Source of the DNA: a virus
Lineage: Duplodnaviria > Heunggongvirae > Uroviricota > Caudoviricetes
Length of the DNA: 64,000 bases
Reading direction: 5' to 3' (one strand)
IMG/VR virus record: IMGVR_UViG_2740892229_000011
In this document: piece by piece, positions 1 through 64,000 of the stretch
How the letters are laid out: each line of letters begins with the position of its first letter
Numbering within the stretch: position 1 is the first letter of the stretch
Program-made: the position numbers and the translations under genes
Notes under the pieces: model-generated
The model's input: the letters and a program-made list of their open reading frames with translations, nothing else
Databases searched by the model: none
Told to the model about the DNA's origin: nothing

Positions 1-3000
1 CGTGCAGAATCCTCAAAAACGGCAGCCGCATCGTCCGCCAGTTCGGCAGCGTCATCGGCATCATCTGCGTCTGCTTCAAAAGATGAGGCGACCAGACAGG
101 CGTCAGCAGCGAAGGGCAGCGCCACGACGGCATCCACGAAAGCAACAGAGGCGGCAGGCAGTGCGACGGCAGCATCTCAGAGCAAAACTGCTGCTGAATC
201 CGCTGCGACCCGTGCGGAAGCTGCTGCTGATCGTGCTGAAGAGATTGCCGGTGCAGTTGCGATGGAAGACGCAAGCCTTACAACTAAAGGTGTTGTGAAA
301 CTTAGCAGTGCTGTCGACAGCACCAGTGAATCGCTGGCCGCAACGCCAAAAGCAGTTAAAGTAGTCAATGACAATGCGAACAGCAGGGTGCCATCTAACC
401 GAAAAATTAACGGGAAAGCACTGACTGCGGATATCACATTAACGCCGAAAGATATTGGTACTTTAAATTCAATAACGATGTCTTTCTCTGGCGGGGCCGG
501 GTGGTTCAAACTGGCTACTGTTACAATGCCACAAGCGAGTTCCATCGTTTACATCGCATTGATTGGTGGCGCTGGTTACAACGTCGGCTCCCCACATCAG
601 GCAGGCATTTCAGAACTGGTTCTACGAGCAGGCAATGGAAACCCCAAAGGGATTACAGGTGCTTTGTGGAAGCGTACAGCTGTCGGATTAACGAATTTCG
701 CCTGGATCAACACATCCGGCGATACATATGATATTTACGTTGAGATTGGCAATTATGCGACTCGTGTAAATATCCATTGGGATTGTACTGCAAATGCGAC
801 AGTTTCTATTTATACATCGCCAACATATTCAGCTAGTAAGCCTTCCAGCGTTACCGATGGTGTTGTTTATACGATGTATAGCACACATCAGAAACCGACG
901 CCGTTAGATATTGGAGCACTGCCAACAACCGGAGGAACAGTTTCAGGTCCGTTGTCTGTTACTGGTGGGATCACCGGAACATTAAATGGTAATGCAAGTA
1001 CAGCAACGAAATTGCAGACGGCAAGATCTATCGGTGGAGTTGGTTTCGACGGTTCTGCAAATATCAACCTTCCAGGTGTAAATACTACGGGTAATCAGAA
1101 CACCACTGGTAATGCTGCAACTGCTACAAAACTTCAGACGGCAAGAACTATCGGCGGCGTGAGCTTTGATGGTACTGCGAATATTAATTTGCCAGGTGTT
1201 AATACGACTGGTAATCAGAATACAACGGGCAACGCGGCTACTGCTACGAAGTTGCAGACTGCGCGTACTATCAATGGGGTGTCGTTTGACGGCTCGGCAA
1301 ATATTTCCTTGTCGCCAGCAAATATAGGTTGCCCGGCATCTCCTACTGGTTGGTTAACTACAGGAAGTAATGGCGGAGCAATAACAACAGCACAGTTAGT
1401 GACGTTATTGCAAAATAATGGAGCATTTAACACAAAGTCATGGATTGCTCGATGTGCTTGGGCCTATGCCAATAGTGCAACCATACCAAATAGTGAAACT
1501 GGTTGTGGCGTTATTCCATTGGCAGGAGCTGTTATAGAGGTATTTAATAACGGTAGTAGCTCAAACAATTATACGATCCGTATAACAACGGCCACAACGA
1601 CGAGTGTCTCTGGTGCTCTCACTAATGCGGAGTTTATCTATGTATTTAATGGCACAGATTATTCTCCGGGATGGCGAAGAGTATATAACACGAAAAACAA
1701 ACCAACAGCCTCTGATGTCGGTGCATTACCTCTTACCGGTGGTACATTATCTGGAGGTTTGACATCTTCTGGCGAGATCATTTCAAAATATGCAAATGGT
1801 TTCCGCATTGCTTACGGTAGCTTTGGGTTCTTTATCCGTAATGATGGATCGAACACATATTTCATGCTAACAGCATCAGGAGACACATTAGGTTCATGGA
1901 ACGGTTTGCGACCTATTACAATTAATAATACCAGCGGTGCTGTATCAATTGGTAATGGACTAAATGTGACTGGTGGCGTAAATGGTAGTTTGAACGGTAA
2001 TGCTTCAACAGCTACGAAGTTGCAAACAGCGAGAAACATCAATGGTGTTAAGTTTGATGGCTCAGGCGATATCAACATTAATACATTGGTATCTCGTGGC
2101 CGAGTTACGGCGTTAAGCGGCTCTACTCAAGGCACTGCTGGCATTCAAATGTACGAGGCGTACAACAATAGCTACCCGACCACGTATGGCAACGTATTGC
2201 ACATGAAAGGTGCGAGTGCTGCTGGTGAGGGCGAGTTGCTTATTGGCTGGAGTGGTACGAGCGGTGCACATGCGCCAGTTTTCATTCGCTCACGAAGAGA
2301 TACCACAGATGCGGCATGGTCAGCGTGGGCGCAGGTATATACTGCTAAGGATTCAATCCCTGGTGTGAATACAACCGGTAATCAGAATACTACTGGTAAT
2401 GCCGCAACAGCCACAAAATTGCAGACAGCAAGGAAAATTGCTGGTGTGGCGTTTGATGGCTCTGCCGATATTACTTTGACTGCGGCTAACCTTAATGCTT
2501 ATACGAAAACAGAGGTAACAAACCTTCTAAGTTCCTATGCAAGCAGATCATCACTGACAGGCTATAGTGGCAACCTGGATATTATTGCTGAAACACTGGT
2601 TGTCAAATCAGGCGGTAGTGGAGGGTTTGCTATATGGGATATTGGCACAACTACTAGCGGTGCCAATATGTACATTGATCCAAACCCTGGTATCAATACA
2701 GTTTGGCGTTCAACATCTTCAAGGCGCTATAAAAAGGATATTGAAACATTACAAGATCGATATGCTGATGAACTTTTGTCATTAAGACCTGTTTGGTATC
2801 GTTCAATTTGTCGAGGTGACCGAAAGGATTGGGGGTATTACGGCCTTATTGCTGAAGAGGTTGGTGAGATTGCCCCGCAATATGTCCATTGGCGTGAACC
2901 AACAAATAATGATTCTCCAGAAGATATTTCCTCAAATGGTATGGTCGCTGAAGGGGTGATGTATGAGCGTTTGGTTGTACCACTCATTCATCATATTCAG

Positions 3001-3057
3001 CAATTGACCAAAAGGGTTGAGGAGCTTGAAACGAAGTTAAATTCACCTAAAGAATAA
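1..3057 (+). CDS. Tail fibre protein, 5' end truncated by the window edge; C-terminal intramolecular-chaperone (peptidase S74-like) domain
   Basis: Frame 1 is open from nt 1 with no in-frame stop before the first ATG at 262, so the gene continues upstream. Ala/Ser-rich shaft; three tandem ~40-aa repeats 'NTTGNQNTTGNAATATKLQTAR.IGGV.FDG.ANINLPGV' with a fourth degenerate copy; C-terminal 'YKKDIETLQDRYADELLSLRPVWYR...GLIAEEVGEIAP' resembles auto-cleaving tail-fibre chaperone domains. Confidence 0.8.
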   Translation, partial: RAESSKTAAASSASSAASSASSASASKDEATRQASAAKGSATTASTKATEAAGSATAASQSKTAAESAATRAEAAADRAEEIAGAVAMEDASLTTKGVVKLSSAVDSTSESLAATPKAVKVVNDNANSRVPSNRKINGKALTADITLTPKDIGTLNSITMSFSGGAGWFKLATVTMPQASSIVYIALIGGAGYNVGSPHQAGISELVLRAGNGNPKGITGALWKRTAVGLTNFAWINTSGDTYDIYVEIGNYATRVNIHWDCTANATVSIYTSPTYSASKPSSVTDGVVYTMYSTHQKPTPLDIGALPTTGGTVSGPLSVTGGITGTLNGNASTATKLQTARSIGGVGFDGSANINLPGVNTTGNQNTTGNAATATKLQTARTIGGVSFDGTANINLPGVNTTGNQNTTGNAATATKLQTARTINGVSFDGSANISLSPANIGCPASPTGWLTTGSNGGAITTAQLVTLLQNNGAFNTKSWIARCAWAYANSATIPNSETGCGVIPLAGAVIEVFNNGSSSNNYTIRITTATTTSVSGALTNAEFIYVFNGTDYSPGWRRVYNTKNKPTASDVGALPLTGGTLSGGLTSSGEIISKYANGFRIAYGSFGFFIRNDGSNTYFMLTASGDTLGSWNGLRPITINNTSGAVSIGNGLNVTGGVNGSLNGNASTATKLQTARNINGVKFDGSGDININTLVSRGRVTALSGSTQGTAGIQMYEAYNNSYPTTYGNVLHMKGASAAGEGELLIGWSGTSGAHAPVFIRSRRDTTDAAWSAWAQVYTAKDSIPGVNTTGNQNTTGNAATATKLQTARKIAGVAFDGSADITLTAANLNAYTKTEVTNLLSSYASRSSLTGYSGNLDIIAETLVVKSGGSGGFAIWDIGTTTSGANMYIDPNPGINTVWRSTSSRRYKKDIETLQDRYADELLSLRPVWYRSICRGDRKDWGYYGLIAEEVGEIAPQYVHWREPTNNDSPEDISSNGMVAEGVMYERLVVPLIHHIQQLTKRVEELETKLNSPKE

Positions 3058-3117
3058 ACAACTTCAATCGGGGCTGGAACTAAACCAGCCCCTGCTTAAA
3101 AGTATAAGGATATCTTT

Positions 3118-3372
3118 ATGAGCTATGGTGCACAGGTATGGTCGCCATCAAGACAGGAGATGGTCGATGCGTTGGCCCCTGTTTATTACCTCGATTATTT
3201 TACTCCCTCTGGTTCTGGAAGTAGAACATATGAGGTTGAGGCGGGATTGGGAATCGACTATTACATAATGGACGTAACCAATGGGAAATACACAAGTCTT
3301 ACGGTTTCTGGAAATACCATTTCATGGTCTGGAGCTAGTGGCAATTTAAACATATTGGTTTTTCAAAAATAA
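3118..3372 (+). CDS. Hypothetical protein downstream of tail fibre
   Basis: 84-aa ORF, same strand, tightly spaced after tail-fibre stop; no recognisable motif. Confidence 0.4.
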   Translation: MSYGAQVWSPSRQEMVDALAPVYYLDYFTPSGSGSRTYEVEAGLGIDYYIMDVTNGKYTSLTVSGNTISWSGASGNLNILVFQK

Positions 3373-3980
3373 TGTACGGAAGCAAGATATATCGATCTGA
3401 CGGGAAGGTCTGGATGTCTCCTTCTTTGTCTCCTATCGTTTTTCAGAGAAAGCAGGTTGTTTCTTTGTCTGGCGGGACAGAGTTTAACACCCAAATATCT
3501 CCAGATCGTTCACCGATGATTTTTGTTGCCTATTCGAAAGCTGTTTCATTAATAGCCAACAGAATAGTGCGTAACAACCAGGTGATTTACAGTTTCGGAG
3601 GTCAGGGTAGCGACTCTAGTGCCACGATATACGTATTTTCGAAAGGTATAGCCAAAAAAGAAACTTGGGGCATGAGTTTTTTCAATGCACAAGGGGAGGA
3701 AATCTATAATACGGCAAATATCCCACTTTCATTTACCTTTCTTAATAATACGGAGTGGAACAGCTCTGGAGGGCATGTTTTTGATTACCCACCAGCGATA
3801 ATCCCAACATATGCGAATGTGTTCGCTGTTCCAGTACCGGGCGGAGCCATGACAATGGTTTATGGATATGCGGCATATGGAAATACTGTTAGCTCGATAT
3901 TCGTAAACCAACTTAATGGCGGCCATAGTTTTAGCGTAAATGGCAGAGTACCGGTAATAAATAGAAATCTGTATAACTGA
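3372..3980 (+). CDS. Hypothetical protein (tail-fibre-associated position)
   Basis: 202-aa ORF whose start overlaps the stop of the previous ORF; no recognisable motif. Confidence 0.4.
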   Translation: MYGSKIYRSDGKVWMSPSLSPIVFQRKQVVSLSGGTEFNTQISPDRSPMIFVAYSKAVSLIANRIVRNNQVIYSFGGQGSDSSATIYVFSKGIAKKETWGMSFFNAQGEEIYNTANIPLSFTFLNNTEWNSSGGHVFDYPPAIIPTYANVFAVPVPGGAMTMVYGYAAYGNTVSSIFVNQLNGGHSFSVNGRVPVINRNLYN

Positions 3981-3987
3981 TGAGTAA

Positions 3988-4221
3988 ATGATGAAAAGAT
4001 TATTTCTAACAATAGCTGTTGTTCTCTCTCTTACTGGCTGCCAGAAATTGCCGACACCTATATGTTACGGTGAGGCTATCATTGGTGGACAGGAGACAGT
4101 CATACCCATATATGCTGTTAAAAAAGTGAACGACTATACCTTATACAAAGCGGGTAGCATCTATAACTGGCGATGGGTAGGAGTAGGTGCTTTCTCATCA
4201 GTCCGTTGCAATGTTGAATGA
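3988..4221 (+). CDS. Small lipoprotein
   Basis: N-terminus 'MMKRLFLTIAVVLSLTGCQ' is a signal peptide with lipobox LTGC. Confidence 0.5.
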   Translation: MMKRLFLTIAVVLSLTGCQKLPTPICYGEAIIGGQETVIPIYAVKKVNDYTLYKAGSIYNWRWVGVGAFSSVRCNVE

Positions 4222-4290
4222 TAAGTAAGTACACACCTACAACAAGAAGGTGAAATGTGATATAAATCCGCCATCCCGATTTGACTTTTC

Positions 4291-4626
4291 ATGGAGGAAA
4301 ACATGTCGAACGAGATGGCGGGCGTTACAACAGAGCAAGTTGAGCGTATTGCCGCGATCGTTGCTCGGGAGGTTGTTGGCAAATTAGGTAAAGAGCTACG
4401 TGAAGAAATTGGCCAGGAGGTCAATGATCAGCTGAAAACCTACTTTGGTGATATGACCCCGGCGCAACATAGTATTCAACACTCCAACCTGGACAAACTC
4501 CTTAACCGGTTAGATTCCATCTCCAGTGGGTTCTTTGGCGGCATTGTTTCTAAAATAACGTCGTTCATTATTACTGCACTGCTTTTGGGGTTAGCCGCGT
4601 ATGGCGTAAAAAATGGACTGCAATAA
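4291..4626 (+). CDS. Small membrane protein, possible holin-like lysis protein
   Basis: 111 aa with a single C-terminal hydrophobic helix 'ITSFIITALLLGLAAYGV'; sits immediately upstream of the putative lysis genes. Confidence 0.3.
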   Translation: MEENMSNEMAGVTTEQVERIAAIVAREVVGKLGKELREEIGQEVNDQLKTYFGDMTPAQHSIQHSNLDKLLNRLDSISSGFFGGIVSKITSFIITALLLGLAAYGVKNGLQ

Positions 4627-4639
4627 CAGGAGATCAAGG

Positions 4640-5332
4640 ATGAAGACTCCGAGAGGCATTCGTAATAATAACCCCGGTAATCTTGATAAAGGATCACCGT
4701 GGCAAGGTCTGGTTGCGAATCCAGACGAACCGCGCTTTTGCACGTTTAAAGACCCTGTTTGGGGGATTCGTGCGCTGGCGGTGACTCTAATTACCTACCA
4801 CGACAAACGTCGCGCAAAAGACGGCTCAAGTATCGATACCATTCGTGAAGTTATTGAACGTTGGGCACCGCCGAATGAAAACAACACTGACGCCTACATT
4901 AATGAGGTGTCTAAAGCCGTTGGTGTAACCGCAGACATGATCATCGATCTGCATGATTACGACATCCTTCGACCTTTGGTTGAGGCAATCATTCGCCACG
5001 AGAATGGTCGAGGTCCACTAAAAACGCTGAACACCTGGTATGCGGCAGAAGTTATTGAGGAAGGTCTGCGTCGAGCTGGCGTCGTTAAGCCGGTGAAAAC
5101 CGTGAAGGCTGTTCCTGTAACTAAAGAAACCGCTGGCGCAACTGTTACAGCAGGTATTGGTCTGGCGCAGCTGGCCGATGTTATGCCGCAGGTTTCCGCT
5201 GCTATGGATAAAGCACAAGGTCATATCTCTAGCGGGGATACAGTACGCATCATCTTCGGTATTGCCACTATTGTTGTGGCTGGATTTATCGCCTGGTCGC
5301 AGGTAAGAAGACACCAGAAAGGGATGGTCTAA
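4640..5332 (+). CDS. Putative lysis / cell-wall-associated protein with C-terminal membrane anchor
   Basis: Start chosen at ATG 4640 after RBS 'aggag'; motif 'RGIRNNNPGNL'; C-terminal TM 'IIFGIATIVVAGFIAWSQV'; directly precedes the spanin pair. Enzymatic class not established. Confidence 0.35.
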   Translation: MKTPRGIRNNNPGNLDKGSPWQGLVANPDEPRFCTFKDPVWGIRALAVTLITYHDKRRAKDGSSIDTIREVIERWAPPNENNTDAYINEVSKAVGVTADMIIDLHDYDILRPLVEAIIRHENGRGPLKTLNTWYAAEVIEEGLRRAGVVKPVKTVKAVPVTKETAGATVTAGIGLAQLADVMPQVSAAMDKAQGHISSGDTVRIIFGIATIVVAGFIAWSQVRRHQKGMV

Positions 5333-5333
5333 T

Positions 5334-5585
5334 ATGCTAGGCAGCCTGATGACAAAGCTAAAAGTTGCTTTGATTACGCTGGCTGCCGTTCTTTTCGTTC
5401 TTGTCGGCGCTTACACGATGGGCGGAAATGCGGCGCGACGAGCAATGGAAGAGAAGGCAAAACAGGAAGACAGAAAACGACTTCAAAGCACAGTGGATGT
5501 CAAAAATGAAACGGTTAATGAAGTGCGGCAAAAAGATGCCTCTGGTGTTCATCGCGAGCTGCTTGATAAATGGGTGCGTGATTAA
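5334..5585 (+). CDS. Rz-like inner-membrane spanin
   Basis: 83 aa; N-terminal TM 'LKVALITLAAVLFVLVGAY' followed by a charged helical periplasmic segment; an out-of-frame lipoprotein ORF overlaps its 3' end. Confidence 0.5.
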   Translation: MLGSLMTKLKVALITLAAVLFVLVGAYTMGGNAARRAMEEKAKQEDRKRLQSTVDVKNETVNEVRQKDASGVHRELLDKWVRD

Positions 5586-5733
5586 GACGCAGGCTCCAGG
5601 CGTGCTATTCTGCGATGCTGCAAATCCTATCTATGTGAGTAGAGAGGATTTTATGACTGAGGAAACGGAGCGACAGTTGCTTATCCACAATACGATAGGT
5701 GAAAGGCTGTGTGAGTGGGGGCACCTGAACTGA
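5518..5733 (+). CDS. Rz1-like outer-membrane lipoprotein spanin, overlapping Rz in another frame
   Basis: Within the 5401..5733 ORF; ATG at 5518 or 5536 followed by 'PLVFIASC' (lipobox IASC); overlapped Rz/Rz1 architecture. Confidence 0.45.
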   Translation: MKCGKKMPLVFIASCLINGCVIKTQAPGVLFCDAANPIYVSREDFMTEETERQLLIHNTIGERLCEWGHLN

Positions 5734-5957
5734 GGCGATGATTGATGAGTGGTCTCAGTTTACCTTTTATCCTAAAGATGGCATCTTCACTCATATACAC
5801 GCCTGTTCACTCAAGCTCATGTTGAATCATTTAGTAATTTGATGTAGATTTATTAGGCATCCACGTAAGTGGGCACATACAGGCTACGCATCCTCGTAGC
5901 CTTCAACCCCGAGAGGGGTGCCGCAATGACACTTGTGTTAACGGCTAAGGTGGACAC

Positions 5958-6341
5958 ATGCTGAACGAGAAACGTTCTATACAAACTATTCGCGATTGCA
6001 CGAGTATTATCGAGACTCATGTGCTGAATCAGCACAAGCTTGAAGTACGTAAGCTCAATAATGACGCTATTGAACCGGAAGACTCACGCTTCATCGTTAC
6101 CTTCAAAGACGATGTTGAGCGCGCTGGTGCAAGCGTGAAGCCATTAGCTGAAGCAATTTACCTGAATGGTCGTGTTCGTTTTGTAGTCAAGCCAGCTAAA
6201 CAGTACCCTGAGCTGTCTCGTTTTATCGAGGCTTTTTCGGAGGTTATTGAACATTCTATTCGCCGCTTCTTACGCAATCATGGTAGCATTGTCAGCACGG
6301 TTAAGGCTGATGATTCTGCTACAAAATGGCTCCTACACTAG
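5958..6341 (+). CDS. Hypothetical protein
   Basis: 127-aa ORF; no recognisable motif. Confidence 0.4.
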   Translation: MLNEKRSIQTIRDCTSIIETHVLNQHKLEVRKLNNDAIEPEDSRFIVTFKDDVERAGASVKPLAEAIYLNGRVRFVVKPAKQYPELSRFIEAFSEVIEHSIRRFLRNHGSIVSTVKADDSATKWLLH

Positions 6342-7078
6342 ATAGCGCATATTCAAAAGATCTAAGCGAGTTTCCTCATAAAGGGGAGACTCGTGTTCTT
6401 CGTTTTGGCTTTCTTATCAATGAAGCCTCCCTCTATAAAATCTCAGAAATTGAAATCATTGAACCAGAAGATGACATTTGCCTGTATGTCTCTATGGAAC
6501 GTGTAGGTGCGCGCGACCAAGGCGACCTGAGCGAATTCATCTTAGATCGAGCGGATGAAGATGCCCCTGAAGAAGAGATTATCAAAGAGGTGCTCCAGTC
6601 CGGGCTTCTGGACGAAAACAAAAATACGATCGCTGGTAGGATAGCTCTGCGTGAATATAGTTTTGTTGAAGACGGTAATGAGATCGAATGTTACCAGGTA
6701 GCTGGTGTCGAAACTGTCAGAGAGCGTCGTCAGCGAGGATTGTGTCACCGTACCTATCTCTTTCTTCTTCATTGGTATGAGCATTTAGTCTGCGACGATA
6801 CACAAACCATTCCTGGTGCTAAGATCTGGGCAGGGCCTCTCATGCGAACCGGCGATGTGCGTATATACAATGCCAAAACAGAAACGTTCGAAGATGTGTT
6901 AGGTGAGTACGGGATGGGGAAAGAAACCGGATTTTTGCCGTGGAACAGAGGATTGTTGCTTGATGCAGAGTTAAGCTCTTGGCTCCCAAACAAAGTGCAA
7001 GTTAACGTTCAGAAATTTATCGTACTTATCATCTCCCGCAAAACAAGAACTCCAGTAGGTTTATACCTAAAAGATTAA
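6326..7078 (+). CDS. Hypothetical protein
   Basis: 250-aa ORF overlapping the previous stop; followed by an intrinsic terminator. Confidence 0.4.
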   Translation: MAPTLDSAYSKDLSEFPHKGETRVLRFGFLINEASLYKISEIEIIEPEDDICLYVSMERVGARDQGDLSEFILDRADEDAPEEEIIKEVLQSGLLDENKNTIAGRIALREYSFVEDGNEIECYQVAGVETVRERRQRGLCHRTYLFLLHWYEHLVCDDTQTIPGAKIWAGPLMRTGDVRIYNAKTETFEDVLGEYGMGKETGFLPWNRGLLLDAELSSWLPNKVQVNVQKFIVLIISRKTRTPVGLYLKD

Positions 7079-7082
7079 AAAT

Positions 7083-7107
7083 CAGGCGACTTTGGTCGCC
7101 TTTTTTG
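7083..7107 (+). terminator. Rho-independent terminator
   Basis: Hairpin 'aggcgactttggtcgcct' followed by a T run. Confidence 0.6.
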
Positions 7108-7254
7108 TTAACAGCCATTAATTCTCGCCTAAAAATTCTAAGGCAGCACCTACCATTTAACCTTTACACCACAGCCGTAGGCATTTAGGCTATATCACAT
7201 ATAAGAAAACAAGTTGTTTCAGACGATAATTATATACGCAAAGGGAACTCTCCA

Positions 7255-7923
7255 ATGACCAAGATCTTTGTGGTTGGCGGCACAAAGGGCGGGCCTGGCA
7301 AATCCACCGTTGCCCAGCAAATTGCCGTTTGCCTGAAAGTCAAAAAGAAGAAGAAGGTTTATATTACCGATATAGATATTCAGCGCACGACAACGAGCTG
7401 GTGTGAAGACCGTCGACAGAACGAAGACCTTGAGCTGATTCCTTTTGCATACGTTCAGGATGACATCATTAAGCACCTAAAATCGCTTCAGGGTAGAGCT
7501 GAGTTTGTAGTGGTAGATGCTGGTGGCTTCGACTCCGAAATTCAGCGACAAGCGATGCTGATGGCTGACGTTATCATTATCCCGCTGCGTCCTAAGCGTC
7601 GTGATTTGAAATCTTTACGTGACATCGATCCTATTATCGACAATGTTCGCAATGTAAACGATAAAGTGAAGGTCCGCGCGGTCATGAACCAGTGCCCGGC
7701 TTTGCCATCACAAGTGTCTCGCATTCTGGCGGCTAAAGAGATTGTTGAGACGTTTGGCATCGAGTCTGCGCCAGTCAATCTATATAACCGCAACGTCTAT
7801 GATGATGCGGAAGAGTCTGGTCGTTCTATCTTTGAAATGACCGGTAGCGAGCGCGACAAAAAGGCGGAAGCCGAGTTTGAAGAATTTGTAGATTATCTGT
7901 TGAGTCTGGAGGAAGAAGAATAA
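7255..7923 (+). CDS. parA: ParA-type partition ATPase (small, type Ib-like)
   Basis: Deviant Walker A 'GGTKGGPGKST' at the N-terminus; 222 aa; followed by a small partner gene. Confidence 0.85.
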   Translation: MTKIFVVGGTKGGPGKSTVAQQIAVCLKVKKKKKVYITDIDIQRTTTSWCEDRRQNEDLELIPFAYVQDDIIKHLKSLQGRAEFVVVDAGGFDSEIQRQAMLMADVIIIPLRPKRRDLKSLRDIDPIIDNVRNVNDKVKVRAVMNQCPALPSQVSRILAAKEIVETFGIESAPVNLYNRNVYDDAEESGRSIFEMTGSERDKKAEAEFEEFVDYLLSLEEEE

Positions 7924-8282
7924 TGTCCATGAAAATGGGTGACCTAGCAAAGCGCAAAGAGCCTGATGCACCGGCTAAGAACACAACTCCTTTGCGCCAA
8001 CCAGTCAGACCACAGGGACGCCCGACTCGTGGCAAAGAGAAAATTAAAAGCCGCACAATGTCACTGGAAGACGAATACTTCGAACTGCTGGAGATGATGA
8101 AGTTCATCCCTCGCTTCGAGAAGTTCACTCGTTCTGACGTGATTCGAGCAGCCATTTTCCATCTGGCAGAGAAGTCACCGCAGGAAATCGAGGACATCGT
8201 GAAGCTTAACGAGGCGATCACAGCTGCCGACGTTACGATGCGTACCGATGAAATTAAACGAGAGTTGATGAAGAAAGGTTGA
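7923..8282 (+). CDS. Small partition partner (ParB/ParG-like centromere-binding protein)
   Basis: 119 aa, start overlaps parA stop; basic, apparently disordered N-terminus; position is diagnostic rather than sequence. Confidence 0.5.
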   Translation: MSMKMGDLAKRKEPDAPAKNTTPLRQPVRPQGRPTRGKEKIKSRTMSLEDEYFELLEMMKFIPRFEKFTRSDVIRAAIFHLAEKSPQEIEDIVKLNEAITAADVTMRTDEIKRELMKKG

Positions 8283-8333
8283 TTATATTGGGCGTTTGTT
8301 ACGCCCAATATATGAATTAAAGGATTGATACTA

Positions 8334-10028
8334 ATGGAATCGATAGAATCATTTCTAAAAAATTTTCTAGTTTCAGATCATCGGGTTGCCGTCATAAAAG
8401 GAGATTGGGGCGTTGGTAAAACTCATTATTGGAATAGTTTTTATACTAAGCATTCTGAAGGATTAGATTTTAATGCATATTCGTATGTTTCTTTGTTTGG
8501 GGTTAACTCTATTGGTGATATTAAAAAAGCTCTTTATCATTGTGCCACACCAATTAATGAAAAGAAATATAAAGAACTAATTTTATCTGAAACGGATCGA
8601 ACTATGATTCGTTATAGAAATGGGTTTTTGGGATGGTTGAAATACAACTCCTTGTCAAAATTTTTAATACATTTCGGAAAGAACGATTTTTTTGGGTTCA
8701 AAACAGATAACCTGCTGTCATCTCTTGAGTATAAATTTGTTAATAATTATTTGGTTTGTATTGATGATGTTGAAAGAAAAGGTAATTCGCTAGAAGTTAA
8801 AGAAATTATGGGGGTAATTGATGAATTGGCAAGAAGAAAAGGCTGCAAAGTTGTTCTAATTTTAAATGAAGATAATTTACATGATGAAACTGCAAAAAAA
8901 CAGTTTTTAGAGTACAGAGAAAAAGTAATTGATGTCGAAATAAAATACGATCCTACGCCTGAGAAGAACTTACGTAAAGTTTTTTATGAAACTGATTCTG
9001 ATTTTCTTTTGTTAAAAGTCTTAGCAAATGACTTAGACATTAAAAATATCCGTATATTAAATAAAATAAAAACATCTCTGGTTAATCTTAGGAATGAGCT
9101 AAGCTTGGCAGAGGATAAGGTTAGAGAAAGTTTTATCAATAGATTGGTTCTGTTTTCAGTGGTTTACTATTCTGGTGTTCCAGGTGTTGATTATGCCTTG
9201 TTTAAAGAATCAATTAAAAACATACATGTATTTGATTACATGTTAGATGATAAAAAGGATGATTCTGTATATTCATTTATTAATAGTCTTGATATTATTT
9301 ATGAACGAGCGGAAATTGCTTTCGATGATGACATAGATTTTTATCTCAAGAATGGTTATCTTTCTACTGAAAGCAATATTCGAGGTATAATAGAAGAAAA
9401 AAATAAACAATATAAAGAACACAAGGCTTTATGTGAGGTTAACAATGTTTGGGATATTTTTAGTGACTCATTCAAGGACAATGAATCTGAGTTTATTTCT
9501 AAGATAAAATGTGTAATTAACGACAATCTTTCACACATACCTGTTGCTCACTTCATAGGCTTGATTGATATCTTAAATAGATTGGAGATTGATTGTGATA
9601 GTTATATAGAGGCATATGCAGATGCCTTTGTTAGCCAAGATGATGCTTATACTGCTTTTCGGAATTTGTATGTAGAGATATTTGGTAACGAAAAGTTAGG
9701 TCTGCTAATTCAAAAAAAATTGATGGATAAGAAGCCTGAAGAGACTAATTTAGAGAATGTTTTATACAAAATAATTGAAGGCAAATTTAATCATAGTGAC
9801 ATAGCATATCTTAACAGTTTCTCTGAAGATGATTATTTAAAGTGGATATTATCCCGCAATCAGGATGCTTTGGATTTAGTGAGAAAGGGGTTGCTCAGAT
9901 TCAAAAGTATGCAAGAACTAACAGAAGAACAGCAAAAAATCACGAATAAAGCAATAGGTGCATTAACGAAACTGGCCTCTAGATCAAGTCTTAACAAACT
10001 ACGTGTGAGCAGATTGCTTAATAATTAA
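8334..10028 (+). CDS. KAP-family P-loop NTPase
   Basis: Walker A 'GDWGVGKTHYWN' and Walker B-like 'LVCIDDVER'; about 565 aa; conspicuously AT-rich codon usage compared with neighbours; bounded by hairpins at 8287-8309 and 10038-10091. Confidence 0.6.
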   Translation: MESIESFLKNFLVSDHRVAVIKGDWGVGKTHYWNSFYTKHSEGLDFNAYSYVSLFGVNSIGDIKKALYHCATPINEKKYKELILSETDRTMIRYRNGFLGWLKYNSLSKFLIHFGKNDFFGFKTDNLLSSLEYKFVNNYLVCIDDVERKGNSLEVKEIMGVIDELARRKGCKVVLILNEDNLHDETAKKQFLEYREKVIDVEIKYDPTPEKNLRKVFYETDSDFLLLKVLANDLDIKNIRILNKIKTSLVNLRNELSLAEDKVRESFINRLVLFSVVYYSGVPGVDYALFKESIKNIHVFDYMLDDKKDDSVYSFINSLDIIYERAEIAFDDDIDFYLKNGYLSTESNIRGIIEEKNKQYKEHKALCEVNNVWDIFSDSFKDNESEFISKIKCVINDNLSHIPVAHFIGLIDILNRLEIDCDSYIEAYADAFVSQDDAYTAFRNLYVEIFGNEKLGLLIQKKLMDKKPEETNLENVLYKIIEGKFNHSDIAYLNSFSEDDYLKWILSRNQDALDLVRKGLLRFKSMQELTEEQQKITNKAIGALTKLASRSSLNKLRVSRLLNN

Positions 10029-10197
10029 GTATTCATGACCTGTTTCTGTATATAAATAATAAGTAACTTATTAAATATACGGAAGCAGGTCTTTCAAAAG
10101 ATACCCACCAGAACAACTCCCTTCCGTTTCCACTTCCAAAAACTGCCACCAATCGCTATCATCAGCTCATTGTGATAAGTAAGTAACCACCTACCAG

Positions 10198-10947
10198 GTG
10201 AGCCACATGAGCCAAATCTTTTTCGACACCATCGACAACGACCAGTACGACTTCATGACAGAGTGGAATACCGCTGTTATGGATAAGTGGGTTGCTGAAA
10301 ACATTGGTTTGTCGCGCTGCAAAGACGAGGCTGAACTCTTCGAGACGAAGTGGTTTGATTACCGCGACATGCATCCTCTCATGGCCACCTGCCTTTTTAC
10401 GGAGGCATACAAACGTCAGTACTCAAATATCATGCTGACGCACGGTCGCGAACACTTTGAAACAGCTCCGTTCACCACCGGGTTAAAACGCCTGCCTTAT
10501 CAGGAGTTGTCGACTGCCAATAAAACGTCTCTATGGAAAGCACGCCAGTTTGCTGACCGCTATTGCTGCTCATACGACTACTTTATCTCCACCGTTCTTT
10601 CCGCAGCTGCACGACGGCTGTGGGACAAGCTGCCGCGCCCACAGCATTTATGGCAGCCAGAACTGATTGAGATATTTGAAGAGAAATTAGCCAGACGCGC
10701 AACAACCCGTCTGGATGACTCTCTGGTTAGCTTTAAGCATATGGGAGACATGCAGTTCAACCCGATTCAGGAAAGCTATTTTGAATGGATTCTGGAGCGT
10801 TTGCGCACCATCCCTCGCAGTAAGCGCATACGCGCAATTTTCTCCGCTATCTGGCTAATGGAAATCGTTCCAGAGCGCCTTATTTCCGCCCACTTTCCAG
10901 AAGAACTGGAAGAAGCACGGCGGTTTATTGATCCCCTATCTAATTAA
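10198..10947 (+). CDS. Hypothetical protein
   Basis: 249-aa ORF preceded by the dispersed 'gataagtaagtaacc' motif; no recognisable domain. Confidence 0.45.
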   Translation: MSHMSQIFFDTIDNDQYDFMTEWNTAVMDKWVAENIGLSRCKDEAELFETKWFDYRDMHPLMATCLFTEAYKRQYSNIMLTHGREHFETAPFTTGLKRLPYQELSTANKTSLWKARQFADRYCCSYDYFISTVLSAAARRLWDKLPRPQHLWQPELIEIFEEKLARRATTRLDDSLVSFKHMGDMQFNPIQESYFEWILERLRTIPRSKRIRAIFSAIWLMEIVPERLISAHFPEELEEARRFIDPLSN

Positions 10948-10990
10948 CTAATACTAGAAAACAATTTGTTTAAAAAACAAAGGAAAGCAC

Positions 10991-12331
10991 ATGACCGAAC
11001 TTTGCCATACAGGACGCGGGCTGTCCGAAGAGTTTGATGAAGATTTCCAGAACAGACTGACGGCATATTTTTGTCGTGATCACGAGTTTCTTACTCGTGC
11101 GGGAGATCTGGTTGTGCCTAGCCAATTTGCCAATGCGGCCAATGCCATATTGGTTAATATGGTTTCGGGCTATTACCGTATGTACAAGAGCGCGCCTTCT
11201 TCATCTGCGATTCTGGATATGCTTAAGCGTGCGAAACGCGATAAGACCATCCGTGAGGAACTCTTCCCGGATGTTGTTGCTGCGTTTAAGCGCATCCTTG
11301 CAGAAAAATTGTCTGATACCTCGTACATGGTTGACCAGGTATCCACATTCGCAAAAAGTGTAGCGTTTGATGATGCTCTGATTAAAGCTGCTGAACTGAA
11401 AGAGAAGGGCGACTTTCAGGGGGCGATGGCAATCATGGCCAAGGTTCAGCAGATAGGCTCGAACGAAGCGACCGGAATCTATGACTACTACACCTCCGCA
11501 AGTGAGCGATTGAAAGCGCGTGAATATGAGGCTTCAGAGGAGTATGTGCCAAACAGCATTACAACTGGACTCCCTCTGCTTGATAGATTGCTGTACCAAA
11601 AAGGCTGGGCAAAGCGCGAAATGGTGCTCTTCATGGGTTTTGCTAAATCCGGTAAATCGACCGCAATGGGTGAGTTTTCCATAAACGCAACGCTTGCTGG
11701 CTACAATGTTCTGTATCTCTCGCTGGAGGTTCACACCACCATTTTATCCGACCGTTTTGATGCAAGATTGTCGGAGACAGAAATGTCCAAGCTGGTGGAA
11801 CGGCGCGATGAGGTTCATCGTAAGTTGGCAGAGTTGGGAGCCACGAAGGGGATTGGTAGTTTGTGGGTGGTTGAGCGTCCGTCAGGAAGTATGTCACCGG
11901 CAGATCTGGACCGTATGCTTAACAGCATGAAAGCCAACGGCATGGTGCCTGACATGGTTGTTGTCGACTACGCAGATTTGATGCGTGCCAGTTATGACCT
12001 TCGTGATGATCGCGCCAACATTCGTAGTATCTACACCGATTTACGTGCTCTTTATGACAAGCATAACGTTGCTGGAATAACGGCATCGCAGACAAACCGT
12101 GAAGGTGGCGCGTCAGAAGTTGCCACAATGATGCACGCCGCCGACAACATCGAAAAAGTACGTATTGCTGACCTGGTAATAACGATCAACAAAACCGAAG
12201 AAGAAGAAGCGAAAGGAGAGGCTCGTCTCTACTTTGCTGGTTCGCGTAACCAGCAGGGAGGGATCAGCATTCGCGTTAAACAAAACCTCGAACAAATGCG
12301 CTTCATTGAGCGAATCTTAGACGTTACCTAA
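10991..12331 (+). CDS. DnaB-like replicative helicase
   Basis: RecA-fold C-terminal domain with Walker A 'GFAKSGKST' and 'VVVDYADLM'; 446 aa. Confidence 0.75.
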   Translation: MTELCHTGRGLSEEFDEDFQNRLTAYFCRDHEFLTRAGDLVVPSQFANAANAILVNMVSGYYRMYKSAPSSSAILDMLKRAKRDKTIREELFPDVVAAFKRILAEKLSDTSYMVDQVSTFAKSVAFDDALIKAAELKEKGDFQGAMAIMAKVQQIGSNEATGIYDYYTSASERLKAREYEASEEYVPNSITTGLPLLDRLLYQKGWAKREMVLFMGFAKSGKSTAMGEFSINATLAGYNVLYLSLEVHTTILSDRFDARLSETEMSKLVERRDEVHRKLAELGATKGIGSLWVVERPSGSMSPADLDRMLNSMKANGMVPDMVVVDYADLMRASYDLRDDRANIRSIYTDLRALYDKHNVAGITASQTNREGGASEVATMMHAADNIEKVRIADLVITINKTEEEEAKGEARLYFAGSRNQQGGISIRVKQNLEQMRFIERILDVT

Positions 12332-12412
12332 AAAATAAGCGTGGAGAACACCTCCACGCTTGATTCATTGGTGAAACAACTTTTCTTTTGCCAAACCACA
12401 AAAGAAAAACAC

Positions 12413-13594
12413 ATGAGCCTTTATGTTATATCAACATTTAGGTTGGTAACAATATTGCCTGTTAAAAGTGGAATTATCGTGAGCGAGCTGAAAGAGTTAA
12501 TTACCGAATTAGATTTTGAACAATGGTTGGACACTGAAGGTATCGTTTATCGACGTGGAGGCGTGAGTACTCGCGGTCGTGAAGTGAATATCAAGGAGTG
12601 TCCGGTATGCGGCAGCTCCAACTGGAAGGTATATTTCAATCTGACCAGTGGCGTCGGTAAATGCTTCGCTGGTGATCATCCCGAAGAGATTCAGTTCAAT
12701 AAGCTGGTCTTCCTCAAGCACTACAGCGGCAAATCACGACGACAGTTCGAGGAATATGTGCAGAACGCCCTTCTTTCCCAGGGGTGGGCACCAAAGAAAG
12801 AAGAGCTAGTGCTTGCAAGCACAGTCGAGTTAGAGGGGCCAGTTGCACTCCCTCGTCATTACGAACTTCCTATAGATGGCCGTCTTCCAGACTATCTGGT
12901 TGAACGAAATATATCGCCTGAAATGGCAAAGTATTTTGACCTACGATACTGCGTCGAAGGTAAGCACGCCTATGTAGATCCGTATACAGATCAGGTTAAA
13001 GGACAGATATTCGATATGCGAATACTGATACCGGTTTACGATCTGGATGGGGTAATGAAGACATTTCAGGGACGAGACATTACCGGTACAGCAGAACGCC
13101 GCTACCTCTTTCCTATGCAGCTTCCAGCTTCAGGTAAGTTTCTCTACAACGGCTATAATGCAGTCGGCAAACAGACTGTAGTTGTCTGTGAGGGGGCGTT
13201 CGATGTTATGGGGGTTAAACGAGCTATTTTTGACGAAGAAACATTACGTGATTACGTGGAACCAATAGGAACGTTCGGGATGCATCTATCTGGTAACACC
13301 ACTCAGGATGCAGAAGATCAGTTAGGCGCGTTCCTGACGCTCAAGGCGCGTGGGTTACGTAATGTGATCATGATGTGGGATAGTGAAAAGCAAGCTATAC
13401 GAAACACTATGGCCGCAGCCAGGCGACTGACCAGTATCGGTCTTAATGTGAAAATTGCATGTTTGGGCGAGGAAGGACTCGACCCCGGCGATGCGACCCC
13501 GGGGCAGATTATCAAAGCCTACTATTGCGCAAAACCTTACTCACGACGGCTTGAACTTTTAAGCAAGGTAAAAGGCATAGCAGCATTAGTTTGA
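12413..13594 (+). CDS. DNA primase (zinc-ribbon + TOPRIM)
   Basis: 'CPVCGSSNWKV...GKCF' zinc ribbon and TOPRIM-like 'VVVCEGAFDVMG'; start placed at ATG 12413 after the conserved 'aaaagaaaaacacatg' initiation context. Confidence 0.7.
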   Translation: MSLYVISTFRLVTILPVKSGIIVSELKELITELDFEQWLDTEGIVYRRGGVSTRGREVNIKECPVCGSSNWKVYFNLTSGVGKCFAGDHPEEIQFNKLVFLKHYSGKSRRQFEEYVQNALLSQGWAPKKEELVLASTVELEGPVALPRHYELPIDGRLPDYLVERNISPEMAKYFDLRYCVEGKHAYVDPYTDQVKGQIFDMRILIPVYDLDGVMKTFQGRDITGTAERRYLFPMQLPASGKFLYNGYNAVGKQTVVVCEGAFDVMGVKRAIFDEETLRDYVEPIGTFGMHLSGNTTQDAEDQLGAFLTLKARGLRNVIMMWDSEKQAIRNTMAAARRLTSIGLNVKIACLGEEGLDPGDATPGQIIKAYYCAKPYSRRLELLSKVKGIAALV

Positions 13595-14276
13595 ACCAGT
13601 ATTAGTCACGTACACATTGACCGAAAATGATTTAACTTCTGTGTTGAAGTTGTCAGTCATTACCGCGAGGTAGGCATTCTTGGTATCTCTGAATTGCTTC
13701 AGTATGATTTGAACGTTATCGGTGCAAACAAACGAGGTAGCCAGATTGCCTCCTTTCTCTGAAAAATCCTTCAGGAAGGTGCAGTCAACTTTGCCATCAT
13801 TAGCGGTGAAGGTAGCATCATCACCCTGCCAGGTAAATGTAGCGTTAACGCCCTTATCAATGGATTTAGCAATAAGTCGCTGGGTGGCGGATTTTGTTTT
13901 GGCTTTGGAAGCCGGCGCTCGATATTTGCCGCTTTCTTTCAGTTCTGCAATGTAATCACAGCCATTTTTATCTTCTTTATCACAAGCAGCCTGATAAAGC
14001 TCAGCTGCTTTTTTATAGTCTTTTTTAACCCCTTCACCATACTCATACATAATGCCAAGATTTGTCATGGCATCGGCGTTTCCGAGTTCAGCAGCTTTTT
14101 TATACCACTTAATTGCTTCGGCATCGTTGCGTTTAACACCTAAACCGTCATCGTATAAGGTGCCTAATGCGAACATGCCATCTGAACTACCTTGATCCGC
14201 CGCTTTTTTGTAATAAGTAAAAGCTTTTTTATAACTCTTTTGTACACCTTTACCATATTGGTAATACGCACCAAGA
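13586..14276 (-). pseudogene. Sel1-repeat protein, C-terminal fragment split off by IS insertion
   Basis: Sel1-like repeats ('GLGVKRNDAEAIKWYKKAAELGNADAMTNLGIMYEYGEGV'); the frame continues upstream of the listed ATG to the IS junction at 14276 and is in phase with the N-terminal fragment at 16231-16690. Confidence 0.75.
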
Positions 14277-16690
<2,414 letters not shown>

Positions 16691-16923
16691 ATTTTTTGTT
16701 CTGTTGATATAGGATGAACAGTTTAGACGCGGCAAGTGTCAAGTGTGCGAAAAATGGTACTTAAATTTAGTTAATATGTCAGCTTTGTTGATTTAGTTTA
16801 TGGTCGGTAAAGTTACTAGGAAACTAATAACCATAAGAAATAGTACGTCATTTAATTATTGTGGCACTGCTCGTGTTTTGATTAACTAATACCTGCGATA
16901 AATATAAATAAAGGGAAGCCAAC

Positions 16924-17337
16924 ATGAGCAAAAATAAGCTGATTTTAACAGGAGCTTTATTGTCTTTGTTTGCTTTAGTGGGGTGTAAGCCTACAGACGA
17001 GAAGGCTATTGCTCTGGGCCAACAAGCAATTGCGGATGATATGAAAGATCCCACGTCGGTGATGTTTAGGAAAGATAAGTTTGTCAGGACTGATCATGAC
17101 GATGGGAGTGTGACAGGCTTTGTGTGCGGAGAATTGAACGCCAAAAATGGCTTTGGTGCATACGTGGGCTATCACTCATATGTTGTTGAACTCGAAATGA
17201 AGCCAAAGGGCATGTTTTCGAAAGGGGTGGTATACAAAATCCTATCGAAGTCGTTGGCACCTAATGATCCTCATGACTTACAGCGTTATAAGCAGGTCTA
17301 CAGAAAGATGTGCAACAGTGAGGCTGTAGCTCATTAA
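16924..17337 (+). CDS. Lipoprotein
   Basis: 'MSKNKLILTGALLSLFALVGC' signal peptide with lipobox; 137 aa. Confidence 0.5.
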   Translation: MSKNKLILTGALLSLFALVGCKPTDEKAIALGQQAIADDMKDPTSVMFRKDKFVRTDHDDGSVTGFVCGELNAKNGFGAYVGYHSYVVELEMKPKGMFSKGVVYKILSKSLAPNDPHDLQRYKQVYRKMCNSEAVAH

Positions 17338-17462
17338 TGGTGAATGCCGGGCAGACTATAAGCCCGGCATCTTCGTATAGGGAACTATTGCGCCTAAAAT
17401 GATAAGTAGATACATACTTAGTTTTTTGTAAGAATACTTTCATCTGTTAGCTAGGAGTTGGT

Positions 17463-18239
17463 ATGAAAGACGAAATTCAGAAATTGGCCTGTGACATCAT
17501 TGATAAAACAGGTTTAGAAATCAGCGAGGGCAGTCGACTAGACATCATTGGAAAGGCCGTCAATACAGCAATGAATCATATCGCTGCTCGTATGGACGAG
17601 ATCCCGCTACCAGGGTTGCCTTATCTGAAAGTTGAGTTACACGTATGGGGCGAACCTTCTTGTGCACGGCGTTCTGCATTAGTTGTTTTTATTAGCAAAG
17701 AAAACCCGCTCAGTCTTAAAGTGCAGGTTGGAGCATGGCTTGATGGCAGAGTGATCTACACAAATACCGTTTTTTGTCTTTCAAACGACGAAACTATTGA
17801 AGCGGCCATTCAAGAAGCAGTTCTAGCAATGCGCAGCAGCGGTTTGATGAAGAATAACTACGAAGAGTACTTGCGTTCGATAAGTGGTGAAAAGACATTA
17901 TCTCTGAAAGCAGATTTCGTTACCCCGAAAAATCTGTTGGAAGTTTTGATTAATAAAGGGGCTAATAGTGCCGTAAATGTAATCAGAGAGAGTGAATACG
18001 CGTCTCTTTGGGATATGTGCAAAAGCCAGTTGGATCTTGTGCATATCGTTGTTGATGCGGGGAAGGCTTGTGATGGCGTAATGGCGGAATTTGCTGGGAA
18101 GATGGTCAGGATTGCTAACGAATTACCGATGATTAAGCAAGAGGCTAAATCATACGCCACCAATCATGTCACAGAGCTTCTTGCCCCTTATCGCTTAGAA
18201 AGCGATCAGCGCAAGATGATTAGCTGGGGAAGTTGGTAA
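17463..18239 (+). CDS. Hypothetical protein
   Basis: 258-aa ORF; no recognisable motif. Confidence 0.4.
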   Translation: MKDEIQKLACDIIDKTGLEISEGSRLDIIGKAVNTAMNHIAARMDEIPLPGLPYLKVELHVWGEPSCARRSALVVFISKENPLSLKVQVGAWLDGRVIYTNTVFCLSNDETIEAAIQEAVLAMRSSGLMKNNYEEYLRSISGEKTLSLKADFVTPKNLLEVLINKGANSAVNVIRESEYASLWDMCKSQLDLVHIVVDAGKACDGVMAEFAGKMVRIANELPMIKQEAKSYATNHVTELLAPYRLESDQRKMISWGSW

Positions 18240-18306
18240 GCTCTCTGTGTGTCGTTTTTTACGCAAACAATGATAGGTAAGCACAAGATTATTTCTGGCG
18301 GTAATT

Positions 18307-18777
18307 GTGAAAGCTGATTTATCAAAAATCCCTTCTATTTCAGGAAATAACGGTTATTCACTTCGTTGTGAGGAAGTAAAGATAAACGGTGAGTCGGCAT
18401 ATTGCAGCTATTCCGTTTGCCAGCACACCATTCTTGCCTTCAAAGAAAACCGTCTTCCTCGAACTTCTTTCCAGTCGTGCGCAACCGCTATTAAAGCAGG
18501 CAAATGCAAGGCGTTAAAAATGATGGTTGAAGAGATTCGTAAAGGAGAATCTCTGTATTTCGAAGATATGACCGCACTCATTAAGGAGGTTGAAGAACGG
18601 AATAAACAAGCCAGAACTATAAAACGAAAACGTGACAGTGTAACGATTAATAGCATGGTTAAGAAGAGCGCCACATCACAAACAGCGATCACTGACGTGT
18701 ATGCGGCGTTGCTTGAAGAAACAACAAAAGAAACACATGAGCAAATCGATCAACATATGGAGGCAAAACAACAATGA
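18307..18777 (+). CDS. Hypothetical Cys-containing protein
   Basis: 156-aa ORF with several Cys residues (CxxxxC spacing); start overlaps following gene. Confidence 0.4.
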   Translation: MKADLSKIPSISGNNGYSLRCEEVKINGESAYCSYSVCQHTILAFKENRLPRTSFQSCATAIKAGKCKALKMMVEEIRKGESLYFEDMTALIKEVEERNKQARTIKRKRDSVTINSMVKKSATSQTAITDVYAALLEETTKETHEQIDQHMEAKQQ

Positions 18778-20096
18778 AAAAGTTGATCGCACTTAAGCAT
18801 AAGCTGGACGAAATGAAAGCTATGGGAACCAATGCAAAAAAAGAGGCATTGGCCAACATGGATGACTTCGAGCAAAGCATGGTTTCATTGATGCTCAACC
18901 CTTTCATCCGTTTTGGGGTAAAGAAATACAAAGTGGTAGAGCCGCTTAGTGAGTCCGTCCCAAGTGACGAAAAAGCCATTGATATACTGAATAAGCTGGC
19001 CTCTCGCGAGCTGACGGGGAACGCAGCAATAGCTGCTGTTGAGTCTATCGTGGCGTCAATGTGCGCCGATGGGCAGGACGTCTTCCGTCGTTTCCTCTTA
19101 AAAGATCCGAAAGCTGGCGTTGGGATTAGCCTATGCAACAAGGTTTTTGAAAATCCCATTCCGAAATTCGAGGTGCAGCTGGCGTCACCGTATAAAGAAA
19201 AAGGCGACAAATACCCCTTCAAGCCAAACCCTAAAGCAAAATGGCCGATGATTGGCAGCCTTAAGCTCGATGGTTTGCGAGTAATTTGCGAGGTTATTGT
19301 TGACGAGGAAGAGGTTAACTTCCTTTCTCGTACTGGTAATCCAATCACGTCTCTCGATCACTTAAAGCCAGCCATGCTCGAATTAGGCAAACTTTCAGGC
19401 CACAAACACATCTTCTTCGATGGTGAAGGAACAGCCGGTTCATTTAACCAGTCCGTATCTGCATTGCGCAAAAAGAACGTGCAGGCAATTGGCGCTATTT
19501 ATCATGTTTTCGACTTCTTCCTACCGGAATGGCGAGCACAGGCTAAATCCAAAGAGTATGCAAAGACAGGTATGAAGCTGAAAGAGCGCCTGGCTATGCT
19601 GGTGGCGTTGTTCAAAAACGATCGCAGTGAAGGCTACACACAAGACATTCACCTGCATCCGTTCTACATCATCCATAGCCACGAAGACTTCATCGAACGC
19701 TTCATGAAACGCCTGGACGATAACGAAGAAGGGGAGATGGGCAAAGATCCGAACTCTGTTTACGAGTTTAAACGTACCCGCAGCTGGTGGAAGTTAAAAG
19801 ACGAAGACTCAGAAGATGGTGAAATTATCGACTTTGAGCCGGGCGACCCGGACTCTGGTTTTGCCAACACGCTTGGAAAAATTGTTATTCGCCTTGAAAA
19901 CGGTGTGATTGTTCGTGCGAGCGGCATTAAGCATAAATATCTGGACGAGATCTGGAACAACAAAGAGAAGTACCGTGGTCGTATTGTCGAGGTTCATTGT
20001 CACGAGAAAACGCCGGATGGCAGCTTACGCCACCCACGACTGAAATGGCCGCGTTGCTTACGCGATACCGAAGATCGAATCGGAGATAAAGAATGA
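18774..20096 (+). CDS. ATP-dependent DNA (or RNA) ligase
   Basis: Nucleotidyltransferase motif I 'IGSLKLDGLRV' (KxDG); 440 aa. Confidence 0.65.
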   Translation: MKKLIALKHKLDEMKAMGTNAKKEALANMDDFEQSMVSLMLNPFIRFGVKKYKVVEPLSESVPSDEKAIDILNKLASRELTGNAAIAAVESIVASMCADGQDVFRRFLLKDPKAGVGISLCNKVFENPIPKFEVQLASPYKEKGDKYPFKPNPKAKWPMIGSLKLDGLRVICEVIVDEEEVNFLSRTGNPITSLDHLKPAMLELGKLSGHKHIFFDGEGTAGSFNQSVSALRKKNVQAIGAIYHVFDFFLPEWRAQAKSKEYAKTGMKLKERLAMLVALFKNDRSEGYTQDIHLHPFYIIHSHEDFIERFMKRLDDNEEGEMGKDPNSVYEFKRTRSWWKLKDEDSEDGEIIDFEPGDPDSGFANTLGKIVIRLENGVIVRASGIKHKYLDEIWNNKEKYRGRIVEVHCHEKTPDGSLRHPRLKWPRCLRDTEDRIGDKE

Positions 20097-20308
20097 TCGT
20101 ATTAAGTAAAAGGGAGAAAGAAACGCTTCATGAAATCAGTAAGTGGCCGGAGTTCCCTGAGTACTGGAAGCCTAAAACGCGAGCTAAGTTAGAGCGTTTA
20201 GGGTTGGTTGCAAACGTTTCTGAAACGTGGTGCTCGGCCAACTACCAGTTAACTGATAAAGGGAAAGTATTGCTACAGCAATTAGTAGAATCAGGAGCGT
20301 TAAAATGA
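20093..20308 (+). CDS. Hypothetical small protein
   Basis: 71-aa ORF overlapping ligase stop. Confidence 0.35.
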   Translation: MIVLSKREKETLHEISKWPEFPEYWKPKTRAKLERLGLVANVSETWCSANYQLTDKGKVLLQQLVESGALK

Positions 20309-20453
20309 TTCCATACATCTCATTAGCTTTTATGGGTGGCTTCCTTATTGGCTTCGGCATCTGTCGTGATTTAATTAAGCAGGAACTTAAAACCAAAACA
20401 CTGTGCATCGGAAAGCGTGTGTATCGGGTAGTTCATGAAACAAAGGTTAGAAA

Positions 20454-20744
20454 ATGAGCAATTTAACTTCTTGGGACTGGTGGTTGGCCACCTATTTCTT
20501 AGCGGCCGGAGTCGCATTCGCCTTTTACGTAGGTCAGTTAGTCGTAAAACTGTTGCTGATAAAATTTGCTAGTCATAAACGTATCGATGATGGTCTGTGG
20601 CGTCTTGGCACTCTGGTGGAAACTCGCTACGGGCAACTTAAGGAGAACGAAACCATTACTATCCAAGCGAAACGGTTCACTGCCACCATCACAAGAACAC
20701 CTAGTCGTAGAGTGGCCTTGATCAAAAAAGTCACAACCGAATAA
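20454..20744 (+). CDS. Small membrane protein
   Basis: 96 aa; N-terminal TM 'WWLATYFLAAGVAFAFYVGQLVV'. Confidence 0.4.
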   Translation: MSNLTSWDWWLATYFLAAGVAFAFYVGQLVVKLLLIKFASHKRIDDGLWRLGTLVETRYGQLKENETITIQAKRFTATITRTPSRRVALIKKVTTE

Positions 20745-21522
20745 AAACACAATGATAAGTATTTACTTACTTATCTTTTATGTATAAGATGACTTTGTTT
20801 TCGTTGAGACGCGACTGTTTGAACTTAAATACAAGTGCAAACGAAGAAGTCTATCTGGCAGTAGCCTAATAAGCCAAACACCAGCGAGGTCAGTTTCCAG
20901 CCTCGTTACCGAAATGGGACACACTGAGCGAGTGTGATTGCAGAACGCAGGAGGGAACATTCATGTTCCCTCCGATGAAGTAACAGAATGGGCGGTTGGT
21001 ATATTTTCAACTCCATATGACTCCCGGATTCTTAGCCACTGACCGCCCATCCTGTTACGTCATTTTGTTCAATTATGTCGTTTATACTGGGTTAAAAAGC
21101 GGCGACGTAGCCCGGCTGGTATGGTTAGCCAGCACACAACGTTGAGGCCATTACATTTTTATCAATTCTAAGGTTCTATTCACAGAGATACCGGCGAGCG
21201 TTGATATGTAACATGTTGGGCAAACATTCAATCGGAGTAGTGGCCTCAACGTTGTGAAGACAGGATTGTTGTGTAGGTTTAACCACTGTTGCCATTGGTG
21301 CCTGTTTTCACAACAAATGATTCCATACATCACATTGTATAAATTACAAAGTAGGTGCTGTCCTCAGAAACATCATCTACTTAAAGATTTTGCCTTCTAC
21401 TATTGAGCGAAGTCGAAAGCGTCTGGCACTAACGAAAAGTGCAAGTAGCGGTGCGTTTCCTGGCAGAAACTAAACCGTCGCGATTGGCACTGTTGAGTAA
21501 TAAATACTGGCAGTGCTGAATT

Positions 21523-21597
21523 GATGGTGTAGCTCAGCGGTAGAGCAGTTGGCTGTTAACCAACTGGTCGGTGGTTCGAATCCACCCACCATCGCCA
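21523..21597 (+). tRNA. tRNA-Asn (anticodon GTT)
   Basis: Manual fold: acceptor gatggtg/caccatc, D-arm 'agctcagcggtagagc', anticodon arm gttgg-CTGTTAA-ccaac, T-arm ggtgg-ttcgaat-ccacc, 3' CCA encoded. Confidence 0.7.
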
Positions 21598-21602
21598 ATT
21601 TA

Positions 21603-21689
21603 GGGGAGTTAGTCCGTAGGGGCAGCGGGGTAGACTGTAAATCTACTGTCATTGCGACTCGGGTGGTTCGACTCCATCACTCCCCACCA
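21603..21689 (+). tRNA. tRNA-Tyr (anticodon GTA), long variable arm
   Basis: Acceptor ggggagt/actcccc, anticodon arm gtaga-CTGTAAA-tctac, long variable arm, T-loop 'ttcgact', CCA encoded. Confidence 0.6.
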
Positions 21690-21693
21690 AATT

Positions 21694-21769
21694 GCCGGTT
21701 TAGCTCAGTTGGTAGAGCGCCTGCCTTGTAAGCAGGATGTCAGCGGTTCGATCCCGTTAACCGGCACCA
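21694..21769 (+). tRNA. tRNA-Thr (anticodon TGT)
   Basis: Acceptor gccggtt/aaccggc, D-arm 'agctcagttggtagagc', anticodon arm cctgc-CTTGTAA-gcagg, T-loop 'ttcgatc', CCA encoded. Confidence 0.7.
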
Positions 21770-22089
21770 ACACAACAGGTAAGAGCATTGGGCGAATCGG
21801 CGATACTGACCCACAAGCCCGTAAATCGATAGAGTCAGACCAGTGCTCTTACCGTTGTGAGGAAGTGCAGCTCTTTGAAGCAACCAGAAGATAAGCATCT
21901 GGCTTCACAACACAACGATAAGATCATTACGGTTAATCGTCGTTCATGTGCACAATGACTGGTCGAAAGGTAGTGATCTTACCGTTGTGATGAATGCACA
22001 GGCTGATGTGCCGCAACTACAGTAGTGCGCGCTTTGCGGGGCTTGCTACAACCCTGTGTCGGAGTTCAGCACCGACCATCACAATAGCT

Positions 22090-22176
22090 GGAGAGTAGGG
22101 AGCATGGTGCTCAAGCGGTCTTGAAATCCGTCCCATTGTGCAAACGATGATGGTTCGATTCCATTACTCTCCGCCA
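22090..22176 (+). tRNA. Probable tRNA-Ser (anticodon TGA), long variable arm
   Basis: Acceptor ggagagt/actctcc, anticodon loop 'cttgaaa', T-arm gatgg-ttcgatt-ccatt, 3' gCCA; D-arm and anticodon stem pair imperfectly, so less certain. Confidence 0.45.
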
Positions 22177-22333
22177 GACACAGCGTTGAGCGGTTTGGCC
22201 TTTTAATCACCCAGATTAAGACTCCGCTAACATAAACCAGACCGCTCAACGCTGTGATAGACAATTACGGCAGACGTTCTTAACCATAGCTTGCTAACAT
22301 CCTAGCAACACTTTTTTTCAGCGCAAAATTCAA

Positions 22334-22354
22334 AGGGGCTTCGGCCCCTTTTTT
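22334..22354 (+). terminator. Rho-independent terminator after tRNA region
   Basis: 'aggggcttcggcccct' hairpin followed by 'tttttt'. Confidence 0.65.
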
Positions 22355-22397
22355 GCAACTGAAAGAGTCAAGTCTACGAACTTTGTAGGAAGAAATA

Positions 22398-22748
22398 ATG
22401 ACCAGCAAAGAGAACACACCACTAAAAGTCACCCCTGAACACATTGAACAACTCATTCAAAGTGAACATTATTTCACTGCATATGATGCCAGCCACGGGG
22501 ATAACTTCATCTCTGTTTACAATTCAAAAACAGATATCGACAAAGGTCATGAGTCGTTAAAACTCTTAACGTTCTGCGTTATGGTTCTCAAAAATGGATA
22601 TACCGTAACGGGAAAATCTGCGTGCGTAAGACCAGAAATCTTCAACTTTGATGTTGGTCGCGAGTACGCTCGAAAAGATGCTATCGATCAAATCTGGCCA
22701 CTGGAAGGCTATCTCCTGAAGCAAAAGTGGCATGAGGCAAAGCAATGA
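22398..22748 (+). CDS. Hypothetical protein
   Basis: 116-aa ORF; start overlaps glutaredoxin gene. Confidence 0.4.
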   Translation: MTSKENTPLKVTPEHIEQLIQSEHYFTAYDASHGDNFISVYNSKTDIDKGHESLKLLTFCVMVLKNGYTVTGKSACVRPEIFNFDVGREYARKDAIDQIWPLEGYLLKQKWHEAKQ

Positions 22749-22990
22749 CGATCACTATCTACGGACGAGATAACTGCTCATACTGCAAACGTGCAGTCGA
22801 GCTGGCGAAGCAACTAAAGGGACATGGCTACGGTGATTATGAGTACATCGACATCACCACTGCCGGTATCGACAAGGAAAAACTAAGTGAAATTGTTGGT
22901 AAACCGGTAGAGACTATCCCCAAGGTGCTGATCGATGGCCAGCCGATTGGCGGATACACAGAACTGGCTGCATACGTCAGCACCCTCTGA
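22745..22990 (+). CDS. Glutaredoxin / NrdH-like redoxin
   Basis: 'TIYGRDNCSYCKRAVELAK' with a CxxC active site near the N-terminus; 81 aa. Confidence 0.7.
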   Translation: MTITIYGRDNCSYCKRAVELAKQLKGHGYGDYEYIDITTAGIDKEKLSEIVGKPVETIPKVLIDGQPIGGYTELAAYVSTL

Positions 22991-23200
22991 TTTTAACGGC
23001 TCACAGGAGCCGTTTTTATTCCCACCAAACTCACTCCCATTTCCCTTAAAATTCAAAAAACAACGTCAAAATGATTCCATACCTACTATGTATGGAATCA
23101 TTGCTGAAAATGAGTTACTTTTACTCTTGATCCTATAAGAATCTATGCCTAATATACTGTTTACTTATACAGTGCATCGGCGTAACTCGGTGATTGTCAT

Positions 23201-24304
23201 ATGAAAAATAGCTTTGACAGAGCACGCGCTGCGGAGAACACCTCAAAAGAGGCGATAGAGTATCTCGAAAGAGCATCTCAAATGCAGGCCGTTATGATCT
23301 CCCAGGTCAGCAATGACATGAGATTCTCGGACGCATTCATGTTATTCACTCGCTTATCTCTGCTGATAACCAGACGTCGGCCAGAGATCGCTGTTCATTG
23401 TATTTTGATACATGTTTTGCCGCACATTGCCGATGTAAAAGTAAGTGACATTAATAGGTTCATGGTGAACCAACTGGTCAACCCACTAATACTGGATGGC
23501 AAAATTGTTATGGGCCGCCGCGTTTTCTCTCTGATGAAGCAGTTCCTTAGCTGGTGCGCCTTCCAGGGGATGATAGACGTGTCACCGTTAAACGATATGT
23601 CACTTAACAAAGTTGCCGGTGGCGCAAAGCCCACACCTCGCGAGCGGAAGCTGACCGACGCAGAGGTATGGGTGTTCTGGAATATATGGGACTACTTCAA
23701 TGTGTGTGCTGGTACAAAATGGGCGGCCAGGCTATGTCTTGTATCCGCAAGACGACCTGACGAAGTACTGCGGGCTAAAAAAAGTGAGTTCAATCTTAAG
23801 CGTGGGGTTTGGAATCAAGGCAAGAGGAACAAATCTGCCCGTGAGCATTCTCTGCCTTTAAGCTCATTAATGCGCACTTGTATTGAAGAGTTGTTCGAAT
23901 ATGGTAAAGACAGCCAGTGGCTCGTGCCTTCGAATAAAAAAATCGGGAAAGACCTTCCTATGTCTAAAGTGGCAATAGCCCAGGCATTACGTCGTATTCT
24001 GGAACGACCAGAACTGATGGAGCTTGAGCCATTTACACCCCGAGATTTGCGCCGTACTGCGCGTAGTTACTTCCCAGCATTAGGCATAAGCCAGGAGGTA
24101 TCACGTAAAATCATGAACCACAGTCTTGAGGGGATAGATCGGGTCTACGACCGGCACGATTATATGGACGAGATGCGAGACGCCTTAGAAAGTTTCTCGA
24201 CGTACATCGCATCAATCGTAGAGCAACCGGATTTAGACGAAATTGACCACAAATTTAAGGGAGATCGTCTATCAACAGAGCTTATTCGTGTAAATTTTTC
24301 ATAG
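23201..24304 (+). CDS. int: Tyrosine recombinase / phage integrase
   Basis: C-terminal catalytic region 'ARRPDEVLRAK...PFTPRDLRRTARSY...HSLEGIDRVYDRHDY' (R...H-x-x-R...Y pattern); about 1 kb downstream of the tRNA array. Confidence 0.75.
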   Translation: MKNSFDRARAAENTSKEAIEYLERASQMQAVMISQVSNDMRFSDAFMLFTRLSLLITRRRPEIAVHCILIHVLPHIADVKVSDINRFMVNQLVNPLILDGKIVMGRRVFSLMKQFLSWCAFQGMIDVSPLNDMSLNKVAGGAKPTPRERKLTDAEVWVFWNIWDYFNVCAGTKWAARLCLVSARRPDEVLRAKKSEFNLKRGVWNQGKRNKSAREHSLPLSSLMRTCIEELFEYGKDSQWLVPSNKKIGKDLPMSKVAIAQALRRILERPELMELEPFTPRDLRRTARSYFPALGISQEVSRKIMNHSLEGIDRVYDRHDYMDEMRDALESFSTYIASIVEQPDLDEIDHKFKGDRLSTELIRVNFS

Positions 24305-24685
24305 AGACTTTATGGCCTCAACAACCTTTTGTGATGCGCCTTTCTCTTTACCGAATCGCTCGTTATATGCAGCAAGAACCTGTTTTTCGTCCTCGTTAAG
24401 AGGAGCAGTGCCTTCTTTGTATAAAAATGCTGCGAGTTCGGGTTGGCGTTCTTCCAGCACCATCATCATAAGACGACTTGGCTCAATACCCAGTGCCAGC
24501 GCCAGCGGACGAACCTTATCGATAGGCAAAGGAATTTTGCCGCTTTTAATTAAAGAAAGGTTGTTGGCGTTTTTATACCCAATTGTTTTGGCTATCTGGG
24601 CCTGGCTCATAGGTGAGGATTCAATCAACCCTGCGATAAAAGCAGCGTAGCGACTTTCTATAAATTCAATCTTGTTATCAGACAT
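24299..24685 (-). CDS. HTH (XRE/CI-Cro-like) transcriptional repressor
   Basis: 128 aa; 'MSQAQIAKTIGYKNANNLSLIKSGKIPLPIDKVRPLALALGIEP' helix-turn-helix; convergent with int; the upstream region at about 24707-24727 carries the dispersed 'ggtaagtgcttacc' palindrome. Confidence 0.65.
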   Translation of the reverse strand: MSDNKIEFIESRYAAFIAGLIESSPMSQAQIAKTIGYKNANNLSLIKSGKIPLPIDKVRPLALALGIEPSRLMMMVLEERQPELAAFLYKEGTAPLNEDEKQVLAAYNERFGKEKGASQKVVEAIKSL

Positions 24686-24936
24686 GGTTACAACCTTTGC
24701 GCGTTCAATTCTCTCTGGTAAGTGCTTACCGATATTACATCAAAGGTTAGGGTTGTAAAGCTATTATCATTTTTTTCGATAGGCACTTAAAAGACCGGTT
24801 AAAGGCCATTGCACGGAGAAAAATTAGCCCAAAACAGGTAAGAAAATCAACTTGCATATGATATGAATGTATTCAGTATTGATACAAATTTTAGTAGTAT
24901 TCCTTACCATAGTATAAGTTAGAATGGATTGATTGA

Positions 24937-25149
24937 ATGAACACCACTATTTCCAGCCTAATCGCTCTTGAGATCGGACACGTACAGAAATTAGCTGATG
25001 AGTGTGTAGCTGACATCCTCACCGATCTACCGAATGAGCAGATTCAGGTTGGTGTGAATGACACAACTGGATTTATATTCGAACTTAACAACAAACGCTT
25101 CACGCTTCTCAATACCGGCTCCGGGTCTTTAGCCGTCAGAATCTGTTAA
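24937..25149 (+). CDS. Hypothetical small protein, divergent from repressor
   Basis: 70-aa ORF in Cro-like position opposite the HTH gene; no clear HTH seen. Confidence 0.3.
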   Translation: MNTTISSLIALEIGHVQKLADECVADILTDLPNEQIQVGVNDTTGFIFELNNKRFTLLNTGSGSLAVRIC

Positions 25150-25247
25150 CCCCTCTTCTCCCTGCGCGAATGGCTTAGTTCCCTGTTCGCGCAGTGCTAC
25201 ATTAAACACACTAGTAAATAATTTGTTTTCATAACAAAGGATTAGCC

Positions 25248-27356
25248 ATGTCTAAAAAACGTTCCATCAAAGAGGTTCAGGACTTCCGTGACAGTGTAAA
25301 ACGAGTAGTCGCTCTCCTTTCAGGTAAAAACATCCCTGTTGCAGAACGAGGGGACGACGCTTATGTATGCTATAACGATGATGGAGAGCCAATTCTCGTA
25401 AACATCCCATCAATCCCGGATAACGCAACACCGGCATTGATGAATGCTGTGCGCGGATTTCTCGATCATGAGGTTGCTCACATTTTGTTTACCGATATTC
25501 GTGTGTCCAACAAAATGAGAGAAAAAGGACGCGTTCCTTCCTGGTCGCTATGGAATGCCTTAGAAGACGTGTTCATCGAGCGAAAAATGGGTCAGGTCTT
25601 TAACGGAACAAGACGTAATCTGATGGCAACTCAGCGCCTTATAATCGAAAAAGTCTTTAAACCAAAGGCTTCAGAGGCTATTGCTTATTGTGGCAAAGAT
25701 CAGCGCGCGCTTTTTCTAAACTTCTTTCTCTGTCCGGTTGTAAGAGCCTGGGATGGCCAAGCACCGTTCGTAGATTTCATGGATGAATATTGGCCTGTCA
25801 TTGAGAAACCAATTTCATTATTAAAAGAACATGGTATCGATGTGGCCGTGCGTAACATGTCTTGCACCGAGGATTGTGTAAAGGTGGCTGCGACCATAGC
25901 TAAGATCCTCAAAGACACTGAAAGTGAAAGCAAAGGTAAGGAGTCAGCTCCGGGAAAAACTTCCGATCCTTCAGACGCTGAACAGACGGATGCCTCTGGA
26001 GAAAACAATGAAGATAACGAAGATCATGAGACACCCTCAGCGTTAGATAATCACAAATCTATCAAATCAGAATCACACAGTAAGCACAAACATGATAATA
26101 ACGACGGTGATGATTCAGATAATTCTGAATCATCAGAAACAATATTCGATGATACAGAAAATGATAAAGAGGTATCAGATTCTGATGCTTCTGATAACGC
26201 GGTGTCAGAATCATTTACCGCTGACCACGAAAAAAGAAAAACGACAGAAGACGGCTCTTCAGATATCCCAACTCCGTCAAAAATGAGTCTGGAAGAGGCT
26301 TTAGAGGAGCTGGATAGCATAGAAGATGAAGTCGGAGGCATGACAGAAGATGCTCTATCCGAAACGATTAAAAGCGAGTTAACAGAAAGCTCGAAAAGCG
26401 AATACAGGCCATACAATCGCTCATACGACTTCATCGGCTCGATTGATCAGGCAGAAGCCCATATCAAACGGCTTATTAAAACATTCTCCGATATTGATTT
26501 AGGAGGATATCCAATCAGCCGCTATCGCATCGTTCCTGAAGGCAACCAGCTCTTCGACAAATATATTGAAAAGCATCTTTCGTCAGGTGTTTCGTCGACG
26601 CTGGCAAAAGACCTGGAGCGAGCAATAGCAAGCAGAAACAGAGTTCAGTTTATACCGGGCCAGCGTCGGGGGCGCATTCATGGTTCTAGTATCTACAGAT
26701 TAGCAATGAATGATGATCGCGTGTTTCGTAAAAAAGAAGAATCTAAAGCCGTTAACGCCTGTGTTCAACAAGTGATTGATTTATCAGGTTCAATGAGTGG
26801 TATAACGATACAATTGGCTCTTGCAAGTGCATATACCATCGCCGATGCCCTTGATCGAATAAATGTTCCCAACATTATCACCGGCTTCACTACATTTGGT
26901 AGTCATATGGCGGCAGGAGAACTTAAGGCTGTCAAGTATGAGTTCTCTCGCTTTGAATCTTTAATGCTACCTATCATCAAAAATTGGAATGAAAAGGTAA
27001 ATTCTCGCGAAGTTCGCTCACGTATGGGGTGCGTAGGCTACACATTCCCACTTCTTAATAACGTGGATGGTGAAAGCATAGCCAGCCTTGCATCGTTATT
27101 TTCCGGTCGCATGGAGGACAGGAAGATCATGCTTGTTCTGAGTGATGGCGCGCCGTGGGCTGTTGGGAGAGGTTTTGACGCTCATTTGCGTTCGGTTGCG
27201 AAGCAAATTGAAACGCAGACTGACATTGATTTGATGGCAATTGGCATCATGACTGACGCACCGGAGAGATTTTACTCAAATCATGCCCTGGTAACGAGCG
27301 TTGATAGTCTTGGTTCATCTGTAGTTACTGAACTATCTCGTATCATTTTGAAGTGA
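25248..27356 (+). CDS. CobT-like protein with C-terminal von Willebrand A (MIDAS) domain and long acidic linker
   Basis: 702 aa; MIDAS motif 'VIDLSGSMSG'; highly acidic Ser/Asp/Glu tract in the middle; paired with the downstream AAA ATPase. Confidence 0.6.
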   Translation: MSKKRSIKEVQDFRDSVKRVVALLSGKNIPVAERGDDAYVCYNDDGEPILVNIPSIPDNATPALMNAVRGFLDHEVAHILFTDIRVSNKMREKGRVPSWSLWNALEDVFIERKMGQVFNGTRRNLMATQRLIIEKVFKPKASEAIAYCGKDQRALFLNFFLCPVVRAWDGQAPFVDFMDEYWPVIEKPISLLKEHGIDVAVRNMSCTEDCVKVAATIAKILKDTESESKGKESAPGKTSDPSDAEQTDASGENNEDNEDHETPSALDNHKSIKSESHSKHKHDNNDGDDSDNSESSETIFDDTENDKEVSDSDASDNAVSESFTADHEKRKTTEDGSSDIPTPSKMSLEEALEELDSIEDEVGGMTEDALSETIKSELTESSKSEYRPYNRSYDFIGSIDQAEAHIKRLIKTFSDIDLGGYPISRYRIVPEGNQLFDKYIEKHLSSGVSSTLAKDLERAIASRNRVQFIPGQRRGRIHGSSIYRLAMNDDRVFRKKEESKAVNACVQQVIDLSGSMSGITIQLALASAYTIADALDRINVPNIITGFTTFGSHMAAGELKAVKYEFSRFESLMLPIIKNWNEKVNSREVRSRMGCVGYTFPLLNNVDGESIASLASLFSGRMEDRKIMLVLSDGAPWAVGRGFDAHLRSVAKQIETQTDIDLMAIGIMTDAPERFYSNHALVTSVDSLGSSVVTELSRIILK

Positions 27357-27451
27357 ATAAAACAGCCTTAATGATAAGTAACCACTTACGATAGTTAATG
27401 GTATATTTATATAAGAAGTTGAACGCTCATTAGAGAACAAAGGAAAAACGC

Positions 27452-28687
27452 ATGACGACTACTGCACTGCAAAATGAAAAAAATCATTCTGATTACCTTG
27501 TTTGCAAGTGGTGCGGCAAATCATTTCACTATTTTAAGTCCCATGTAGCCAATGGTAATTGCGAGGGCATTCCTGAGTCAGTAAAAGATGCCGATCCTGA
27601 CACCGTACTGAAAATGTACACAACGCAGTTTCCAGATGAGCCAACGCTATCGAAAAAGGCACTTGATGCAATTCAAGCTAAACGTGCCGAGCAAAAAAGC
27701 GAAATGGCCAAATCTTCTGGCTTGACCAGTAGCCCTGGCTACACAGGCACAGTTGAGTACAAGACAGATCTGGTCGCAGCTCACGAACTGCTAAACGTAA
27801 CGGTGGAAGAACTCGGAACAAAACGTGGGACGCCGCTCATGGTTAGCGTCAACGTCAATACGCCGTATCCAGAGTTCGTTCCAGAAGTGAAGAAGGGCTA
27901 CGTATATGGCGACTTCGAACTGATCAAAGATATTTTCATGATGCTTGAACTTGGCATACCTGGCTATTTGTGGGGTCATGCAGGAACAGGCAAATCGTCA
28001 TTGCCTACACAGCTATGTGCTTTGCTCAATCGTCCGTTGATCCGTGCCCAACATACAGCATCAATGGAAGAGGCACATGTTACGGGGCAAATTCTGGCGC
28101 GTGATGGCTCTACGTATTTCGAGCCTGGCTTGCTTGCGCTCGCAATGAAGCATGGCTGGGTTTACCTCGCGGATGAATACGACTTTGCGTTTCCACAGAT
28201 TCTTGGCGTGTATCAGCCAGTGCTGGAAGGTGAAGCGTTGGTCATCAAAGAGGCGACTCCAGAATGGCGTCGCATTACTCCGCATGAACGGTTTGCTTTC
28301 ATTGGCACTGGCAACACGAACGGATCTGGTGATGAAACCGGCTTGTACCAGGGTACAAACATCCAGAACGCCGCGAACTTTTCGCGTTTTGGCATCGTTT
28401 CGAATGTGAAATACATGAGCAAAGAGGCAGAGATCAACATGTTGATAAATGCCGGTATCGTGGGTGAATACGCAGAAAAGATGGTTAAGTTTGCCGGTAT
28501 CGTTCGCGATGGATACGAAGAACACCTTATCAGTCAGCCAATTGGCCCTCGTGAACTTTTGTTGTCGGCCAAGATTGGAATGATGCGAGGCGACTTTGTG
28601 ACAGGTATTGAGCGTTCTTTCATTAACAAACTCCCTTCAGCTTCTGCACAAGCGGCTCGTGAAGTTGTTCAAAAAATATTTGGTTGA
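27452..28687 (+). CDS. CobS-like / MoxR-type AAA+ ATPase with N-terminal zinc ribbon
   Basis: 'CKWCGKSFHYFKSHVANGNC' zinc ribbon; Walker A 'GHAGTGKSS'; Walker B 'VYLADEYDF'. Confidence 0.65.
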   Translation: MTTTALQNEKNHSDYLVCKWCGKSFHYFKSHVANGNCEGIPESVKDADPDTVLKMYTTQFPDEPTLSKKALDAIQAKRAEQKSEMAKSSGLTSSPGYTGTVEYKTDLVAAHELLNVTVEELGTKRGTPLMVSVNVNTPYPEFVPEVKKGYVYGDFELIKDIFMMLELGIPGYLWGHAGTGKSSLPTQLCALLNRPLIRAQHTASMEEAHVTGQILARDGSTYFEPGLLALAMKHGWVYLADEYDFAFPQILGVYQPVLEGEALVIKEATPEWRRITPHERFAFIGTGNTNGSGDETGLYQGTNIQNAANFSRFGIVSNVKYMSKEAEINMLINAGIVGEYAEKMVKFAGIVRDGYEEHLISQPIGPRELLLSAKIGMMRGDFVTGIERSFINKLPSASAQAAREVVQKIFG

Positions 28688-28867
28688 TCGTGCGTAAAGG
28701 ATGTTTCGGCTCTCTTATCGCTGCTTCTGAAACTGGTAAGGCTTGTCTGGTGTGTCCAGACAAGCCTGATTGTCACCAATCAGCAAAAGAAGTTGCGATT
28801 TCGATGCATGGGAAGTTCGTAGGCTTCCCAAATGACAAAATCAAAAAAACCAGAAAGGTAAAAACAC

Positions 28868-31800
28868 ATGAAGGCACTGATGGTTCGAACTGACTTCTCA
28901 CTTGGGGAGTCGGCTTTAAAAGCAGAAAACGCGGTGAAGATTGCCAGAGAAGCTGGCTACACCGCTGTAATTTCAGCAGATAGCATGAATATTGCGAGTG
29001 TTATTCCACTACAACGTGCCGCTGGTGACGACATGGCGGTTATTTGTGGTGTGAAACTAAATATCGTTGATGATCCCACATACGAGCACCGGGCTAAACT
29101 TGCTAAAGAATCTAAGGGATGTATGGAATCATTAGAGCGAGGACGTAACTACTCGTTTACCGCTCTAATTAAAAATGAGAAAGGATATCGCGACATCTGC
29201 GAACTAATGACGGCGGCCAACACACGAGAACAGTTCTACTTTGTACCGCGTCTCTCGCTCGAACAGTTGGTTTCTACATATGCCAAAGGCAACATCATCC
29301 TGCTTACTTCCGACATCGGTAGCGTGTTCCAACGCAACGATTTTGCAAAAATCATAAGCACACTGATTACAGCGGGTGGAAAAGACAACTTCTATAGTGT
29401 GGTTTATCCGCACCCTACCCCATTCTACGACCAGATTAACGTCCGGGCGATGAAAGTCGCCAGCGCATTGAAAATAGAGCCAGTGGCGTTCTATCCCGCT
29501 TATTACGAATCGATCGACGATGCAGACATTAAAGACATTGCGCACATGGTTACGAACAACATCAAAATCGACCAGCCGCATCGTCTGCGTATCCCCCACC
29601 AGCGAGATAACGCCGTCAATGGTCGCCGCCATCTCCTTGAGGCGCTTAAAGCCTTCTCCGTTCGCATGGATGTGCCGGTAACAGCTGCAATGGCCTCAAC
29701 AACGCAGGATACCATTATCGATGCCTGCACATGGCGCTGGCATGAATTGCCGCCAGCACTGCCAAAGATGGCAGACGACGAGCCTGCAACGCTTATGAAA
29801 CTGGCTGTTGCAGGGCTGCGTAAACGTCTTACCACAAAAGAGTTTGGCTACACACCACCTGCTTCTGAGAACAGGGTTTATGTTGAGCGGCTAAAGTACG
29901 AAATGGACACGCTGACTCGCCTGGGATTTTGTGGTTACTTCCTGATGGTACGCGATCTGATGAATCACAGCCGTGAAACTGGCATTCCTGTCGGGCCTGG
30001 TCGTGGTTCCTCCGCTGGCTCTTTGGTGGCATGGTGCATAGGCATAACCAACGTCGACCCTATCCGTCACGGTCTTCTGTTTGAACGTTTCATCAACCCT
30101 GAGCGTCTCGACTTGCCAGATGCGGATTTGGACTTCAGCCAGGCACGTCGCCATGAGGTGATCGAGTATCTGAATGAACGATACGGCGAAGATTACGTTG
30201 CGGGTATTCCGAACTTCACATATCTGGGCGCAGCCTCTGCACTACGTGACACCGCTCGTATTTATGGTGTGGAGTCCGCAGATATGGCGGTATCAAAAGA
30301 GCTGAGGAACGTCGAGGATGATAGCCTTCCATTGGAAGAGCTGCGCGAACAACTGGCAAGTCTCGACAAATACGCGACAAAATACCCTGATGCATTCAAT
30401 GCTGCCTGCAAGTTACAAAGTCTTATGCGTGGCTTTGGTAGACATGCGGCAGGGATGATCGTAGCAGGTGTTCCTCTGACAGAACGTACACCGGTTGAAC
30501 GCCGTGGTGACGCGCGTTGTATCGCATTTGACAAGCGTTACTGCGAGGCTATGGGCCTAATTAAGCTGGACGTACTTGGTCTGGCAACTCTCGATTTGCT
30601 CGATAGTGCAAAACGCTACATAAAAGAGAACACAGGTGAAGATATCAATCTTGATGCCATTTCTCTTGAAGATCGCAAGGTGCTGGATGGTTTTGCTGCT
30701 GGGTACACTCAAGGTGTTTTCCAGCTTGAATCAGGCCCAATGCGCAAGCTGCTTAAAGATTTAGGTGGTGGAATTGAGCCAATGAGCTTTAAAACGGTCG
30801 TTGCTACGACTGCGCTCTTCCGGCCGGGGCCAATTCAGTCAGGCATGTTGGATGATTATGTTTCTGTCGCCAAAGGCTTTATGACGCCGGAATCATTACA
30901 CCCCGTTCTTGATGAACTTACCGCAGAAACAAATGGCGTGATTCTCTATCAGGAACAGACGATGAACGCGACTCGATTGCTTGCCGGCTTCACAATGGCT
31001 GAAGCTGACGGTGTTCGTAAAGCGATCGGCAAAAAAGACATGGAGAAAATGAAGAGCATGGGTGAGAAGTTCATCGTTCAGGCTCAAGCTGGCTGGATCG
31101 ACGTTGAGCTGGAAGATGGCACTACACAGCGCATTCACCGTGCGGAACATTTTAAATGCGAAGACGGAACTCTGAAAACTGTCGAAGAGGCACTTGAGTT
31201 CGGTGCAAAACTACCTATAAACGCAGTACGCGTTACAGCGTCACATCCAGGGCTATCAGAGATGAAAGCGAAGGAGATCTGGACCGCATTCGAAAAGAAT
31301 GGTGCCTACCAGTTCAACAAATCACACTCTGTTGCTTACTCCTTAATCAGTTATCAATCTATGTGGTTGAAAACTCATTATCCCGCAGAGTTTTTCGCTG
31401 CTGCTCTCACTATTCTTGGCGAAGATAAACACCAGGGGCTGGTTAAAGATGCGCTGACCTATGGTATTCGCGTATTGCCACCAGACGTTAACGTGTCATC
31501 TAACCGAATCGAGATCCGCACGCTTGAAGATGGCAGCCAGGTGCTGTATGCGCCCTTCTCTGCTGTGAAGGGGTGTTCTGAGAATGGCTGCCAGGCCATC
31601 ATGAGAGCGCGAGAAAAGGTTGGCGGCAAATTCGAGTCACTTGCGCAATTCGAAGAAGCTGTCGAGAAACGTGCCTGTAATAGTCGAGTGCGCGAATCGC
31701 TGCAAAAAGTAGGGGCGTTTGCATCCATCGAGCCAGGTAGTCTGCCAGCAACTGATCCAGAGCGCCTCCGCGACCAGGCTGAATTGATGGGAAACCTTGT

Positions 31801-32386
31801 CATAGATGCAGTTAAAGCCTCACGTCCGTTTGAGATGAACCCCAAACGTTCGGCTGAGATTAACGTGCTCATGACACGGATGGCGGCTGAAATGGGCTTA
31901 GGTGATGAACTAATCCGCCCCAGCATTGGTATTAAGCCGAAAATCATGATCATTCTGGACAATGCAAACGGCAATGATGCTCGAACCGGTTACTTCATGG
32001 AGAACGGATACGACGATTTTAAGGCCAAGCTGTTGACGGCTGGAGATTTGCGCATGGGCGATCTGTATGTCACAGGCGTTTGCAAAAAGGTGAAAGACAA
32101 AGAAAAGGACTACACCAAAGACGAGATCGGCCAGTTCACCGACTTTATGCGTGAAGAGATCAATCTGGTACGTCCGACCTATGTGCTGACGTGTGGCAGT
32201 CGGGCAACGGCATTGTTTAACAACAAAAACAAGCCATCCGATTTAGTCGGTAGGAAGGAGTATCTTCCAGACCTTGACGTTACAGTCTTTTACGGGTTTA
32301 ACCCCAACATTCTTTACTTCAGACCTGAAGAGGGAGAACGACTAGAAGCGATATTAGCCGACGTAGCAGAAACTATTAAGTCGTGA
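28868..32386 (+). CDS. DNA polymerase III alpha-like (DnaE-family) replicative polymerase with N-terminal PHP domain
   Basis: 1172 aa; PHP-like N-terminus 'MVRTDFSLGESALKAENAVKIAREAGYTAV'; palm region 'GLIKLDVLGLATLDLL' characteristic of the C-family polymerase core. Confidence 0.75.
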   Translation: MKALMVRTDFSLGESALKAENAVKIAREAGYTAVISADSMNIASVIPLQRAAGDDMAVICGVKLNIVDDPTYEHRAKLAKESKGCMESLERGRNYSFTALIKNEKGYRDICELMTAANTREQFYFVPRLSLEQLVSTYAKGNIILLTSDIGSVFQRNDFAKIISTLITAGGKDNFYSVVYPHPTPFYDQINVRAMKVASALKIEPVAFYPAYYESIDDADIKDIAHMVTNNIKIDQPHRLRIPHQRDNAVNGRRHLLEALKAFSVRMDVPVTAAMASTTQDTIIDACTWRWHELPPALPKMADDEPATLMKLAVAGLRKRLTTKEFGYTPPASENRVYVERLKYEMDTLTRLGFCGYFLMVRDLMNHSRETGIPVGPGRGSSAGSLVAWCIGITNVDPIRHGLLFERFINPERLDLPDADLDFSQARRHEVIEYLNERYGEDYVAGIPNFTYLGAASALRDTARIYGVESADMAVSKELRNVEDDSLPLEELREQLASLDKYATKYPDAFNAACKLQSLMRGFGRHAAGMIVAGVPLTERTPVERRGDARCIAFDKRYCEAMGLIKLDVLGLATLDLLDSAKRYIKENTGEDINLDAISLEDRKVLDGFAAGYTQGVFQLESGPMRKLLKDLGGGIEPMSFKTVVATTALFRPGPIQSGMLDDYVSVAKGFMTPESLHPVLDELTAETNGVILYQEQTMNATRLLAGFTMAEADGVRKAIGKKDMEKMKSMGEKFIVQAQAGWIDVELEDGTTQRIHRAEHFKCEDGTLKTVEEALEFGAKLPINAVRVTASHPGLSEMKAKEIWTAFEKNGAYQFNKSHSVAYSLISYQSMWLKTHYPAEFFAAALTILGEDKHQGLVKDALTYGIRVLPPDVNVSSNRIEIRTLEDGSQVLYAPFSAVKGCSENGCQAIMRAREKVGGKFESLAQFEEAVEKRACNSRVRESLQKVGAFASIEPGSLPATDPERLRDQAELMGNLVIDAVKASRPFEMNPKRSAEINVLMTRMAAEMGLGDELIRPSIGIKPKIMIILDNANGNDARTGYFMENGYDDFKAKLLTAGDLRMGDLYVTGVCKKVKDKEKDYTKDEIGQFTDFMREEINLVRPTYVLTCGSRATALFNNKNKPSDLVGRKEYLPDLDVTVFYGFNPNILYFRPEEGERLEAILADVAETIKS

Positions 32387-32511
32387 TCCAATAAACATGG
32401 CCTCTATGGCCATGTTTTCTCTTATCCCCTCATATCCCCTATCCTCGAACTCCTTGCCTTATCATCACAATGATATAATCAATATAAGATGATAAGTAAA
32501 AAGGAAAGCAC

Positions 32512-32943
32512 ATGATCACCGATATTTACGAGAAAATAATGTCTGATCTCGAGTTTGACCGAGACAATCTGGAGGAAGTCTGGCGTAGACAACCCCGCCT
32601 TTTAATGGAGTATGGCTCAAAACTCGCTCATGCAGAAAGAAGTGTCGCAGAGGCAAAACTTAACCTTGAAGCTGTTGAAGCAAAGCTATACGACACAGAG
32701 CGTAAGAACTTGAGTATGAACGGCATTAAGTTCAACGAGTCTGTACTGGACGCTAAGGTTAAAACAAACCCACAGTATCTATCTAAACGTCAGAAGTTGG
32801 ATGACGCACGGCACATAGCAGACATATACAAACATGCTGTCGCCGCCTTTTCGCATCGCCGAGACATGATCGTTCAGGCGTCGAAGATGGCCATTGTTGA
32901 ATTAGAGCGATTAGGCTCCGAACGCTTTATTACTCCCCGTTGA
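32512..32943 (+). CDS. Hypothetical coiled-coil protein
   Basis: 143-aa ORF, helical/charged composition. Confidence 0.4.
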   Translation: MITDIYEKIMSDLEFDRDNLEEVWRRQPRLLMEYGSKLAHAERSVAEAKLNLEAVEAKLYDTERKNLSMNGIKFNESVLDAKVKTNPQYLSKRQKLDDARHIADIYKHAVAAFSHRRDMIVQASKMAIVELERLGSERFITPR

Positions 32944-33060
32944 TTTTTGATAGATAATAAGTAAGTACTGATCTATCATTTAACAGCTCGAAAGAGCCAC
33001 GAATGAACGAAAGCCCAACGCGCATAGCGCCATCGGCCAAATCACAACAAGGAGAAACAC

Positions 33061-34089
33061 ATGTCTAAGACATTACTTGATTTGCTTAACAAAACTCGTG
33101 AAGACATTGCCGCCAAACGTGGTAACAACGTTGATCTGACTCGCTTAAAAGACGGCGTCAACTATATCCGCATCTTCCCGAATAAAGACGACCCAAACGG
33201 TAAGTTCTTCCAGACTTTCGGTATGCACTACGTTAAGTATCAGAACGAGGAAGGTAAAGAAGCAACCAACGCTTATATTTGTGAGCAACATACTCACGGT
33301 CGCGCTTGTCAGCTATGCGAAATGGTGATGGAAGGTCGCGCTCGTCACAAGGGTAACAAAGCAATGGAAGAACGCATCGGTCAAATGCGTGCCACTCCTC
33401 GCTACCTGGTCAACGGCATTCTTTCTGCTCGTGAGGATTTCGCAGATGCTGAGAAATGCCAGTTAATCGAGCTGCCGTCTACTGTATTCGATGATATCTG
33501 CAAAGCAATCACCGAAGACATCGCTGATGATATCGGCAATCCACTGAGCAAAGAGGAAGGCTACGCATTCCTGATTAAACGTACTGGCTCTGGTCGCGAT
33601 ACCAAATATGACGTCTCGCCTAAGCGTAAAGTCTACAAAGGCGATATCGAAGATAAATTCTGGAACACCCAGCATGATCTGATCGCATACGCAAATCAGG
33701 CTGATGAAACTCGTCTTCTGTCGACAGTTCGCACTATGGGTCGTCTGATTGGCATCGCTGCACCAACTGCCGCAGCATCTGCACCAGCAATATCCTCAAC
33801 CGCGAAAACATCGGCTGCGGCACTACCTGGATTTGGCTCTGTCACTGGTCATACAGAAGGAGCGACGGCTGTAGCAACCGCGCACACACCGGCTTCTGAA
33901 CCAACCAGTCTGGTTGATGAAGAAATCCTCCGTGCCGTTGAAACTGAATTTAAACCAGAGGCAAGTTCCGCTGCCGTTGCCGTATCAGTCAAAGAGTCTG
34001 AAGCAGTCGCAGCGACATCTGTAGCAACCGCATCTGCGACGGAAGATGAAGGTCTGGATGACCTACTGAGAGAGCTGGACTCTCTGTAA
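33061..34089 (+). CDS. gp32-like single-stranded DNA-binding protein
   Basis: 'IRIFPNKDDPNGKFF', a Cys/His cluster 'YICEQHTHGRACQLCE', and an acidic C-terminal tail 'EDEGLDDLLRELDSL' parallel the T4 gp32 layout as recalled. Confidence 0.55.
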   Translation: MSKTLLDLLNKTREDIAAKRGNNVDLTRLKDGVNYIRIFPNKDDPNGKFFQTFGMHYVKYQNEEGKEATNAYICEQHTHGRACQLCEMVMEGRARHKGNKAMEERIGQMRATPRYLVNGILSAREDFADAEKCQLIELPSTVFDDICKAITEDIADDIGNPLSKEEGYAFLIKRTGSGRDTKYDVSPKRKVYKGDIEDKFWNTQHDLIAYANQADETRLLSTVRTMGRLIGIAAPTAAASAPAISSTAKTSAAALPGFGSVTGHTEGATAVATAHTPASEPTSLVDEEILRAVETEFKPEASSAAVAVSVKESEAVAATSVATASATEDEGLDDLLRELDSL

Positions 34090-34105
34090 TCCCATTACGT
34101 GACCA

Positions 34106-34134
34106 GTAAGGCGTCTACGGACGCCTTACTTTTT
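34106..34134 (+). terminator. Rho-independent terminator after SSB gene
   Basis: 'gtaaggcgtctacggacgccttac' hairpin followed by 'ttttt'. Confidence 0.55.
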
Positions 34135-34149
34135 GGAAGGAATGTACCG

Positions 34150-35094
34150 GTGAATTATCTCTTCGTAGATGGCAATAGCCTGGGTTATTACCACCAACAA
34201 TCTGACAAATTGCACAACGGCGAAATGGAAGTACAGGCTGCTTTCGGCTTTGTTAAGAACGTCCGTCGTTATGCCTCCATCCTCCATGCCCGACCTATGA
34301 TTCTTTGGGATGGATTTAGTGACAAGCGTCGCGACTTTTACCCGGACTACAAAGCAAATCGCGACGACGATCCTGATATGAAAAAGATGAAGGAAGGCTT
34401 TGCTATCCAGAAGCCATACATCCTCAAAATGATGACCGCGCTTGGAGTTACCCAACTCATTGCAAAAGATGCAGAAGCGGATGATCTGGCCGGGCTGCTG
34501 GTATCCCGCATGGCACCGCAGCCAACCGTTGAACACATCTATCTGTTAACAGGCGATAGCGACTGGCTTCAGTTAGTTCGTGAAAACGTAAGCTGGGTAA
34601 GCCTGCGTGAAGACGCCAAAAACAAGCAGGTTAATTTTGAGCAATTTGCGGAGCTGACAGGATTCGCCACGCCTCGCGCATTTTTGGAAGCAAAAGCATT
34701 ACAAGGCGATAACTCGGACAACATTAGCGGTGTTGGTGGCATTGGTGCTGGCGGTGCGAAAGAGCTGCTGCATGAATGGGGAAGTGTCGCAACGATGGTA
34801 CGCGGCATCAACGACGGCTCAATCGTGGTTAATAAAGGGCGTCATAAGACCGCCTTCAACAAACTAGCGAAGAATGCCTTCAACGAGAAAACAGGCTGTC
34901 GAATGCTCGAAGCGTTCAAGAGAAACATCACGCTAATGAACCTGATTGAGACGAAGTTTCCGCCTACCGAAATCGAAACAATCAAAGGCAATCGTGACGT
35001 GAAAGCATTCGAGCAACTGTGCTACGAGCTGAATTTCCGTTCGTTCCTTGAAGACCTTGAAGTGTTTGTTCTTCCATTCGAAAGGTATTGCTAA
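34150..35094 (+). CDS. 5'-3' exonuclease / flap endonuclease (RNase H-like fold)
   Basis: 'LFVDGNSLGYY', 'YKANRDDDP', 'DAEADDLAG', 'LLTGDSDWLQLV' match 5'-nuclease family motifs. The listed ORF starts at GTG 34099 inside the upstream terminator, so GTG 34150 is preferred. Confidence 0.7.
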   Translation: MNYLFVDGNSLGYYHQQSDKLHNGEMEVQAAFGFVKNVRRYASILHARPMILWDGFSDKRRDFYPDYKANRDDDPDMKKMKEGFAIQKPYILKMMTALGVTQLIAKDAEADDLAGLLVSRMAPQPTVEHIYLLTGDSDWLQLVRENVSWVSLREDAKNKQVNFEQFAELTGFATPRAFLEAKALQGDNSDNISGVGGIGAGGAKELLHEWGSVATMVRGINDGSIVVNKGRHKTAFNKLAKNAFNEKTGCRMLEAFKRNITLMNLIETKFPPTEIETIKGNRDVKAFEQLCYELNFRSFLEDLEVFVLPFERYC

Positions 35095-35360
35095 TGCTTA
35101 AATCGATTATCAATGGCGCTACAACCACCCCTGCCCAACTGGCAAAAGAGATTGTCTTTTATCACGGTGAGTACGCTGTCATCGCACTGCCGTCAATTCT
35201 AGGCGCTGCCGGAATGAAAGCGACAGATCGCGAGTTTGGATTAGTCAGCGAGCAGGTCGTAAAAATCCTCGCTCGTGTATCCAGACTCCTTAACCACGAT
35301 GCGATTGTATTCGATGAATCCGCCGCTTTAAAACGAATCAACGAAACAAAAGGAGCCTGA
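35088..35360 (+). CDS. Hypothetical protein
   Basis: 90-aa ORF between nuclease and recA. Confidence 0.35.
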   Translation: MLMLKSIINGATTTPAQLAKEIVFYHGEYAVIALPSILGAAGMKATDREFGLVSEQVVKILARVSRLLNHDAIVFDESAALKRINETKGA

Positions 35361-35362
35361 TC

Positions 35363-37702
35363 ATGGCAAAAGGAAAATCCGCACTGGCACTTGCTCTGAA
35401 AAAGAAAATCGGTAGCAACGACGAAATTCAGAAAGTAACTCATTGGATTGATACAGGCTTTCCACCGTTAAACAAAGCTATTTCTGGTCGTTACGATGGC
35501 GGCTTCCCATGTGGTCGTATCGTCGAAGTATTCGGTCCTCCAAGTGCAGGGAAATGTGTTACCGCAGACACCATGCTGCTGACGGAGCGTGGAATGGTAA
35601 CAGTGAAAGAGTTGTTTGAGATTGAAGGGTACAAAGCGACATGCACTACTCGCGATGTAGAGCATAACGTTGGACTCATCAATGAAAATGGCGTGATAGA
35701 GAAGACCTCACACCTGACATGGAACAACCGTCGCAAATTCAAGCGTATTAAGCTGGCATCAGGCGGTTATATCGAGGCTACGTTCCGTCACCCAATCCGT
35801 GTGGTTGACGACTTAGGTAATGTCGTCTGGCGACATGCTGAAAAAATCAGTGTAGGCGACACGATTCCTTCAATGGTTGGCACACATCAATTCGGCGATC
35901 AGCACCTGGATGCCAATATCGCAAAACTGATGGGCTATTTAATTGCTGACGGATACGTGGCCTCTGAAAATTCAGTGAATTTTTCTAACACAGATCCTTT
36001 CATCAAGGATGAGTACTACCGCCTCATTTCGCTGGTATCAGACAAGATGCCAGTTACGAGAAAACATAACGGCTCGGAAGACCATGTGCTGTTTAGCAAA
36101 GAGGTGCGTTCGCTGCTTTTTAAAGAATATGGTCTGGAGTATGAGAAAGCTGCTGGCAAGCAGGTTCCGTTGAGTGTGCGTCGCGCCAATAGCGAGGCTC
36201 AAATTGCATTCCTTCGCGGCTACTTTGAGCTGGAATGCCACGTCAATGATGGTCGCTGCATTGAGGTTGTGAGCGCGAGTGGGCTGCTGCTACAGCAAAT
36301 TCGCCTCATGCTCCTGAATCTGGGGATTACGTCAACTATCTCTGAAAAACACGTCGCGGGTTATGAAAATACATATTACCGGCTGTCATTCAGTGGCTCT
36401 AATTACGACCTTTTTCTGTCAACGATTGGTTTCGAATCTCCGGCACGTTTATCAGTGGCAACCAAACGGGACATTGGTTTTGACCGCACTTACTCAGGCT
36501 ATGTTCCGCACATCAGCGGCTTAGTGAAATCACTCTACGAGTCGCTCACCAAGACCACCCGTGAAGACTACGCTCTGGTAGACCACGTTATTGGCCGCGG
36601 CGATCGTGTCGGAATAGACAAACTGCGAGAAATCTATGTCTCCTTCATTGGCAGAAAGAATCGTTTTAACGAGCATCTGTTTGCACAACTGGCAGCGGTA
36701 ATTGGCTCTAACTTGTTCTACGACGAAGTCGTGGCTATTGAGGAAGGTGAAGCACCAACGTTCGACGTAGCGATGCCGGAAACACACTCTTTCTGGTCTA
36801 ACGGGATTATCAGCCACAACACATTCCTTGCAACAGCAGCGATGATCTCCGCTCAAAAACAAGATGGTCTGGCGGTATTCCTCGATCATGAAAACAGTTT
36901 TGACGTTGGCCTGGCTGTAGCCAATGGCCTGAACGCAGATGAGGATGACGGTCAGTGGGTATACAAGCAGCCAGATACCTTCGAAGACTCTGTAGAGTTG
37001 ATCGGCACAATACTTAAATTGGTTCGTGATGAAGAGCTTATCCCCGAATCAGCACCTATCTGTATCGTGGCTGACTCACTTGCGTCTATGGTTCCGAACT
37101 CCAAAGCCGAGAAGTTCGAAAAGATGGCTGAAGGCACTGCCAAAGACAAAGATCAGCTAAACATGAACGACAATACGGCACTGGCTCGTGCGACAAGTGC
37201 GAACTTCCCTACTCTGGCTTTGTGGGCACGCAAATACAACGCCTGCATCATCTTCTTGAATCAGGTTCGCACAAAAATCGGTGTAATGTTTGGCGACCCT
37301 ACTACGTCGCCAGGTGGAGATTCACCGAAGTTCTACGCTTCTGTACGTATCCGTCTTGGTGCATCGGTGATGAAGGATGGTAAAGAGAAGATCGGCCAGG
37401 ACGTAGGCGCAGAATGCATCAAAAACAAAGTTGCACCACCGTATGGCAAATGCACCTGGAAATTCTACTTCGATCCTACTCGTGGCCTCGACGTTATCGA
37501 ATCGCTCGTCGAGTACATGCTGGAAGAAGGATACCTGCCAAAGAACGCCAGCGGGCGAGTTGAAATTGGTGACAAGAAATACACCAAATCGCAGATCGTC
37601 GAGATGTATCGGGAGAAGCCACTGGCTGAAATCATTGCGGCTTTGCAGGCAATCGACGACCGAAGAGCAAAAGACAACCCCACCGAGTCAGTAGAAGAGT
37701 AA
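35363..37702 (+). CDS. recA: RecA-family recombinase interrupted by an in-frame intein
   Basis: N-extein ends with P-loop 'GPPSAGK'; C-extein contains RecA signatures 'IIFLNQVRTKIGVMFGDPTTSPGGDSPKFYASVRIRLG'; exteins total about 357 aa, the size of a RecA. Confidence 0.8.
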   Translation: MAKGKSALALALKKKIGSNDEIQKVTHWIDTGFPPLNKAISGRYDGGFPCGRIVEVFGPPSAGKCVTADTMLLTERGMVTVKELFEIEGYKATCTTRDVEHNVGLINENGVIEKTSHLTWNNRRKFKRIKLASGGYIEATFRHPIRVVDDLGNVVWRHAEKISVGDTIPSMVGTHQFGDQHLDANIAKLMGYLIADGYVASENSVNFSNTDPFIKDEYYRLISLVSDKMPVTRKHNGSEDHVLFSKEVRSLLFKEYGLEYEKAAGKQVPLSVRRANSEAQIAFLRGYFELECHVNDGRCIEVVSASGLLLQQIRLMLLNLGITSTISEKHVAGYENTYYRLSFSGSNYDLFLSTIGFESPARLSVATKRDIGFDRTYSGYVPHISGLVKSLYESLTKTTREDYALVDHVIGRGDRVGIDKLREIYVSFIGRKNRFNEHLFAQLAAVIGSNLFYDEVVAIEEGEAPTFDVAMPETHSFWSNGIISHNTFLATAAMISAQKQDGLAVFLDHENSFDVGLAVANGLNADEDDGQWVYKQPDTFEDSVELIGTILKLVRDEELIPESAPICIVADSLASMVPNSKAEKFEKMAEGTAKDKDQLNMNDNTALARATSANFPTLALWARKYNACIIFLNQVRTKIGVMFGDPTTSPGGDSPKFYASVRIRLGASVMKDGKEKIGQDVGAECIKNKVAPPYGKCTWKFYFDPTRGLDVIESLVEYMLEEGYLPKNASGRVEIGDKKYTKSQIVEMYREKPLAEIIAALQAIDDRRAKDNPTESVEE
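35555..36820 (+). other. Intein (about 422 aa) with LAGLIDADG homing-endonuclease domain, inserted in the RecA P-loop
   Basis: Begins with Cys ('K|CVTADTMLL'), ends 'IISHN' followed by Thr (+1); LAGLIDADG-type blocks 'LMGYLIADGYV' and 'FLRGYFELECHV'. Confidence 0.7.
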
Positions 37703-37706
37703 ACAC

Positions 37707-37731
37707 AAGGCGTCCACAGGACGCCTTTTTT
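37707..37731 (+). terminator. Rho-independent terminator after recA
   Basis: 'aaggcgtccacaggacgcctt' followed by 'tttt'. Confidence 0.65.
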
Positions 37732-37794
37732 ATCTCTTGAAAATATATAAGTACTTACTTATTATTTTCGCATAACAACCACATAGGAAAACAC

Positions 37795-37995
37795 ATGATC
37801 AAAATCTATCTATTGGCAGTAGCCACAGGCCTTTCAGTGGCTCTCATCTACGGTTTACTGGTTCCGTCGCTGATTTCTACCAAGAGTGATTTAGCCGTCA
37901 TGTTTGGAGTTATCGTTGGTTTTGGTGCTCCTGTAATCGGTCTTATTGCTGGTCGTAAGTTTATCAACTCATTAATCAAAGCAAAGGGGAAATAA
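37795..37995 (+). CDS. Small membrane protein (possible NfeD-like partner of SPFH protein)
   Basis: 66 aa, two hydrophobic helices; immediately upstream of the SPFH gene. Confidence 0.4.
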   Translation: MIKIYLLAVATGLSVALIYGLLVPSLISTKSDLAVMFGVIVGFGAPVIGLIAGRKFINSLIKAKGK

Positions 37996-37998
37996 GTA

Positions 37999-38829
37999 AT
38001 GAAGAAAGGTTTACTTGCAGTTGCTCTGGCGGCTATTTGCACAATGGGTCTTACTGGCTGTGATCGCGTGGAGCCTGGATACGTTGGCATCAAAGTAAAC
38101 AAATTAGGTGAAGACAAAGGGATCGGTGAAGTGGTTGGCGTTGGTCGCCAATGGACAGGTCTTAACACCGAACTTTACGTATTCCCGACCTTCAAACAAA
38201 TGAAGACCTACGACGAGCCGTTCACATTCCAGATGAGTGACGGTACTGCTATTGGTCACAAAATTGGCGTTGCGTATCTGGTTAATCGTGACAAGGTAAC
38301 GACGGTGTTCCAGACCTATCGCAAAGGCGTAGACGATATCACCGAATCAGATCTGCGTCAGAAAATTGCCGACTCTCTAAACCGTTTGGCCAGCCGTATG
38401 ACCACTGACTCATTTATCGACGGTGGTAAGGCGCAATTGCTGGACAACGCACTGAAAGATATTCAGAAAGAGATGTCTCCGGTTGGTATTGAGGTACTGA
38501 GCCTGTCATGGGTTGGAAAGCCTGATTACCCAAAAACTGTCATTGAATCTATTAACGCCAAAGTAACGGCTAACCAGCGTACTCTGCAACGTCAGCAGGA
38601 AGTTGAACAACGTAAAGCTGAGGCGAATATGCTACGTGAACAGGCTAATGGTGAAGCTGATGCTATCCGTGCTCGTGCGCAAGCAGAAGCAGACGCCATT
38701 CGTCTGCGCGGTGAAGCTCTGCGTCAAAACCCGAACGTTATGGAACTGGAAGCCATCAATAAATGGAATGGCCAGTTACCGCAGTACATGACTCAAGGGG
38801 CTAACACTCCTTTCATTACAGTGAAATAA
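37999..38829 (+). CDS. SPFH / band-7 (prohibitin-like) lipoprotein
   Basis: Signal/lipobox 'MKKGLLAVALAAICTMGLTGC'; SPFH-like core and C-terminal coiled coil 'QRKAEANMLREQANGEADAIRARAQAEADAIRLRGEA'. Confidence 0.6.
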   Translation: MKKGLLAVALAAICTMGLTGCDRVEPGYVGIKVNKLGEDKGIGEVVGVGRQWTGLNTELYVFPTFKQMKTYDEPFTFQMSDGTAIGHKIGVAYLVNRDKVTTVFQTYRKGVDDITESDLRQKIADSLNRLASRMTTDSFIDGGKAQLLDNALKDIQKEMSPVGIEVLSLSWVGKPDYPKTVIESINAKVTANQRTLQRQQEVEQRKAEANMLREQANGEADAIRARAQAEADAIRLRGEALRQNPNVMELEAINKWNGQLPQYMTQGANTPFITVK

Positions 38830-38846
38830 CTCCCCTAAAAAGTTCA

Positions 38847-38871
38847 GGCGTCCAGTTGGACGCCTTTTTTA
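38847..38871 (+). terminator. Rho-independent terminator
   Basis: 'aggcgtccagttggacgcct' followed by 'tttttt'. Confidence 0.65.
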
Positions 38872-38920
38872 TCGCAATTATCTTATTAAGAAAACAATTT
38901 GTTTAAAAGAATAAGAAAAC

Positions 38921-39346
38921 ATGACAGCTATTAAGAAACTCTACGATGCCGCAAACGTGGCTCTGGATGTTATTGATGATGAAGCAGCAAAAGGCTTTCC
39001 TGAACCTGATTGGGCGCATCAGCTACGAAACGCTATCGCCGAAATGAATCCACCAGATCCGACCACCGACGAGACAGACTGGCAGCGATTTATCCGTATG
39101 TACGCTCAGGAAATAGGTCCAACGCCAACGGCAGAGCAAGCAATGCTGCTGAAATACTTCAAAGAGGCGGGAGAGGATTTACCAATTGATGACTCAGCAT
39201 ATTGGTTCCACTGCGCATGGCGTAAGTATGACGTGATATTCACACAAGGCATGGGGAGCAAAGATATGGTTGTGTGGCATCTACTCCATATAGACACAGC
39301 CGTTGACAGAGTTATTGAACAGTTTTTCCCTAAACAAGAAGATTGA
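38921..39346 (+). CDS. Hypothetical protein
   Basis: 141-aa ORF preceded by the 'agaaaacaatttgtttaaaa' palindrome. Confidence 0.4.
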   Translation: MTAIKKLYDAANVALDVIDDEAAKGFPEPDWAHQLRNAIAEMNPPDPTTDETDWQRFIRMYAQEIGPTPTAEQAMLLKYFKEAGEDLPIDDSAYWFHCAWRKYDVIFTQGMGSKDMVVWHLLHIDTAVDRVIEQFFPKQED

Positions 39347-39401
39347 TCGCCTATTCATAACTAACAAAATAAGTAAACACTAACCACAAAAGGAAAAACA
39401 C

Positions 39402-39677
39402 ATGAGAGTTTTAGTTCGAATCGTTACCAGCACTGTCTATGACGTGTTTCCGCTTTTTATGGTCAAAGCCGATGGCCTTAACGACGAAGAAACTGACGCG
39501 CTGATCCAGCGTATTCTCGTTGAATATACAGGTCATGACGCTGATTCAGTGATGGTTGATGATGATGGTGTTTGTTGGCATAACGGCAACTGTTGGTACG
39601 TAGAAGAGACTCAACAAATCAGTGATGAAGATGCCGCACATCTTGAGCGTATTTTAAGCATCAGCACTTTTGAGTGA
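39402..39677 (+). CDS. Hypothetical acidic protein
   Basis: 91-aa ORF with the conserved 'aaaaggaaaaacacatg' initiation context. Confidence 0.4.
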   Translation: MRVLVRIVTSTVYDVFPLFMVKADGLNDEETDALIQRILVEYTGHDADSVMVDDDGVCWHNGNCWYVEETQQISDEDAAHLERILSISTFE

Positions 39678-39716
39678 GTTTACAGTAAAATTTATATAAG
39701 TTAGTGTCTACCTATC

Positions 39717-39896
39717 ATGAAGATTTTTATTGAATACTTGTTACTCATCGTTTCAATAGCTTTTGTCATCGACTGCATTTTCACCGGTGTCATTCGTAAA
39801 GTCTTTTCCCCGGTGAACGACGTAGTCATAAACGCTTTGGCTATCGTGCTCGTATTTAATTCAGCATTTGATGTAATCAAAGAGGTGGCAGCATGA
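39717..39896 (+). CDS. Small hydrophobic membrane protein (59 aa)
   Basis: ORF below the 60-aa track threshold found by hand: 'MKIFIEYLLLIVSIAFVIDCIFTGVIRKVF...'; its stop overlaps the next start. Confidence 0.3.
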   Translation: MKIFIEYLLLIVSIAFVIDCIFTGVIRKVFSPVNDVVINALAIVLVFNSAFDVIKEVAA

Positions 39897-40228
39897 AGGC
39901 CATCCCATTCGCGCTGTTGTTCCTTTCTTCGATCGTTGTGGCCGACACCACTGTTTATCAGTGTGAAATGTCTGTAGCCGACGTTAAGAATGGCGCTCTT
40001 ACCGACGTCATAAAAGCACCATATGGAGCGATGGTCGTAGACAGCGGCGACCAGTTCTATGTTGTGCGTGACGATCGAGTGTTGTCATCCCCATATCTCA
40101 CAAATCGTAATGGCAAATTAACCGGCGTCGGAGAAGACCACTTCGTATACAACAAATACAAGGGCTTCTATGGTGTTCACGCTTCTCAGCAAAGCTACCT
40201 TTTCGATGACTGCAAGGAGGTTGGATAA
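39893..40228 (+). CDS. Secreted small protein
   Basis: Signal peptide 'MKAIPFALLFLSSIVVA'; 111 aa. Confidence 0.4.
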   Translation: MKAIPFALLFLSSIVVADTTVYQCEMSVADVKNGALTDVIKAPYGAMVVDSGDQFYVVRDDRVLSSPYLTNRNGKLTGVGEDHFVYNKYKGFYGVHASQQSYLFDDCKEVG

Positions 40229-40440
40229 TGGCATTAACACTGGCAGGTCTGGAAATCGAGAAAACAAGCGGCTACTGGCGTGCTAAGGGTTTCAAGCAGC
40301 CTGGCATTCTTGAGCGTCTGGAACGTGAAGATGGGTATATCGTCCACCAGCGGCGTGAATGGCGTATGTACGATCCAGAAACAGGAAAACTGACTACAAA
40401 AGCCGGAACACTTTGGGGTCTGTTAAAGAAAATACACTAA
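40228..40440 (+). CDS. Hypothetical small protein
   Basis: 70-aa ORF overlapping previous stop. Confidence 0.35.
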   Translation: MALTLAGLEIEKTSGYWRAKGFKQPGILERLEREDGYIVHQRREWRMYDPETGKLTTKAGTLWGLLKKIH

Positions 40441-40479
40441 ATGCAAACTGACTGCGGTACGTTCCGCAGTCATATTTCA

Positions 40480-41030
40480 TAGTCGTCACCGCTGACAGCA
40501 TACACAATCAACTACCGCTGATAGCATATCGAGAGTCTATCTCACCGCTCACAGCATACTTTACTCGATTTTTTACCGCTGACAGCATACTTAAGACATT
40601 GCATGAATAATGTGTACCGGTATGGGTATAACCAGAACAAAATTACCGCTGGCAGCATACGAAGGTCTGACATATACCATTAATTACCGCTGATAGCATA
40701 TCCAAACAAAAATTCCTCAATAAAACACCGCTGACAGCATACGTTCTATCAGGGAGCAGCAGGCAATAAATGCCTTTCACTACAAGCAATCAGCGCAATA
40801 GCAATAGAATGTTAGTGAGCGCAAACCTATATGGAATGCACTCTTCGAGGTTAGTAACCACTGGGGAGGTATGACAGAGCATTGAGTGGTGATAGATGAT
40901 TTACCGCCCACAGCATACGTTCATCTCACTATACCGCTGGTAGCATATATTTAACCGTTTACAGCATACTTTTCAGAAAAATAGCCGCTGATAGCATACA
41001 TTTCACCGCTGACAGCATATCAAAGCAGTT
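40480..41030. repeat. Iteron array downstream of repA (incA-like copy-control locus); about 12 copies of a 16-bp repeat
   Basis: Repeats of consensus 'ACCGCTGACAGCATAC' (variants accgctgatagcatat, accgctggcagcatac, etc.) at irregular 25-45 bp spacing, with a break at about 40760-40900. Confidence 0.8.
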
Positions 41031-42114
41031 TGAGACTATTGGAAAGGATCTCAATCATCTTGATATTTTCAGGCGTCAAATTCTGCGAAAGTTCGGTTAT
41101 CTTGTTGATAATGTTCTGTTTGGCATCAATTTCCCCAGCTTTCTCATCTAGTTTTTTGGGTTCGATGTCTTCAGGTTTTGGCGGTGCGACTTTGAGTTTT
41201 GGATTGCGGCTGTGAATCTGGATATAGATCGACCGCCCTCGCTTAATCTCGCTGTATTCGAGATAACCCAAATCTTGGAGAGCTTTTAAGCCGTTGCGTA
41301 TAGTCTGATTCTGCGAGCTGACATTCCTGCTACTCAAATTGAGTCGCGCACGCAATCGAGCAAGCGATACCGGCGCAGGCTTGGTTGGAAGACTTTCGAT
41401 GAAGGTGTACAGAGCCTGTGCTGTTTCTTTGCGTGGTAGCTTATTGATAACCTTTAACTGCAAAAGAACCTTATGGTCAAAGCGATATAGTTCGGCCAGC
41501 TTCGGTTCTGCATAGAACACCACCGTATCTTTCTGCTCGTTGTAGTCCACGCTATTGATGAGGTGCACCATCAGAAGCGAGATCTTGTTAGAGCCGTCGA
41601 CGTTCTTTTCTTCATACGTTCTCTGGAAAGACAGAGTTGTACGCATGATCTTCAAAAGACTGTTTGTAAGCCGGTCGCGGAGTGTTTTGCGGATCTGTGA
41701 CGATGGATAGCCACAAAACTTCGCAAATTTCGTGATGCTTAACTCGACACGACCGTTAGGTTCGCCGTATTCTGCCAGCGAACGCACAACGCCCACCCAC
41801 GTTTTGAAATCATGATCCATGTCGAGACGAGGACCGGTTATCTTGATATCGGAATAGCCTTCAGAACGGGCTACTTCGAGCTGAACAAGCTCCTTTGAAG
41901 CATCGATCTCATTTGGCTTGTTACGCTTGCTGTATTTTGTCCCCTTGAGCGTGGGCACGAACAATCCCAGCCGCATCAACGCAATTGGTTGGACTGTATT
42001 GTTGCTATTAGGGACAAGTTCCCCTGTGTACAATTCAAGGGAACCTTCTTCAAAGTTGTCGAGATTATCTTCTACTTCTTTGTTATTTTTACCTTTTTTA
42101 TTTTTTGTGGACAT
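41020..42114 (-). CDS. repA: Plasmid replication initiator RepA (iteron-binding)
   Basis: About 365-aa ORF flanked on both sides by the same iterons; start placed at ATG 42114 ('MSTKNKKGKNNK') because the upstream 40 codons of the listed ORF read through the iterons. Confidence 0.7.
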   Translation of the reverse strand: MSTKNKKGKNNKEVEDNLDNFEEGSLELYTGELVPNSNNTVQPIALMRLGLFVPTLKGTKYSKRNKPNEIDASKELVQLEVARSEGYSDIKITGPRLDMDHDFKTWVGVVRSLAEYGEPNGRVELSITKFAKFCGYPSSQIRKTLRDRLTNSLLKIMRTTLSFQRTYEEKNVDGSNKISLLMVHLINSVDYNEQKDTVVFYAEPKLAELYRFDHKVLLQLKVINKLPRKETAQALYTFIESLPTKPAPVSLARLRARLNLSSRNVSSQNQTIRNGLKALQDLGYLEYSEIKRGRSIYIQIHSRNPKLKVAPPKPEDIEPKKLDEKAGEIDAKQNIINKITELSQNLTPENIKMIEILSNSLKLL

Positions 42115-42124
42115 GTGGACACCT

Positions 42125-42360
42125 TTGTCATTCAACCGCTGACAGCATACTTGATTTGCCGCTGACAGAATACCAAAAACAGTTGGCAGCATACGGTGAA
42201 CCGCTGACAGACTATCAATTACCGCTGACAGCATACATGAACATGGCTTCAGACCAGTCGTGGCGCGGCTTACAGCGATCGGGGATCTTATTTGATCTAT
42301 ACAAGGATCTATCTATGGATCTCTTTATTAGGATCTATCCTGTGGATATGTGAATAATTA
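42125..42360. promoter_or_regulatory. Replication origin (P1 oriR-like): iterons, GATC-containing heptamer repeats and DnaA-box-like site
   Basis: Four to five iterons (42128-42240: 'accgctgacagcatac', 'ccgctgacagaatacc', 'accgctgacagcatac'...), then repeated 'ggatct' units each containing GATC (42280-42340), then 'tgtggatat' (about 42341-42349) resembling a DnaA box. Confidence 0.65.
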
Positions 42361-42435
42361 AAACAGGCATTTACTACCTTCGGCGCACCTGGTGGGTTAT
42401 CGTTGCCTCGGCTAACAATCACAGAAAAATGACAT

Positions 42436-43080
42436 ATGGATCTAAAACGCACGCGCTGGGTTCGTCGTCTTGAAGACGGCTCCTACACTATCGAATCAAA
42501 TTCCAACCTGAATAAGCAGAAGTTGCTTTGTGACATCTGCGGTATAGCGGCGAAGTGCCCGATCTACGAAACCAGAATTAAACTTGATAAGGCTGGTGTG
42601 AATTTTCATTTAAACAGTTGCATCAGGTACGTTCCATTACTCGCATTTCGTAAACCGATCATCGGATTGGATGCTCCCTACTTCAACACACTCCGTTCAG
42701 GTGTGACGTGGCGAGATCGTTTATCACCAGACAAGCTGATTTGCCTCGTATCCGCAGACACAGGGAAAATCATCCGTTTTGGGAAAGTAGACAAGGTTTA
42801 CTCAGGCCCAGTAGACGAAATGTTGCGGAAGCACAGCCGGTTTAATCATCTCTGTATGGGTGGTGAGAAAATCGAGAAAGTAGAAGAAGTGATCCGCAAA
42901 TCCTACGGACACTTTCTGACCAAAGATAGCCTGCTCACCGCAATCTACATCAGACATGTAAAACGTGAGTTCGACCTCGAATACCACAGCGAAGAAGAGC
43001 TTAACCTTGTTGACCCACGTCCAAAAGCTGGCGTCATAAGCATAAACGCAGCGCGTAAAAAGCCCACTGACGCGCTGTAA
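42436..43080 (+). CDS. Hypothetical protein adjacent to origin
   Basis: 214-aa ORF; no recognisable motif. Confidence 0.4.
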   Translation: MDLKRTRWVRRLEDGSYTIESNSNLNKQKLLCDICGIAAKCPIYETRIKLDKAGVNFHLNSCIRYVPLLAFRKPIIGLDAPYFNTLRSGVTWRDRLSPDKLICLVSADTGKIIRFGKVDKVYSGPVDEMLRKHSRFNHLCMGGEKIEKVEEVIRKSYGHFLTKDSLLTAIYIRHVKREFDLEYHSEEELNLVDPRPKAGVISINAARKKPTDAL

Positions 43081-43334
43081 CCCTCCAGATCGTATATTGG
43101 CGTAGATAGAATCTACGCCCCCTCAAAATAGCTCTCATAGCGTTCTACAGTGATCCTGTCTTATTTTTAGTCATACAGACAAGCAAAGTTGCGCCACGAT
43201 AAATAGGTATATACTTACTTATAAATTTTGTATATTAAGGCGCTCGTTTCATTCCTAACATACCGTTATGCATAGTTGTTTACCTCCTCATTGCTCTTAG
43301 AATTTGTATCAAAATAACCACAAAGGAAAAATAC

Positions 43335-44420
43335 ATGACTTTGCCATACGGCGTCATTTCTGACTGCCACTACCACAAATGGGATGCGTTCTCCACGACG
43401 AACGCTGAGGGGCTTAACTCCAGACTTGAAATACAGTTGGAAGCAACGAAAGAAGCAGCCATCGCCATGAAGAAGGCCGGTTGTAAGTACATGTTGGTTG
43501 CCGGTGATACATTTCACGTCCGAGGAACTGTGTCCCCTTCTGTTTTGCATTACGTAACTGAAACGTACAAGTGGATTATCAACGAGCTTGATCTGACAGT
43601 AGTAATGCTGGCCGGTAATCACGATCTTGAAACCAACGATTCAGTATATAGCGCCAACGCAGCAGCATCGCTGAGTTCTATCGGCGTGGTAATCGTATGT
43701 GGCAAGCGCCCACACTCAATAAAAATTGGTGATGTGACTGTCCACCTGATTAGCTGGCGTAACAATCATGCGGAGCTTATCAGCGATCTGAAAGCATTAC
43801 GTAAGAGCGTAGAAGGTGATAATCATGACGTTGTTATCCATACATCCATTAACAAAGCCATTCCAACAATGCCTGACGTCGGTATCGATGCGCAGGAGTT
43901 AAAGGATATCGGCTTTCGTCTCGTGCTTAGTGGGCATTACCACAACCACAAAGAGGTCATTCCTGGAGTTATCAGTGTCGGTGCACTGACTCATCAAAAT
44001 TGGGGAGATGTTGGATCTCTGGCTGGCTACATGATCGTAAACCCGGACGGCAGTTTCAGTCACTACGAAACCAGTGCGCCTAAATTCATTAACCTGGAAG
44101 ATGATGTTGCTGATGACCAAATTCGCGGCAACTACGTGCGTTTCCGCGCCGTAATTGAGAACGATGAAGAAGGCATTAAGTACCAGAACATCCTCAAAAC
44201 AATGGGTGCAAAAGGTGTCGTGTGCAACTTCATCCGTAAGTCATCAATGATGGAAGGGACAGCCAGCACAACTGAAACCAGCAAAATCGATAGCCTGGGA
44301 GAGTCGGTATCTGCTTATTGCAAGATTGTCCACGATACTGACGGCGGATTTGATCTGAGCAAATTGGATATTTTGTGTCAGGAAATCCTCACCGAAGCGG
44401 AGAGTTCGGAGGCTGTGTGA
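43335..44420 (+). CDS. sbcD: SbcD / Mre11-like nuclease (calcineurin-like phosphoesterase)
   Basis: Metallophosphoesterase motifs 'SDCHYH', 'VAGDTFH', 'LAGNHD', 'SGHYHNH'. Confidence 0.7.
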   Translation: MTLPYGVISDCHYHKWDAFSTTNAEGLNSRLEIQLEATKEAAIAMKKAGCKYMLVAGDTFHVRGTVSPSVLHYVTETYKWIINELDLTVVMLAGNHDLETNDSVYSANAAASLSSIGVVIVCGKRPHSIKIGDVTVHLISWRNNHAELISDLKALRKSVEGDNHDVVIHTSINKAIPTMPDVGIDAQELKDIGFRLVLSGHYHNHKEVIPGVISVGALTHQNWGDVGSLAGYMIVNPDGSFSHYETSAPKFINLEDDVADDQIRGNYVRFRAVIENDEEGIKYQNILKTMGAKGVVCNFIRKSSMMEGTASTTETSKIDSLGESVSAYCKIVHDTDGGFDLSKLDILCQEILTEAESSEAV

Positions 44421-44653
44421 AGCAAAGTCGTTATGGGAGCTTTCGAGACTTTGCCATCACGATGAAAAGACTTGAACGAGGCCAGACGGTGATGTTTCAC
44501 AAGCCCTACCCGCCACAAGGAAATCCCGTAGCGTTTTATCTTGGAAGGTTAACAAGAAAAGGCGTATTGAGGCGCAGATCCTTCCCGGCGCATACGGAGT
44601 TCAGATTGAAAGAAGGCCAAAAGCTAACACACGGTATCAGAGGTGTTATATGA
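44417..44653 (+). CDS. Small basic hypothetical protein between sbcD and sbcC
   Basis: In-frame GTG at about 44417 after 'ggagg'; the listed ORF 44375..44653 overlaps the sbcD 3' end. Confidence 0.25.
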   Translation: MKQSRYGSFRDFAITMKRLERGQTVMFHKPYPPQGNPVAFYLGRLTRKGVLRRRSFPAHTEFRLKEGQKLTHGIRGVI

Positions 44654-46566
44654 AGTTTTTAAAGCTCCAGGTTGAGAATTTTATGGCTATCGCCAGCGCG
44701 GAGGTCGAGTTAGATCAGCGTGGTTTAGTGCTCATTCAGGGTGTTAATAGTGATGATAGTTCCGCATCAAGTAATGGCTCTGGAAAGTCAACTCTAATGA
44801 ATAGCCTGATGTGGTGTCTTTATGGCGAAACAGCTCATGGTGTGAAGGGTGACGATGTGTTGTCTACCGACCATGAAAAGAACTGTCGTGTTGCAGTAAC
44901 CATCGAGGATGAAGGCAAGAGATACGCAATCATTCGTCACCGTAAACACAAAGAGTTCAAAAATCGTCTTATCGTTCGTGGTGAAGATGGCGATATGACG
45001 AAAGGCAAAGATGCGCTGACGCAGGAGTTCGTCGAGCGTCTGATCGGTGCATCTAAAGAGGTTTTCATGGCTTCCATCTATGCGAGCCAAGAAGCTATGC
45101 CAGATTTACCTGGAATGTCCGACAAAAACCTCAAAACCATCGTAGAAGAAGCCGCTGGCGTTGACAGACTGACACGCGCCTACGCTATTGCTTGTGAGCG
45201 AGCTAATGCAGCTGCCGCACGTATGGATGTGGTTAAAACCAAATTGGAGTCGACAATCTCGACCATTGAGGCAACACAGTCAGAAATTGAGTCAGCGAAA
45301 GCCTCCTCTGAATCATGGGAGCAAGAGCGTTTTAAACGTTATGACGATGCCCTGGCTGGGCTGGCCAGTGCCGAAGTTGAGTTAACGGAAGTTGAACTTG
45401 AGATCCGCACTCTGCCCGAACAGATACGTGATACCGAGAAGGCAATCGAAAGTGAGCGCAAAAAGTTAGCCTCAAAAGAAGAACATGACGCCAAGTTGCT
45501 CAAAGTTCGTGGTGCGATAACTGATATTCGGGCAAGCATCAAAGCTACAGAAAATAGTCAGGCTGATGCAATGAACCGCGCGCGTAATTTTAAGACCAAA
45601 GCAGAAGAGGTTGGTACTAAAGTGGGATCACCATGCCCTACTTGTGGCAAAGCCTACTGCGAAGAAGATCTATCAACGGTGAAGGAGAATTTCATTGAAC
45701 AAGCACGACAGGAAATTGGTCAGGCGAAGACACTTGCAGAGGCAATGGCTAAACACAAAACGAATCTTGAGAAAGCGTTAAGCATTGAGTCTGCCCTTGT
45801 TAAAACGACACCTGATGTAACGGCTATCATTGCCCGGATTGAAGAGCTTACGAAACAACTCTCATCTTTGCGTCATCGTGAGAAGGAGGTTGTTGCTATT
45901 GAGTCTCTTGTGACTCGTGCTCGTACTGAGGTCGATCGTATATCAAAAGAGATTAATCCGTTTATTGCTCTTATCGCCAGACACGAAAATAACTTGGTAT
46001 CCAGTAAGTCTACCTTCAAGTCCTTAAAAGATGAGTTGAAGGCTATTCAGGAACAAACGTTGCTATTGGAAAAAGCTCGTCAGGTCTACTCTCCTGCCGG
46101 GGTGCGTTCTCATATTTTGACGTCTGTTACGCCTTTCCTGAATACACGCACTGCCGAGTATCTCAATACGTTGTCTGACGGGAATATTACTGCTGAGTGG
46201 TCGACGATGGATGTCACTAAAAAAGGTGAGTATCGCGACAAATTCAACATTAGTGTGCAGAAGAAAGGTTCAAGTAAGTCGTTCCAAACCCTCTCTGGTG
46301 GTGAGAAGCGGAAGGTTCGCATTGCGTGTTCTTTGGCATTGCAGGATCTGGTTAGTAACCGGGCGAGTAAAAACATCGATTTGTTTATCGGCGACGAAAT
46401 TGACGATGCACTCGATACAGCCGGTCTTGAACGCCTCATGGGTATTCTGGAGTCCAAAGCTCGCGAGCGAGGTACTGTGCTGATTATCTCCCATAAAGAG
46501 ATGAAGTCATGGTTCCGGGAAACTATTACGCTGGAAGTTAAAGAGGGGCGCAGCTATGTCGTTTAA
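44650..46566 (+). CDS. sbcC: SbcC / Rad50-like ATPase with zinc hook
   Basis: Walker A 'NGSGKSTLMN', central coiled coil with 'CPTCG' zinc hook, C-terminal signature 'LSGGEKRKVRIACSLAL' and Walker B 'LFIGDEIDDALD'. Confidence 0.75.
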   Translation: MKFLKLQVENFMAIASAEVELDQRGLVLIQGVNSDDSSASSNGSGKSTLMNSLMWCLYGETAHGVKGDDVLSTDHEKNCRVAVTIEDEGKRYAIIRHRKHKEFKNRLIVRGEDGDMTKGKDALTQEFVERLIGASKEVFMASIYASQEAMPDLPGMSDKNLKTIVEEAAGVDRLTRAYAIACERANAAAARMDVVKTKLESTISTIEATQSEIESAKASSESWEQERFKRYDDALAGLASAEVELTEVELEIRTLPEQIRDTEKAIESERKKLASKEEHDAKLLKVRGAITDIRASIKATENSQADAMNRARNFKTKAEEVGTKVGSPCPTCGKAYCEEDLSTVKENFIEQARQEIGQAKTLAEAMAKHKTNLEKALSIESALVKTTPDVTAIIARIEELTKQLSSLRHREKEVVAIESLVTRARTEVDRISKEINPFIALIARHENNLVSSKSTFKSLKDELKAIQEQTLLLEKARQVYSPAGVRSHILTSVTPFLNTRTAEYLNTLSDGNITAEWSTMDVTKKGEYRDKFNISVQKKGSSKSFQTLSGGEKRKVRIACSLALQDLVSNRASKNIDLFIGDEIDDALDTAGLERLMGILESKARERGTVLIISHKEMKSWFRETITLEVKEGRSYVV

Positions 46567-47299
46567 ATTAAGCCGCTCGCAGTTTTTGCAGGTATTTGCA
46601 GTGATGCAGTCGATAAAACTGATCAATGGGCATACTTCCAATGGTGCGGCTCCACGTATTCTGTGGGGCAGCAACAATATTGACGGAGTACAATTCGCCG
46701 CGTTGCTTGGTCTAATATCCGAGACACCATTGATGCAAAGTTTGAAATCACTACCACCTGGATGTATTGCGCCGATCCTGATTAATCCTTTTGTTGAGGG
46801 GGGATATCTTCCCAACGTCGGGCCTGGGTTTATTGCATCCCATGAAACTGAAGATCTTAACATTAATAGCGAAGGGTTCTTTGGGGGAATGGGTGCGCAT
46901 CACTGTATGGCTTTCACGAACCTTATTCGACTTGCCAATAAGCGGGTGGATAGTTTGGCATCGCCAGGTGATGCTTTTACTGGTTTCCTTATCCAAAGGA
47001 GGGATAAAAAGTACAGTGCGGACAAACTACAGTTTGTTGGTAAGTATGGAGAAATGGTAGAAATCGAACTTCAGCTCCCTCATGTTTTAGCAAACGATAG
47101 TGCAGACAGTCGGAGGCTGTTGGGCATCATGCGTCATTTCATAGCAAGTGGCGTTAAACATGCCGTAGATAAACGTGTCACGCAGGAAAATGAGTATTCA
47201 GACTTTGCAAACTATCCCCAACCAACGTTGCAAACGGCAATAGTAACCAATTCGTTGGAGGCGAGATTATTGGAAAACCCTATATGGGGAACATGGTAA
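46556..47299 (+). CDS. Hypothetical protein
   Basis: 247-aa ORF overlapping sbcC stop. Confidence 0.4.
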   Translation: MSFKLSRSQFLQVFAVMQSIKLINGHTSNGAAPRILWGSNNIDGVQFAALLGLISETPLMQSLKSLPPGCIAPILINPFVEGGYLPNVGPGFIASHETEDLNINSEGFFGGMGAHHCMAFTNLIRLANKRVDSLASPGDAFTGFLIQRRDKKYSADKLQFVGKYGEMVEIELQLPHVLANDSADSRRLLGIMRHFIASGVKHAVDKRVTQENEYSDFANYPQPTLQTAIVTNSLEARLLENPIWGTW

Positions 47300-47308
47300 G
47301 GAGACTAT

Positions 47309-47878
47309 ATGAGTAAAAAAATCAGCGTAGTTGGTGTTGATCCCTCTATGAGCAACTTTGGGCTTGCTGTGGGCACTTTAGACCTTGAAACGGACGAACT
47401 TGAGATTCACGGCCTTACTCTTGTTGAGACTAAAGCGGGGAGTAACAAAAAGACCGTTCGTGTGAACAGTGACGATCTGCGCCGTGCCAGTGAAATATGG
47501 CGTGTTGCGAAGCCAATCATTGATAAGGCGAATATGGTTTTTTGTGAACTACCGGTTGGGAGCCAAAACTCTCGTTCGCAGACGTCTTACGGTATTTGTA
47601 TCGGTGTACTTGCGTGTGTGGATAAGCCATTGATCCAGGTCACTCCAAACGAAATCAAGCATTTTGTTGGCAATAAACTTACTACATCGAAAGAAGAGAT
47701 TATCCAGTGGGCTACGAAAAAACACCCTAAAGCACCGTGGCTGCGTCGTAAGCAATCTGGACAGGATGTTCTCGTGAACAAAAACGAACATTTGGCTGAT
47801 GCGGTGGCTGCCATCCATACCGGTATGCAAACGGATCAGTTCCGCCAGGTTCGCGATGTTCTTAAGTCTCTCATTTGA
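47309..47878 (+). CDS. RuvC-like Holliday-junction resolvase (putative)
   Basis: N-terminal 'ISVVGVDPSMSNFGLAVG' resembles the RuvC catalytic N-terminus; 189 aa. Confidence 0.45.
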   Translation: MSKKISVVGVDPSMSNFGLAVGTLDLETDELEIHGLTLVETKAGSNKKTVRVNSDDLRRASEIWRVAKPIIDKANMVFCELPVGSQNSRSQTSYGICIGVLACVDKPLIQVTPNEIKHFVGNKLTTSKEEIIQWATKKHPKAPWLRRKQSGQDVLVNKNEHLADAVAAIHTGMQTDQFRQVRDVLKSLI

Positions 47879-47951
47879 TTTCATTGATAGGTAAGTGCTT
47901 ATCTATTAACATGGGCCACTATATTTAGTGGCCCTCTTTATTTGGTGATAC

Positions 47952-50267
47952 ATGATAAGCATCGTAAAACGTAACGGCCAAACAGAGCCGTTATCCGAAG
48001 AAAAATACAACCGCGTCGTAATGTATGGCGTAGAAGGCATTCGTGGCGTAAGCGCATCCGCTGTAGCAATGGGAGCTGCGGCCAGCATTTTTGATGGGAT
48101 GACCACCAGCCAGTTGCATGAGGCTTTGGTTAAATCTGCCGCTGATTTGATCTCACCAGAAGCACCAAATTACTCACAGGTGGCTGCCCGCCTGAACATT
48201 TTTAAAATCCGCAAAGATGCCTTCGGTCGTTACGACTATCCGAACTTCTACCAACACATTGTCAAGAACGTTAACAAGGGCGTTTATGACAAGGATTTGC
48301 TGACACATTATTCGTTTGAAGAGATCGAAGAACTCGGCAATTACATTAAGCCGAAACGTGACGATCTTTTTGGCTATGCAGCTACGGTGCAGTTGCAAAG
48401 CAAATACCTCGTTCAAAACCGTGTTACTGGTGAGATTCATGAGGGGCCGCAACATATCTATATGCTGGTAGGCATGTGTCTGTTCCAGAATTGGGAAGAC
48501 GACTGCGCTGGCAAAACACGTATGGAGATGGTCAAAGGTTTCTATGACGTTACAAGTACGTTCAAACTGTCTCTGCCCACACCAATCATGGCCGGCGTCC
48601 GTACTCCAACCCGTCAGTTCTCCAGTTGTGTGCTGATTGAGTCTGGCGATAGTCTGAAAGGGATTAGTGCAGCTTCAGCCGCAATTATCGACTACGTTTC
48701 ACGTCGTGCTGGAATTGGTATTGGTTTTGGCCGTATCCGTGCGCTGGGCAGCGAGATCCGCAATGGTGAAGCCACCCATACCGGAGTTATTCCATTCCTG
48801 AAGCATTTCCAGACGGCTGTTAAATCTTGTTCGCAAGGTGGTGTTCGTGGTGGCGCAGCAACAGCGTTTTACCCGATCTGGCATCTTGAAGTTGAAAGTC
48901 TGCTGGTGGTGAAAAATAACCGTGGTATTGATGAAAACCGCGTTCGCCATCTTGATTACGGCGTCATGAGTAACCGTCTAATGTACCGTCGACTCGTCAG
49001 AAGCGAGAACATCACTCTGTTCAGCCCGCATGATGTGCCTGATATGTACGAAGCCTTCTTCACAGACCAGGAGCTGTTTGAAAAGCTGTACCATAAATAC
49101 GAAGCCGATGATTCAATTCGCAAGAAGTCAGTACCTGCCATTGAGCTGTTCTCATCTCTGATGCAGGAACGAGCGTCCACGGGCCGAATTTATATTGCGA
49201 ACGTAGATCATATTAACGAGCATGGCGCTTTCATTCCTGCTCTTGCACCTGTTCGCCAGTCAAACCTGTGCATGGAGATCACTCTACCCACTCGTCCACT
49301 GGCATTTACCGACGACCCGAACGGTGAGATCGCGCTATGCACTTTATCCGCTTTTAACCTCGGAGCCATCCGTTCACTGGAGTCTCTTAAAGAGGTGGCG
49401 TTCTATGCCGTTGCTGCACTGGATTCGTTACTGGATTATCAAGACTATCCGATGGAGGCAGCCGAAGTGCCTGCCAAAGCTCGTCGTAGCTTGGGAATTG
49501 GTGTAACCAACTTTGCTTATTACCTGGCAAAGAATGGCGTTCGTTATTCTGATACCGCTGGCAATAAACTGGTGCATGAAACGTTCGAAGCTATCCAGTA
49601 TTACCTTCTTGATGCCAGCTGCCGACTTGCTGAAGCAAAAGGTGAGTGTGACTGGTTTGAGCAGACCAAGTACGCAATTGGTCAGTTGCCGATCGACCAT
49701 TACCGTTCTTCATTAGACGAAAGTGGCGAAACCAACTTTGAGTTAAAGATGCCGTGGGAAGAACTGCGTGAACGTATTGCAAAATACGGCCTTCGCAACT
49801 CCACACTGACGGCACAAATGCCATGCGAGACTTCCAGCCAGATCACTAATTCCACCAACGGCATCGAACCGCCTCGTGGCCCGGTGTCGGTGAAATCTTC
49901 TAAGGACGGCATCGTTAAGATGGTCGTGCCTGAGTTTGAAAAACTGAAGGAACAGTATGAATACCTGTGGGATATGCCGGACAACCGCGGCTATCTGACA
50001 AAGGTGGCGATCATCCAGAAGTTCTTTGACCAGGCTATTTCAGCCAATACCAACTATGACCCTTCTCGCTTTGAAGGCGATAAAGTCCCAATGATGACGC
50101 TACTGTCAGATTTGCTTCTCGCCTACAAGATGGGAGTTAAAACGCTTTACTACCACAACACCAGAGATGGGGCAGGAAAGCGTGATGACGACGAACCGCA
50201 GAATCCACTGACGCAAGCTGTAGCCGTCGAGCCAGAAGATGAGTGCGACGGAGCCTGCAAAATCTGA
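47952..50267 (+). CDS. nrdA: Ribonucleotide reductase class Ia alpha subunit
   Basis: 771 aa; N-terminal ATP-cone-like 'IVKRNGQTEPLSEEKYNRV'; active-site region 'SNLCMEITLP' and C-terminal redox Cys pair '...DECDGACKI'. Confidence 0.85.
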   Translation: MISIVKRNGQTEPLSEEKYNRVVMYGVEGIRGVSASAVAMGAAASIFDGMTTSQLHEALVKSAADLISPEAPNYSQVAARLNIFKIRKDAFGRYDYPNFYQHIVKNVNKGVYDKDLLTHYSFEEIEELGNYIKPKRDDLFGYAATVQLQSKYLVQNRVTGEIHEGPQHIYMLVGMCLFQNWEDDCAGKTRMEMVKGFYDVTSTFKLSLPTPIMAGVRTPTRQFSSCVLIESGDSLKGISAASAAIIDYVSRRAGIGIGFGRIRALGSEIRNGEATHTGVIPFLKHFQTAVKSCSQGGVRGGAATAFYPIWHLEVESLLVVKNNRGIDENRVRHLDYGVMSNRLMYRRLVRSENITLFSPHDVPDMYEAFFTDQELFEKLYHKYEADDSIRKKSVPAIELFSSLMQERASTGRIYIANVDHINEHGAFIPALAPVRQSNLCMEITLPTRPLAFTDDPNGEIALCTLSAFNLGAIRSLESLKEVAFYAVAALDSLLDYQDYPMEAAEVPAKARRSLGIGVTNFAYYLAKNGVRYSDTAGNKLVHETFEAIQYYLLDASCRLAEAKGECDWFEQTKYAIGQLPIDHYRSSLDESGETNFELKMPWEELRERIAKYGLRNSTLTAQMPCETSSQITNSTNGIEPPRGPVSVKSSKDGIVKMVVPEFEKLKEQYEYLWDMPDNRGYLTKVAIIQKFFDQAISANTNYDPSRFEGDKVPMMTLLSDLLLAYKMGVKTLYYHNTRDGAGKRDDDEPQNPLTQAVAVEPEDECDGACKI

Positions 50268-50367
50268 CATATGGTGGGGCATATCCCCACCTTATCTTTG
50301 ATTTGTAAGCCTTGTTTAAACACATAAGATAACAACTTGTTTAAACACATCAAAAAAGGAAAAACAC

Positions 50368-51510
50368 ATGTCATATTCAACGTTCCGTTTGGGTGCTAAT
50401 GATGCAACCAAAGAGCCTATGTTCCTCGGACAATCTGTCAACGTGGCACGTTACGATCAGCAAAAATACCGTGATTTTGAAAAGTTGATTGAACGTCAAT
50501 TGTCTTTCTTCTGGCGGCCGGAAGAAGTTGATATTTCGAGCGATCGTATCGACTTCAACACGAAGCTGCGTGACCACGAACGTCACATTTTTCTGAGCAA
50601 TCTCCGTTATCAAACGTTACTCGACTCAGTTCAGGGACGTAGCCCAAATGCAACGCTGCTGCCGCTTATCTCTATTCCTGAACTGGAAACGTGGGTTGAA
50701 ACATGGTCTTTCTCTGAGACTATCCATAGCCGCAGCTACACCCACATTATTCGTGGCATGGTGGACGATCCGAGCATTGTTTTTGACGGTATTGTTACGG
50801 ATGAAGAAATCATCAACCGAGCGATCAGTATCTCTGCTGAATATGACAGGCTTTATGGGATGACCTGCGAGCGCCAGTCGTTAGGTGAGAAAGAGTTTGA
50901 ACGTCTGTACGTAAATGAATATGGCTGGGAGCCATACCCTTTGCACCGTCAGCTTTTCCGCACGTTGGTGTCCATTAATGCGCTTGAGGCGATCCGTTTC
51001 TATGTAAGTTTTGCATGTACGTTTGCCTTTGGCGAACGGAAGTTGCTTGAGGGTAACACCAAAATTATGCGCTTTATTGCCCGTGATGAAGCTCTGCATT
51101 GCGAAGGAACTGAACGCATGATCCGCTTCATGCGTACCGGTCGCGAAGGTTTATTGTGGAAAGAGATTGCTGCTGATGAAGAAAACGTCATTTACGACAC
51201 CATGAAATCAGTCGCCGAACAAGAAATGAACTGGGCAGACTATCTCTTCAAAGACGGTTCGATGATTGGTTTAAACGCGGATATTCTGAAGACCTATGTA
51301 AAATACCGAACCAATCTGGCTATGAATCGTCTTGGCCTGAAGGCTTTATTTCCAGAAGTTACCACAGATCCGCTGGTCTGGATGAACAAGTGGTTGTTAA
51401 CCGACACACTGCAAATTGCACCACAAGAGGCAGAGCAAAGCACATATCTGGTAGGTCAGATCGATTCTACCGTGGACAAGGCTTCTCTAAGCCAGTTTGC
51501 AGACCTGTAA
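50368..51510 (+). CDS. nrdB: Ribonucleotide reductase class Ia beta subunit
   Basis: 380 aa; di-iron ligand regions '[13 protein letters not shown]' and '[10 protein letters not shown]'; adjacent to nrdA. Confidence 0.8.
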
Positions 51511-51587
51511 ACCGATACAAAGCATTATGTGGCCTGGCAACGCTGGGCCACAATGGATCACAAGAATTAAGAAGGAACAAAACTAGC

Positions 51588-52457
51588 ATGAACTTTACCA
51601 AACTGACTGACCACCTGAAACTTGCCACCGATCGTCTCATTGGATTTAAGCCAGAACCATATGAGTTGCATGAAGGTCATGGTGTAGCTACTGAAAGTAT
51701 TTACAAGATGGTCGATCAGTTTCATGAACTCTTCCAGCATCCGAGACGCGTTATGCCGACACCAGAGCTGCTTCGTCTCCGTGCAAGCCTGATTCATGAA
51801 GAAGCTGTAGTGGAAGGTATTCCAGCTGCAATGAATGGGGATATTGAGCAACTGCTGGATGCAATGGCCGACTTTTTATACGTTGGTGTTGGTACGATGG
51901 TCGCCATCAAAGGTGGTATTTCTACCGGCATGACCTATTACACGCAGGAACAGAGCATTGATCGCTTTATGCAGACAATTTTTGTGCCCGGTAACACTGT
52001 TTTCGATGATATGGCAATGCCATTTCAGGAAGCTCGTGAGGCGTCATGTATGCTCGAAGAGCTGGCAGATAAACTTGAGAACAAGACTGTTAAGGATTCT
52101 GAGCTGATTCAGGAACTGCGCCGTGTCATGAACAAAATCTATGTGGCGTGCATGATGACCTATCGACTGGCTGATTTCCTCGGTATCAATGTAGTCGAGC
52201 TGGTTGGCGAAATTCATCGGTCTAACATGACAAAATTATGGCCTGCTGATGTAGAGGAACGTCGCCAGGCTGTGGCCAACTGCAAATACGACTCTTCAGA
52301 CCTGGGATTTCGCCATGCTGATGGTACCGATAAGATGATCGGTTTTCGAATTTCCGATGGAAAGATTCTGAAGTCTCCAACCTATAGTGATGTCGATTTA
52401 TCCTCCTTTGTTGAGCAAGCTAAAGCCTCAGCAATGTACGGAATGATCAAAAAATAA
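51588..52457 (+). CDS. Hypothetical protein, possible all-alpha NTP pyrophosphohydrolase (MazG-like)
   Basis: Start at ATG 51588 after RBS 'aaggaaca'; 'LIHEEAVVEGIP...DIEQLLDAMADFLYV' resembles the EExxE...D metal-binding pattern of that family; weak. Confidence 0.3.
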   Translation: MNFTKLTDHLKLATDRLIGFKPEPYELHEGHGVATESIYKMVDQFHELFQHPRRVMPTPELLRLRASLIHEEAVVEGIPAAMNGDIEQLLDAMADFLYVGVGTMVAIKGGISTGMTYYTQEQSIDRFMQTIFVPGNTVFDDMAMPFQEAREASCMLEELADKLENKTVKDSELIQELRRVMNKIYVACMMTYRLADFLGINVVELVGEIHRSNMTKLWPADVEERRQAVANCKYDSSDLGFRHADGTDKMIGFRISDGKILKSPTYSDVDLSSFVEQAKASAMYGMIKK

Positions 52458-52525
52458 TTGTAGGTAGTTATCTATCTATGTATATTGTGTTGGCGCGTTA
52501 AATTCCTGAAACAACTATTCGTTTT

Positions 52526-52551
52526 TGGTGGCCTATGGCCACCATTTTTTT
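52526..52551 (+). terminator. Rho-independent terminator
   Basis: 'tggtggcctatggccacca' followed by 'ttttttt'. Confidence 0.65.
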
Positions 52552-52601
52552 ATCTATCTGGCCTTGTTCCCTCAATAAATGTAAACTCACGTAATGAATA
52601 A

Positions 52602-53732
52602 GTGGTTACTTATCTTTGTGAGGTTTTTGTGTCACTCCTTTTGAATCGTGAGCATACGAACGGTCAGGTAACAAACGCATCGTATGCAAAAGTTATTGAG
52701 ACGGTGCTTAAAAGCGGCGTGCAGGCTGATGATCGCACAGGCACTGGTACTTTAAGCACCTGCTACGTTCCCTCTTACTACATGCTTACTGGTGGGACTG
52801 TGCCGCTTATTTCTGGAAAGGCGGTAAATCTTAAGCCACTGCTTGTCGAACTTGAGTGGTATCTGAAAGGCACGGGCAACATCCAATTTCTCAAGGATAA
52901 CGGCGTTAAGATTTGGGATGCATGGGCCGATGAGAATGGCGATTTGGGGCCGGTTTACGGTAAGCAGTGGCGTCGATGGGAAGATACCCGCATCGTGAGC
53001 CATAGTGAATATCTGAGCAAGATCGATACTTTCCGTGAACGCGGGTACAAAGTCGAGGGATACCTGGGTATCAGTGAAGATCGCGTAGTGCTGTCCCGTG
53101 AAATCGATCAGCTACAGCGTATTGTCGATACACTGCGCACGAACCCTACCGATCGTCGCATCATGCTTAACGCATGGAACGTAGGCGAGCTTGAGGATAT
53201 GAAACTGCCACCTTGCCACTTTGTCTTCTCTTTGTGGAGTCGTGAGCTGGATTTTGAAACCCGTTTAACGATGGCAACTGACATTGGTCTTCAACACAGT
53301 CGCCTCGGTTACGAGTCTATCTACACCAAGATGCTATACGATCTGGAGATGGACGGCAGTGTTACTGAAGCTGAACTGGATGAACTTGGAATCCCCAAAC
53401 GCATCCTCAACTCCTGCCTCGTACAGCGTAGCGTAGACACTTTTGTTGGTATGCCATTCAATATTGCTGGCTATGGCATTCTCACTCATTTTCTCGCGAA
53501 GATTACGGGTCACATGGCCGGTGCATTTGTGCATTTTGGCTTTGACGTGCATTTGTACAACAACCACATGGAAGGTGTGTGTGAGCTAATGAAACGACAA
53601 GCTCCAGAGCATTCAGATCCGGTCGTTATTTTCCCTCATGAATGGTCAGAGTTGGATGATTTCAAATGGGACGAGATTTTAATTCTTGGCTATGACCCTC
53701 TACCGTGGATCAAGGTTCCAGTGGCGGTGTGA
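52602..53732 (+). CDS. Thymidylate synthase family protein (ThyA / dUMP-modifying), enlarged with insertions
   Basis: 'DRTGTGTLS', catalytic 'LPPCHFVF', and 'MPFNIAGYGILTHFLAKITGH...FGFDVHLYNNH' match ThyA-family motifs; 376 aa is about 100 aa longer than typical ThyA; exact start uncertain (listed start is GTG). Confidence 0.7.
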   Translation: MVTYLCEVFVSLLLNREHTNGQVTNASYAKVIETVLKSGVQADDRTGTGTLSTCYVPSYYMLTGGTVPLISGKAVNLKPLLVELEWYLKGTGNIQFLKDNGVKIWDAWADENGDLGPVYGKQWRRWEDTRIVSHSEYLSKIDTFRERGYKVEGYLGISEDRVVLSREIDQLQRIVDTLRTNPTDRRIMLNAWNVGELEDMKLPPCHFVFSLWSRELDFETRLTMATDIGLQHSRLGYESIYTKMLYDLEMDGSVTEAELDELGIPKRILNSCLVQRSVDTFVGMPFNIAGYGILTHFLAKITGHMAGAFVHFGFDVHLYNNHMEGVCELMKRQAPEHSDPVVIFPHEWSELDDFKWDEILILGYDPLPWIKVPVAV

Positions 53733-53733
53733 T

Positions 53734-54147
53734 ATGGCAAGAGGTATGTATGTCTTATGCGAAATTGAAGGTGTGCTGGCAAATACCAGTCATCGTAAAT
53801 CTGTATCTGACGCGGATGCAGGCCAGCTCATTGCCGGTGATGAACTCATTTTCCCCACCAGCCGTATGTTGCGTGGTTTTGCTCGCTCAGGGGCTGAAGT
53901 GGTGCTTATCAGTAGCCGCTCTGAAACTCTTGAAGCGCCCACTAAACGATGGCTGAAAGATTTTGGCGTTGATTACGACTGGCTTCATCTCGTACCGAAT
54001 AGCACCAGTTATGAGAAGCATATTAAACGCACATTAGCGGAGCATAAAGGCGATCTGCTTATCGCTGCGCTGGTGCACGATCCTCGACTCCGTGCCGCTT
54101 TAGCTGACTCTCATCATAGACCGGTCATCTATGAGGTGAGCAAATGA
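53734..54147 (+). CDS. Hypothetical protein
   Basis: Start at ATG 53734 immediately after the thymidylate synthase stop; 137 aa. Confidence 0.35.
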   Translation: MARGMYVLCEIEGVLANTSHRKSVSDADAGQLIAGDELIFPTSRMLRGFARSGAEVVLISSRSETLEAPTKRWLKDFGVDYDWLHLVPNSTSYEKHIKRTLAEHKGDLLIAALVHDPRLRAALADSHHRPVIYEVSK

Positions 54148-54620
54148 AGATGATAGCTGCTGTTGGCCGTAACTATGAGATCGGCATAGCGAACGAACTG
54201 CCCTGGCGTTGTTCTACCGATCTGAAGCTATTTAAGAGACTCACCAAAAACGCCACTGTCGTTATGGGGCGTAAAACGATGGAAAGTCTCAAACGCCCTC
54301 TTCCAGAGCGTCATAACCTCGTTTTGACGCGCTCTCATGGCTTTGTACCAAATGGATTCTACCCTGCTGGTGTGGATGATGTGTTGCGATTACCAGAGCC
54401 TGTGTGGGTGATTGGCGGGGAACAAATTTACTCGCTATTCATGCCGCATGTTGAAGAGATTTGGCTCTCCCACATCGGCGTTGATGTGCCAAACGCCGAT
54501 GCATTCTTCCCGGCAAGCATGATGCGTAATTTAGGCTTTGTGCCTGTTGAAACAGTTTTTACCCAACGAGCCAGCGAGGAAGAGCCTGGCTTTTCGCAGA
54601 TCGTATACAGAAGGTCGTAA
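54144..54620 (+). CDS. Dihydrofolate reductase
   Basis: 'MIAAVGRNYEIGIANELPWR...VVMGRKTMESL...VIGGEQIY' matches DHFR family signatures; 158 aa. Confidence 0.8.
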   Translation: MKMIAAVGRNYEIGIANELPWRCSTDLKLFKRLTKNATVVMGRKTMESLKRPLPERHNLVLTRSHGFVPNGFYPAGVDDVLRLPEPVWVIGGEQIYSLFMPHVEEIWLSHIGVDVPNADAFFPASMMRNLGFVPVETVFTQRASEEEPGFSQIVYRRS

Positions 54621-55264
54621 TGGATTACCGGATTGGGATCACTGGTGCTCAGGGCAGTGGGAAAACAACCCTGGCAAAATATATCGACAAACATTACGGA
54701 ATCCCTTACGTGGATGCTGGGGTCGGAAGTTTGATGAGCCGACTCGGTGTTCGAGTAGGTGAGTCTATGCCTCTATATGAGCGGCTTCAGATTCAAATGG
54801 AAATAGCAAAGCATATAGAGCTACTTACGCGTGGTGTTGAAGGCTTTGTTATCGATCGCACACCTGCTGATGTTATGGCCTACACGTTGGATTTGGTCGG
54901 CCATACCAATGAAGATCGATGTATTGAGTTAGCCCTCGATATCGAAAAGTTTTGCCACAAAACTGCTATTTCAAACTTTAACGCCATTGCTGGCCTACGC
55001 CCGGGGGTCGCTCTCTCAGAGCGAGATTACTTGCGGTCACAACGAGCATCATTAGACCGTCTGTATGTCGCTCGTATTGATGCGTTGATGTGCGGGGAAC
55101 TGACAAAAATTCACCTGCATCCGCAAAGGGGAGATCTGCAAACCTTCGTCGTTTCCAACCGGTATCGCACAGTTGAAGCAAGAGCCAGATCAGTAATGAG
55201 AATGCTCGATAACGCGGTAGAAAAGATAGAAAACCGCTTCTGTGGCCGAGTAACCGTTCATTAG
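54620..55264 (+). CDS. P-loop nucleotide kinase (putative dNMP kinase-like)
   Basis: Walker A 'GITGAQGSGKTT' at the N-terminus; 214 aa; nucleotide-metabolism gene neighbourhood. Confidence 0.5.
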   Translation: MDYRIGITGAQGSGKTTLAKYIDKHYGIPYVDAGVGSLMSRLGVRVGESMPLYERLQIQMEIAKHIELLTRGVEGFVIDRTPADVMAYTLDLVGHTNEDRCIELALDIEKFCHKTAISNFNAIAGLRPGVALSERDYLRSQRASLDRLYVARIDALMCGELTKIHLHPQRGDLQTFVVSNRYRTVEARARSVMRMLDNAVEKIENRFCGRVTVH

Positions 55265-55325
55265 AAATTGTTCGCCTCTTCGACATTGCGACAATAAAAC
55301 TCTCAAAATGGGTTAAGGATAAAAA

Positions 55326-55745
55326 ATGTTTAGTGAAATGTTGCTTGAAGATGAACTGGATCGGAAAACAACAGAGGCTTTGATTCGTGTAGCGGACGAA
55401 CATTCCCGGTCGCTTATGAGCGATCGAGAGGCTCGTCTGGCTATTCGTGCCATATTCGAAACTGCGCAGGGGCTTGTTGGCGCACAAGTAGGTGAAGCCA
55501 TTAACATCGCCATGTCTCAGTTCAGTGAAGACAGTAAAAAGCCTCTGTTTCCTATGCATTTGATGCTGGCTGGTGGCACGGTGCTTTATATCTCTGTTTG
55601 TCTGGATAGCAACCAAATCAATATTCTCAACACTGCGTCAGGTAAGTGGAAAGATCCGATTGTCTGTGAAACCAGTGAAGAAACTTTGAAAAAAGCGGCT
55701 CAATTTGTACGTAGCGCACTACTTAAGGGCGCTAAGAAGTTGTAA
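55326..55745 (+). CDS. Hypothetical protein
   Basis: 139-aa ORF. Confidence 0.4.
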   Translation: MFSEMLLEDELDRKTTEALIRVADEHSRSLMSDREARLAIRAIFETAQGLVGAQVGEAINIAMSQFSEDSKKPLFPMHLMLAGGTVLYISVCLDSNQINILNTASGKWKDPIVCETSEETLKKAAQFVRSALLKGAKKL

Positions 55746-55754
55746 GGAGTTCTG

Positions 55755-56312
55755 ATGACAACGATTGTTGCAGGCATCGATATCGAGTCTACGGGACTGG
55801 ATTTCCTTGCTGGTCATAAAATTATTGAAATCGCAATTACCCGCTATGAACTGGAGACACAGAGACATATTGATAGTCTGGAGATGCGTTTTAACCCTCG
55901 CAGAAACATAGATCCGAAAGCTCAAGCCGTTCATGGCATTTCATTAGAACAGCTCGCAGCTGAACCTTTGTTGTCAAATCATGCCAGCGAAATTGGCGCT
56001 TATATGGGGGCATGTAGTGCGTGGATTGCTCATAACGGCGAAGCGTTTGATATACCATTTATTCGACACGAGTTTTCAGGGTATGGAGTAAGACTGCCAG
56101 ACGTTCCCGTTATAGATACTATGTTATCGGGATTGTGGGCCACAGAAGACGGTAAACGTCCTCGCCTTGAAGAATTGGCCTTCTCTCTTGGCTTTATATA
56201 CGATCATGCCAAAGCACATAGTGCCTTATATGACACAAACTTAATGATGCAATGCTTCTTTAAGGCACGTAATAAATACGGATTTTTTAAATTACCCTCT
56301 GAAATTGTGTAA
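55755..56312 (+). CDS. DnaQ-like 3'-5' exonuclease (DEDDh)
   Basis: Exo I 'GIDIESTGL', Exo II 'HNGEAFDIPFI', Exo III 'HSALYDT'. Confidence 0.75.
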   Translation: MTTIVAGIDIESTGLDFLAGHKIIEIAITRYELETQRHIDSLEMRFNPRRNIDPKAQAVHGISLEQLAAEPLLSNHASEIGAYMGACSAWIAHNGEAFDIPFIRHEFSGYGVRLPDVPVIDTMLSGLWATEDGKRPRLEELAFSLGFIYDHAKAHSALYDTNLMMQCFFKARNKYGFFKLPSEIV

Positions 56313-56317
56313 AACAA

Positions 56318-56356
56318 AAGCCTGCTTTAAAGAGAGTTTGAAGCAGGCTTTCTTTT
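56318..56356 (+). terminator. Rho-independent terminator
   Basis: 'aagcctgctt...aagcaggctt' hairpin followed by 'tctttt'. Confidence 0.65.
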
Positions 56357-56472
56357 AAAGAACAGTCGCCTTTCAATCATTTCCTGCCTGTATTTAATAC
56401 TTTTCCGCCTGATAGGTTTAGTCAAAATGTAGCCATCGAAACGCAAATGCAACTAAACAGAAGGAGACTTAC

Positions 56473-57282
56473 ATGAGTTCGGTTGAAAATGTAATGACAA
56501 ATGATGATCTGGATGAGCTGACAGCCATGTTGCAATCACTTGATGAACCAGTAAAAAAAGCTGCACAGGTTGAAAATACTGATGATATTGACGATCTGCT
56601 TCTCGGCCTCGATGCTGGCGTAGCCATGAGTTCTGATGATGTTGCCGAAGAACTGTTCAATGAAGAAAAAGCAGGTGATTTCAGCTCCGCTTTAAATGAG
56701 TTGGAGTTAGCTCATGAGCCTATAAACGTAATTAAGGCTGAAAGTGTTGAATCTGCCGAAAACGAGCCAGAACAATTGGGATTTATTGAGGTTGAAGAGT
56801 GTGTTGAGGTTAATGATGAATTAAAAGTTCAACAGTCAAATGATAGCAATACAAATAAAATAGCTCGTACTGCAAGAGGTCCTCGTTTTACTTTAAGTGA
56901 TAAAGATGATTTGTTTTTCAATAAAGCAGGCTTAGAAAAAGATATTTTCTTAGACGCTTACGAAAACGCGCCTGTCAAAGCAAAGGATAAGATATTAAAC
57001 CTTCTTAATTGGTTTAGCGGAGGTCCAGATATTAGTGTTTACACGGTAATTTCCATGAGACACCTTCTCACAGAAAAGAAGGCTACAAGTAATAGTATTA
57101 AGATTGCTTTAATGAGCAATCCAGAAAAACCGTATCCGCTTAACACTGCGTCAACTCAGGCTGGGCAAATGATGGCTGTATTTCCAGCTACAGGAATTGC
57201 TGTTAGAGACGGTGGAAATCTAACATTGAACGAAGAATCACCGATCGTTAAGAAGTTTGTCGCGGAGTACACTATTGGATGA
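56473..57282 (+). CDS. Hypothetical acidic protein
   Basis: 269-aa ORF with a strongly acidic N-terminal half. Confidence 0.4.
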   Translation: MSSVENVMTNDDLDELTAMLQSLDEPVKKAAQVENTDDIDDLLLGLDAGVAMSSDDVAEELFNEEKAGDFSSALNELELAHEPINVIKAESVESAENEPEQLGFIEVEECVEVNDELKVQQSNDSNTNKIARTARGPRFTLSDKDDLFFNKAGLEKDIFLDAYENAPVKAKDKILNLLNWFSGGPDISVYTVISMRHLLTEKKATSNSIKIALMSNPEKPYPLNTASTQAGQMMAVFPATGIAVRDGGNLTLNEESPIVKKFVAEYTIG

Positions 57283-57464
57283 CGTTCCCCTACTGAAAAT
57301 AAAGCCCATAGAGAGCTTTATAGTGCTGGGTAAGCTAACCCATACCCAGCACCACAAAAACGCGCCAGAGAGCTTCTTGTTCGCATTTCTGGCGCGTTTT
57401 ATTTTATTGCCATACATAAAATCAAATGCAAAAATAGGTAATCACTTACCTACCGAGAAAGAAG

Positions 57465-58058
57465 ATGATTGCAGCCGAAAAAATCAAACAGCGAAAGCGC
57501 GACAACTCTCTTCGTGACCTCTGGAGAACACCTGATTGGCTGTTTTCTGCCATTCAACGTTATCTTGGAGTGACATTTGATGTTGACGTTGCCTGCAACA
57601 AGGACAATGCAAAGCTGCCTATTTTCATAGGCGTTGAGCGCGATGCTTTGAAATCTGAATGGGGGCAGCCAGGTACAATTGCCTTCCTCAATCCACCCTA
57701 CTCCAAAATCTCCCCCTGGATTGATGCGGCTATACGTGAGCAGGCTCGCGGAGTTACAACAGTGATGCTAATTCCTCAATCCCTCGATACAAAGTGGTAT
57801 GAGCGTGCAACAGAGTGTGCGAATGAGACGATTATTCTGTCTGGTGGCCGCGTAGCGTTTGTCGAGCCTGACGTCAATTTGGGTCAGGTAGAAGTAAACA
57901 TCAACCCCGGTGGCAGTATGCTCGTTGTTTTTCGAGGATTCTGTCAGGACGCTGGGCACTCTATAAGCAAGATCCCTTTGGACGTCATGAAAAGTCTGGG
58001 AGGGTATGATCCTGCGAATGTGATCAGGAAAAAAAGACCATCAAAGAAGGCTGCTTAG
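57465..58058 (+). CDS. Phage-type DNA N6-adenine methyltransferase (Dam-like)
   Basis: 'FLNPPYSKISPWIDAA' (NPPY catalytic motif); 197 aa. Confidence 0.7.
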   Translation: MIAAEKIKQRKRDNSLRDLWRTPDWLFSAIQRYLGVTFDVDVACNKDNAKLPIFIGVERDALKSEWGQPGTIAFLNPPYSKISPWIDAAIREQARGVTTVMLIPQSLDTKWYERATECANETIILSGGRVAFVEPDVNLGQVEVNINPGGSMLVVFRGFCQDAGHSISKIPLDVMKSLGGYDPANVIRKKRPSKKAA

Positions 58059-58080
58059 TTTGTTCTGGCGTCTGTAATTA

Positions 58081-58150
58081 GCCTGCTTCTGTATATAAAT
58101 AACTACATATTAATTATTAATATACGGAAGCAGGCTGTTTTATATCAGAG
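58081..58150 (+). terminator. Long AT-loop hairpin (terminator-like); second copy of the element at 10038-10095
   Basis: 'gcctgcttctgtatata...tatacggaagcaggc' then 'tgtttt'; near-identical stem sequence at 10038-10091. Confidence 0.5.
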
Positions 58151-58218
58151 ACTCCCAGACCTGAACACCACTACAGAATCCACTAGAACCCCTTCCCAGA
58201 CGCTTTAAAATCGATTTT

Positions 58219-58473
58219 ATGAACCACTTTAAGGAAACCAACATGTCATACCCGACTAATGTCGTTGCGCTCGTAGAGAGCGATTTTCTGGCCCAGGCTC
58301 GTGAAATGATGAAAGATCGTGAGCAGGCTTTCAACTTGTACGAGTGGGCAATTAAGTGCTTGCATCTTGGCGAGCATCGCGAACTTGTTGAACAGCTTTT
58401 AGGTGAGTTGATCAATGAGGTGTTTGCCTTGAATGTTCAACTACATGGTCGAGAAAATAATCAATCAAAATGA
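58219..58473 (+). CDS. Hypothetical small protein
   Basis: 84-aa ORF. Confidence 0.4.
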   Translation: MNHFKETNMSYPTNVVALVESDFLAQAREMMKDREQAFNLYEWAIKCLHLGEHRELVEQLLGELINEVFALNVQLHGRENNQSK

Positions 58474-59056
58474 TAGATAAGTACAAACTATTCATAAAGT
58501 GAATTGTAAGTGCTAAGATCTGATAGTTTCCAGTCGTAGACTGGAGGCTCGACCTGATGGGTGGGGGTAAGCGTCACTGGCGTCAGGTTTAAAAAAGCTC
58601 ACTACCAGCGTAGAACCGGTGCCGTATAGGTGTCGGGGAAGGGGGAACCAAAGTGAGCGGAGACAAGGGTCACTTTATGATTGTCGAGTCTGGGGTGTTT
58701 CGAGAGGTTGAATCCAGTACTCCCCTTCATAAAGTGTGGGAAGATCTCGGTTCTGGGGTGCTGTCATCCATAACTTCCCAAGTCTAAGCTGGCAGTAGAC
58801 TTAGACCATAGCTTTTCAGGTTATGAAACGACCAGGTTGGTGAGGAATTTTATACTCACCTCCCTGGGAGAGTATTACCTGAAAAGACAACCTCTCACTT
58901 CGTTCGAGGTGAACTTCACTCACTTCGTTCGTTCAGTTCAGGTTTATAAAAACCTGTTCTGGGAAGTAATTTGTTTATTTTAATAATTATTAACACGCAC
59001 GCGTGTGCGCACGCGCGAGGAAAAAAATCGGCGCGGCGCTTGATTCAGGAGTTTAT

Positions 59057-59647
59057 ATGACGACGAAGACACCAGCCCGATCGCAAGCAAAAACTCGCAA
59101 AAAAGCCAAAAACAAAAATTCTCCCCGCACCAATCCCACAACGCCTGTCGTAGAGTTCAATCCCCAGCTTAAAACCGTGAAAATCTTCAGTGATGGCTCT
59201 TGCCTTAAAAATCCGGGTGGCCCGGGCGGTTACGGTATCGTTCTTCAGTATCGTGGAGAGGAACGCGAGTTCTCAGATGGTTTTCATAGCACCACCAATA
59301 ACCGCATGGAGATGATGGGGGCACTTATCGGGCTGGAGCGTTTGAAATATCCATGCAACGTTATTTTGCACTCTGATAGCCAGTATCTGAAAAACGGCAT
59401 GACACAGTGGATGAAATGGTGGAAACGCAATGGATGGATGACTTCTGACAAAAAACCGGTAAAGAATGTTGATCTGTGGAAGCGTCTGGATGAGGCCGCA
59501 AGTCGACATAATGTTCGCTGGAAGTGGGTTAAAGGTCACGCCGGGCATCGTGAAAATGAAATATGTGATCGACTCGCGAAGATCGCAGCTTTTTCAGCAG
59601 CAGATATGCCTCACAAGAAAGATATTGGTTTTGTTTATAACAAGTAG
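59057..59647 (+). CDS. rnhA: Ribonuclease HI
   Basis: '[23 protein letters not shown]', '[10 protein letters not shown]', '[23 protein letters not shown]', '[22 protein letters not shown]' match RNase H family signatures; start set at ATG 59057 after 'aggag'. Confidence 0.8.
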
Positions 59648-59795
59648 TAAGTAAGTGTTTACCTATCATTTTAAATCATGTATCTTATCGGCGTCAGGAT
59701 GACAATGTGTCGGTAAGACACAGTTCCAGGATGGAACGAGAAAGGCGGCTGGCAATCGCCAGCCGCAACTCTTTCTGACACTGGATGGGGTCCAC

Positions 59796-60290
59796 ATGGC
59801 ACGTCAAACCTATTTCACTTCTGCAACTAAACGTCCTCGTTCTTTACGTCAAATTTTGGCCGAATTATTTAGCGGTCGTGTTATGTCACGTCTTGATGAA
59901 CTAGAGACTACCGTTCGGTTGCTGAATGAACGTTTAGATAATCAAGCGTCAGTTGTTGCGAACGTGGGGGCGATTGTTGCCTCTGGTTCTTCACGCGAAG
60001 CGAAAAATGCACGGCCTTTAGTGAAGGAGAAAAACAACAAGGACAGTTCGAATGGAAAATTTTCAAAGAAAGAGGCTGAAACCAATGGCCTACGTTCTCA
60101 TTATAGTTTCACTGGCGACGGTAGCCGTTCCAGCCGGTCAGTGCCTTTTGATGCCGGATTCATCCATCACCACACCTTCGTCGACGACAATTACCACCAC
60201 TCCAGTGGAGCGTCCTGTCACTCTGGATGGGATGGCGGTGGATGCGATACCTCAAGTTCATCCAGTTACTCAGGATCATGCTGTGACTAA
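59796..60290 (+). CDS. Hypothetical protein with Ser/Cys-rich C-terminus
   Basis: 164-aa ORF; low-complexity tail. Confidence 0.3.
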   Translation: MARQTYFTSATKRPRSLRQILAELFSGRVMSRLDELETTVRLLNERLDNQASVVANVGAIVASGSSREAKNARPLVKEKNNKDSSNGKFSKKEAETNGLRSHYSFTGDGSRSSRSVPFDAGFIHHHTFVDDNYHHSSGASCHSGWDGGGCDTSSSSSYSGSCCD

Positions 60291-60299
60291 GGCGGTTGT

Positions 60300-60488
60300 A
60301 TGAACTGGTTTTCAAATCACTTTGGAAAAATTTGGCTGGCAATTCTTGCCCTCATGGCCGCCGGTTGGGTATCGAACATTATAAAACTTGTTTGCTCTGG
60401 CGATCTCCAGTTTCAGGCTGGTATGACCTTGGCTCGTGTAGTTGGGATTTTTATTTTTCCAGTCGGTTCGGTACTTGGTTATTTCTGA
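60300..60488 (+). CDS. Small membrane protein
   Basis: 62 aa, two hydrophobic helices. Confidence 0.3.
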   Translation: MNWFSNHFGKIWLAILALMAAGWVSNIIKLVCSGDLQFQAGMTLARVVGIFIFPVGSVLGYF

Positions 60489-60581
60489 CGGTTGTTAGTG
60501 CATATGCATTGACCGTCTTTGCGTAAGCAATTTATTTAACTAGAAAACAACTTGTTTTGACAAATAACAAAAGGAAAACAC

Positions 60582-61007
60582 ATGTTAGGTTTCTTCAAAA
60601 AGAAAACTCGTAAAGCAGTTATCGAAGTCAAAAAAATGGAGAACCGTGATGCGGTTGAGGCCACCGTGTGGGGCGCGTACATGATCTCCTATGCCGACGG
60701 CACATGTGACGCAAAAGAAATTGCCATTCTTGAGAAGACAATTGCAGCTCTGCCTGCGTTTTCTCCGTTTGCTGGTGAAATTGCCCAAATGAGCGCCAAT
60801 ATCCGTGCTCGTTACGAAGCGTCCCCTCGTTCTGCTAATGCACAGGCTATTCGTGAGCTGTCTGATATTGCGGGTACTCCAGAGGCGGTCGATGTTCTGT
60901 GTCTGTGCCTTGATATTGCCGATCAGGATGGCATTGGTGAACAAGAAGAGCAGGCACTGAAAAAGATCGCCCAGGCGCTTCAGTTGTCACTGGATGCTTA
61001 TCTCTAA
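60582..61007 (+). CDS. TerB-like (tellurite-resistance TerB domain) protein
   Basis: 'WGAYMISYADGTCDAKEIAILEKTIA...VLCLCLDIADQDGIGEQEEQALKKIAQAL' resembles the TerB helical metal-binding fold as recalled; 141 aa. Confidence 0.5.
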   Translation: MLGFFKKKTRKAVIEVKKMENRDAVEATVWGAYMISYADGTCDAKEIAILEKTIAALPAFSPFAGEIAQMSANIRARYEASPRSANAQAIRELSDIAGTPEAVDVLCLCLDIADQDGIGEQEEQALKKIAQALQLSLDAYL

Positions 61008-61304
61008 TGCTTGAGAGATTCCGGCTTGTGATCGTCATTGCTCTTCTGGTGATGGCGGTGTTGGTGGATTTTACGGGAAAGATGATGTCTGTCATTTCTG
61101 ATGGCGTCCTCATTGGTTTGGCGATCTACTTCGCTTATCCGTTAGTTCGTAAAGCAAAGTGTTAATGACAAGGGCCATTTGGCCCTTGTGTTTCGTTGAC
61201 CGAAATAGAGAGTTTGCACCTTTACGTTTAGCTTGCTCCCCTCATATGCCACATCACAATAAAGCCAATAAGAAAACAACTTGTTTAAGCATTAAGGAAA
61301 ACAC

Positions 61305-61871
61305 ATGTGCGAGAAATGCAAAGCAATAGCTGATGAACAAAACGCCCTATTCGAAGAAATGGATGCTAATGAACTTGTCAAAATGTTAGCCATTCTTCGA
61401 GGAATAGAAGACGTTTCCATATTTGAGAGACTGTTTACAATACTTAATTTTAATTCCACCTTTGAAGAGCCAACTCAGATTGTAGCTTTGGCACACCATT
61501 TCGGTGTTCATTACCTTGCTGAAAAAGAGAGAGTTGATAAGTTGCAAGCGACTTTGGATATGGTGAGCGAGACTCAAGGAACTCATGACGGTAACAAAAG
61601 TGAGACGATTATTGCCAGCAAAGATCGTGAAATTGCCGGGCTTAAATCCTCTCTAATGATGTTGATGTCTGCAATTAACCTTATGTCTTCTAAAGCAGGT
61701 TATAAAATGCCATCACTAAACAGCGACGATCCGATGGCCGTTCGCCAGCTTTTAGGTGCAATGGCCGACCAGCTCGACGACACAAAGAGTCGCCTTGAAG
61801 ACATGATGCGGGAGCTCACGCATCGCCATGACTTGAATAAGCAGCCGCACAAAACGCAATACGCACTCTAA
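61305..61871 (+). CDS. Hypothetical protein
   Basis: 188-aa ORF preceded by the 'agaaaacaacttgtttaa' palindrome. Confidence 0.4.
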   Translation: MCEKCKAIADEQNALFEEMDANELVKMLAILRGIEDVSIFERLFTILNFNSTFEEPTQIVALAHHFGVHYLAEKERVDKLQATLDMVSETQGTHDGNKSETIIASKDREIAGLKSSLMMLMSAINLMSSKAGYKMPSLNSDDPMAVRQLLGAMADQLDDTKSRLEDMMRELTHRHDLNKQPHKTQYAL

Positions 61872-62012
61872 TACTGCACCAGTCGACAGGGGGCGAAAGC
61901 CCCCATTTTTACGCCTTTAATCTGCTGTAACGCCTATGAATACAGCTTTTATGCCTTTTCAAGTTTGCGATAATTACACCAATCAGAAAACAAATTATTT
62001 AATGGTGTAATT

Positions 62013-63701
62013 ATGAATACAGCCCTTTCCATCATCGACGATGCCAGCTCAAACACGGCTATCGACTATCGTCAGGAAATGAATGTCATCCACGAAATCG
62101 TGGCCGAGTGCGAGAAAGAGATCGCCTTCATGTATCAGGTACACGACTTCGTTTATGGCGACGAACGCCACAACATGATTAATCGCCTGCTGAGACTAAA
62201 CCATCGACCAGATGAAGATCGCTCGCGTTTAAATCGAGGTTGGTTGGATAAAGTCGATCTGGAATGGGTGAAACAGAATATTTGGGCCGAGTACTGGAGG
62301 AAGGTCACGGACATGACTAACGTTTTGCTGATCATGCCAGCTTCCCGTCGAGATGAGTGGCGCGAGCAGTTTATAGAGGGCAAACAGGAAGTCATCAAAA
62401 CTGACAGAACCGGCTACCAGATGAAGGTTAAAGAGTTCGTTGGTGTACCGGAGTTCAAAGCAGAAACGGTCATACCCACGATGCTTAATTTGCTGAATGA
62501 CAGGCACAAATATCTCTCTGAGCGCGTGTATGGCTTGTTTAAGGCGCTGAGTCCTGCGCACAAGACAAATAAGACAAACGGTTTCAGCGAGCGTCTGATA
62601 ATCGCTGACTGCATTTCTGATTTCTGGCGGGACAGCGTTAGCGTGAACTATCGCAAAGAGGACTACATCGACGATCTGCGTGTCTTGCTTCATTTCTTCG
62701 CGCACAAAGAATTTATTACCATCAACCGCACTGCTGAGGTGCTATCAGCTGCGTATCGGGCAAACGACTGCCAGACCGGTGACTGGATGAACGTCGATGG
62801 AAATCTGATGCGCGTGAAGATGTTCAAGAACGGCAACGTTCACTTTGAAATACATCCTGACGTGGCCTGGAAGTTGAATGAGGTGCTGGCTTACAGTATG
62901 CCTGCTGCAATCCCCGCGCCATGCCGAACTGCGCCAAAAACACGGGCACCAAAGCAGTTCGGGTTAATCCAGAAGACGATCTCCATGCCGGTTCGCACTG
63001 CGCTTCGTGACGGGCGATTGAGCAAAGACAAAGGCGTATGGTACTTCTCTGATTCAGCTCTCCAGAAGTCGCAGGTGGAAGAGCTTGAGCGCACACTGAG
63101 CTTCATTGGCGGCGTGCAGGAGAAAAAGCACTGGCAGTTCCCGTATGAGATCGGCCATACGCTAAATACGATTGTGGCTACCGGATTAATACCGGATACA
63201 AAATCACACCAGTTCTACCCTACCCCACGCTTGATTGCTGAGTACGTTGCCAGAGCCACTGAATTGAAGCCTGGTGAGAAGCTGCTGGAGCCTCAAGCCG
63301 GACGTGGGGATCTTCTGGCCTATATTAACGCCGATCTGGAAGATGTTACCTGTATAGAAATCGCACCTCTCTTCGCTGATATCCTGCGTGGAAAAGGGTA
63401 TACGAACACGATTTGCTGCGACTTCATAAAGTGGTCTGAGGACAACGCAGGTTATCAGTTCGACAAAATCGTTATGAACCCGCCGTACTCGCTTGGTCGT
63501 CATAGAGAGCACACGATGGCTGCGCTGGGGCATCTGAAAGTCGGCGGGCGTCTTGTAGCAGTATTGCCGGGCACTGCACCAATACTGGACTGGATGACGA
63601 TGGATAATTACGTTTATGCCAGAGGGAAGTCGTTTACCAACGAGTTTGAAGACACAGGGATCACAGTCAGCGTATACGTTTTCAAACGCGTTAAAAGATA
63701 G
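62013..63701 (+). CDS. Two-domain protein: N-terminal domain of unknown function fused to C-terminal N6-adenine DNA methyltransferase
   Basis: C-terminal SAM-binding motif 'LLEPQAGRGDLL' followed by catalytic 'VMNPPYS'; about 400 N-terminal residues without a recognisable motif. Confidence 0.55.
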   Translation: MNTALSIIDDASSNTAIDYRQEMNVIHEIVAECEKEIAFMYQVHDFVYGDERHNMINRLLRLNHRPDEDRSRLNRGWLDKVDLEWVKQNIWAEYWRKVTDMTNVLLIMPASRRDEWREQFIEGKQEVIKTDRTGYQMKVKEFVGVPEFKAETVIPTMLNLLNDRHKYLSERVYGLFKALSPAHKTNKTNGFSERLIIADCISDFWRDSVSVNYRKEDYIDDLRVLLHFFAHKEFITINRTAEVLSAAYRANDCQTGDWMNVDGNLMRVKMFKNGNVHFEIHPDVAWKLNEVLAYSMPAAIPAPCRTAPKTRAPKQFGLIQKTISMPVRTALRDGRLSKDKGVWYFSDSALQKSQVEELERTLSFIGGVQEKKHWQFPYEIGHTLNTIVATGLIPDTKSHQFYPTPRLIAEYVARATELKPGEKLLEPQAGRGDLLAYINADLEDVTCIEIAPLFADILRGKGYTNTICCDFIKWSEDNAGYQFDKIVMNPPYSLGRHREHTMAALGHLKVGGRLVAVLPGTAPILDWMTMDNYVYARGKSFTNEFEDTGITVSVYVFKRVKR

Positions 63702-63760
63702 GTAAATACTTACTTAATTTGTGTAAGAATGTAGTTACTAAACGATAAGAGAAAAACACA

Positions 63761-64000
63761 TGAACAACCTCCAGTTAGAGCATTTTAACGTCACAGGCCA
63801 TTCTGATTTTCCTTTCAAGTTTACATTGAAAGGTTATGCAGAGGATGCGGTAGGCCAGATCATTATTGATAAAGGCATCGTTAAGTTTGAGGGGAATTTT
63901 GATGAATCCGCGAAAACATTCATAGACTTCGTTGCCAAACGTTGGAGCGAGCAATGGAAAGACCTGGAAAAGCGCGCTAGTGAGTTTGATCGGTTCATGG
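63761..64000 (+). CDS. Hypothetical protein, 3' end truncated by window edge
   Basis: ORF opens at ATG 63761 after 'aagagaaaaacacatg' and is still open at nt 64000. Confidence 0.4.

Follow-up and report, generated by a model that had tools for sequence, protein, structure and literature searches.

An ATPase ring paired with a client-holding MIDAS adaptor, the arrangement proposed here for a phage gene pair, is likewise found in NorQ/NorD, CbbQ/CbbO, RavA/ViaA, CoxD/CoxE, and BchI/BchD. NorQ/NorD-type pairs differ from the phage pair in that their adaptors lack a zincin domain, their ATPases lack a zinc finger, and their clients are known metalloenzymes; Metal or cofactor insertion is a general MoxR-vWA theme (PMC7159879) and the task of most characterised pairs, among them NorQ/NorD, CoxD/CoxE, CbbQ/CbbO, and the Mg and Co chelatases. 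In the cobaltochelatase pair CobS/CobT, represented by the B. melitensis structures of the 9uj and 9uk series, CobT starts with an M48-like N-domain, which a disordered acidic linker of ~90 residues joins to a shaft and a vWA domain; the shaft enters the CobS ring (bioRxiv 10.64898/2026.07.21.739949).

Viruses carry related genes. A MoxR-vWA pair with an N-terminal metallopeptidase has already been noted in phages (Iyer et al. 2021, PMC7824862), and a "cobST cluster" of tailed viruses has been described (Liu et al. 2021, PMC8651126). The subjects of these two studies are T4-like jumbo phages, cyanophages, and haloviruses, and the role proposed is either virion assembly, for the pair of T4-like jumbo phages and by analogy with a MoxR-vWA system needed for tail development in Acidianus two-tailed virus (PMC7824862), or cobalamin boosting, as an auxiliary role in tailed viruses generally (PMC8651126). 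Our literature search found no functional study of a viral CobS/CobT pair, which agrees with the first-pass annotation of the present locus, where the function in phages was considered not established.

Results

The window, a stretch of 64,000 nucleotides, is an SSU5/pHCM2-type phage-plasmid of E. coli (100% identity to E. coli plasmid NZ_CP027358.1, 98.9% to phage Cyrano); the first-pass annotation had already taken it for a phage-plasmid. Both open reading frames are present at the coordinates that it gave, on the + strand: a CobT-related vWA adaptor of 702 aa (T-like protein, 25248..27356) and a CobS-related MoxR-class AAA+ ATPase of 411 aa (S-like protein, 27452..28687). The domain profile search that it had called for returned Pfam CobT, CobT_C, and AAA_5, in keeping with the proposed MoxR-AAA+/vWA architecture. 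The T-like protein matched the CobT N-domain (aa 9-294, E 5e-27), the CobT_C vWA domain (aa 492-701, E 1e-82), phrog_1576 along its full length (E 3e-299), and the CobT chain 9uka_G in the PDB (E 9e-17, and 2e-59 in a profile search). The S-like protein matched AAA_5 (aa 173-293, E 2e-15), phrog_249 (E 2.5e-105), and PDB CobS 9ujv_A (E 1e-25), and its residues 142-411 are 30% identical to S. meliloti CobS. PDB matches of the pair also include, weakly, NorQ, NorD, and CbbQ. The two-gene architecture, the peptidase motif, and full-length PHROG matches are shared with the viral MoxR/vWA-metallopeptidase pairs (PHROG 1576 and 249), and by its sequence the pair is a member of this already described class. 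Here, in contrast to those viral pairs, it is a core early gene set of SSU5-type phage-plasmids and linked to DnaE.

In the AAA+ module of the S-like protein (27875..28684, +), aligned with CobS of B. melitensis and of S. meliloti, the motifs are intact: Walker A G175-S182, Walker B D241-E242, sensor-1 N288, Arg finger R312, and sensor-2 R367, all at positions common to CobS, with residue roles taken from the CobS work (bioRxiv 10.64898/2026.07.21.739949). The Walker A string GHAGTGKSS reported at first reading occupies aa 175-183. In the region of the helix-2 insert and pre-sensor-1 hairpin, both of which CobS has, the S-like protein aligns to CobS without large gaps.

The vWA domain of the T-like protein (26721..27350, +) contains the reported MIDAS string DLSGSMSG at aa 511-518, and its residues D511, S513, S515, N605, and D633 align, five of five, with D422, S424, S426, N518, and D546 of B. 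melitensis CobT (MIDAS residues from bioRxiv 10.64898/2026.07.21.739949); the MIDAS columns are invariant or nearly so in an alignment of 66 relatives. A phmmer alignment to 9uka_G pairs aa 463-503 (26634..26756, +) with the CobT shaft, Q373-R413, and G471, G475, and F493 in this segment are conserved in the family alignment. Between N-domain and shaft lies the acidic Ser/Asp/Glu-rich disordered linker (aa 222-380; about 25911..26387, +), with 31% D/E, 25% S/T, and a net charge of -35; tandem DNA repeats, looked for in the linker-coding region, were not found. Its presence had been noted correctly, but to call it extreme and unusual is not supported, since acidic linkers characterise CobT proteins in general: the linkers of relatives have a median length of 182 aa and 39% D/E (n = 66), and that of genuine S. 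meliloti CobT has 85 aa and 46% D/E.

The N-domain of the T-like protein (aa 1-225; 25248..25922, +) has a predicted CobT_N/M48-like zincin fold, consisting of a helix, a three-stranded sheet, and nine helices, and this fold recurs across many viral vWA proteins (BFVD matches); a Foldseek match to Wss1 was nonsignificant. It carries an intact HExxH motif, HEVAH (aa 74-78; 25467..25481, +), which the earlier sequence-only reading had missed. The motif occurs in 149 of 150 representatives and in 355 of 357 full-length proteins, is invariant among 128 full-length relatives of 33-74% identity, and extends to the distant phages CRP-810, Gordonia Anamika, and ICP2 (HECYH in the latter, a virulent phage). 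A candidate third zinc ligand lies in the "glutamate helix" N103-x2-E106-D107-x3-E111 (25554..25580, +), in which E106, D107, and E111 are invariant among the relatives and N103 nearly so. The predicted model places H74, E75, and H78 on helix 62-81 and E106 and E111 on helix 99-117, consistent with the gluzincin layout of HExxH on one helix and a Glu on the following one. As judged from the alignments, the N-domain keeps a complete HExxH...NxxEDxxxE gluzincin signature.

This signature separates the phage protein from CobT. All four genuine CobT proteins examined have lost HExxH, the position reading S/A-M/F-A-L-R; they have GDSMALR, ADAFALR, and GDAAALQ where the T-like protein has DHEVAH. 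Within the phage family, the histidines are lost in Pseudomonas Nickievirus (SEISK) and Stenotrophomonas phage BUCTxx99 (REVST), both virulent lineages in which the genes nevertheless keep their place, and proteolysis is therefore not a universally required activity.

The N terminus of the S-like protein, which had been described as a Cys-rich zinc ribbon, does carry a Cys-rich motif, C18-x2-C21-x9-H31-x5-C37, followed by Y56, FP61, and S67 (aa 15-67; 27494..27652, +). Since the ligands are two Cys, one His, and one Cys or His, it is not a four-Cys ribbon; in pattern and profile it fits a C2H2-like zinc finger of the Ros/MucR type better. The pattern C-x2-C-x9-H-x4-5-[HC] is found in 79 of 83 S-like ORFs, and the finger aligned to annotated MucR proteins with hhalign (90.1%, E 1.6e-6; 93.9%, E 1.5e-7), with a score of 45.5, whereas none of 400 column shuffles scored above 21. 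The ligand spacing expected of a Ros/MucR finger is C-x2-C-x9-H-x3-4-H. Ros/MucR proteins share the C-x2-C-x9-H-x4-H spacing, which distant S-like relatives also have, and their following E-x-Y-x2-K-W/F segment aligns as well; the window protein differs in having Cys as fourth ligand at a spacing of 5, and the Pfam ROS_MUCR model gave no match to it at E up to 1. For aa 1-140, AF2 gave an unreliable model (pLDDT 43). Ros/MucR proteins are stand-alone regulators, whereas in the phage protein the finger sits at the N terminus of an AAA+ ATPase, a combination that PMC7824862 and PMC8651126 do not mention.

The pair lies in an early operon that diverges from an HTH (XRE-type) repressor-like gene (24299..24685, -; weak Pfam HTH_19 match), annotated "putative repressor" in phage Cyrano; prophage relatives have an integrase and an HTH gene at this place. 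The rightward operon starts with a 70-aa ORF (24937..25149, +; phrog_2627, PHROG E 9e-41) whose place ahead of the T-like gene is conserved in the enterobacterial clade and which jackhmmer detects there in relatives as distant as the 39%-identity group; the T-like and S-like genes are the first large genes. They are co-transcribed with the DnaE-type replicative polymerase (28868..32386, +; phrog_405, conserved synteny), so that the pair does sit just upstream of the polymerase, as had been stated. Between the S-like gene and dnaE, a gene for a 69-aa protein with four invariant cysteines (C7, C21, C24, and C30; 28684..28893, +; phrog_6337) overlaps both the stop codon of the S-like gene and the start of dnaE. 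Every distant relative has a homologue of this Cys4 protein encoded at the same place, and it is possibly a further component of the machine. A hairpin with a T-run at 32393..32417 (+), found by pattern scan only, is the only + strand terminator-like site between 24200 and 33000, the overall counts of such sites being not above those of shuffles.

Phages of five host groups share the gene order T-like, S-like, Cys4 protein, DnaE at identities of about 30-38%, the syntenic relatives comprising betaproteobacterial prophages, Pseudomonas Nickievirus, Rhizobium phages, and a Stenotrophomonas phage. The unrelated podovirus ICP2 has the pair just upstream of primase, helicase, and polymerase; ICP2, CRP-810, and Gordonia phages have no adjoining DnaE-type polymerase. 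The surrounding early/replication operon genes are helicase, primase, ligase, DnaE, gp32, and RecA, and on the closest plasmid tens of kilobases separate the pair from the genes for capsid, terminase, and tail. The neighbourhood of DnaE is an association and no proof of a replication role. The pair belongs to the core early genes of a family of phage-plasmids and phages that is very common: of 5,426 complete E. coli genomes, 244 carry it, in each case on a plasmid, and CobT_C-like genes occur in 1,021 PLSDB plasmids, many from Klebsiella, Acinetobacter, Yersinia, and Salmonella.

Almost certainly, the pair neither is a genuine cobaltochelatase nor makes vitamin B12. We took a score above the NCBIfam equivalog cut-off as the criterion of chelatase membership (EC 6.6.1.2); the T-like protein scored 71.8 bits against TIGR01651 CobT (cut-off 759) and the S-like protein 84.2 bits against TIGR01650 CobS (cut-off 558.6), both about a tenth of the threshold. 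The domain plan is shared with CobS/CobT, an AAA+ motor going with an adaptor in which N-domain, acidic linker, shaft, and MIDAS vWA follow one another, and the two genes are adjacent in both, yet identity is only ~30%, the order is T then S in the phage and S then T in cells, and the phage pair is embedded in a replication operon. The zinc-finger extension stands where cellular CobS has CobS_N (PF12556), which is absent from the S-like protein and present in S. meliloti CobS (E 2e-17). Neither the window nor the remainder of the 100%-identical plasmid contains a CobN-sized or chelatase gene, and the same holds for cobalamin genes, whose absence nearby had been remarked on. E. coli needs heterologous cobN, cobS, and cobT and the whole pathway for B12, and Salmonella makes B12 by the anaerobic route (PMC6249242). 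The element's own ribonucleotide reductase (RNR) is class Ia and does not depend on B12.

Discussion

For this pair, homology, motifs, synteny, and the absence of CobN from the element are direct observations. We read it, with slightly more confidence than doubt, as a phage version of the CobS/CobT-type machine that is almost certainly not a cobaltochelatase: an early-expressed, probably DNA-tethered AAA+/vWA remodelling machine that may be proteolytic. Because the pair lies in an early operon next to a repressor gene, together with DnaE, its most likely client is a DNA-associated protein at the onset of lytic or plasmid replication.

We infer the hexamer and shaft mechanism, the DNA tethering, the proteolysis, and the timing as follows. 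By homology with the solved CobST complex, the S-like protein would form a hexamer on which the T-like protein docks via its N-domain, with the pre-vWA shaft inserted into the ring. The MIDAS face of the vWA domain would hold a client protein that ATP hydrolysis by the ring remodels, and the zincin N-domain may cleave the client or itself, because it keeps the gluzincin signature. By analogy with what Ros/MucR fingers do, the finger on its flexible linker would bind DNA and so probably tether the motor to it. The DNA-dependent zincin proteases SPRTN/Wss1, working with p97/Cdc48, likewise bring a zincin, a DNA-binding element, and an AAA+ motor to bear on DNA-bound proteins, an analogy of logic only: there is no detectable homology, and p97 belongs to a different AAA+ clade.

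The remodelling or chaperone role suggested at first reading is still the best general description of the pair, and the alternatives concern mainly the client. One is a chaperone that inserts a metal centre or cofactor into a phage metalloenzyme, for which the PHP domain of the co-transcribed DnaE or the di-iron class Ia RNR would be candidate clients. We consider this unlikely. It follows the theme of the family, to which the NorQ, NorD, and CbbQ matches also point, and is consistent with the strict linkage to a PHP-domain DnaE across the five host groups and with NrdAB, glutaredoxin, and the Cys4 protein being encoded on the element; however, the pair occurs beside no DnaE-type polymerase in ICP2, CRP-810, and Gordonia phages, and both the conserved HExxH and the zinc finger are left unexplained.

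ImmA/IrrE-type anti-repressor peptidases cut repressors, and by analogy the pair might be a device for the lysis-lysogeny decision or host takeover, a proposal that we regard as doubtful. The finger would seat the ring on DNA, the MIDAS would capture a DNA-bound protein, either a repressor such as the HTH protein of the element or a nucleoid silencer of the H-NS kind, the motor would extract it, and the zincin would cut it. Equally speculatively, the Cys4 protein might take part, the cleared template might commit the phage-plasmid to lytic replication, and virulent relatives that have no repressor might let the peptidase site decay. The pair does open an operon diverging from a repressor gene, distant relatives place an integrase/HTH or RepC/CopG/XRE switch there, the two lineages without HExxH have a virulent-type arrangement with no switch region upstream, and a Ros/MucR-type finger on the ATPase would suit the proposal. 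But the correlation is based on two losses only, virulent ICP2 retains HECYH, and a Pfam search gave no sequence match between the T-like protein and the M78/ImmA family. Moreover, the pair belongs to the very operon that is repressed and could therefore strengthen an induction but not trigger one, and its retention in virulent phages means that takeover cannot be its sole role.

A virion assembly chaperone, an option also raised by the first-pass annotation, that would act as a processing protease too is less probable still. The domain architecture is the same as that of the phage proteins for which this role has been published (PMC7824862), but position lends no support, because the pair is in the early/replication operon beside the repressor and far from the structural genes, and a DNA-binding-type finger is ill-suited to a structural-protein client. 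Least credible by far is an auxiliary cobaltochelatase that would raise cobalamin during infection by teaming up with a CobN of the host, or with an Mg-chelatase H subunit resembling CobN: the homology to CobS/CobT is clear, down to MIDAS, shaft, and linker, and certain hosts of related phages, Rhizobium among them, possess both CobN and the aerobic pathway, but the equivalog scores, the lack of a CobN on the element, the E. coli host without an aerobic pathway and the anaerobic route of Salmonella, the retained peptidase motif, the finger in place of CobS_N, the reversed gene order, and the class Ia RNR all speak against it.

Routine annotation labels the pair "porphyrin/cobalamin biosynthesis", some records mix it up with the Salmonella CobT/CobS enzymes, and viromics counts it as an auxiliary metabolic gene. 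If it is a replication-linked remodelling or proteolytic machine, a widespread annotation would be corrected, and E. coli K-12 phages such as PhiR41_1 and Cyrano would offer a genetically tractable system for studying how MoxR-vWA pairs choose their clients. Should extraction and proteolysis of DNA-bound proteins prove true, the pair would represent the SPRTN/p97 logic in a bacterial virus, assembled there from the parts of a chelatase.

The pair and its host element

The domain profile search recommended by the first-pass annotation returned Pfam matches for both genes. The CobT-related vWA adaptor (T-like protein; 25248–27356, + strand, 702 aa) matched CobT over aa 9–294 (E = 5e-27) and CobT_C, the CobT-type vWA domain, over aa 492–701 (E = 1e-82); the CobS-related MoxR-class AAA+ ATPase (S-like protein; 27452–28687, + strand, 411 aa) matched AAA_5. 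The motifs cited earlier, Walker A GHAGTGKSS (S-like aa 175–183) and MIDAS DLSGSMSG (T-like aa 511–518), are both present. The full-length T-like protein is covered by phrog_1576 (E = 3e-299) and the full-length S-like protein by phrog_249, labeled ‘porphyrin biosynthesis’ (E = 2.5e-105), and RefSeq names the two ‘cobaltochelatase CobT-related protein’ and ‘AAA family ATPase’. In phage Cyrano (L001, 12001–15440) the pair was deposited as ‘dimethylbenzimidazole phosphoribosyltransferase’ and ‘cobalamin synthetase’, a mix-up with the unrelated CobT and CobS enzymes of Salmonella nomenclature.

The window represents an E. coli phage-plasmid of the SSU5/pHCM2 type. Plasmid NZ_CP027358.1 matches the 3.6-kb stretch with the pair at 100% identity, Escherichia phage Cyrano at 98.9%, and Salmonella phage SSU5 at ∼75%; among 5,426 complete E. 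coli genomes, 244 have this stretch, plasmid-borne in every case. PADLOC found no defence-system match except one marginal DrmE row (E = 0.0014). The identical plasmid also carries host-type metG and apbC and the trimethoprim-resistance dihydrofolate reductase gene dfrA51 (20593–23884 and 39880–40356). At window positions 8001–10028, GC content drops to 33% (∼46% elsewhere); the KAP-family P-loop NTPase gene at 8325–10028 was probably acquired and would serve an accessory or defence-type role.

Likeness to the CobS/CobT motor

The best PDB matches of the pair are the solved B. melitensis CobS and CobT structures, CobS matching S-like aa 142–411 (E = 1e-25) and CobT matching the T-like protein with E = 9e-17 as a single sequence and 2e-59 with the family profile. 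CobS forms a hexameric AAA+ ring, and in CobT a disordered linker of ∼90 residues connects the N-domain, which folds like an M48C peptidase, to the vWA domain; a ‘shaft’ N-terminal to the vWA domain (Q373–R413) inserts in the CobS ring, and the MIDAS side is where CobN binds (bioRxiv 10.64898/2026.07.21.739949). These elements have counterparts in the pair. Walker A (G175–S182), Walker B (D241/E242), sensor-1 (N288), the Arg finger (R312), and sensor-2 (R367) of the S-like protein align with CobS; the five MIDAS residues align with CobT as D511, S513, S515, N605, and D633, conserved among 66 relatives, and the shaft aligns with T-like aa 463–503.

The T-like linker (158 aa, 31% D/E, net charge −35) had been described as an unusual acidic tract, but the trait runs through the family (median 182 aa, 39% D/E) and is shared by genuine CobT (S. 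meliloti: 85 aa, 46% D/E), so that we rejected it as a special feature. No tandem DNA repeats were found in the tract.

A probable motor rather than a chelatase

Several observations argue against a genuine cobaltochelatase. With the NCBIfam equivalog models, the T-like protein scored 72 bits against a CobT cut-off of 759 and the S-like protein 84 bits against a CobS cut-off of 558. Genuine CobS carries a CobS_N domain, which Pfam did not find in the window ATPase. Neither the window nor the other 46 kb of the identical plasmid contains a CobN-like gene, and B12 synthesis in E. coli requires the addition of cobN, cobS, and cobT together with the entire aerobic pathway, the Salmonella route being anaerobic (PMC6249242). 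A need of a virus for B12 has been attributed to a class II ribonucleotide reductase (PMC8651126); the enzyme encoded by this element is class Ia, and the argument is therefore inapplicable here. Finally, cellular chelatase genes are ordered cobS–cobT, whereas the phage pair is ordered T–S. The pair is probably a CobST-like remodeling motor and not a chelatase. A role of the ATPase as clamp loader was rejected because it falls in the MoxR/CobS clade and not with RFC/DnaX.

A zincin signature in the T-like N-domain

The T-like N-domain contains an HExxH motif (HEVAH, aa 74–78). A search with aa 1–225 against 1.84 billion representatives gave 1,127 relatives, and HExxH was present in 149 of the best 150, the sole exception being a fragment. 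Across 128 full-length relatives at 33–74% identity, ten residues never vary (G70, D73, H74, E75, H78, E106, D107, E111, G120, and R166), and one histidine is missing in 2 of 357 full-length T-like proteins retrieved. HExxH also occurs in the distant phages CRP-810, ICP2, and Gordonia Anamika. In contrast, genuine CobT of S. meliloti, Cereibacter, and Pandoraea lacks it: the window DHEVAH aligns with GDSMALR in S. meliloti and ADAFALR in Cereibacter, both of which retain the downstream E...E, and lies opposite GDAAALQ in Pandoraea (comparison by eye). A third variety is found in Cupriavidus sp. EM10 (L092, 3942–6633), where a CobS-like gene is followed by a 471-aa CobT_C-like protein without any N-domain.

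The AF2 model of T-like aa 1–225 is confident (pLDDT 90.8, pTM 0.87). Its topology, one helix followed by a three-stranded sheet and nine more helices, is that reported for CobT_N, with the HExxH helix and the E106/E111 helix as consecutive long helices. Foldseek gave no significant match to the PDB; against viral models, numerous viral vWA proteins matched the domain at their N-terminal ends.

Both HExxH histidines are gone, with the genes still in place, in Pseudomonas Nickievirus (SEISK in nickie, L087:8974–11058; SEIAK in hairong, L105:5971–8049) and in Stenotrophomonas phage BUCTxx99 (REVST, L103:5992–7977); proteolysis, if any, is therefore not the indispensable activity. All three phages have a virulent-type arrangement, the repressor/integrase/RepC switch being absent upstream of the pair, and relatives with a repressor, integrase, or RepC switch retain HExxH. 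The tie between HExxH loss and virulent-type arrangement is suggestive, with two events only. The zincin domain on the adaptor is probably active.

A probable Ros/MucR-type finger on the ATPase

About 140 residues precede the AAA+ module of the ATPase and contain the motif C18-x2-C21-x9-H31-x5-C37. Relatives at 30% identity have C-x2-C-x9-H-x4-H followed by a conserved Y..FP..P.LS segment, and the finger pattern is found in 79 of 83 S-like ORFs fetched. Since the spacing is reminiscent of the Ros/MucR prokaryotic zinc finger, we compared profiles with six annotated MucR genes from plasmids. The match reached 90.1% (E = 1.6e-6, 24 columns) and, for the subset lacking the enterobacterial insertion, 93.9% (E = 1.5e-7, 35 columns, ligands in register); the real score was 45.5, whereas 400 column shuffles scored no higher than 21 and the reversed template 13.7. 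Pfam found no domain in aa 1–140, the ROS_MUCR model included; an AF2 model from four sequences was unreliable (pLDDT 43), with a hint of two short strands and helices around the ligands, and querying a large protein set with the N-terminal profile gave only five fragments and no new architectures. The profile comparison suggests that what had been read as a zinc ribbon is instead a Ros/MucR-type finger. Ros/MucR fingers bind DNA, and by analogy the S-like finger may do so as well.

Gene neighborhood

The pair is embedded in a large module for replication, recombination, and nucleotide metabolism. Upstream are a DnaB-type helicase, primase, ligase, tRNA cluster, glutaredoxin, and integrase and, immediately before the pair, a divergent HTH repressor (24299–24685) and a 70-aa ORF. 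Immediately downstream are a 69-aa Cys4 ORF, which overlaps both neighbors, and then the replicative polymerase DnaE, and further on a UvsY-like protein, gp32, a 5′–3′ exonuclease, RecA, Rep, Mre11/Rad50, NrdAB, and ThyA. An intein containing a LAGLIDADG homing-endonuclease domain splits the RecA homologue (35363–37702, + strand). The four tRNAs (21523–22176, + strand) are Asn-GTT, Tyr-GTA, Thr-TGT, and Ser-TGA. An insertion sequence (14343–16144, − strand; rve-type transposase at 15122–16144 and a second ORF) separates primase and ligase and is missing there in Cyrano.

In a pattern scan, the only + strand terminator-like site from the switch region to 33000 follows dnaE; counts in the promoter and terminator scans were not above shuffles, and this hairpin alone was noteworthy. 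A 9-bp inverted repeat (CTGCGCGAA / TTCGCGCAG, 15-nt loop) at 25162–25194, between the 70-aa ORF and the T-like start, is followed by no T-run and may act as a regulatory hairpin.

The succession T, S, Cys4-family protein, DnaE is retained, at 30–38% identity, in betaproteobacterial prophages, Pseudomonas phages nickie and hairong, Rhizobium phages RHEph10 and RHph_X66, and Stenotrophomonas phage BUCTxx99. ICP2, an unrelated podovirus, has the pair ahead of primase, helicase, and a different polymerase; CRP-810 and Gordonia phages have it amid small early ORFs. What these settings share is probable early expression, in most cases at the front of the replication genes.

The Cys4 protein (28684–28893, + strand, 69 aa; invariant C7, C21, C24, and C30) overlaps the S-like stop (ATGA) and the dnaE start. 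It has no Pfam domain match; jackhmmer and alignment relate it to longer homologues (180–237 aa) that, in all distant relatives examined, follow the S-like gene and precede DnaE, and it could be a further module component or a DnaE accessory factor. In some non-enterobacterial relatives a gene resembling sigma-70 region 2 separates the S-like and Cys4-family genes (L004:3889–4614, L005:13323–14057, L006:13370–14026, L089:12819–13454, and L104:9734–10378), and its product could form a sigma/anti-sigma-like pair with the Cys4-family protein; the E. coli element has the short Cys4 protein only.

Interpretation

The statement that function in a phage context is not established stands: our literature search on phage, phage-plasmid, or pHCM2 CobS/CobT returned annotations and proposals only. 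Among alternative roles, insertion of a metal center into DnaE-PHP or the ribonucleotide reductase is unlikely. Removal of a repressor or silencer, which overlaps the specific part of our main reading, is a slightly poorer candidate, and a service in virion assembly is improbable. That the pair helps a genuine chelatase is hardly credible given the evidence against a chelatase.

We lean modestly toward a CobST-like, non-chelatase motor that acts on a DNA-bound protein for replication or the lytic switch; the choice of a DNA-bound client serving either process is, taken separately, tentative. In the favored picture, a MoxR-type AAA+/vWA machine would remodel, in CobST fashion, a client other than that of the chelatase, with the zincin domain on the adaptor and the DNA-binding-type finger on the motor, and would be expressed as the replication programme begins.

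The literature searched gave no mention of HExxH being invariant in the viral clade and lost in genuine CobT, of a Ros/MucR-type finger on the ATPase, of the tight T–S–Cys4–DnaE operon over five host groups, or of catalytic-histidine loss in two virulent lineages. Two papers of 2021 described, respectively, a phage MoxR-vWA pair bearing an N-terminal metallopeptidase (PMC7824862) and how widely cobST occurs among tailed viruses (PMC8651126). The family is already well populated and named, and the window pair adds one member to it.

Follow-up and report, generated by a model that had tools for sequence, protein, structure and literature searches.

The reading frame at 35363..37702 (+) of the window, by which we mean the whole 64,000-nucleotide stretch analyzed, raises the question of what a segment of some 422 residues is doing within the P-loop of a RecA-like protein, and how it came to lie there. 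We find it very probable that an SSU5-type phage-plasmid has here the gene for its RecA-like strand-exchange protein, and that a class 1 LAGLIDADG intein has invaded this gene at the point where the Walker A Lys is followed by Thr.

Anatomy and setting of the interrupted recombinase gene

The frame runs from an ATG start through to a stop and encodes a 779-aa intein-containing precursor, which PHROG 9666 matches over its full length. In Pfam searches the precursor matched RecA (3.3e-36), LAGLIDADG_3 (2.4e-17) and Intein_splicing (2.1e-11), all above their gathering scores; the RecA match falls in two separate stretches, the second at residues 484-703. The N-extein (aa 1-64; 35363..35554, +) closes on GPPSAGK, whose Lys is that of Walker A. 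The insert (aa 65-486, 1266 nt; 35555..36820, +) opens with CVTADT, its first residue being Cys1, and closes with IISHN, whose last two residues are His421-Asn422. The C-extein (aa 487-779 plus stop; 36821..37702, +) opens with the Thr+1 codon ACA, continues with FLATAAM, and carries the RecA core through IIFLNQVRTKIGVMFGDP and KFYASVRIRLG. A sequence-only reading had described an insertion of about 422 residues at 35555-36820 that starts with Cys, ends in His-Asn and is followed by Thr, and our residues and coordinates agree with it. Its placing of the insertion between the Walker A Lys and Thr is likewise borne out by alignment, where GPPSAGK/T, the slash marking the insertion point, lies opposite GPESSGK/T of E. 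coli RecA.

Excising exactly nt 35555-36820 restores the Walker A motif GPPSAGK/T. The resulting protein of 357 aa agrees at 357/357 residues with an allele that naturally has no intein, that of Escherichia phage CMS-2020a; the excised gene differs from that allele at 6 of 1074 nt, with 100% nucleotide identity in the N-extein and 99.3% in the C-extein. SSU5 and further relatives also lack the insert, and the comparison with intein-free alleles that had been proposed from the sequence finds precise counterparts in close relatives. The intein shows no compositional anomaly by GC (0.482, against 0.486 in the exteins). The anatomy of the element, its sequence hallmarks and its precise presence/absence polymorphism are shown here.

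The exteins had been called RecA-like, and both the divided Pfam match and alignment to RecA structures uphold this. The Pfam match to PF00154 (RecA) scores 125.5 bits against a cut-off of 27. The spliced protein aligns with RecA through GPxSxGKT, IVVDS/IVADS and FINQxRxKIGVMFG, so that Walker A, Walker B and the L1/L2 region of the core are all represented, and it matches solved RecA structures at E-values of 1e-30 to 1e-35. Its score of 153.7 bits against the bacterial RecA equivalog TIGR02012 lies below the cut-off of 325.3. Judged by these profile scores, the host gene is a diverged phage-plasmid RecA-like protein and not an equivalog of bacterial RecA. Because PHROG names the family 'UvsX-like', we also considered orthology with UvsX or with RadA, and rejected both: in the extein alignment that the sequence-only reading had suggested, bacterial RecA is far closer (1e-31 to 1e-35) than UvsX (1e-5 to 1e-10) or RadA.

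The precursor gene is 100% identical to positions 56798-59137 of the E. coli plasmid NZ_CP027358.1, an SSU5-like phage-plasmid. Directly upstream of it lies a 90-aa ORF (35088-35360, +), preceded by genes for a 5'-3' exonuclease (34099-35094, +; Pfam 5_3_exonuc_N / 5_3_exonuc) and a gp32-like single-stranded DNA-binding protein (33061-34089, +; Pfam gp32, 1.7e-66). The order of these recombination and replication neighbors (33061..35360) is the same in Cyrano, in SSU5 and in the plasmids. The intein-bearing recombinase gave no match on the chromosomes of 5426 complete E. coli genomes, and we reject an invasion of chromosomal recA on the same count; the gene belongs to an SSU5-like phage-plasmid rather than to the chromosome. 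A search of the literature on inteins together with SSU5, phage-plasmids or UvsX found no paper tying the E. coli RecA intein to phage-plasmids. Two other ORFs of the window, DnaE with 1172 aa and NrdA with 771 aa, have about the usual length for such proteins, and on length a further intein is not suspected in them.

Splicing and endonuclease features of the insert

The N-terminal splicing (HINT) region spans intein residues ~1-112 (35555..35890, +), where the AlphaFold2 (AF2) model places beta-strands at residues 7-107 and where TIGR01445 (intein_Nterm) scores 35.5 bits against a cut-off of 24.5 over protein residues 65-147. It holds block A, which is Cys1, and block B, T76-x-x-H79 (35780-35791, +), lying in an ATxxHPxRV context conserved in relatives; the N-terminal nucleophile and block B of a class 1 intein are thus both present, as Cys1 and T76-F-R-H79. 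The C-terminal splicing region (36710..36820, +) comprises blocks F and G, PTFDVAMPETHSFWSNG-IISHN, and is conserved in all complete relatives, as is the SHN/T junction at which GIISHN meets Thr. PF14890 (intein splicing) scores 44.3 bits against a cut-off of 35.8, and in sequence searches residues 379-422 match the DnaB mini-intein 4o1r. The catalytic set of Cys1, T76xxH79, block F, His421-Asn422 and Thr+1 is complete.

Between the splicing regions lies a LAGLIDADG homing-endonuclease domain with a helical linker (intein residues ~113-385; 35891..36709, +), supported by Pfam, sequence and structural matches; PF14528 (LAGLIDADG_3) scores 63.4 bits against a cut-off of 22.5 over protein residues 279-356. 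The two LAGLIDADG blocks that the sequence-only reading had picked out are LMGYLIADGY (residues 125-134; 35927-35956, +) and FLRGYFELECH (residues 219-229; 36209-36241, +). Each carries an intact acidic residue, D132 and E227 respectively, the latter aligned with the second-motif Asp of the TliVMA intein; the endonuclease region aligns in sequence with that intein (7qsu/7qss) and with PI-PkoII. The fold predicted here for the intein (AF2; pLDDT 82, pTM 0.86; C-terminal strands at 387-406) resembles that of solved inteins that carry an endonuclease: the top Foldseek matches of the model are the TliVMA, PI-PfuI, PI-PkoII and PI-SceI inteins, the best being 7qss (E 6e-21, TM 0.68), and further matches include inteins 1dq3, 2cw7, 1vde and 4e2t and the homing endonuclease I-DmoI. 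The matches to PI-PfuI, PI-PkoII and I-DmoI agree with a pseudo-dimeric alpha-beta fold for the endonuclease. A word-indexed homologue search found 13 relatives of the intein.

From these residues and this fold we infer that the intein both splices and cleaves DNA; our literature search found no published experiment on either activity for the E. coli RecA intein. The unspliced 779-aa precursor would be unable to form the P-loop. Splicing would begin with an N-S acyl shift at Cys1; the thioester would be attacked by Thr+1, a weaker nucleophile than Cys or Ser; cyclization of Asn422 would release the intein; and an O-N shift would remake GPPSAGK-T in an active 357-aa recombinase.

Distribution and homing signature

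Among the 5426 complete E. coli genomes, 249 have the recombinase gene, always on plasmids, and 120 of these 249 carry the intein, which is thus missing from about half of the E. coli gene carriers and present in ~2% of complete E. coli genomes; it is common in Klebsiella and Enterobacter plasmids. Inteins from elements of E. coli, Klebsiella, Enterobacter and Salmonella share 96.8-100% identity, whereas among elements with a near-identical intein the exteins and neighboring genes are 73-84% identical (exteins 78-84%). Synonymous divergence (dS) stands at 0.09 for the intein and at 1.4-2.3 for the exteins, and in a comparison of Klebsiella with Enterobacter the inteins are a single nucleotide apart while the exteins have a dS of 1.22. 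The 13-15 amino-acid changes seen in the intein include none in the splicing or LAGLIDADG blocks. Its dN/dS is 0.15, a value for the entire intein with no split by domain, and that of the exteins is ~0.01. Most of the extein divergence is older than the invasion, so the purifying selection seen there is not in itself proof that an active recombinase still comes from invaded alleles.

At the junction, GGGAAA/ACA is found in 7/7 intein-bearing alleles, while 7/7 intein-free alleles have ACG or ACC and 0/7 have ACA; the intein-free junction of CMS-2020a is GGTCCTCCAAGTGCAGGGAAA/ACGTTCCTTGCAACAGCAGCG. The boundaries of transfer lie within ~10 nt of the intein ends. On this evidence the intein looks mobile, and the population pattern shown here bears the mark of its horizontal transfer. 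In principle such a segment could also be moved, with no endonuclease at work, by general recombination between phage-plasmids, but this would not account for transfer tracts that end a few nucleotides from the intein borders. We propose instead that the free 422-aa intein acts as a site-specific endonuclease on the P-loop coding sequence of intein-free alleles. When two related phage-plasmids meet in one cell, the break would be repaired off the intein-bearing copy and the intein copied in, with a very short co-conversion tract. As an example of intein homing from nature the data are unusually clean: inteins that hardly differ sit in exteins saturated at synonymous sites, and the co-conversion tracts measure a few nucleotides.

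The intein might instead keep its splicing activity with an inactive endonuclease, at a late stage of the homing cycle, and persist by vertical inheritance and ordinary phage-plasmid recombination. At this RecA site the distantly related P0007, P0012 and P0013 have lost LAGLIDADG motif 1, so endonuclease decay does happen in this intein lineage. In the present element, however, both motifs with D132 and E227 are intact and dN/dS is 0.15 over the whole intein; these features, together with the near-identity of inteins within saturated exteins and the tight transfer boundaries, are what recent endonuclease-driven homing would predict, and we regard a dead endonuclease as unlikely.

A second alternative is that the intein is kept for conditional splicing, as a post-translational switch on the recombinase responding to temperature, redox, DNA damage or lytic/lysogenic state. 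The insertion point is shared with the Pyrococcus horikoshii (Pho) RadA intein, where, according to the 2015 survey cited below, native exteins gate splicing, and the intermediate frequency of the intein in a recombination gene would fit such a role. The same survey describes the RadA and RecA-c2 inteins as independent invasions with little similarity (PMC4513877), the sequence data are silent on conditionality, and selfish mobility fully explains both the presence/absence polymorphism and the homing signature. We therefore give this reading a low probability, and find quite improbable its specific form in which the intein holds the recombinase off during plasmid carriage until induction, stress or co-infection sets it free; if that were true, repair of the endonuclease-made break would depend on a recombinase gated by the very intein being copied.

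That the intein cannot splice, leaving the recombinase inactivated, the ORF a mere vehicle for the endonuclease and the phage-plasmid dependent on host RecA, would suit the frequent RefSeq label 'LAGLIDADG family homing endonuclease' for the whole CDS and the many E. coli elements without an intein, but it is highly improbable given that the canonical splicing residues are all conserved in every allele examined, that the ORF is intact in 6/6 complete intein-bearing alleles read, that 237 PLSDB records span at least 80% of the gene and the exact 779-aa protein occurs on at least 1000 contigs, and that a truly decayed copy, in E. albertii with an IS911 insertion and an intein 94% identical, looks different.

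Relationship to known inteins

Endonuclease-driven homing of a splicing intein remains our preferred account, and the element itself is a confirmed known intein rather than a discovery. Table 1 of the survey by Topilina, Novikova, Stanger, Banavali & Belfort (2015, Nucleic Acids Res 43:6631, PMC4513877) lists a RecA intein c2 (65-486), with hosts including E. coli (MS 145-7, 2780750 and others), Enterobacter and Salmonella, where insertion point c of RecA/RadA is the P-loop. The site and coordinates are identical to those of the insert at 35555-36820, and on that listing the two are the same element; the gene on the MS 145-7 plasmid NZ_CP146657.1 is 99.4% identical to ours and its intein 100% identical in nucleotides. 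The novelty that the sequence-only reading had implied for the P-loop site does not hold, and our finding mainly confirms an intein that could be recognized from the raw sequence. Some RefSeq records, too, name the gene "intein-containing recombinase RecA". In a paper that the survey's group published afterwards, inteins are said to be apparently missing from E. coli and Salmonella. The survey's entries on c2 mention neither a location on phage-plasmids nor the polymorphism nor signs of homing; the setting on phage-plasmids and the homing signature are what the present analysis adds, and the "first E. coli intein" really belongs to SSU5-like phage-plasmids. As a tractable E. coli element in which alleles with and without the intein are closely matched, it is well suited to tests of homing and of conditional splicing within a mesophilic host that is its own.

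The RadA intein of P. horikoshii (c1; PDB 4e2t, 2lqm) is described in the survey as occupying 'precisely the same insertion point' in the P-loop; its C-extein also opens with Thr (TQLAHTLAVM), and its conditional, extein-gated splicing has been demonstrated experimentally (PMC4513877). Our predicted model matches its HINT fold over ~125 columns (Foldseek E 3.5e-5). The Pho RadA intein is a mini-intein without an endonuclease from a hyperthermophilic archaeon, whereas the E. coli intein bears one.

The RecA inteins of Mycobacterium tuberculosis and M. leprae likewise interrupt a RecA-family recombinase, and that of M. tuberculosis bears the LAGLIDADG endonuclease PI-MtuI. Their host gene is chromosomal recA, in contrast to the phage-plasmid gene studied here. 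The sequence-only reading had correctly placed them elsewhere in the protein: the survey's site listing puts them at a (residues 252-691) and b (near 205-211), at the monomer-monomer interface and not in the P-loop (PMC4513877). We rejected an intein of the mycobacterial type on this difference in site and on NF007072, the NCBIfam model made from that type, which matched the exteins alone (100.8 bits against a cut-off of 1024).

The same split of the Walker A motif between Lys and Thr is found in the 'classic' P-loop inteins of the RFC small subunit, aIF2, DnaB-b, MCM-a, mycobacteriophage TerL1-a and V-ATPase (PMC5050341, PMC4760082). These lie in other host proteins and are 15-22% identical to the E. 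coli intein over structural alignments. Among NCBIfam intein-containing models the closest are those of RFC-S (E 1.6e-22) and IF-2 (E 9.3e-21), and the nearest solved structure is that of the Thermococcus V-ATPase intein, 7qss.

A RecA-like precursor divided within its P-loop

The open reading frame at 35363-37702 (+ strand) runs from ATG to stop and encodes a precursor of 779 residues, in which nt 35555-36820 (+; residues 65-486) form an insert of 422 residues. The 64-residue N-extein terminates in GPPSAGK, and the insert runs from a Cys (residue 65) to a His-Asn pair (residues 485-486) with Thr directly after it, exactly as the sequence-only reading had described; that observation is confirmed, and its interpretation as RecA-like exteins split by an endonuclease-bearing intein is supported. 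The Pfam matches to the precursor, all three of which exceed their gathering scores, are RecA (3.3e-36, in two separate stretches), LAGLIDADG_3 (2.4e-17) and Intein_splicing (2.1e-11). In PHROGs the precursor is matched over its full length by phrog_9666, 'unknown function', and the exteins match phrog_97, 'UvsX-like recombinase'. The insert holds the complete set of canonical intein elements: the block A nucleophile Cys1 (CVTADT), block B (T76-x-x-H79, inside ATFRHPIRV), the two LAGLIDADG motifs already recognized by eye (LMGYLIADGY, acidic residue D132; FLRGYFELECH, acidic residue E227), blocks F and G (PTFDVAMPETHSFWSNG-IISHN) and the +1 nucleophile Thr+1, the first residue of the C-extein.

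By sequence alignment the endonuclease region matches the Thermococcus V-ATPase intein (7qsu/7qss, 8e-8), PI-PkoII (2e-7) and also PI-PfuI; the C-terminal splicing region finds its match in a DnaB mini-intein. An AlphaFold2 model of the intein, made from a small alignment of relatives (mean pLDDT 82, pTM 0.86), predicts a helical middle and ends rich in beta structure; Foldseek searches of the PDB with this model give 7qss as the best match (E 6e-21, TM 0.68), together with PI-PfuI, PI-PkoII and PI-SceI, followed by mini-inteins including that of Pho RadA and then by I-DmoI. Known inteins are matched by both sequence and modeled fold, and the insert is predicted to be an intein with a homing endonuclease.

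The insertion is precise: removal of nt 35555-36820 yields a protein identical at 357/357 residues to that of the intein-free, 1074-nt allele of Escherichia phage CMS-2020a. The two genes differ at 6/1074 nucleotide positions, one of which lies in the Thr+1 codon (ACA in the window, ACG in CMS-2020a). The insert is also absent from the alleles of Salmonella phage SSU5 and Klebsiella phage vB_Kpn_1825-KPC53. Alignment of the deduced spliced protein with E. coli RecA (GRIVEVFGPPSAGKTFL vs GRIVEIYGPESSGKTTL) places the intein between the residues aligning with the Walker A Lys and Thr, as first proposed; we take these to be K72 and T73 of E. coli RecA by standard numbering. Against solved structures the spliced protein is closest to RecA (1e-30 to 1e-35), then UvsX (1e-5 to 1e-10), with RadA and RadB matching more weakly than either. 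It scores 153.7 bits with TIGR02012, below the equivalog cut-off of 325.3, and belongs to the RecA family as a diverged member.

Anatomy, predicted fold, site, polymorphism and transfer signature are shown by the analysis; the remainder of our model is extrapolated from the established class 1 intein pathway. Splicing would proceed by an N-S acyl shift at Lys64-Cys65, transesterification onto Thr487, cyclization of Asn486 and an O-N shift that restores GPPSAGKT. With 422 residues between the two halves of its P-loop, the unspliced precursor is expected to have neither ATPase nor strand-exchange activity.

The phage-plasmid setting

The RecA-like gene belongs to a phage-plasmid and is not the chromosomal recA. 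It is 100% identical to its counterpart on the non-mobilizable 110-kb plasmid NZ_CP027358.1 from E. coli 2013C-4991, and 98.4-98.7% identical to those of Escherichia phages PhiR41_1 and Cyrano; Salmonella phage SSU5 and Klebsiella phage-plasmids give weaker matches, to the exteins only. The gene was found in 249/5426 complete E. coli genomes and is plasmid-borne in every copy.

The flanking genes form an SSU5-type block for replication and recombination. The RecA-like gene is preceded by DNA polymerase III alpha, a small protein (named UvsY-like in the Cyrano record), a gp32-like SSB, a 5'-3' exonuclease and a 90-aa ORF, and followed by an SPFH protein, RepB, an SbcCD-like pair, NrdAB, ThyA and DHFR. 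The pair (43335-46566, +) consists of a metallophosphoesterase, as RefSeq labels it on the identical plasmid, and then a 638-aa SMC/SbcC/Rad50-like ATPase; it resembles a break-processing pair of the SbcCD/Mre11-Rad50 type and shares its element with the intein-bearing recombinase. Cyrano carries a hicA/hicB toxin-antitoxin pair between its dnaE and UvsY-like genes (positions 1048-1896 of its locus). The corresponding site in the window (about 32386-32512) spans only some 125 nt, so that close relatives differ in the presence of this pair.

Elsewhere in the window, four tRNA genes (Asn-GTT, Tyr-GTA, Thr-TGT and Ser-TGA) cluster at 21523-22176 (+), where no CDS is listed; Rfam confirmed three of the four, and the Ser gene was called by ARAGORN only. 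A CobT/CobS-like pair at 25248-28687 (+) comprises a 702-aa ORF with CobT and CobT_C (VWA) domains, which PLSDB omits from its gene table for the identical plasmid, and then a 411-aa AAA_5 (dynein-related) ATPase. A 931-aa tail-fibre protein (262-3057, +) combines a phage fibre repeat with a Gp34-type trimerisation domain and, at its C terminus, an S74 intramolecular chaperone domain.

Distribution and signature of homing

PLSDB has the gene on 736 plasmids and the intein on 248 (Escherichia 123, Klebsiella 71, Enterobacter 41, Citrobacter 6 and a few others), with an identity of at least 93.9% for every copy; 120 of the 249 gene-bearing complete E. coli genomes carry the intein. Nucleotide comparison of Klebsiella, Enterobacter and Salmonella plasmids with the window gives identities of 80-83% for the upstream exonuclease gene, 73-75% for the 90-aa ORF, 78-82% for the N-extein and 82-84% for the C-extein, against 96.8-97.0% for the intein. 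The corresponding dS is 1.4-2.3 (saturated) for the exteins and 0.09 for the intein; between Klebsiella and Enterobacter the inteins are 1 nt apart and the exteins have a dS of 1.22. The intein has a dN/dS of 0.15, and all of its 13-15 amino-acid differences lie outside the splicing and LAGLIDADG blocks.

One intein-bearing and one intein-free Klebsiella allele have nearly identical exteins, their sole differences near the junction being GCG GGG AAA/ACA with the intein and GCT GGT AAA/ACC without it (the slash marks the insertion site). Across 14 alleles compared, the junction is GGGAAA/ACATTCCT in 7/7 with the intein, and the Thr codon is ACG or ACC in 7/7 without it, a pattern predicted by gene conversion that an endonuclease initiates and whose co-conversion tracts are very short. 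These comparisons suggest that the intein is, or very recently was, mobile. The window allele itself looks like a recent invasion of a CMS-2020a-type allele; its N-extein is identical to that of CMS-2020a and the junction has changed from ACG to ACA. The free intein should cleave intein-free alleles once two related phage-plasmids share one cell.

Decayed copies of the intein gene were found on E. albertii plasmid NZ_CP034165.1 (locus positions 2809-5756) and on CP059946.1 (60873-62917). In the former the intein is 94% identical and is followed downstream, roughly at the expected continuation of the C-extein, by an IS911-family transposase gene (locus 4588-5756); the C-extein aligns over 65% only, and the annotation shows no intact CDS there. 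In the latter the intein match is broken in two and spans about 780 additional bases, which probably represent an insertion. Our homologue search also recovered inteins 27-45% identical at the same GK/C...SHN/T site of other RecA proteins in metagenomes and genomes, one on a 550-kb contig whose host RecA has the C-terminal RecA domain. LAGLIDADG motif 1 is missing from three of them (P0007, P0012 and P0013; 27-37% identical), the one on the 550-kb contig included, a sign that their endonucleases have decayed. The lineage thus extends beyond the enterobacterial phage-plasmid allele and includes members with degenerate endonucleases.

Relation to described inteins

RadA and RecA inteins were surveyed by Topilina, Novikova, Stanger, Banavali and Belfort (2015, NAR 43:6631; PMC4513877). 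That survey defines five insertion points, of which point c lies in the P-loop (c1, archaeal RadA including Pho RadA; c2, bacterial RecA), and its Table 1 places eight E. coli strains, two Enterobacter and one Salmonella under 'c2 (65-486)'. These coordinates are identical to those of the window intein, and a plasmid of the listed strain MS 145-7 (NZ_CP146657.1) carries the intein at 100% nucleotide identity; the element is therefore already known. The exact precursor is present on at least 1000 contigs. RefSeq names for the CDS are 'LAGLIDADG family homing endonuclease', 'hint domain-containing protein' and 'recombinase RecA', with 'intein-containing recombinase RecA' used in Enterobacter, Citrobacter and Kluyvera records. 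A later paper from the same group states that E. coli and Salmonella appear to have no inteins (PMC5050341), in conflict with the c2 entries for both in the survey, and so the enterobacterial intein seems little known. In the literature searched, its phage-plasmid location, its ~50% occupancy in E. coli carriers and its homing signature are apparently unreported, and no splicing or cleavage experiment on the RecA-c2 intein was found. Beyond confirmation, our analysis offers a tidy addendum to its natural history and a convenient experimental system. Insertion between the P-loop Lys and Thr has been called 'classic' for inteins (PMC5050341; PMC4760082), and the NCBIfam intein-bearing models nearest to the precursor, archaeal RFC small subunit and IF-2, are both P-loop hosts.

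Follow-up and report, generated by a model that had tools for sequence, protein, structure and literature searches.

How does the phage whose DNA includes the 64-kb stretch analyzed here (the window) persist in its host, and to which family of replicons does the repeat-rich segment around its repA gene belong? A first-pass annotation had read this segment as having the oriR-repA-incA organization of P1-type plasmid prophages. Judged by its sequence, the region from 40488 to 42357 is best explained as the replicon by which an SSU5-like phage-plasmid is maintained as a plasmid, a member of the family of iteron systems that includes P1 RepA and RepFIB, a reading to which we assign a probability of about 90%.

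The segment contains two sets of a 16-nt iteron, ACCGCTGACAGCATAC. A scan of the 64 kb allowing up to three mismatches returned 19 matches against 0.43 expected (the largest number in any shuffle was 3), and 17 of the 19, every copy on the plus strand, make up the array. These 17 copies score 19.8-28.3 bits against a weight matrix, and no other site in the window exceeds 15.1 bits. Twelve of them lie downstream of repA (40488-41020) and five upstream (42135-42236), which bears out the estimates of about 12 and 4-5 copies made in the first-pass annotation. The downstream, incA-like array consists of a distal cluster of seven iterons (40488-40742, plus strand; starts at 40488, 40514, 40544, 40575, 40645, 40686, and 40727; 22-28 bits each), an iteron-free spacer of 160 bp (40743-40902), and a proximal cluster of five (40903-41020, plus strand; starts at 40903, 40933, 40954, 40984, and 41005 in the repeat and motif scans), the last of which adjoins the repA stop codon. 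The spacer has no matrix match of 6 bits or more, and an Rfam search of the replicon region including it detected no RNA family; likewise, the matrix revealed no degenerate iterons concealed within the 70-bp and 160-bp gaps of the array. The five origin (incC-like) iterons, placed on the plus strand by the same repeat and motif scans, are spaced at 23/21/21/21 bp, or roughly two turns of the helix. Among 124 plasmid records, 120 have the complete 600-bp downstream array, and phage PhiR41_1 has an exact 87-bp deletion that removes the first three iterons of the distal cluster. Frequent variation of iteron number among relatives was considered and rejected on these counts, the 87-bp deletion being seen only in PhiR41_1.

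Next to the origin iterons is a G+C-rich spacer (42237-42276; GC ~55%) with the block GTGGCGCGGC, delimited by alignment with P1 and SSU5; P1 oriR also contains this block. Adjoining it is an A+T-rich block (42277-42340; GC 35%) with six GATC (Dam) sites, found by motif scan and P1 alignment, which start at 42277, 42284, 42294, 42306, 42318, and 42332 and comprise five GATCT and one CGATCG. They form the densest 60-bp GATC cluster in the window (42277-42335; window mean, 4.3 per kb), a density reached in 0 of 300 shuffles, and the block is presumed to be the unwinding and SeqA/Dam control region. At the outer edge, the motif scan and the P1 alignment place two overlapping DnaA boxes on the minus strand (42341-42357): ATATCCACA (42341-42349), which matches the DnaA box TTATNCACA at 8 of 9 positions, and the perfect box TTATTCACA (42349-42357), with an overlap of 1 nt. 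Only three perfect DnaA boxes occur in the whole window. The GATC cluster of the first-pass annotation thus stands, with six sites rather than "four or five"; its DnaA-box-like "tgtggatat" is recovered as ATATCCACA, but it is not a single box, as the perfect TTATTCACA overlaps it. The non-iteron origin DNA (42248-42357) has 72% identity with P1 oriR and 70.5% with the SSU5 origin; for the iteron block, the corresponding values are 43% and 33%.

Between the two sets of iterons, on the minus strand, lies repA. Its longest ORF, of 404 aa from the ATG at 42234, runs through the origin iterons; the ATG at 42114, preceded by AAGGTG, is the likely start, giving a protein of 364 aa (41020-42114) that Pfam, homology, and predicted structure point to as an iteron-binding replication initiator. 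RepA matches PF01051 Rep3_N (E 3.9e-9; 37.5 bits versus a cutoff of 22.4), a domain carried by 120 of 120 homologues among the matches listed. It is 46% identical to P1 RepA over 278 aa (E 4e-86), and tblastn also matches the repA genes of P1 and P7. The comparison with P1/P7 proposed in the first-pass annotation therefore yields a 46% identical homologue of P1 RepA; that annotation had also held that a RepA lacking similarity to iteron-binding initiators would speak against its reading, and as a true homologue of P1 RepA the protein shows such similarity. Identity is 48-52% to RepA of the SSU5 group (52% to that of SSU5 itself), 47-50% to RepFIB RepA in >4,500 plasmid records, many of them annotated as RepFIB, and 86% to RepA of the Klebsiella plasmid pKPHS1 over the full length, including the tails.

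Pfam detected only the first winged-helix domain of RepA. As searches of PDB sequences, with RepA alone and with a six-sequence profile, returned nothing relevant, we turned to structure prediction and fold search. The AlphaFold model has a mean pLDDT of 70.5, with the core mostly at 75-92, a dip to ~55 near residues 210-230, and residues 1-41 and 309-329 below 50. Foldseek matched it to RctB domains 2-3 (E 7e-8), RepE (2z9o; 4e-5), and further to the Rep complexes 8ac8/8aan, pi (2nra), and TrfA, with modest TM-scores of 0.3-0.5. The model thus predicts a pair of winged-helix domains like that of RepE and pi. RctB is an iteron-type initiator, and ori2, the origin of Vibrio cholerae chromosome 2 on which it acts, depends on Dam and DnaA. 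Although it is the best structural match (Foldseek E 7e-8), RctB shows no detectable sequence similarity and only 11-14% identity in the structural alignment, a likeness of fold only, and is much larger than RepA, with extra domains.

Read in the direction of repA, the order of parts is that found in P1: tandem DnaA boxes, GATC block, five origin iterons, repA, and downstream array. The correspondence with the annotated P1 record AF234172 is one for one and extends to the spacing of the origin iterons (22/21/21/21 in P1 incC versus 23/21/21/21 here). Copy 9 of P1 incA ends at the repA stop codon, which the last downstream iteron here likewise abuts. The five annotated P1 Dam sites all have aligned counterparts, the sixth GATC of the window aligning with a GACC in P1, and the two boxes align with TTATCCACATTATCCACT, which is annotated in P1 oriR as a tandem DnaA site. 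Every element listed in the oriR-repA-incA reading is thus present, and the annotated P1 replicon has its equivalent at the corresponding position. On the other hand, the P1 iteron is a 19-nt repeat, as against the 16-nt ACCGCTGACAGCATAC (the 43% block identity given above), and the replicon, though expected to operate in the manner of an IncY replicon, is not IncY, as it does not have the P1 iteron sequence. P1 incA has nine copies, six inverted and three direct, compared with 12 here, all direct and split by the 160-bp spacer; given these differences in number, orientation, and spacer, the pairing geometry could differ. P1 RepA has 286 aa versus 364 aa here, the latter with extra N- and C-terminal tails. 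In P1, parAB lies next to incA, whereas no partition genes adjoin the array here: the ORFs downstream of it are small, on the plus strand, and without a Pfam match, so that no parAB-parS is seen next to it, and the Pfam scan places a ParA/MinD-type ATPase at 7255-7923, ~33 kb from the replicon.

The closest relatives are elements of the pKPHS1 type. pKPHS1 shares the 16-nt iteron consensus, with 14 sites in its first 3 kb, five of them exact; as here, all copies lie on one strand, and the five upstream copies are spaced at 21/21/21/23 bp. The Klebsiella relative has the same six-site GATC block and DnaA boxes, and Klebsiella phage vB_KpnS_p4727 carries the ACCGCTGACAGCATAC repeat too. The differences lie in the downstream iterons, nine in pKPHS1 (4+5) versus 12 here (7+5), and in the gap between the downstream clusters, ~70 bp (start-to-start, 87) versus 160 bp. 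The pKPHS1-type replicon has been named "IncpKPHS1," a group defined by >96% DNA identity to pKPHS1 repA, with only four iterons reported downstream of repA, fewer than the 5+9 that we count in pKPHS1 (Wang et al. 2019, PMC6735626). With repA DNA 75.5% identical to that of pKPHS1, the present replicon falls outside IncpKPHS1 by repA identity, though the iteron motif is shared. MOB-suite types the pKPHS1-type replicon as IncFIB. The family is equally well named RepFIB: in RepFIB (IncFIB of F-type plasmids), repeats flank repA, and RepA has a long C-terminal tail, as here, but the iteron sequence differs, and the element carrying the replicon here is a phage-plasmid, not a conjugative plasmid of the F type. 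The SSU5/pHCM2/pLF82 group (including phage Cyrano) shares the phage-plasmid backbone, the gene neighborhood of repA, and a similar origin core with DnaA box, GATC block, and GC block. However, SSU5 iterons differ (about AACCACTGTAGAGAGTA), and in SSU5 the origin module is present twice in tandem and the downstream iterons point in both directions, neither of which is seen here. By RepA identity and iteron sequence, the replicon belongs neither to the RepA lineage of SSU5/pHCM2 nor to its iteron type.

The carrier is an SSU5/pHCM2-like, siphovirus-type phage-plasmid of Escherichia coli of ~110 kb, not a P1-type phage, and its backbone is unrelated to P1; thus, of the P1-type plasmid prophage proposed in the first-pass annotation, the replicon organization holds and the carrier does not. 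The carrier records (~110 kb) are circular plasmids with capsid, terminase, and tail genes, and the same replicon occurs in >120 public Escherichia/Shigella plasmids. For the identical plasmid record, a single replicon type is listed, MOB-suite rep_cluster_488; SSU5-supercommunity phage-plasmids have been typed as IncFIB (PMC7969092). A hairpin at 40449-40472, detected on both strands and also as an inverted repeat, with a 9-bp stem that includes six G-C pairs, resembles a bidirectional terminator, a function it may have; it divides the replicon from an upstream plus-strand operon whose last ORF ends at 40440. Compared with the Klebsiella relative, the third codon positions of repA are only 46% identical, while the iteron consensus, five-iteron origin, six GATC sites, GC block, and DnaA boxes are conserved, that relative having TTATCCACTTATCCAC at the DnaA-box position. 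This pattern indicates purifying selection on RepA and on the cis elements.

We observe the elements, their order and statistics, their conservation, and the homology of both RepA and the origin DNA; each functional step that follows we infer by homology with P1, drawing on established knowledge. RepA monomers would fill the five origin iterons (42135-42236), and host DnaA would occupy the two boxes at the outer end (42341-42357). Acting jointly, RepA and DnaA would open the A+T-rich GATC block (42277-42340), allowing the host helicase to load. Firing would require all six GATC sites to be fully Dam-methylated; once hemimethylated after firing, these sites would be sequestered, preventing re-initiation straight away. 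When on the origin iterons, RepA may also repress the repA promoter. P1 incC contains PrepA, and by this analogy the repA promoter here is probably inside the origin iterons (42135-42236). A consensus scan upstream of repA found no minus-strand promoter; a relaxed scan gave TTGATA-19-TATGCT and TTGGTA-18-AAGTAT, both overlapping iterons, and as these are only weak candidates, we leave the placement at that strength. The 12 downstream iterons (40488-41020) would act like incA, titrating RepA and pairing with the origin iterons through RepA (handcuffing), which together would keep copy number low and set incompatibility. As the iterons are not those of P1, P7, or SSU5, the replicon is predicted to have an incompatibility specificity of another kind; since they have the sequence of the pKPHS1 lineage, this specificity is predicted to be shared with pKPHS1-type elements and distinct from those of P1/IncY, SSU5/pHCM2/pLF82, and classical IncFIB.

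Other readings attribute less to the locus or divide it differently. That the repeats and motifs arose by chance or from low sequence complexity, and serve no biological purpose, can be dismissed almost entirely: there are 17 copies where 0.43 would be expected, no shuffle attained the density of the GATC cluster, and the region aligns with, and is homologous to, the characterized origin of P1. Somewhat more credible, yet improbable, is the view that only the upstream module is P1-like and that the downstream array (40488-41020) is a second origin, a centromere-like site, or another binding platform. The array is indeed larger than P1 incA, has all copies direct, and is interrupted by the 160-bp spacer, and SSU5 is a case of origin-module duplication within this group. 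However, its repeats are the same RepA iterons as those of the origin, and it abuts the repA stop codon, in the position of P1 incA. It has neither a GATC cluster nor a DnaA box, the sole near-box being a one-mismatch site at 40623, and the ParA-type ATPase is 33 kb away.

A relic replicon, in which repA and its iterons have ceased to function and the element is kept or replicated through another origin and its own DnaE, DnaB-like helicase, and primase, would accommodate the large replication machinery that the element encodes. Its likelihood is very low: repA is intact and has retained its amino-acid identity although synonymous sites approach saturation, the Escherichia and Klebsiella lineages have both conserved the cis elements, 120 of 124 records keep a complete array, and the identical plasmid has only one replicon type on record.

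The replicon is real but ordinary, being present in >100 sequenced plasmids. The detailed map, with 5+12 iterons, six GATC sites, two DnaA boxes, and a corrected start for repA, is an improvement over public annotation but brings no new principle. We tentatively raise the possibility, which we consider doubtful, that such replicons are modular, with a conserved host-factor core (DnaA boxes, GATC block, GC block) and a diverged or swapped specificity cassette (the RepA DNA-binding surface and the iterons), and that the length of the control array is a tunable dial for copy number. The core retains ~70% DNA identity across the unrelated phage-plasmid lineages of P1, SSU5, and the present element. 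If the replicon is modular, a diverged or swapped cassette would let related phage-plasmids coexist; the exact three-iteron deletion of PhiR41_1 bears on the dial idea, and such a dial could feed heterogeneity in the copy number of cargo genes. Both ideas extend known P1 biology without overturning it. More generally, the replicon points to the window deriving from a phage that lives as a low-copy plasmid, for the maintenance of which ~1.9 kb should suffice. Elements of the pKPHS1 type are predicted to be incompatible with it and P1, SSU5/pLF82, and classical IncFIB plasmids to be compatible, which bears on replicon typing and on how phage-plasmids that carry resistance spread among Enterobacteriaceae.

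The replicon is organized around the 16-nt iteron ACCGCTGACAGCATAC, for which the 64-kb window contains 19 matches at three or fewer mismatches, whereas shuffling predicts 0.43 (at most 3 in any one shuffle). As proposed by the first-pass annotation, iterons lie on either side of repA: 17 of the 19 matches, every one on the plus strand, make up the two arrays. The downstream array (40488-41020) holds 12 iterons in clusters of seven (40488-40742) and five (40903-41020) with a repeat-free stretch of 160 bp between them, and the upstream array (42135-42236) holds five, with start-to-start distances of 23, 21, 21, and 21 bp. On a weight matrix built from these 17 iterons, the array copies score 19.8-28.3 bits, as against at most 15.1 bits anywhere else in the window; a scan of the gaps with this matrix recovered no hidden iterons of 6 bits or more. 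An iteron-like inverted sequence within the repA coding region (~41767-41782, minus strand; 13.3 bits, far under the true iterons) is 93% complementary to the iteron at 40647-40661. Every iteron core also contains a 9-bp palindrome, GCTGTCAGC (e.g., 40491-40499), which is lacking in P1 iterons; its 4-bp arms may be due to chance. Phage PhiR41_1 (PV340561.1) lacks exactly 87 bp, amounting to three iterons (window 40488-40574), with the junction within two identical repeats, and so has nine control iterons as against 12 in the window. Such loss is rare: of 124 plasmid records from the Escherichia lineage, 120 retain the 600-bp downstream array in full.

Beyond the upstream iterons, a G+C-rich spacer (42237-42276) leads into a block of 35% G+C with six GATC sites (starts at 42277, 42284, 42294, 42306, 42318, and 42332), rather than the four or five initially counted. 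This is the densest GATC cluster of the window: six per 60 bp was reached in none of 300 shuffles, and the Poisson expectation across the window is ~0.016. Two DnaA boxes follow on the minus strand, sharing one base. The box ATATCCACA (42341-42349), matching TTATNCACA at 8 of 9 positions, had been recognized in the first pass, which overlooked the perfect match TTATTCACA (42349-42357), one of only three perfect boxes in the window.

The fully annotated P1 record AF234172 served as the reference for the proposed oriR-repA-incA layout. There, in the direction of repA, a tandem DnaA site is followed by five Dam sites, five incC iterons spaced 22/21/21/21 bp that contain the repA promoter, repA itself, and nine incA iterons, the last of which ends at the repA stop. 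Parts of these types follow one another in the same order in the window, where an iteron likewise abuts the repA stop codon, which bears out the P1-type layout; promoter scans upstream of repA yielded no confident placement of its promoter. Each of the five Dam sites annotated in P1 aligns with one in the window, whose sixth GATC aligns with a P1 GACC, and the P1 site TTATCCACATTATCCACT aligns with the window DnaA boxes. Identity in the non-iteron part of the origin (42248-42357) reaches 72% with P1 oriR and 70.5% with the distal origin of phage SSU5, but in the iteron block it is only 43% and 33%, respectively. By these alignments, the host-factor half of the origin is conserved and the specificity half has diverged. 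The two replicons differ in iteron sequence and in the downstream array, which in P1 has nine copies (six inverted distal and three direct proximal) and in the window 12, all direct and split by the spacer. Moreover, P1 parAB abuts incA, whereas no par operon follows the window array. A candidate partition locus (7255-8282, plus strand) lies ~33 kb away and comprises a ParA/MinD-type ATPase (222 aa, 7255-7923) followed by a small partner ORF without a Pfam match (119 aa, 7923-8282). Adjoining these ParA-like genes is a KAP-family P-loop NTPase (567 aa, 8325-10028, plus strand; PF07693, E 1.8e-5). Coordinates projected from the E. coli plasmid NZ_CP027358.1 sit ~2 kb off in this region, so there is an indel between that plasmid and the window somewhere upstream of the replicon region.

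The arrays flank a single long ORF, which is on the minus strand. Its longest reading (404 aa, from the ATG at 42234) crosses the five upstream iterons, and RefSeq and GenBank annotate repA in this manner, at 404-405 aa, through the origin iterons (42115-42234, minus strand). The ATG at 42114 is more plausible, since it is preceded by AAGGTG as a putative ribosome-binding site, is the start used in PhiR41_1, and marks the onset of similarity to the pKPHS1 protein; repA is therefore taken as 41020-42114 (364 aa). RepA is clearly related to iteron-binding initiators, as the first-pass annotation presupposed. It matches Pfam Rep3_N (the initiator WH1 domain) above the curated cut-off (E 3.9e-9) and is 46% identical to P1 RepA over 278 residues (E 4e-86), 52% to SSU5 RepA, 86% to pKPHS1 RepA, and 47-50% to the RepA proteins of 4,500 plasmids or more, many of which carry a RepFIB annotation. 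It is longer than P1 RepA (286 aa), being extended by ~15-30 aa at the N-terminus and by a tail of ~55 aa at the C-terminus; SSU5 and classical RepFIB proteins have the same tail in outline. RepA had no matches when the PDB was searched by sequence. An AlphaFold model from 36 homologues (mean pLDDT 70.5; core mostly 75-92, dipping to ~55 near residues 210-230, tails disordered) had as its best Foldseek matches RctB domains 2-3 (7e-8), RepE (4e-5), the Rep-DNA complexes 8ac8 and 8aan, pi, and TrfA, all iteron-type initiators of winged-helix domains.

At 100% identity, the 2-kb replicon region is present in NZ_CP027358.1, a non-mobilizable 110-kb plasmid of MOB-suite rep_cluster_488, and it occurs at 95-100% identity in ~120 plasmids of Escherichia, Shigella, and E. 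albertii, including p09EL50 (NC_018651.1), and in three phage records, among them PhiR41_1. NZ_CP027358.1 encodes a major capsid protein, terminase, and tail proteins, along with DnaE, a DnaB-like helicase, primase, ligase, NrdAB, and thymidylate synthase, and the small genes beside repA are those of Salmonella phage SSU5. By these phage genes and repA neighbors, the carrier is an SSU5/pHCM2/pLF82-like phage-plasmid and not a P1-type phage. The literature describes related E. coli plasmids, p09EL50 among them, as pHCM2/pLF82-like (PMC3486847), and SSU5-supercommunity phage-plasmids have already been typed IncFIB (PMC7969092; bioRxiv 10.1101/2025.09.12.675607). Elsewhere, the window has four clustered tRNA genes (21523-22176, plus strand: Asn-GTT, Tyr-GTA, Thr-TGT, and Ser-TGA), three meeting the Rfam gathering score. 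A 2340-nt gene (~35363-37702, plus strand), a LAGLIDADG homing endonuclease in RefSeq and a 'RecA-like protein' in the PhiR41_1 record, may contain an intein.

SSU5 and pLF82 (phage Cyrano) have RepA proteins ~48-52% identical to that of the window and different iterons. SSU5 (JQ965645.1) carries two tandem origin modules of DnaA box, GATC block, and iterons upstream of repA (1780-2000 and 2155-2400); in the one nearer repA, the GATC sites have partly decayed. The Klebsiella plasmid pKPHS1 and phage vB_KpnS_p4727 share the 16-nt iteron of the window, which they carry five times upstream and nine times (4+5) downstream, on one strand throughout, and they keep the six GATC sites, GC block, and two DnaA boxes as in the window. 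Four iterons downstream of repA have been given for the pKPHS1 group (PMC6735626); our count in pKPHS1 is 5+9. Between the window and the Klebsiella phage, repA DNA is only 76% identical, and third-codon positions, at 46%, are near saturation. That the cis elements were retained despite this divergence speaks for purifying selection, and so for function. With repA DNA 75.5% identical to pKPHS1, the window falls outside 'IncpKPHS1' as defined by >96% identity (PMC6735626), yet the common iteron predicts shared incompatibility.

The mechanism proposed here draws on general knowledge of the P1 replicon, only the element map coming from AF234172. By this analogy, RepA monomers would fill the five origin iterons and DnaA would bind the flanking boxes, whereupon the GATC-rich A+T block would open and helicase would load. 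Firing would need Dam methylation, with hemimethylated sites sequestered afterward. RepA on the origin iterons would repress repA, and the downstream array, by titrating RepA and handcuffing the origin, would set a low copy number and incompatibility. P1 methylates its origin GATC sites with a methyltransferase of its own, Dmt; similarly, the window's Dam-family N6-adenine methyltransferase (197 aa, 57465-58058, plus strand; PF05869, E 1.7e-37) may act on the origin GATC sites of the element and might, speculatively, make their methylation independent of the host.

In sum, the original observation was confirmed and its interpretation supported, with corrections to carrier type, motif counts, and specificity lineage; function we infer from the sequence. 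The replicon itself is already known: public records annotate it as RepB/RepFIB-family, replicon schemes type it, and it is widespread. To this the present analysis contributes a full cis-element map, a correction of the repA start, and a prediction of incompatibility.

Follow-up and report, generated by a model that had tools for sequence, protein, structure and literature searches.

The DNA analyzed here, a stretch of 64,000 nt (64 kb; referred to as the window), is part of an SSU5/pHCM2-type phage-plasmid of Escherichia coli. Over a tested 1.7 kb, the window is 100% identical to plasmid NZ_CP027358.1. Phages PhiR41_1, Cyrano, and CMS-2020a match it at 98% identity. The locus under study is a gap (58474-59056) between a small conserved gene, orf84, and the RNase HI gene, rnhA; Salmonella phage SSU5 and Klebsiella phage-plasmids are 77 to 81% identical to the window across the gap plus flanking genes. 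The neighborhood is a co-oriented replication and nucleotide-metabolism block with the order SbcCD-like, NrdAB, ThyA, DHFR, DnaQ-like exonuclease, Dam, small ORF, gap, and RNase HI, and a RepB-type plasmid initiator lies 17 kb upstream of the gap. As the original prediction held, no ORF of at least 60 codons lies inside the gap on either strand (longest, 48 and 44 amino acids [aa] on the + strand and 42 aa on the - strand). The only longer frame touching it arises when the RNase HI ORF is extended to GTG-59003; that gene starts at the ATG at 59057, preceded by an AGGAG Shine-Dalgarno sequence; the orf84 product is 76 aa when counted from the conserved ATG. The description of the segment as GC rich did not hold for the whole, which has 46.0% GC compared with 45.7% in the window. 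GC richness is confined to the 5' half (58547-58760; 53.7% GC, GC skew of +0.30), with 42% GC in the 3' half. The gap lacks annotation in every relative examined except Cyrano, where a 44-aa ORF (CYRAN_81) has been called, and is unannotated in 232/232 complete E. coli genomes carrying it.

The gap contains an element with a sharply conserved block from approximately 58546 to 58975. Alignment of 65 sequences showed that the core (58547-59030) retained 84 to 91% identity where dam, orf84, and rnhA were at 72 to 79%, and other spacers in those lineages retained only 44 to 67%. The gap alone matched plasmids of Klebsiella, Salmonella, Enterobacter, and Citrobacter at 88 to 92% identity by BLAST, and the element itself is 84 to 96% identical to its Salmonella, Klebsiella, and Enterobacter relatives. 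When the 64 kb was compared with complete SSU5 and Klebsiella pJN2-26 in sliding 300-nt segments, the top 4 of 697 all fell within the element, at 94 to 96% (SSU5) and 89 to 94% (pJN2-26) identity, where the median segment reached 77.7% and the 99th percentile lay at 90.3%. The element is the most conserved and slowest-evolving part of the SSU5-type phage-plasmid, and positions 58873-58941 are almost invariant across 86 distinct copies. Identity declines stepwise by clade (97 to 100, 90 to 91, 84 to 86, and ∼70%) in parallel with the flanking genes, which favors slow vertical descent over recent exchange.

The element was present in 4.3% (232/5,426) of complete E. coli genomes, in 687 PLSDB plasmids, among them S. 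Typhi CT18 pHCM2 and many K. pneumoniae plasmids, and in 12 deposited phages. A 20-mer search of IMG/VR (75 contigs), a structure-aware degenerate pattern applied to metagenomes (54 contigs of ∼110 kb, from human gut), and a search of GTDB genomes by Orf84 synteny (2 Kluyvera) retrieved only SSU5-like sequences, with no member beyond this phage-plasmid group. The sequence diversity of the element is confined to Enterobacteriaceae phage-plasmids. Divergent members were reached via homologues of the upstream small protein; by our numbering of relatives, they comprise an Enterobacter clade (L219-221; ∼70% identity), L229, L223, L230, and a Buttiauxella plasmid (L232). A covariance model of the 5' domain (R1) finds the divergent member L222 at 88 bits. 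One relative (L224) was dropped as a C-to-T (bisulfite-type) assembly. In L225-228, whose Orf84 is 70% identical, an unrelated 713-nt gap occupies the locus, with no match to R1, Rfam, or PLSDB.

The conserved sequence does not behave as a coding region. Variable sites are spread evenly over the three codon positions in the element (38/33/33), compared with 72/37/174 in dam, 37/20/72 in orf84, and 63/54/169 in rnhA, and the longest ORF changes position and strand between relatives. Comparison with relatives, proposed as a way of finding a pseudogenized ORF, revealed neither a conserved ORF nor codon periodicity. Because codon-position bias is absent and no relative has an intact gene at the locus, the suggestion of a decayed gene is rejected.

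Structure prediction and covariation both point to a folded RNA. The minimum free energy of the segment is -169 kcal/mol on the + strand (z of -4.8 versus shuffles), 29 kcal/mol better than on the - strand (-140 kcal/mol). For 33 close sequences, RNAalifold returned 128 pairs in 17 helices, with 99.5% of cells paired and 8 compensatory pairs, compared with 0 to 2 in slid controls. Across 15 diverse sequences, 98.1% of cells were paired and 36 of the 89 tested pairs had changed on both sides; slid controls gave 2 to 6 such pairs, and shuffles of the same set gave 20.4 ± 2.0, with 0/500 reaching 36. The covariation analysis proposed for this segment thus supports the fold beyond its controls. 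Among the consensus pairs, 16/128 are G-U on the + strand and would be A-C on the other. Because the G-U pairs fit the + strand only and this strand also folds better, we assign the RNA to the + strand. The predicted fold has approximately 15 helices (Table 1) with variable terminal loops and with invariant internal loops and junctions, which, as read from the alignments, is the signature of an RNA expected to work via its tertiary fold. A large part of the 3' half is invariant and provides little covariation information.

Table 1. Features of the gap and its surroundings (positions in the window)
Feature	Position	Strand	Basis
Small conserved gene, upstream neighbor (orf84)	58243..58473	+	phrog_5343, unknown function
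Predicted sigma-70 promoter	58491..58519	+	Positional conservation across clades
Non-coding RNA, predicted transcript of ∼450 nt, ends approximate	58526..58975	+	Conservation, covariation, RNA-seq
5' terminal hairpin CCAGUC-GUA-GACUGG	58530..58544	+	Hairpin in every clade
5' domain	58547..58670	+	Closing helix GCUC/GGGU, P1, P2, inner hairpin
Domain P3, closing stacked helices CACUUUAUGA/UCAUAAAGUG	58671..58736	+	Covariation
Domain P4, UGGGAAG/CUUCCCA	58737..58780	+	Every cell paired, with 3 and 1 compensatory pairs
Hairpin P5, GUCUAAGCUG-GCAG-UAGACUUAGAC	58782..58806	+	5/10 pairs double-changed
Domain P6/P7	58812..58886	+	Long-range helix CUUUUCAGGU (58812-58821) / ACCUGAAAAG (58877-58886)
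Proposed pseudoknot, loop GAGG with CCUC	58704..58707 with 58891..58894	+	Complementarity, one compensatory event
Invariant C/U-rich strand ACAACCUCUCACUUCGUUCGAG	58887..58908	+	Clade comparison
Small hairpin GAGG-UGAA-CUUC	58906..58917	+	GAGG-GAAA-CCUC in divergent Enterobacter clade
3' hairpin CAGGUUU-AUAA-AAACCUG, flanks UUCAG/CUGGG	58934..58963	+	Pairing retained
A/U-rich tail, likely termination zone, sequence non-conserved	58964..58992	+	U-rich run
25-nt strictly alternating purine/pyrimidine tract, rnhA leader	58993..59017		Outside RNA
RNase HI gene (rnhA), downstream neighbor	59057..59647	+	Pfam RNase_H, E 9.8e-45

The 5' terminal hairpin is retained with a clade-specific sequence (CCGGA.../GGCAGA.../UUCGA...). 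Within the 5' domain, compensatory pairs were found in P1 (58551-58589; 5 pairs), P2 (58598-58603/58652-58657; 3 pairs), and the inner hairpin (58617-58635; 3 pairs), and the motifs GGGUGGRGG, UACCAGCG, and GGGGARRGGGRGAA are invariant. The closing helix of P3 has 7/9 pairs changed on both sides and its inner helices have 2, 3, and 1; the apical hairpin is UCGA-GAGG-UUGA (58700-58711). P4 contains an invariant internal loop, AUCUCGGUUCUG, and the hairpin GGGUG-CUGU-CAUCC. The P5 stem varies among GUCUAAG/CUUAGAC, GCCUAAG/CUUAGGU, and ACCGGGA/UCUCGGU under an invariant apex, CUGGCA(G/U)U(A/G)GA. The long-range helix of P6/P7 is predicted at -11 to -18 kcal/mol, versus -5 for a competing local hairpin, and is kept by compensation: in L223, both sides carry a matching deletion (UUUUAGG/CCUAAAA), and L219 has UUUCUGG/CCAGAA. 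Inside it lies CCAGG-GGUGAG...CUCACC-CCUGG (58832-58867), with a variable apical loop and 2 compensatory pairs. Of the local stems originally pointed out, the GGUGAGG/CUCACC pairing (58839-58845/58855-58860) is a covarying helix of this domain, and a GC-rich palindrome falls outside the RNA.

The P3 loop segment GAGAGGUUG (58702-58710) is complementary at 9/9 positions to CAACCUCUC (58888-58896). At the four loop positions of the proposed pseudoknot, 98% of cells are paired, with a single G-C to U-A change, in L223; with this one compensatory event as support, the loop-strand pseudoknot probably locks the central domain. The strand ACAACCUCUCACUUCGUUCGAG is the same in all clades, including the ∼70% clade, apart from one U/C position and changes in L223. 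The stem of the 3' hairpin varies with pairing retained (CAGGGG/CCCCUG and CAGGGA/UCCUUG), and UUCUGGG (58957-58963) at its end is invariant in all clades, followed in each within 2 to 8 nt by a U-rich run. We detected no canonical intrinsic terminator at the 3' end of the RNA. Several candidate pairings were discarded. A helix from the first RNAalifold run (CGAGGUGA/UCACUUCG) is lost in the divergent Enterobacter clade, which has a short GAGG-tetraloop-CYUC hairpin instead, and neither the long-range pairing of AAGUGAG with either CUCACUU copy nor that of AUAACUUCCCA with UGGGAAGUAAU is kept in the divergent clade.

Two further features of the original prediction do exist, each with a different meaning. 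The palindrome lies at 58993-59017, not at ∼58997-59020, and is a strictly alternating purine/pyrimidine tract in the rnhA leader, within a poorly conserved spacer, not a part of the structured RNA. Only one other run of at least 14 nt occurs in the 64 kb; relatives keep the alternation, not the palindromy, and the tract in L072 is not palindromic. The decamer ctggcagtag, said to be shared with a region upstream of a tRNA, does recur (58789-58798 and 20855-20864, both 2 nt from the positions first given), and its copy in the element sits in the P5 apex. The element has 41 direct 10-mer matches to the rest of the window, with ∼28 expected, so we attribute the shared decamer to chance.

A promoter is predicted immediately upstream of the RNA, with a -35 element TTCATA (58491-58496), a 17-nt spacer, and an extended -10 element TGcTAAGAT (58511-58519). 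This candidate scored below the threshold of a consensus scan. In every clade, TT(T/C)A.. is followed after 17 to 18 nt by TGnTA(A/C/G)(A/C/G)AT at a constant distance from the core, in surroundings that are 42 to 62% identical. Transcription is predicted to start near 58526.

Published RNA-seq data for the Cyrano phage-plasmid in E. coli LF82 provide evidence of a transcript. Cyrano is 97 to 98% identical to the window at the element, and CYRAN_81 lies wholly inside it. CYRAN_81 was listed among "morons," its transcription in LB exceeding the local background 12-fold (PMC9928086). Its log2 fpkm values were 6.8/6.9 in LB overnight, 9.3/9.0 in condition B1, 6.9/6.9 in condition B6, and 9.0/8.2 at 1 h in macrophages, with the peak at 6 h in macrophages (10.35/10.3), whereas the flanking genes had values of 3.1 to 5.8 (small ORF) and 2.6 to 5.0 (rnhA) (PMC9928086, S1 Table). 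The CYRAN_81 signal is thus 12 to 40 times that of both flanking genes in all five conditions, the strand of these counts resting on the data set being stranded, and the transcript level falls 12- to 40-fold before rnhA. Because CYRAN_81 stands so far above both neighbors, we conclude that a discrete RNA is made in lysogeny. Taken together, four independent lines (conservation above that of the flanking genes, compensatory pairs with strand-specific G-U pairs, the promoter, and the transcript) bear out the original suggestion of a structured non-coding RNA, and we are highly confident that the locus is a genuine, new gene for such an RNA.

The element lies directly upstream of rnhA, in the same orientation, in almost all relatives. 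An exception, in a single lineage, is the Buttiauxella plasmid CP110081, where rnhA and the next four genes (rnhA through terB) are replaced by an oppositely oriented Gabija system and rnhA is reduced to its leader plus five codons. The RNA in CP110081 is intact (504 bits) and has its own compensatory changes in P1; thus, the RNA is not tied to RNase HI. Conversely, phages L067 and L068 have an 80% identical RNase H and no RNA. The genes 3' of rnhA form a variable accessory hotspot, with Ant in SSU5, TerB/TciA in E. coli, and a Tad2-like protein in L219.

No known family accounts for the RNA. A scan of the whole window with 4227 models (Rfam 15) found only three tRNAs at the gathering threshold, and a permissive scan of 58000-59800 (E of ≤10) gave only noise-level matches to eukaryotic miRNAs and snoRNAs inside the element. 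ARAGORN detected no tRNA or tmRNA in the element, and our literature searches found no description of the RNA. Complementary and shared k-mers within the window were at chance level, with 0 matches of 13 nt or longer. When the RNA was paired with the rnhA start region by RNAduplex, the duplexes were long and riddled with loops, differed from clade to clade, and were uninformative.

In general character, the RNA resembles GOLLD, ROOL, OLE, and HEARO, which likewise exceed 400 nt and combine many covarying helices and invariant junctions or internal loops with variable terminal loops. It shares carriage by phages and prophages with GOLLD and ROOL, and as with these RNAs, the genomic context does not reveal a function. 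The likeness is limited to size, fold, and phage carriage, as there is no covariance-model match to GOLLD, ROOL, OLE, or HEARO. Unlike those RNAs, it is found in Enterobacteriaceae phage-plasmids, is expressed in lysogeny from what is predicted to be its own sigma-70 promoter, and is not located beside tRNA genes. GOLLD, ROOL, and OLE are reported to form homo-oligomeric RNA assemblies (PMC12286853). A second comparison is with the c4 RNA of P1/P7, CI of P4, and CB of N15, which are also RNAs of the prophage or plasmid state, made from a constitutive promoter and placed first in a rightward operon; in SSU5, the operon headed by the element includes an antirepressor gene (ant) a few genes downstream. 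However, C4-type RNAs are tRNA-like molecules of ∼70 to 80 nt that work through short stretches of antisense pairing, while the present RNA is six times larger, matches no model of that family, and is not complementary in any conserved way to the start sites downstream.

Several alternatives were weighed against this background. The existing annotation implies a small protein gene (or pseudogene), such as the 44-aa CYRAN_81 at 58653-58787, which is "expressed" in the published RNA-seq data. We regard this reading as close to excluded, since the CYRAN_81 frame has no codon-position bias (11/8/9), is interrupted by 1- to 2-nt indels in Klebsiella and other clades, and is missing from all other annotations examined, and since the longest ORF is not constant in place or strand among relatives. 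It is also highly improbable that the conserved object is not an RNA at all but a duplex DNA site for protein binding, packaging, or recombination, or a recently exchanged segment. The near invariance of 58873-58941, beyond what pairing needs, and two direct-repeat copies of CUCACUUCGUUCG would fit such a site. Intrastrand compensatory changes and one-strand G-U pairs are not expected of it, though; the stepwise fall in identity, parallel to that of the flanking genes, favors vertical descent at a slower rate, and a transcript exists in Cyrano.

Two further alternatives take the neighboring RNase HI gene as their starting point. In the first, the RNA would resemble ColE1 RNA II or a T4 origin transcript: it would anneal to its template, be processed by the neighboring RNase HI, and prime DNA synthesis at an R-loop origin. 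Like ColE1 RNA II, the RNA is a structured, G-rich, constitutively transcribed plasmid RNA in the 450- to 550-nt range, and RNase H, functionally linked in ColE1, is here physically adjacent. The G-rich 5' half (GC skew of +0.30, GGGGAAGGGGG), the position in a replication and nucleotide-metabolism module beside rnhA, and the A/T-rich stretch and Z-DNA-prone tract 3' of the RNA are in keeping with a primer. In contrast to ColE1, the plasmid has a separate replicon with its own RepB-type initiator 17 kb away, and neither an antisense RNA I partner nor conserved R-loop determinants are present: there is no Rfam RNAI match, the sole promoter-like site on the - strand (58532-58503) points away, and the G clusters are not conserved (GGGGAGAGGGAG in the divergent clade). 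Cumulative GC skew has no inflection at the element, intramolecular pairing is under selection over nearly the whole length, and the RNA persists without the phage rnhA. A primer role is therefore very unlikely. A cis-acting leader, in which a sensor of a ligand, protein, or RNA would control read-through into rnhA and the accessory genes with premature termination in lysogeny, deserves more consideration. The RNA lies immediately 5' of rnhA in the same orientation in nearly all relatives, and the combination of high leader and low gene signal is the pattern of an attenuated leader, both as for riboswitches and T-boxes. The E. coli sequence also offers alternative 3' pairings (duplicated CUCACUUCGUUCG and two copies of UGGGAAG), and conserved features, a GC hairpin and an A-run, lie upstream of the rnhA Shine-Dalgarno sequence. 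However, those alternative pairings that were tested (I6, I8, and I9) fail in divergent L219, a non-conserved spacer of 30 to 45 nt lies between the RNA and the leader elements of rnhA, and no riboswitch, T-box, leader, or aptamer family of Rfam was matched up to an E value of 10. With ∼430 nt and 15 helices, the RNA is much larger and more complex than any known cis-regulatory leader, judged by riboswitch and T-box sizes. It is kept intact where rnhA is deleted, and one would hardly expect the genome's most conserved part to exist for the sake of a dispensable RNase H. On balance, we consider a cis-acting leader unlikely.

The reading best supported is a stand-alone, trans-acting folded RNA or ribonucleoprotein (RNP) of the lysogenic state, from approximately 58526 to 58975 on the + strand, on account of its own predicted promoter, discrete expression, separability from rnhA, size and complexity, and top rank in conservation. 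We hold this reading to be probable, with appreciable room for doubt. With the phage maintained in plasmid form, host sigma-70 RNA polymerase would start at the extended -10 promoter, and the ∼450-nt transcript would fold into the 5' hairpin, a three-way 5' domain, and a central multihelix domain (P3 to P7), the latter probably locked by the GAGG/CCUC pseudoknot. The transcript would end in the A/U-rich zone ahead of the rnhA leader. Such an RNA may act in trans by virtue of its shape, serving as a scaffold that binds protein or forms an RNP, or possibly as a catalytic or self-assembling RNA; it would not be a simple antisense RNA, and it would be needed during lysogeny, in the plasmid state. 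We found no function, partner, or target of the RNA, and complementarity within the window did not exceed chance.

The RNA is of a known kind, the large structured non-coding RNA of mobile elements, and belongs to no known family. Large bacterial RNAs that combine many conserved helices with invariant junctions are rare (a few dozen classes); time and again they have proved to be ribozymes or RNP cores and, in recent work, self-assembling cages. The hosts here are genetically tractable and clinically relevant (E. coli, S. Typhi [pHCM2], and K. pneumoniae), and public RNA-seq data already display the RNA, which was interpreted there as a "moron" gene of 44 aa with induction in macrophages. Two annotations are corrected by the present assignment, namely, the CYRAN_81 ORF and rnhA starts that extend into the RNA. 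Finally, we tentatively raise the possibility of a new class of large, complex-folded RNA that would rank with GOLLD, ROOL, and OLE, as a ribozyme, a self-assembling RNA, or an RNP core needed for the plasmid-prophage lifestyle. If this is true, the RNA may have a role in maintenance, in immunity, or in host manipulation inside macrophages.

The starts of rnhA, the RNase HI gene, are placed too early in database records (window 59003-59056 here; 3844-4000 in the compared sequence L002). PGAP begins the gene at the GTG at 59003, and the SSU5 record carries a 765-nt coding sequence that extends into the structured RNA upstream. The conserved start is the ATG at 59057, which has an AGGAG Shine-Dalgarno sequence. 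The first 40 residues of the product are basic and weakly conserved. Within the rnhA leader lies a Z-DNA-prone tract of strict purine/pyrimidine alternation, with only one other alternating run of at least 14 nt in the 64 kb. In relatives, the alternation of this tract is kept and its palindromy is not.

A second, small ncRNA gene appears to occupy the spacer that separates rnhA from the next gene (59648-59795). The spacer is better conserved (76-85%) than rnhA itself, and its features are listed in the table. Besides the GGA motifs of the two hairpin loops, a third GGA falls at the Shine-Dalgarno sequence of the gene that follows. Against Rfam, the spacer gave a weak match to CsrB (E 0.048).

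Features in and around the structured RNA and rnhA (window positions)
Feature	Position	Detail
Near-palindrome	58476-58492	GGTAAGTAC(N)TTACC
RNA promoter region	58491-58521	TTCATAAAGTG...GTGCTAAGATCT
RNA-internal copy	58726-58747	TTCATAAAGTGTGGGAAGATCT
Alternating tract	58993-59017	25 nt, rnhA leader
GC hairpin, then A-run and Shine-Dalgarno	3' of alternating tract	
Promoter-like site	in 59648-59795	TTTACC-17-TATCTT
Two hairpins	in 59648-59795	AGGAU in loop; of the CsrA/RsmA-binding type
Hairpin	in 59648-59795	four covarying versions
Intrinsic terminator	59745-59766 plus U tract	covarying

At the other end of the structured RNA, its promoter region duplicates a segment internal to the RNA. This repeat is restricted to the E. 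coli clade, where the promoter looks as if it had been rebuilt out of a partial duplication. The near-palindrome, which is conserved at equivalent positions in other sequences, sits directly 3' of the stop codon of the small upstream ORF and adjoins the -35 element. It may serve as a weak terminator or bind a regulator.

One sequence, L224 (Logan SRR8137545), was left out as an artefact. Almost all C is read as T in this assembly, a pattern typical of bisulfite-type data, and its inclusion in alignments would produce false divergence.

A rarer lineage (L225-L228) has a 70% identical Orf84, the small gene 5' of the RNA, and two RNase H genes 3' of a gap. At the position equivalent to the RNA (2726-3437), this gap holds 713 nt of unrelated sequence, for which no match was found in Rfam or PLSDB and no hit with R1, the covariance model of the RNA's 5' domain. 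The folding stability of this sequence (z -4.7) matches that of the RNA studied, and the gap may represent a non-homologous RNA in the same position.

The region 3' of rnhA is an accessory hotspot. In the Buttiauxella plasmid CP110081, a Gabija-like pair (an OLD-type TOPRIM ATPase and a UvrD-like helicase; L233 10895-13659) lies directly 3' of the RNA, in place of rnhA through terB. Elsewhere, the content of the hotspot varies: SSU5 has Ant, E. coli has TerB/DUF3927, and L219, a member of the divergent Enterobacter clade, has a Tad2-like protein.
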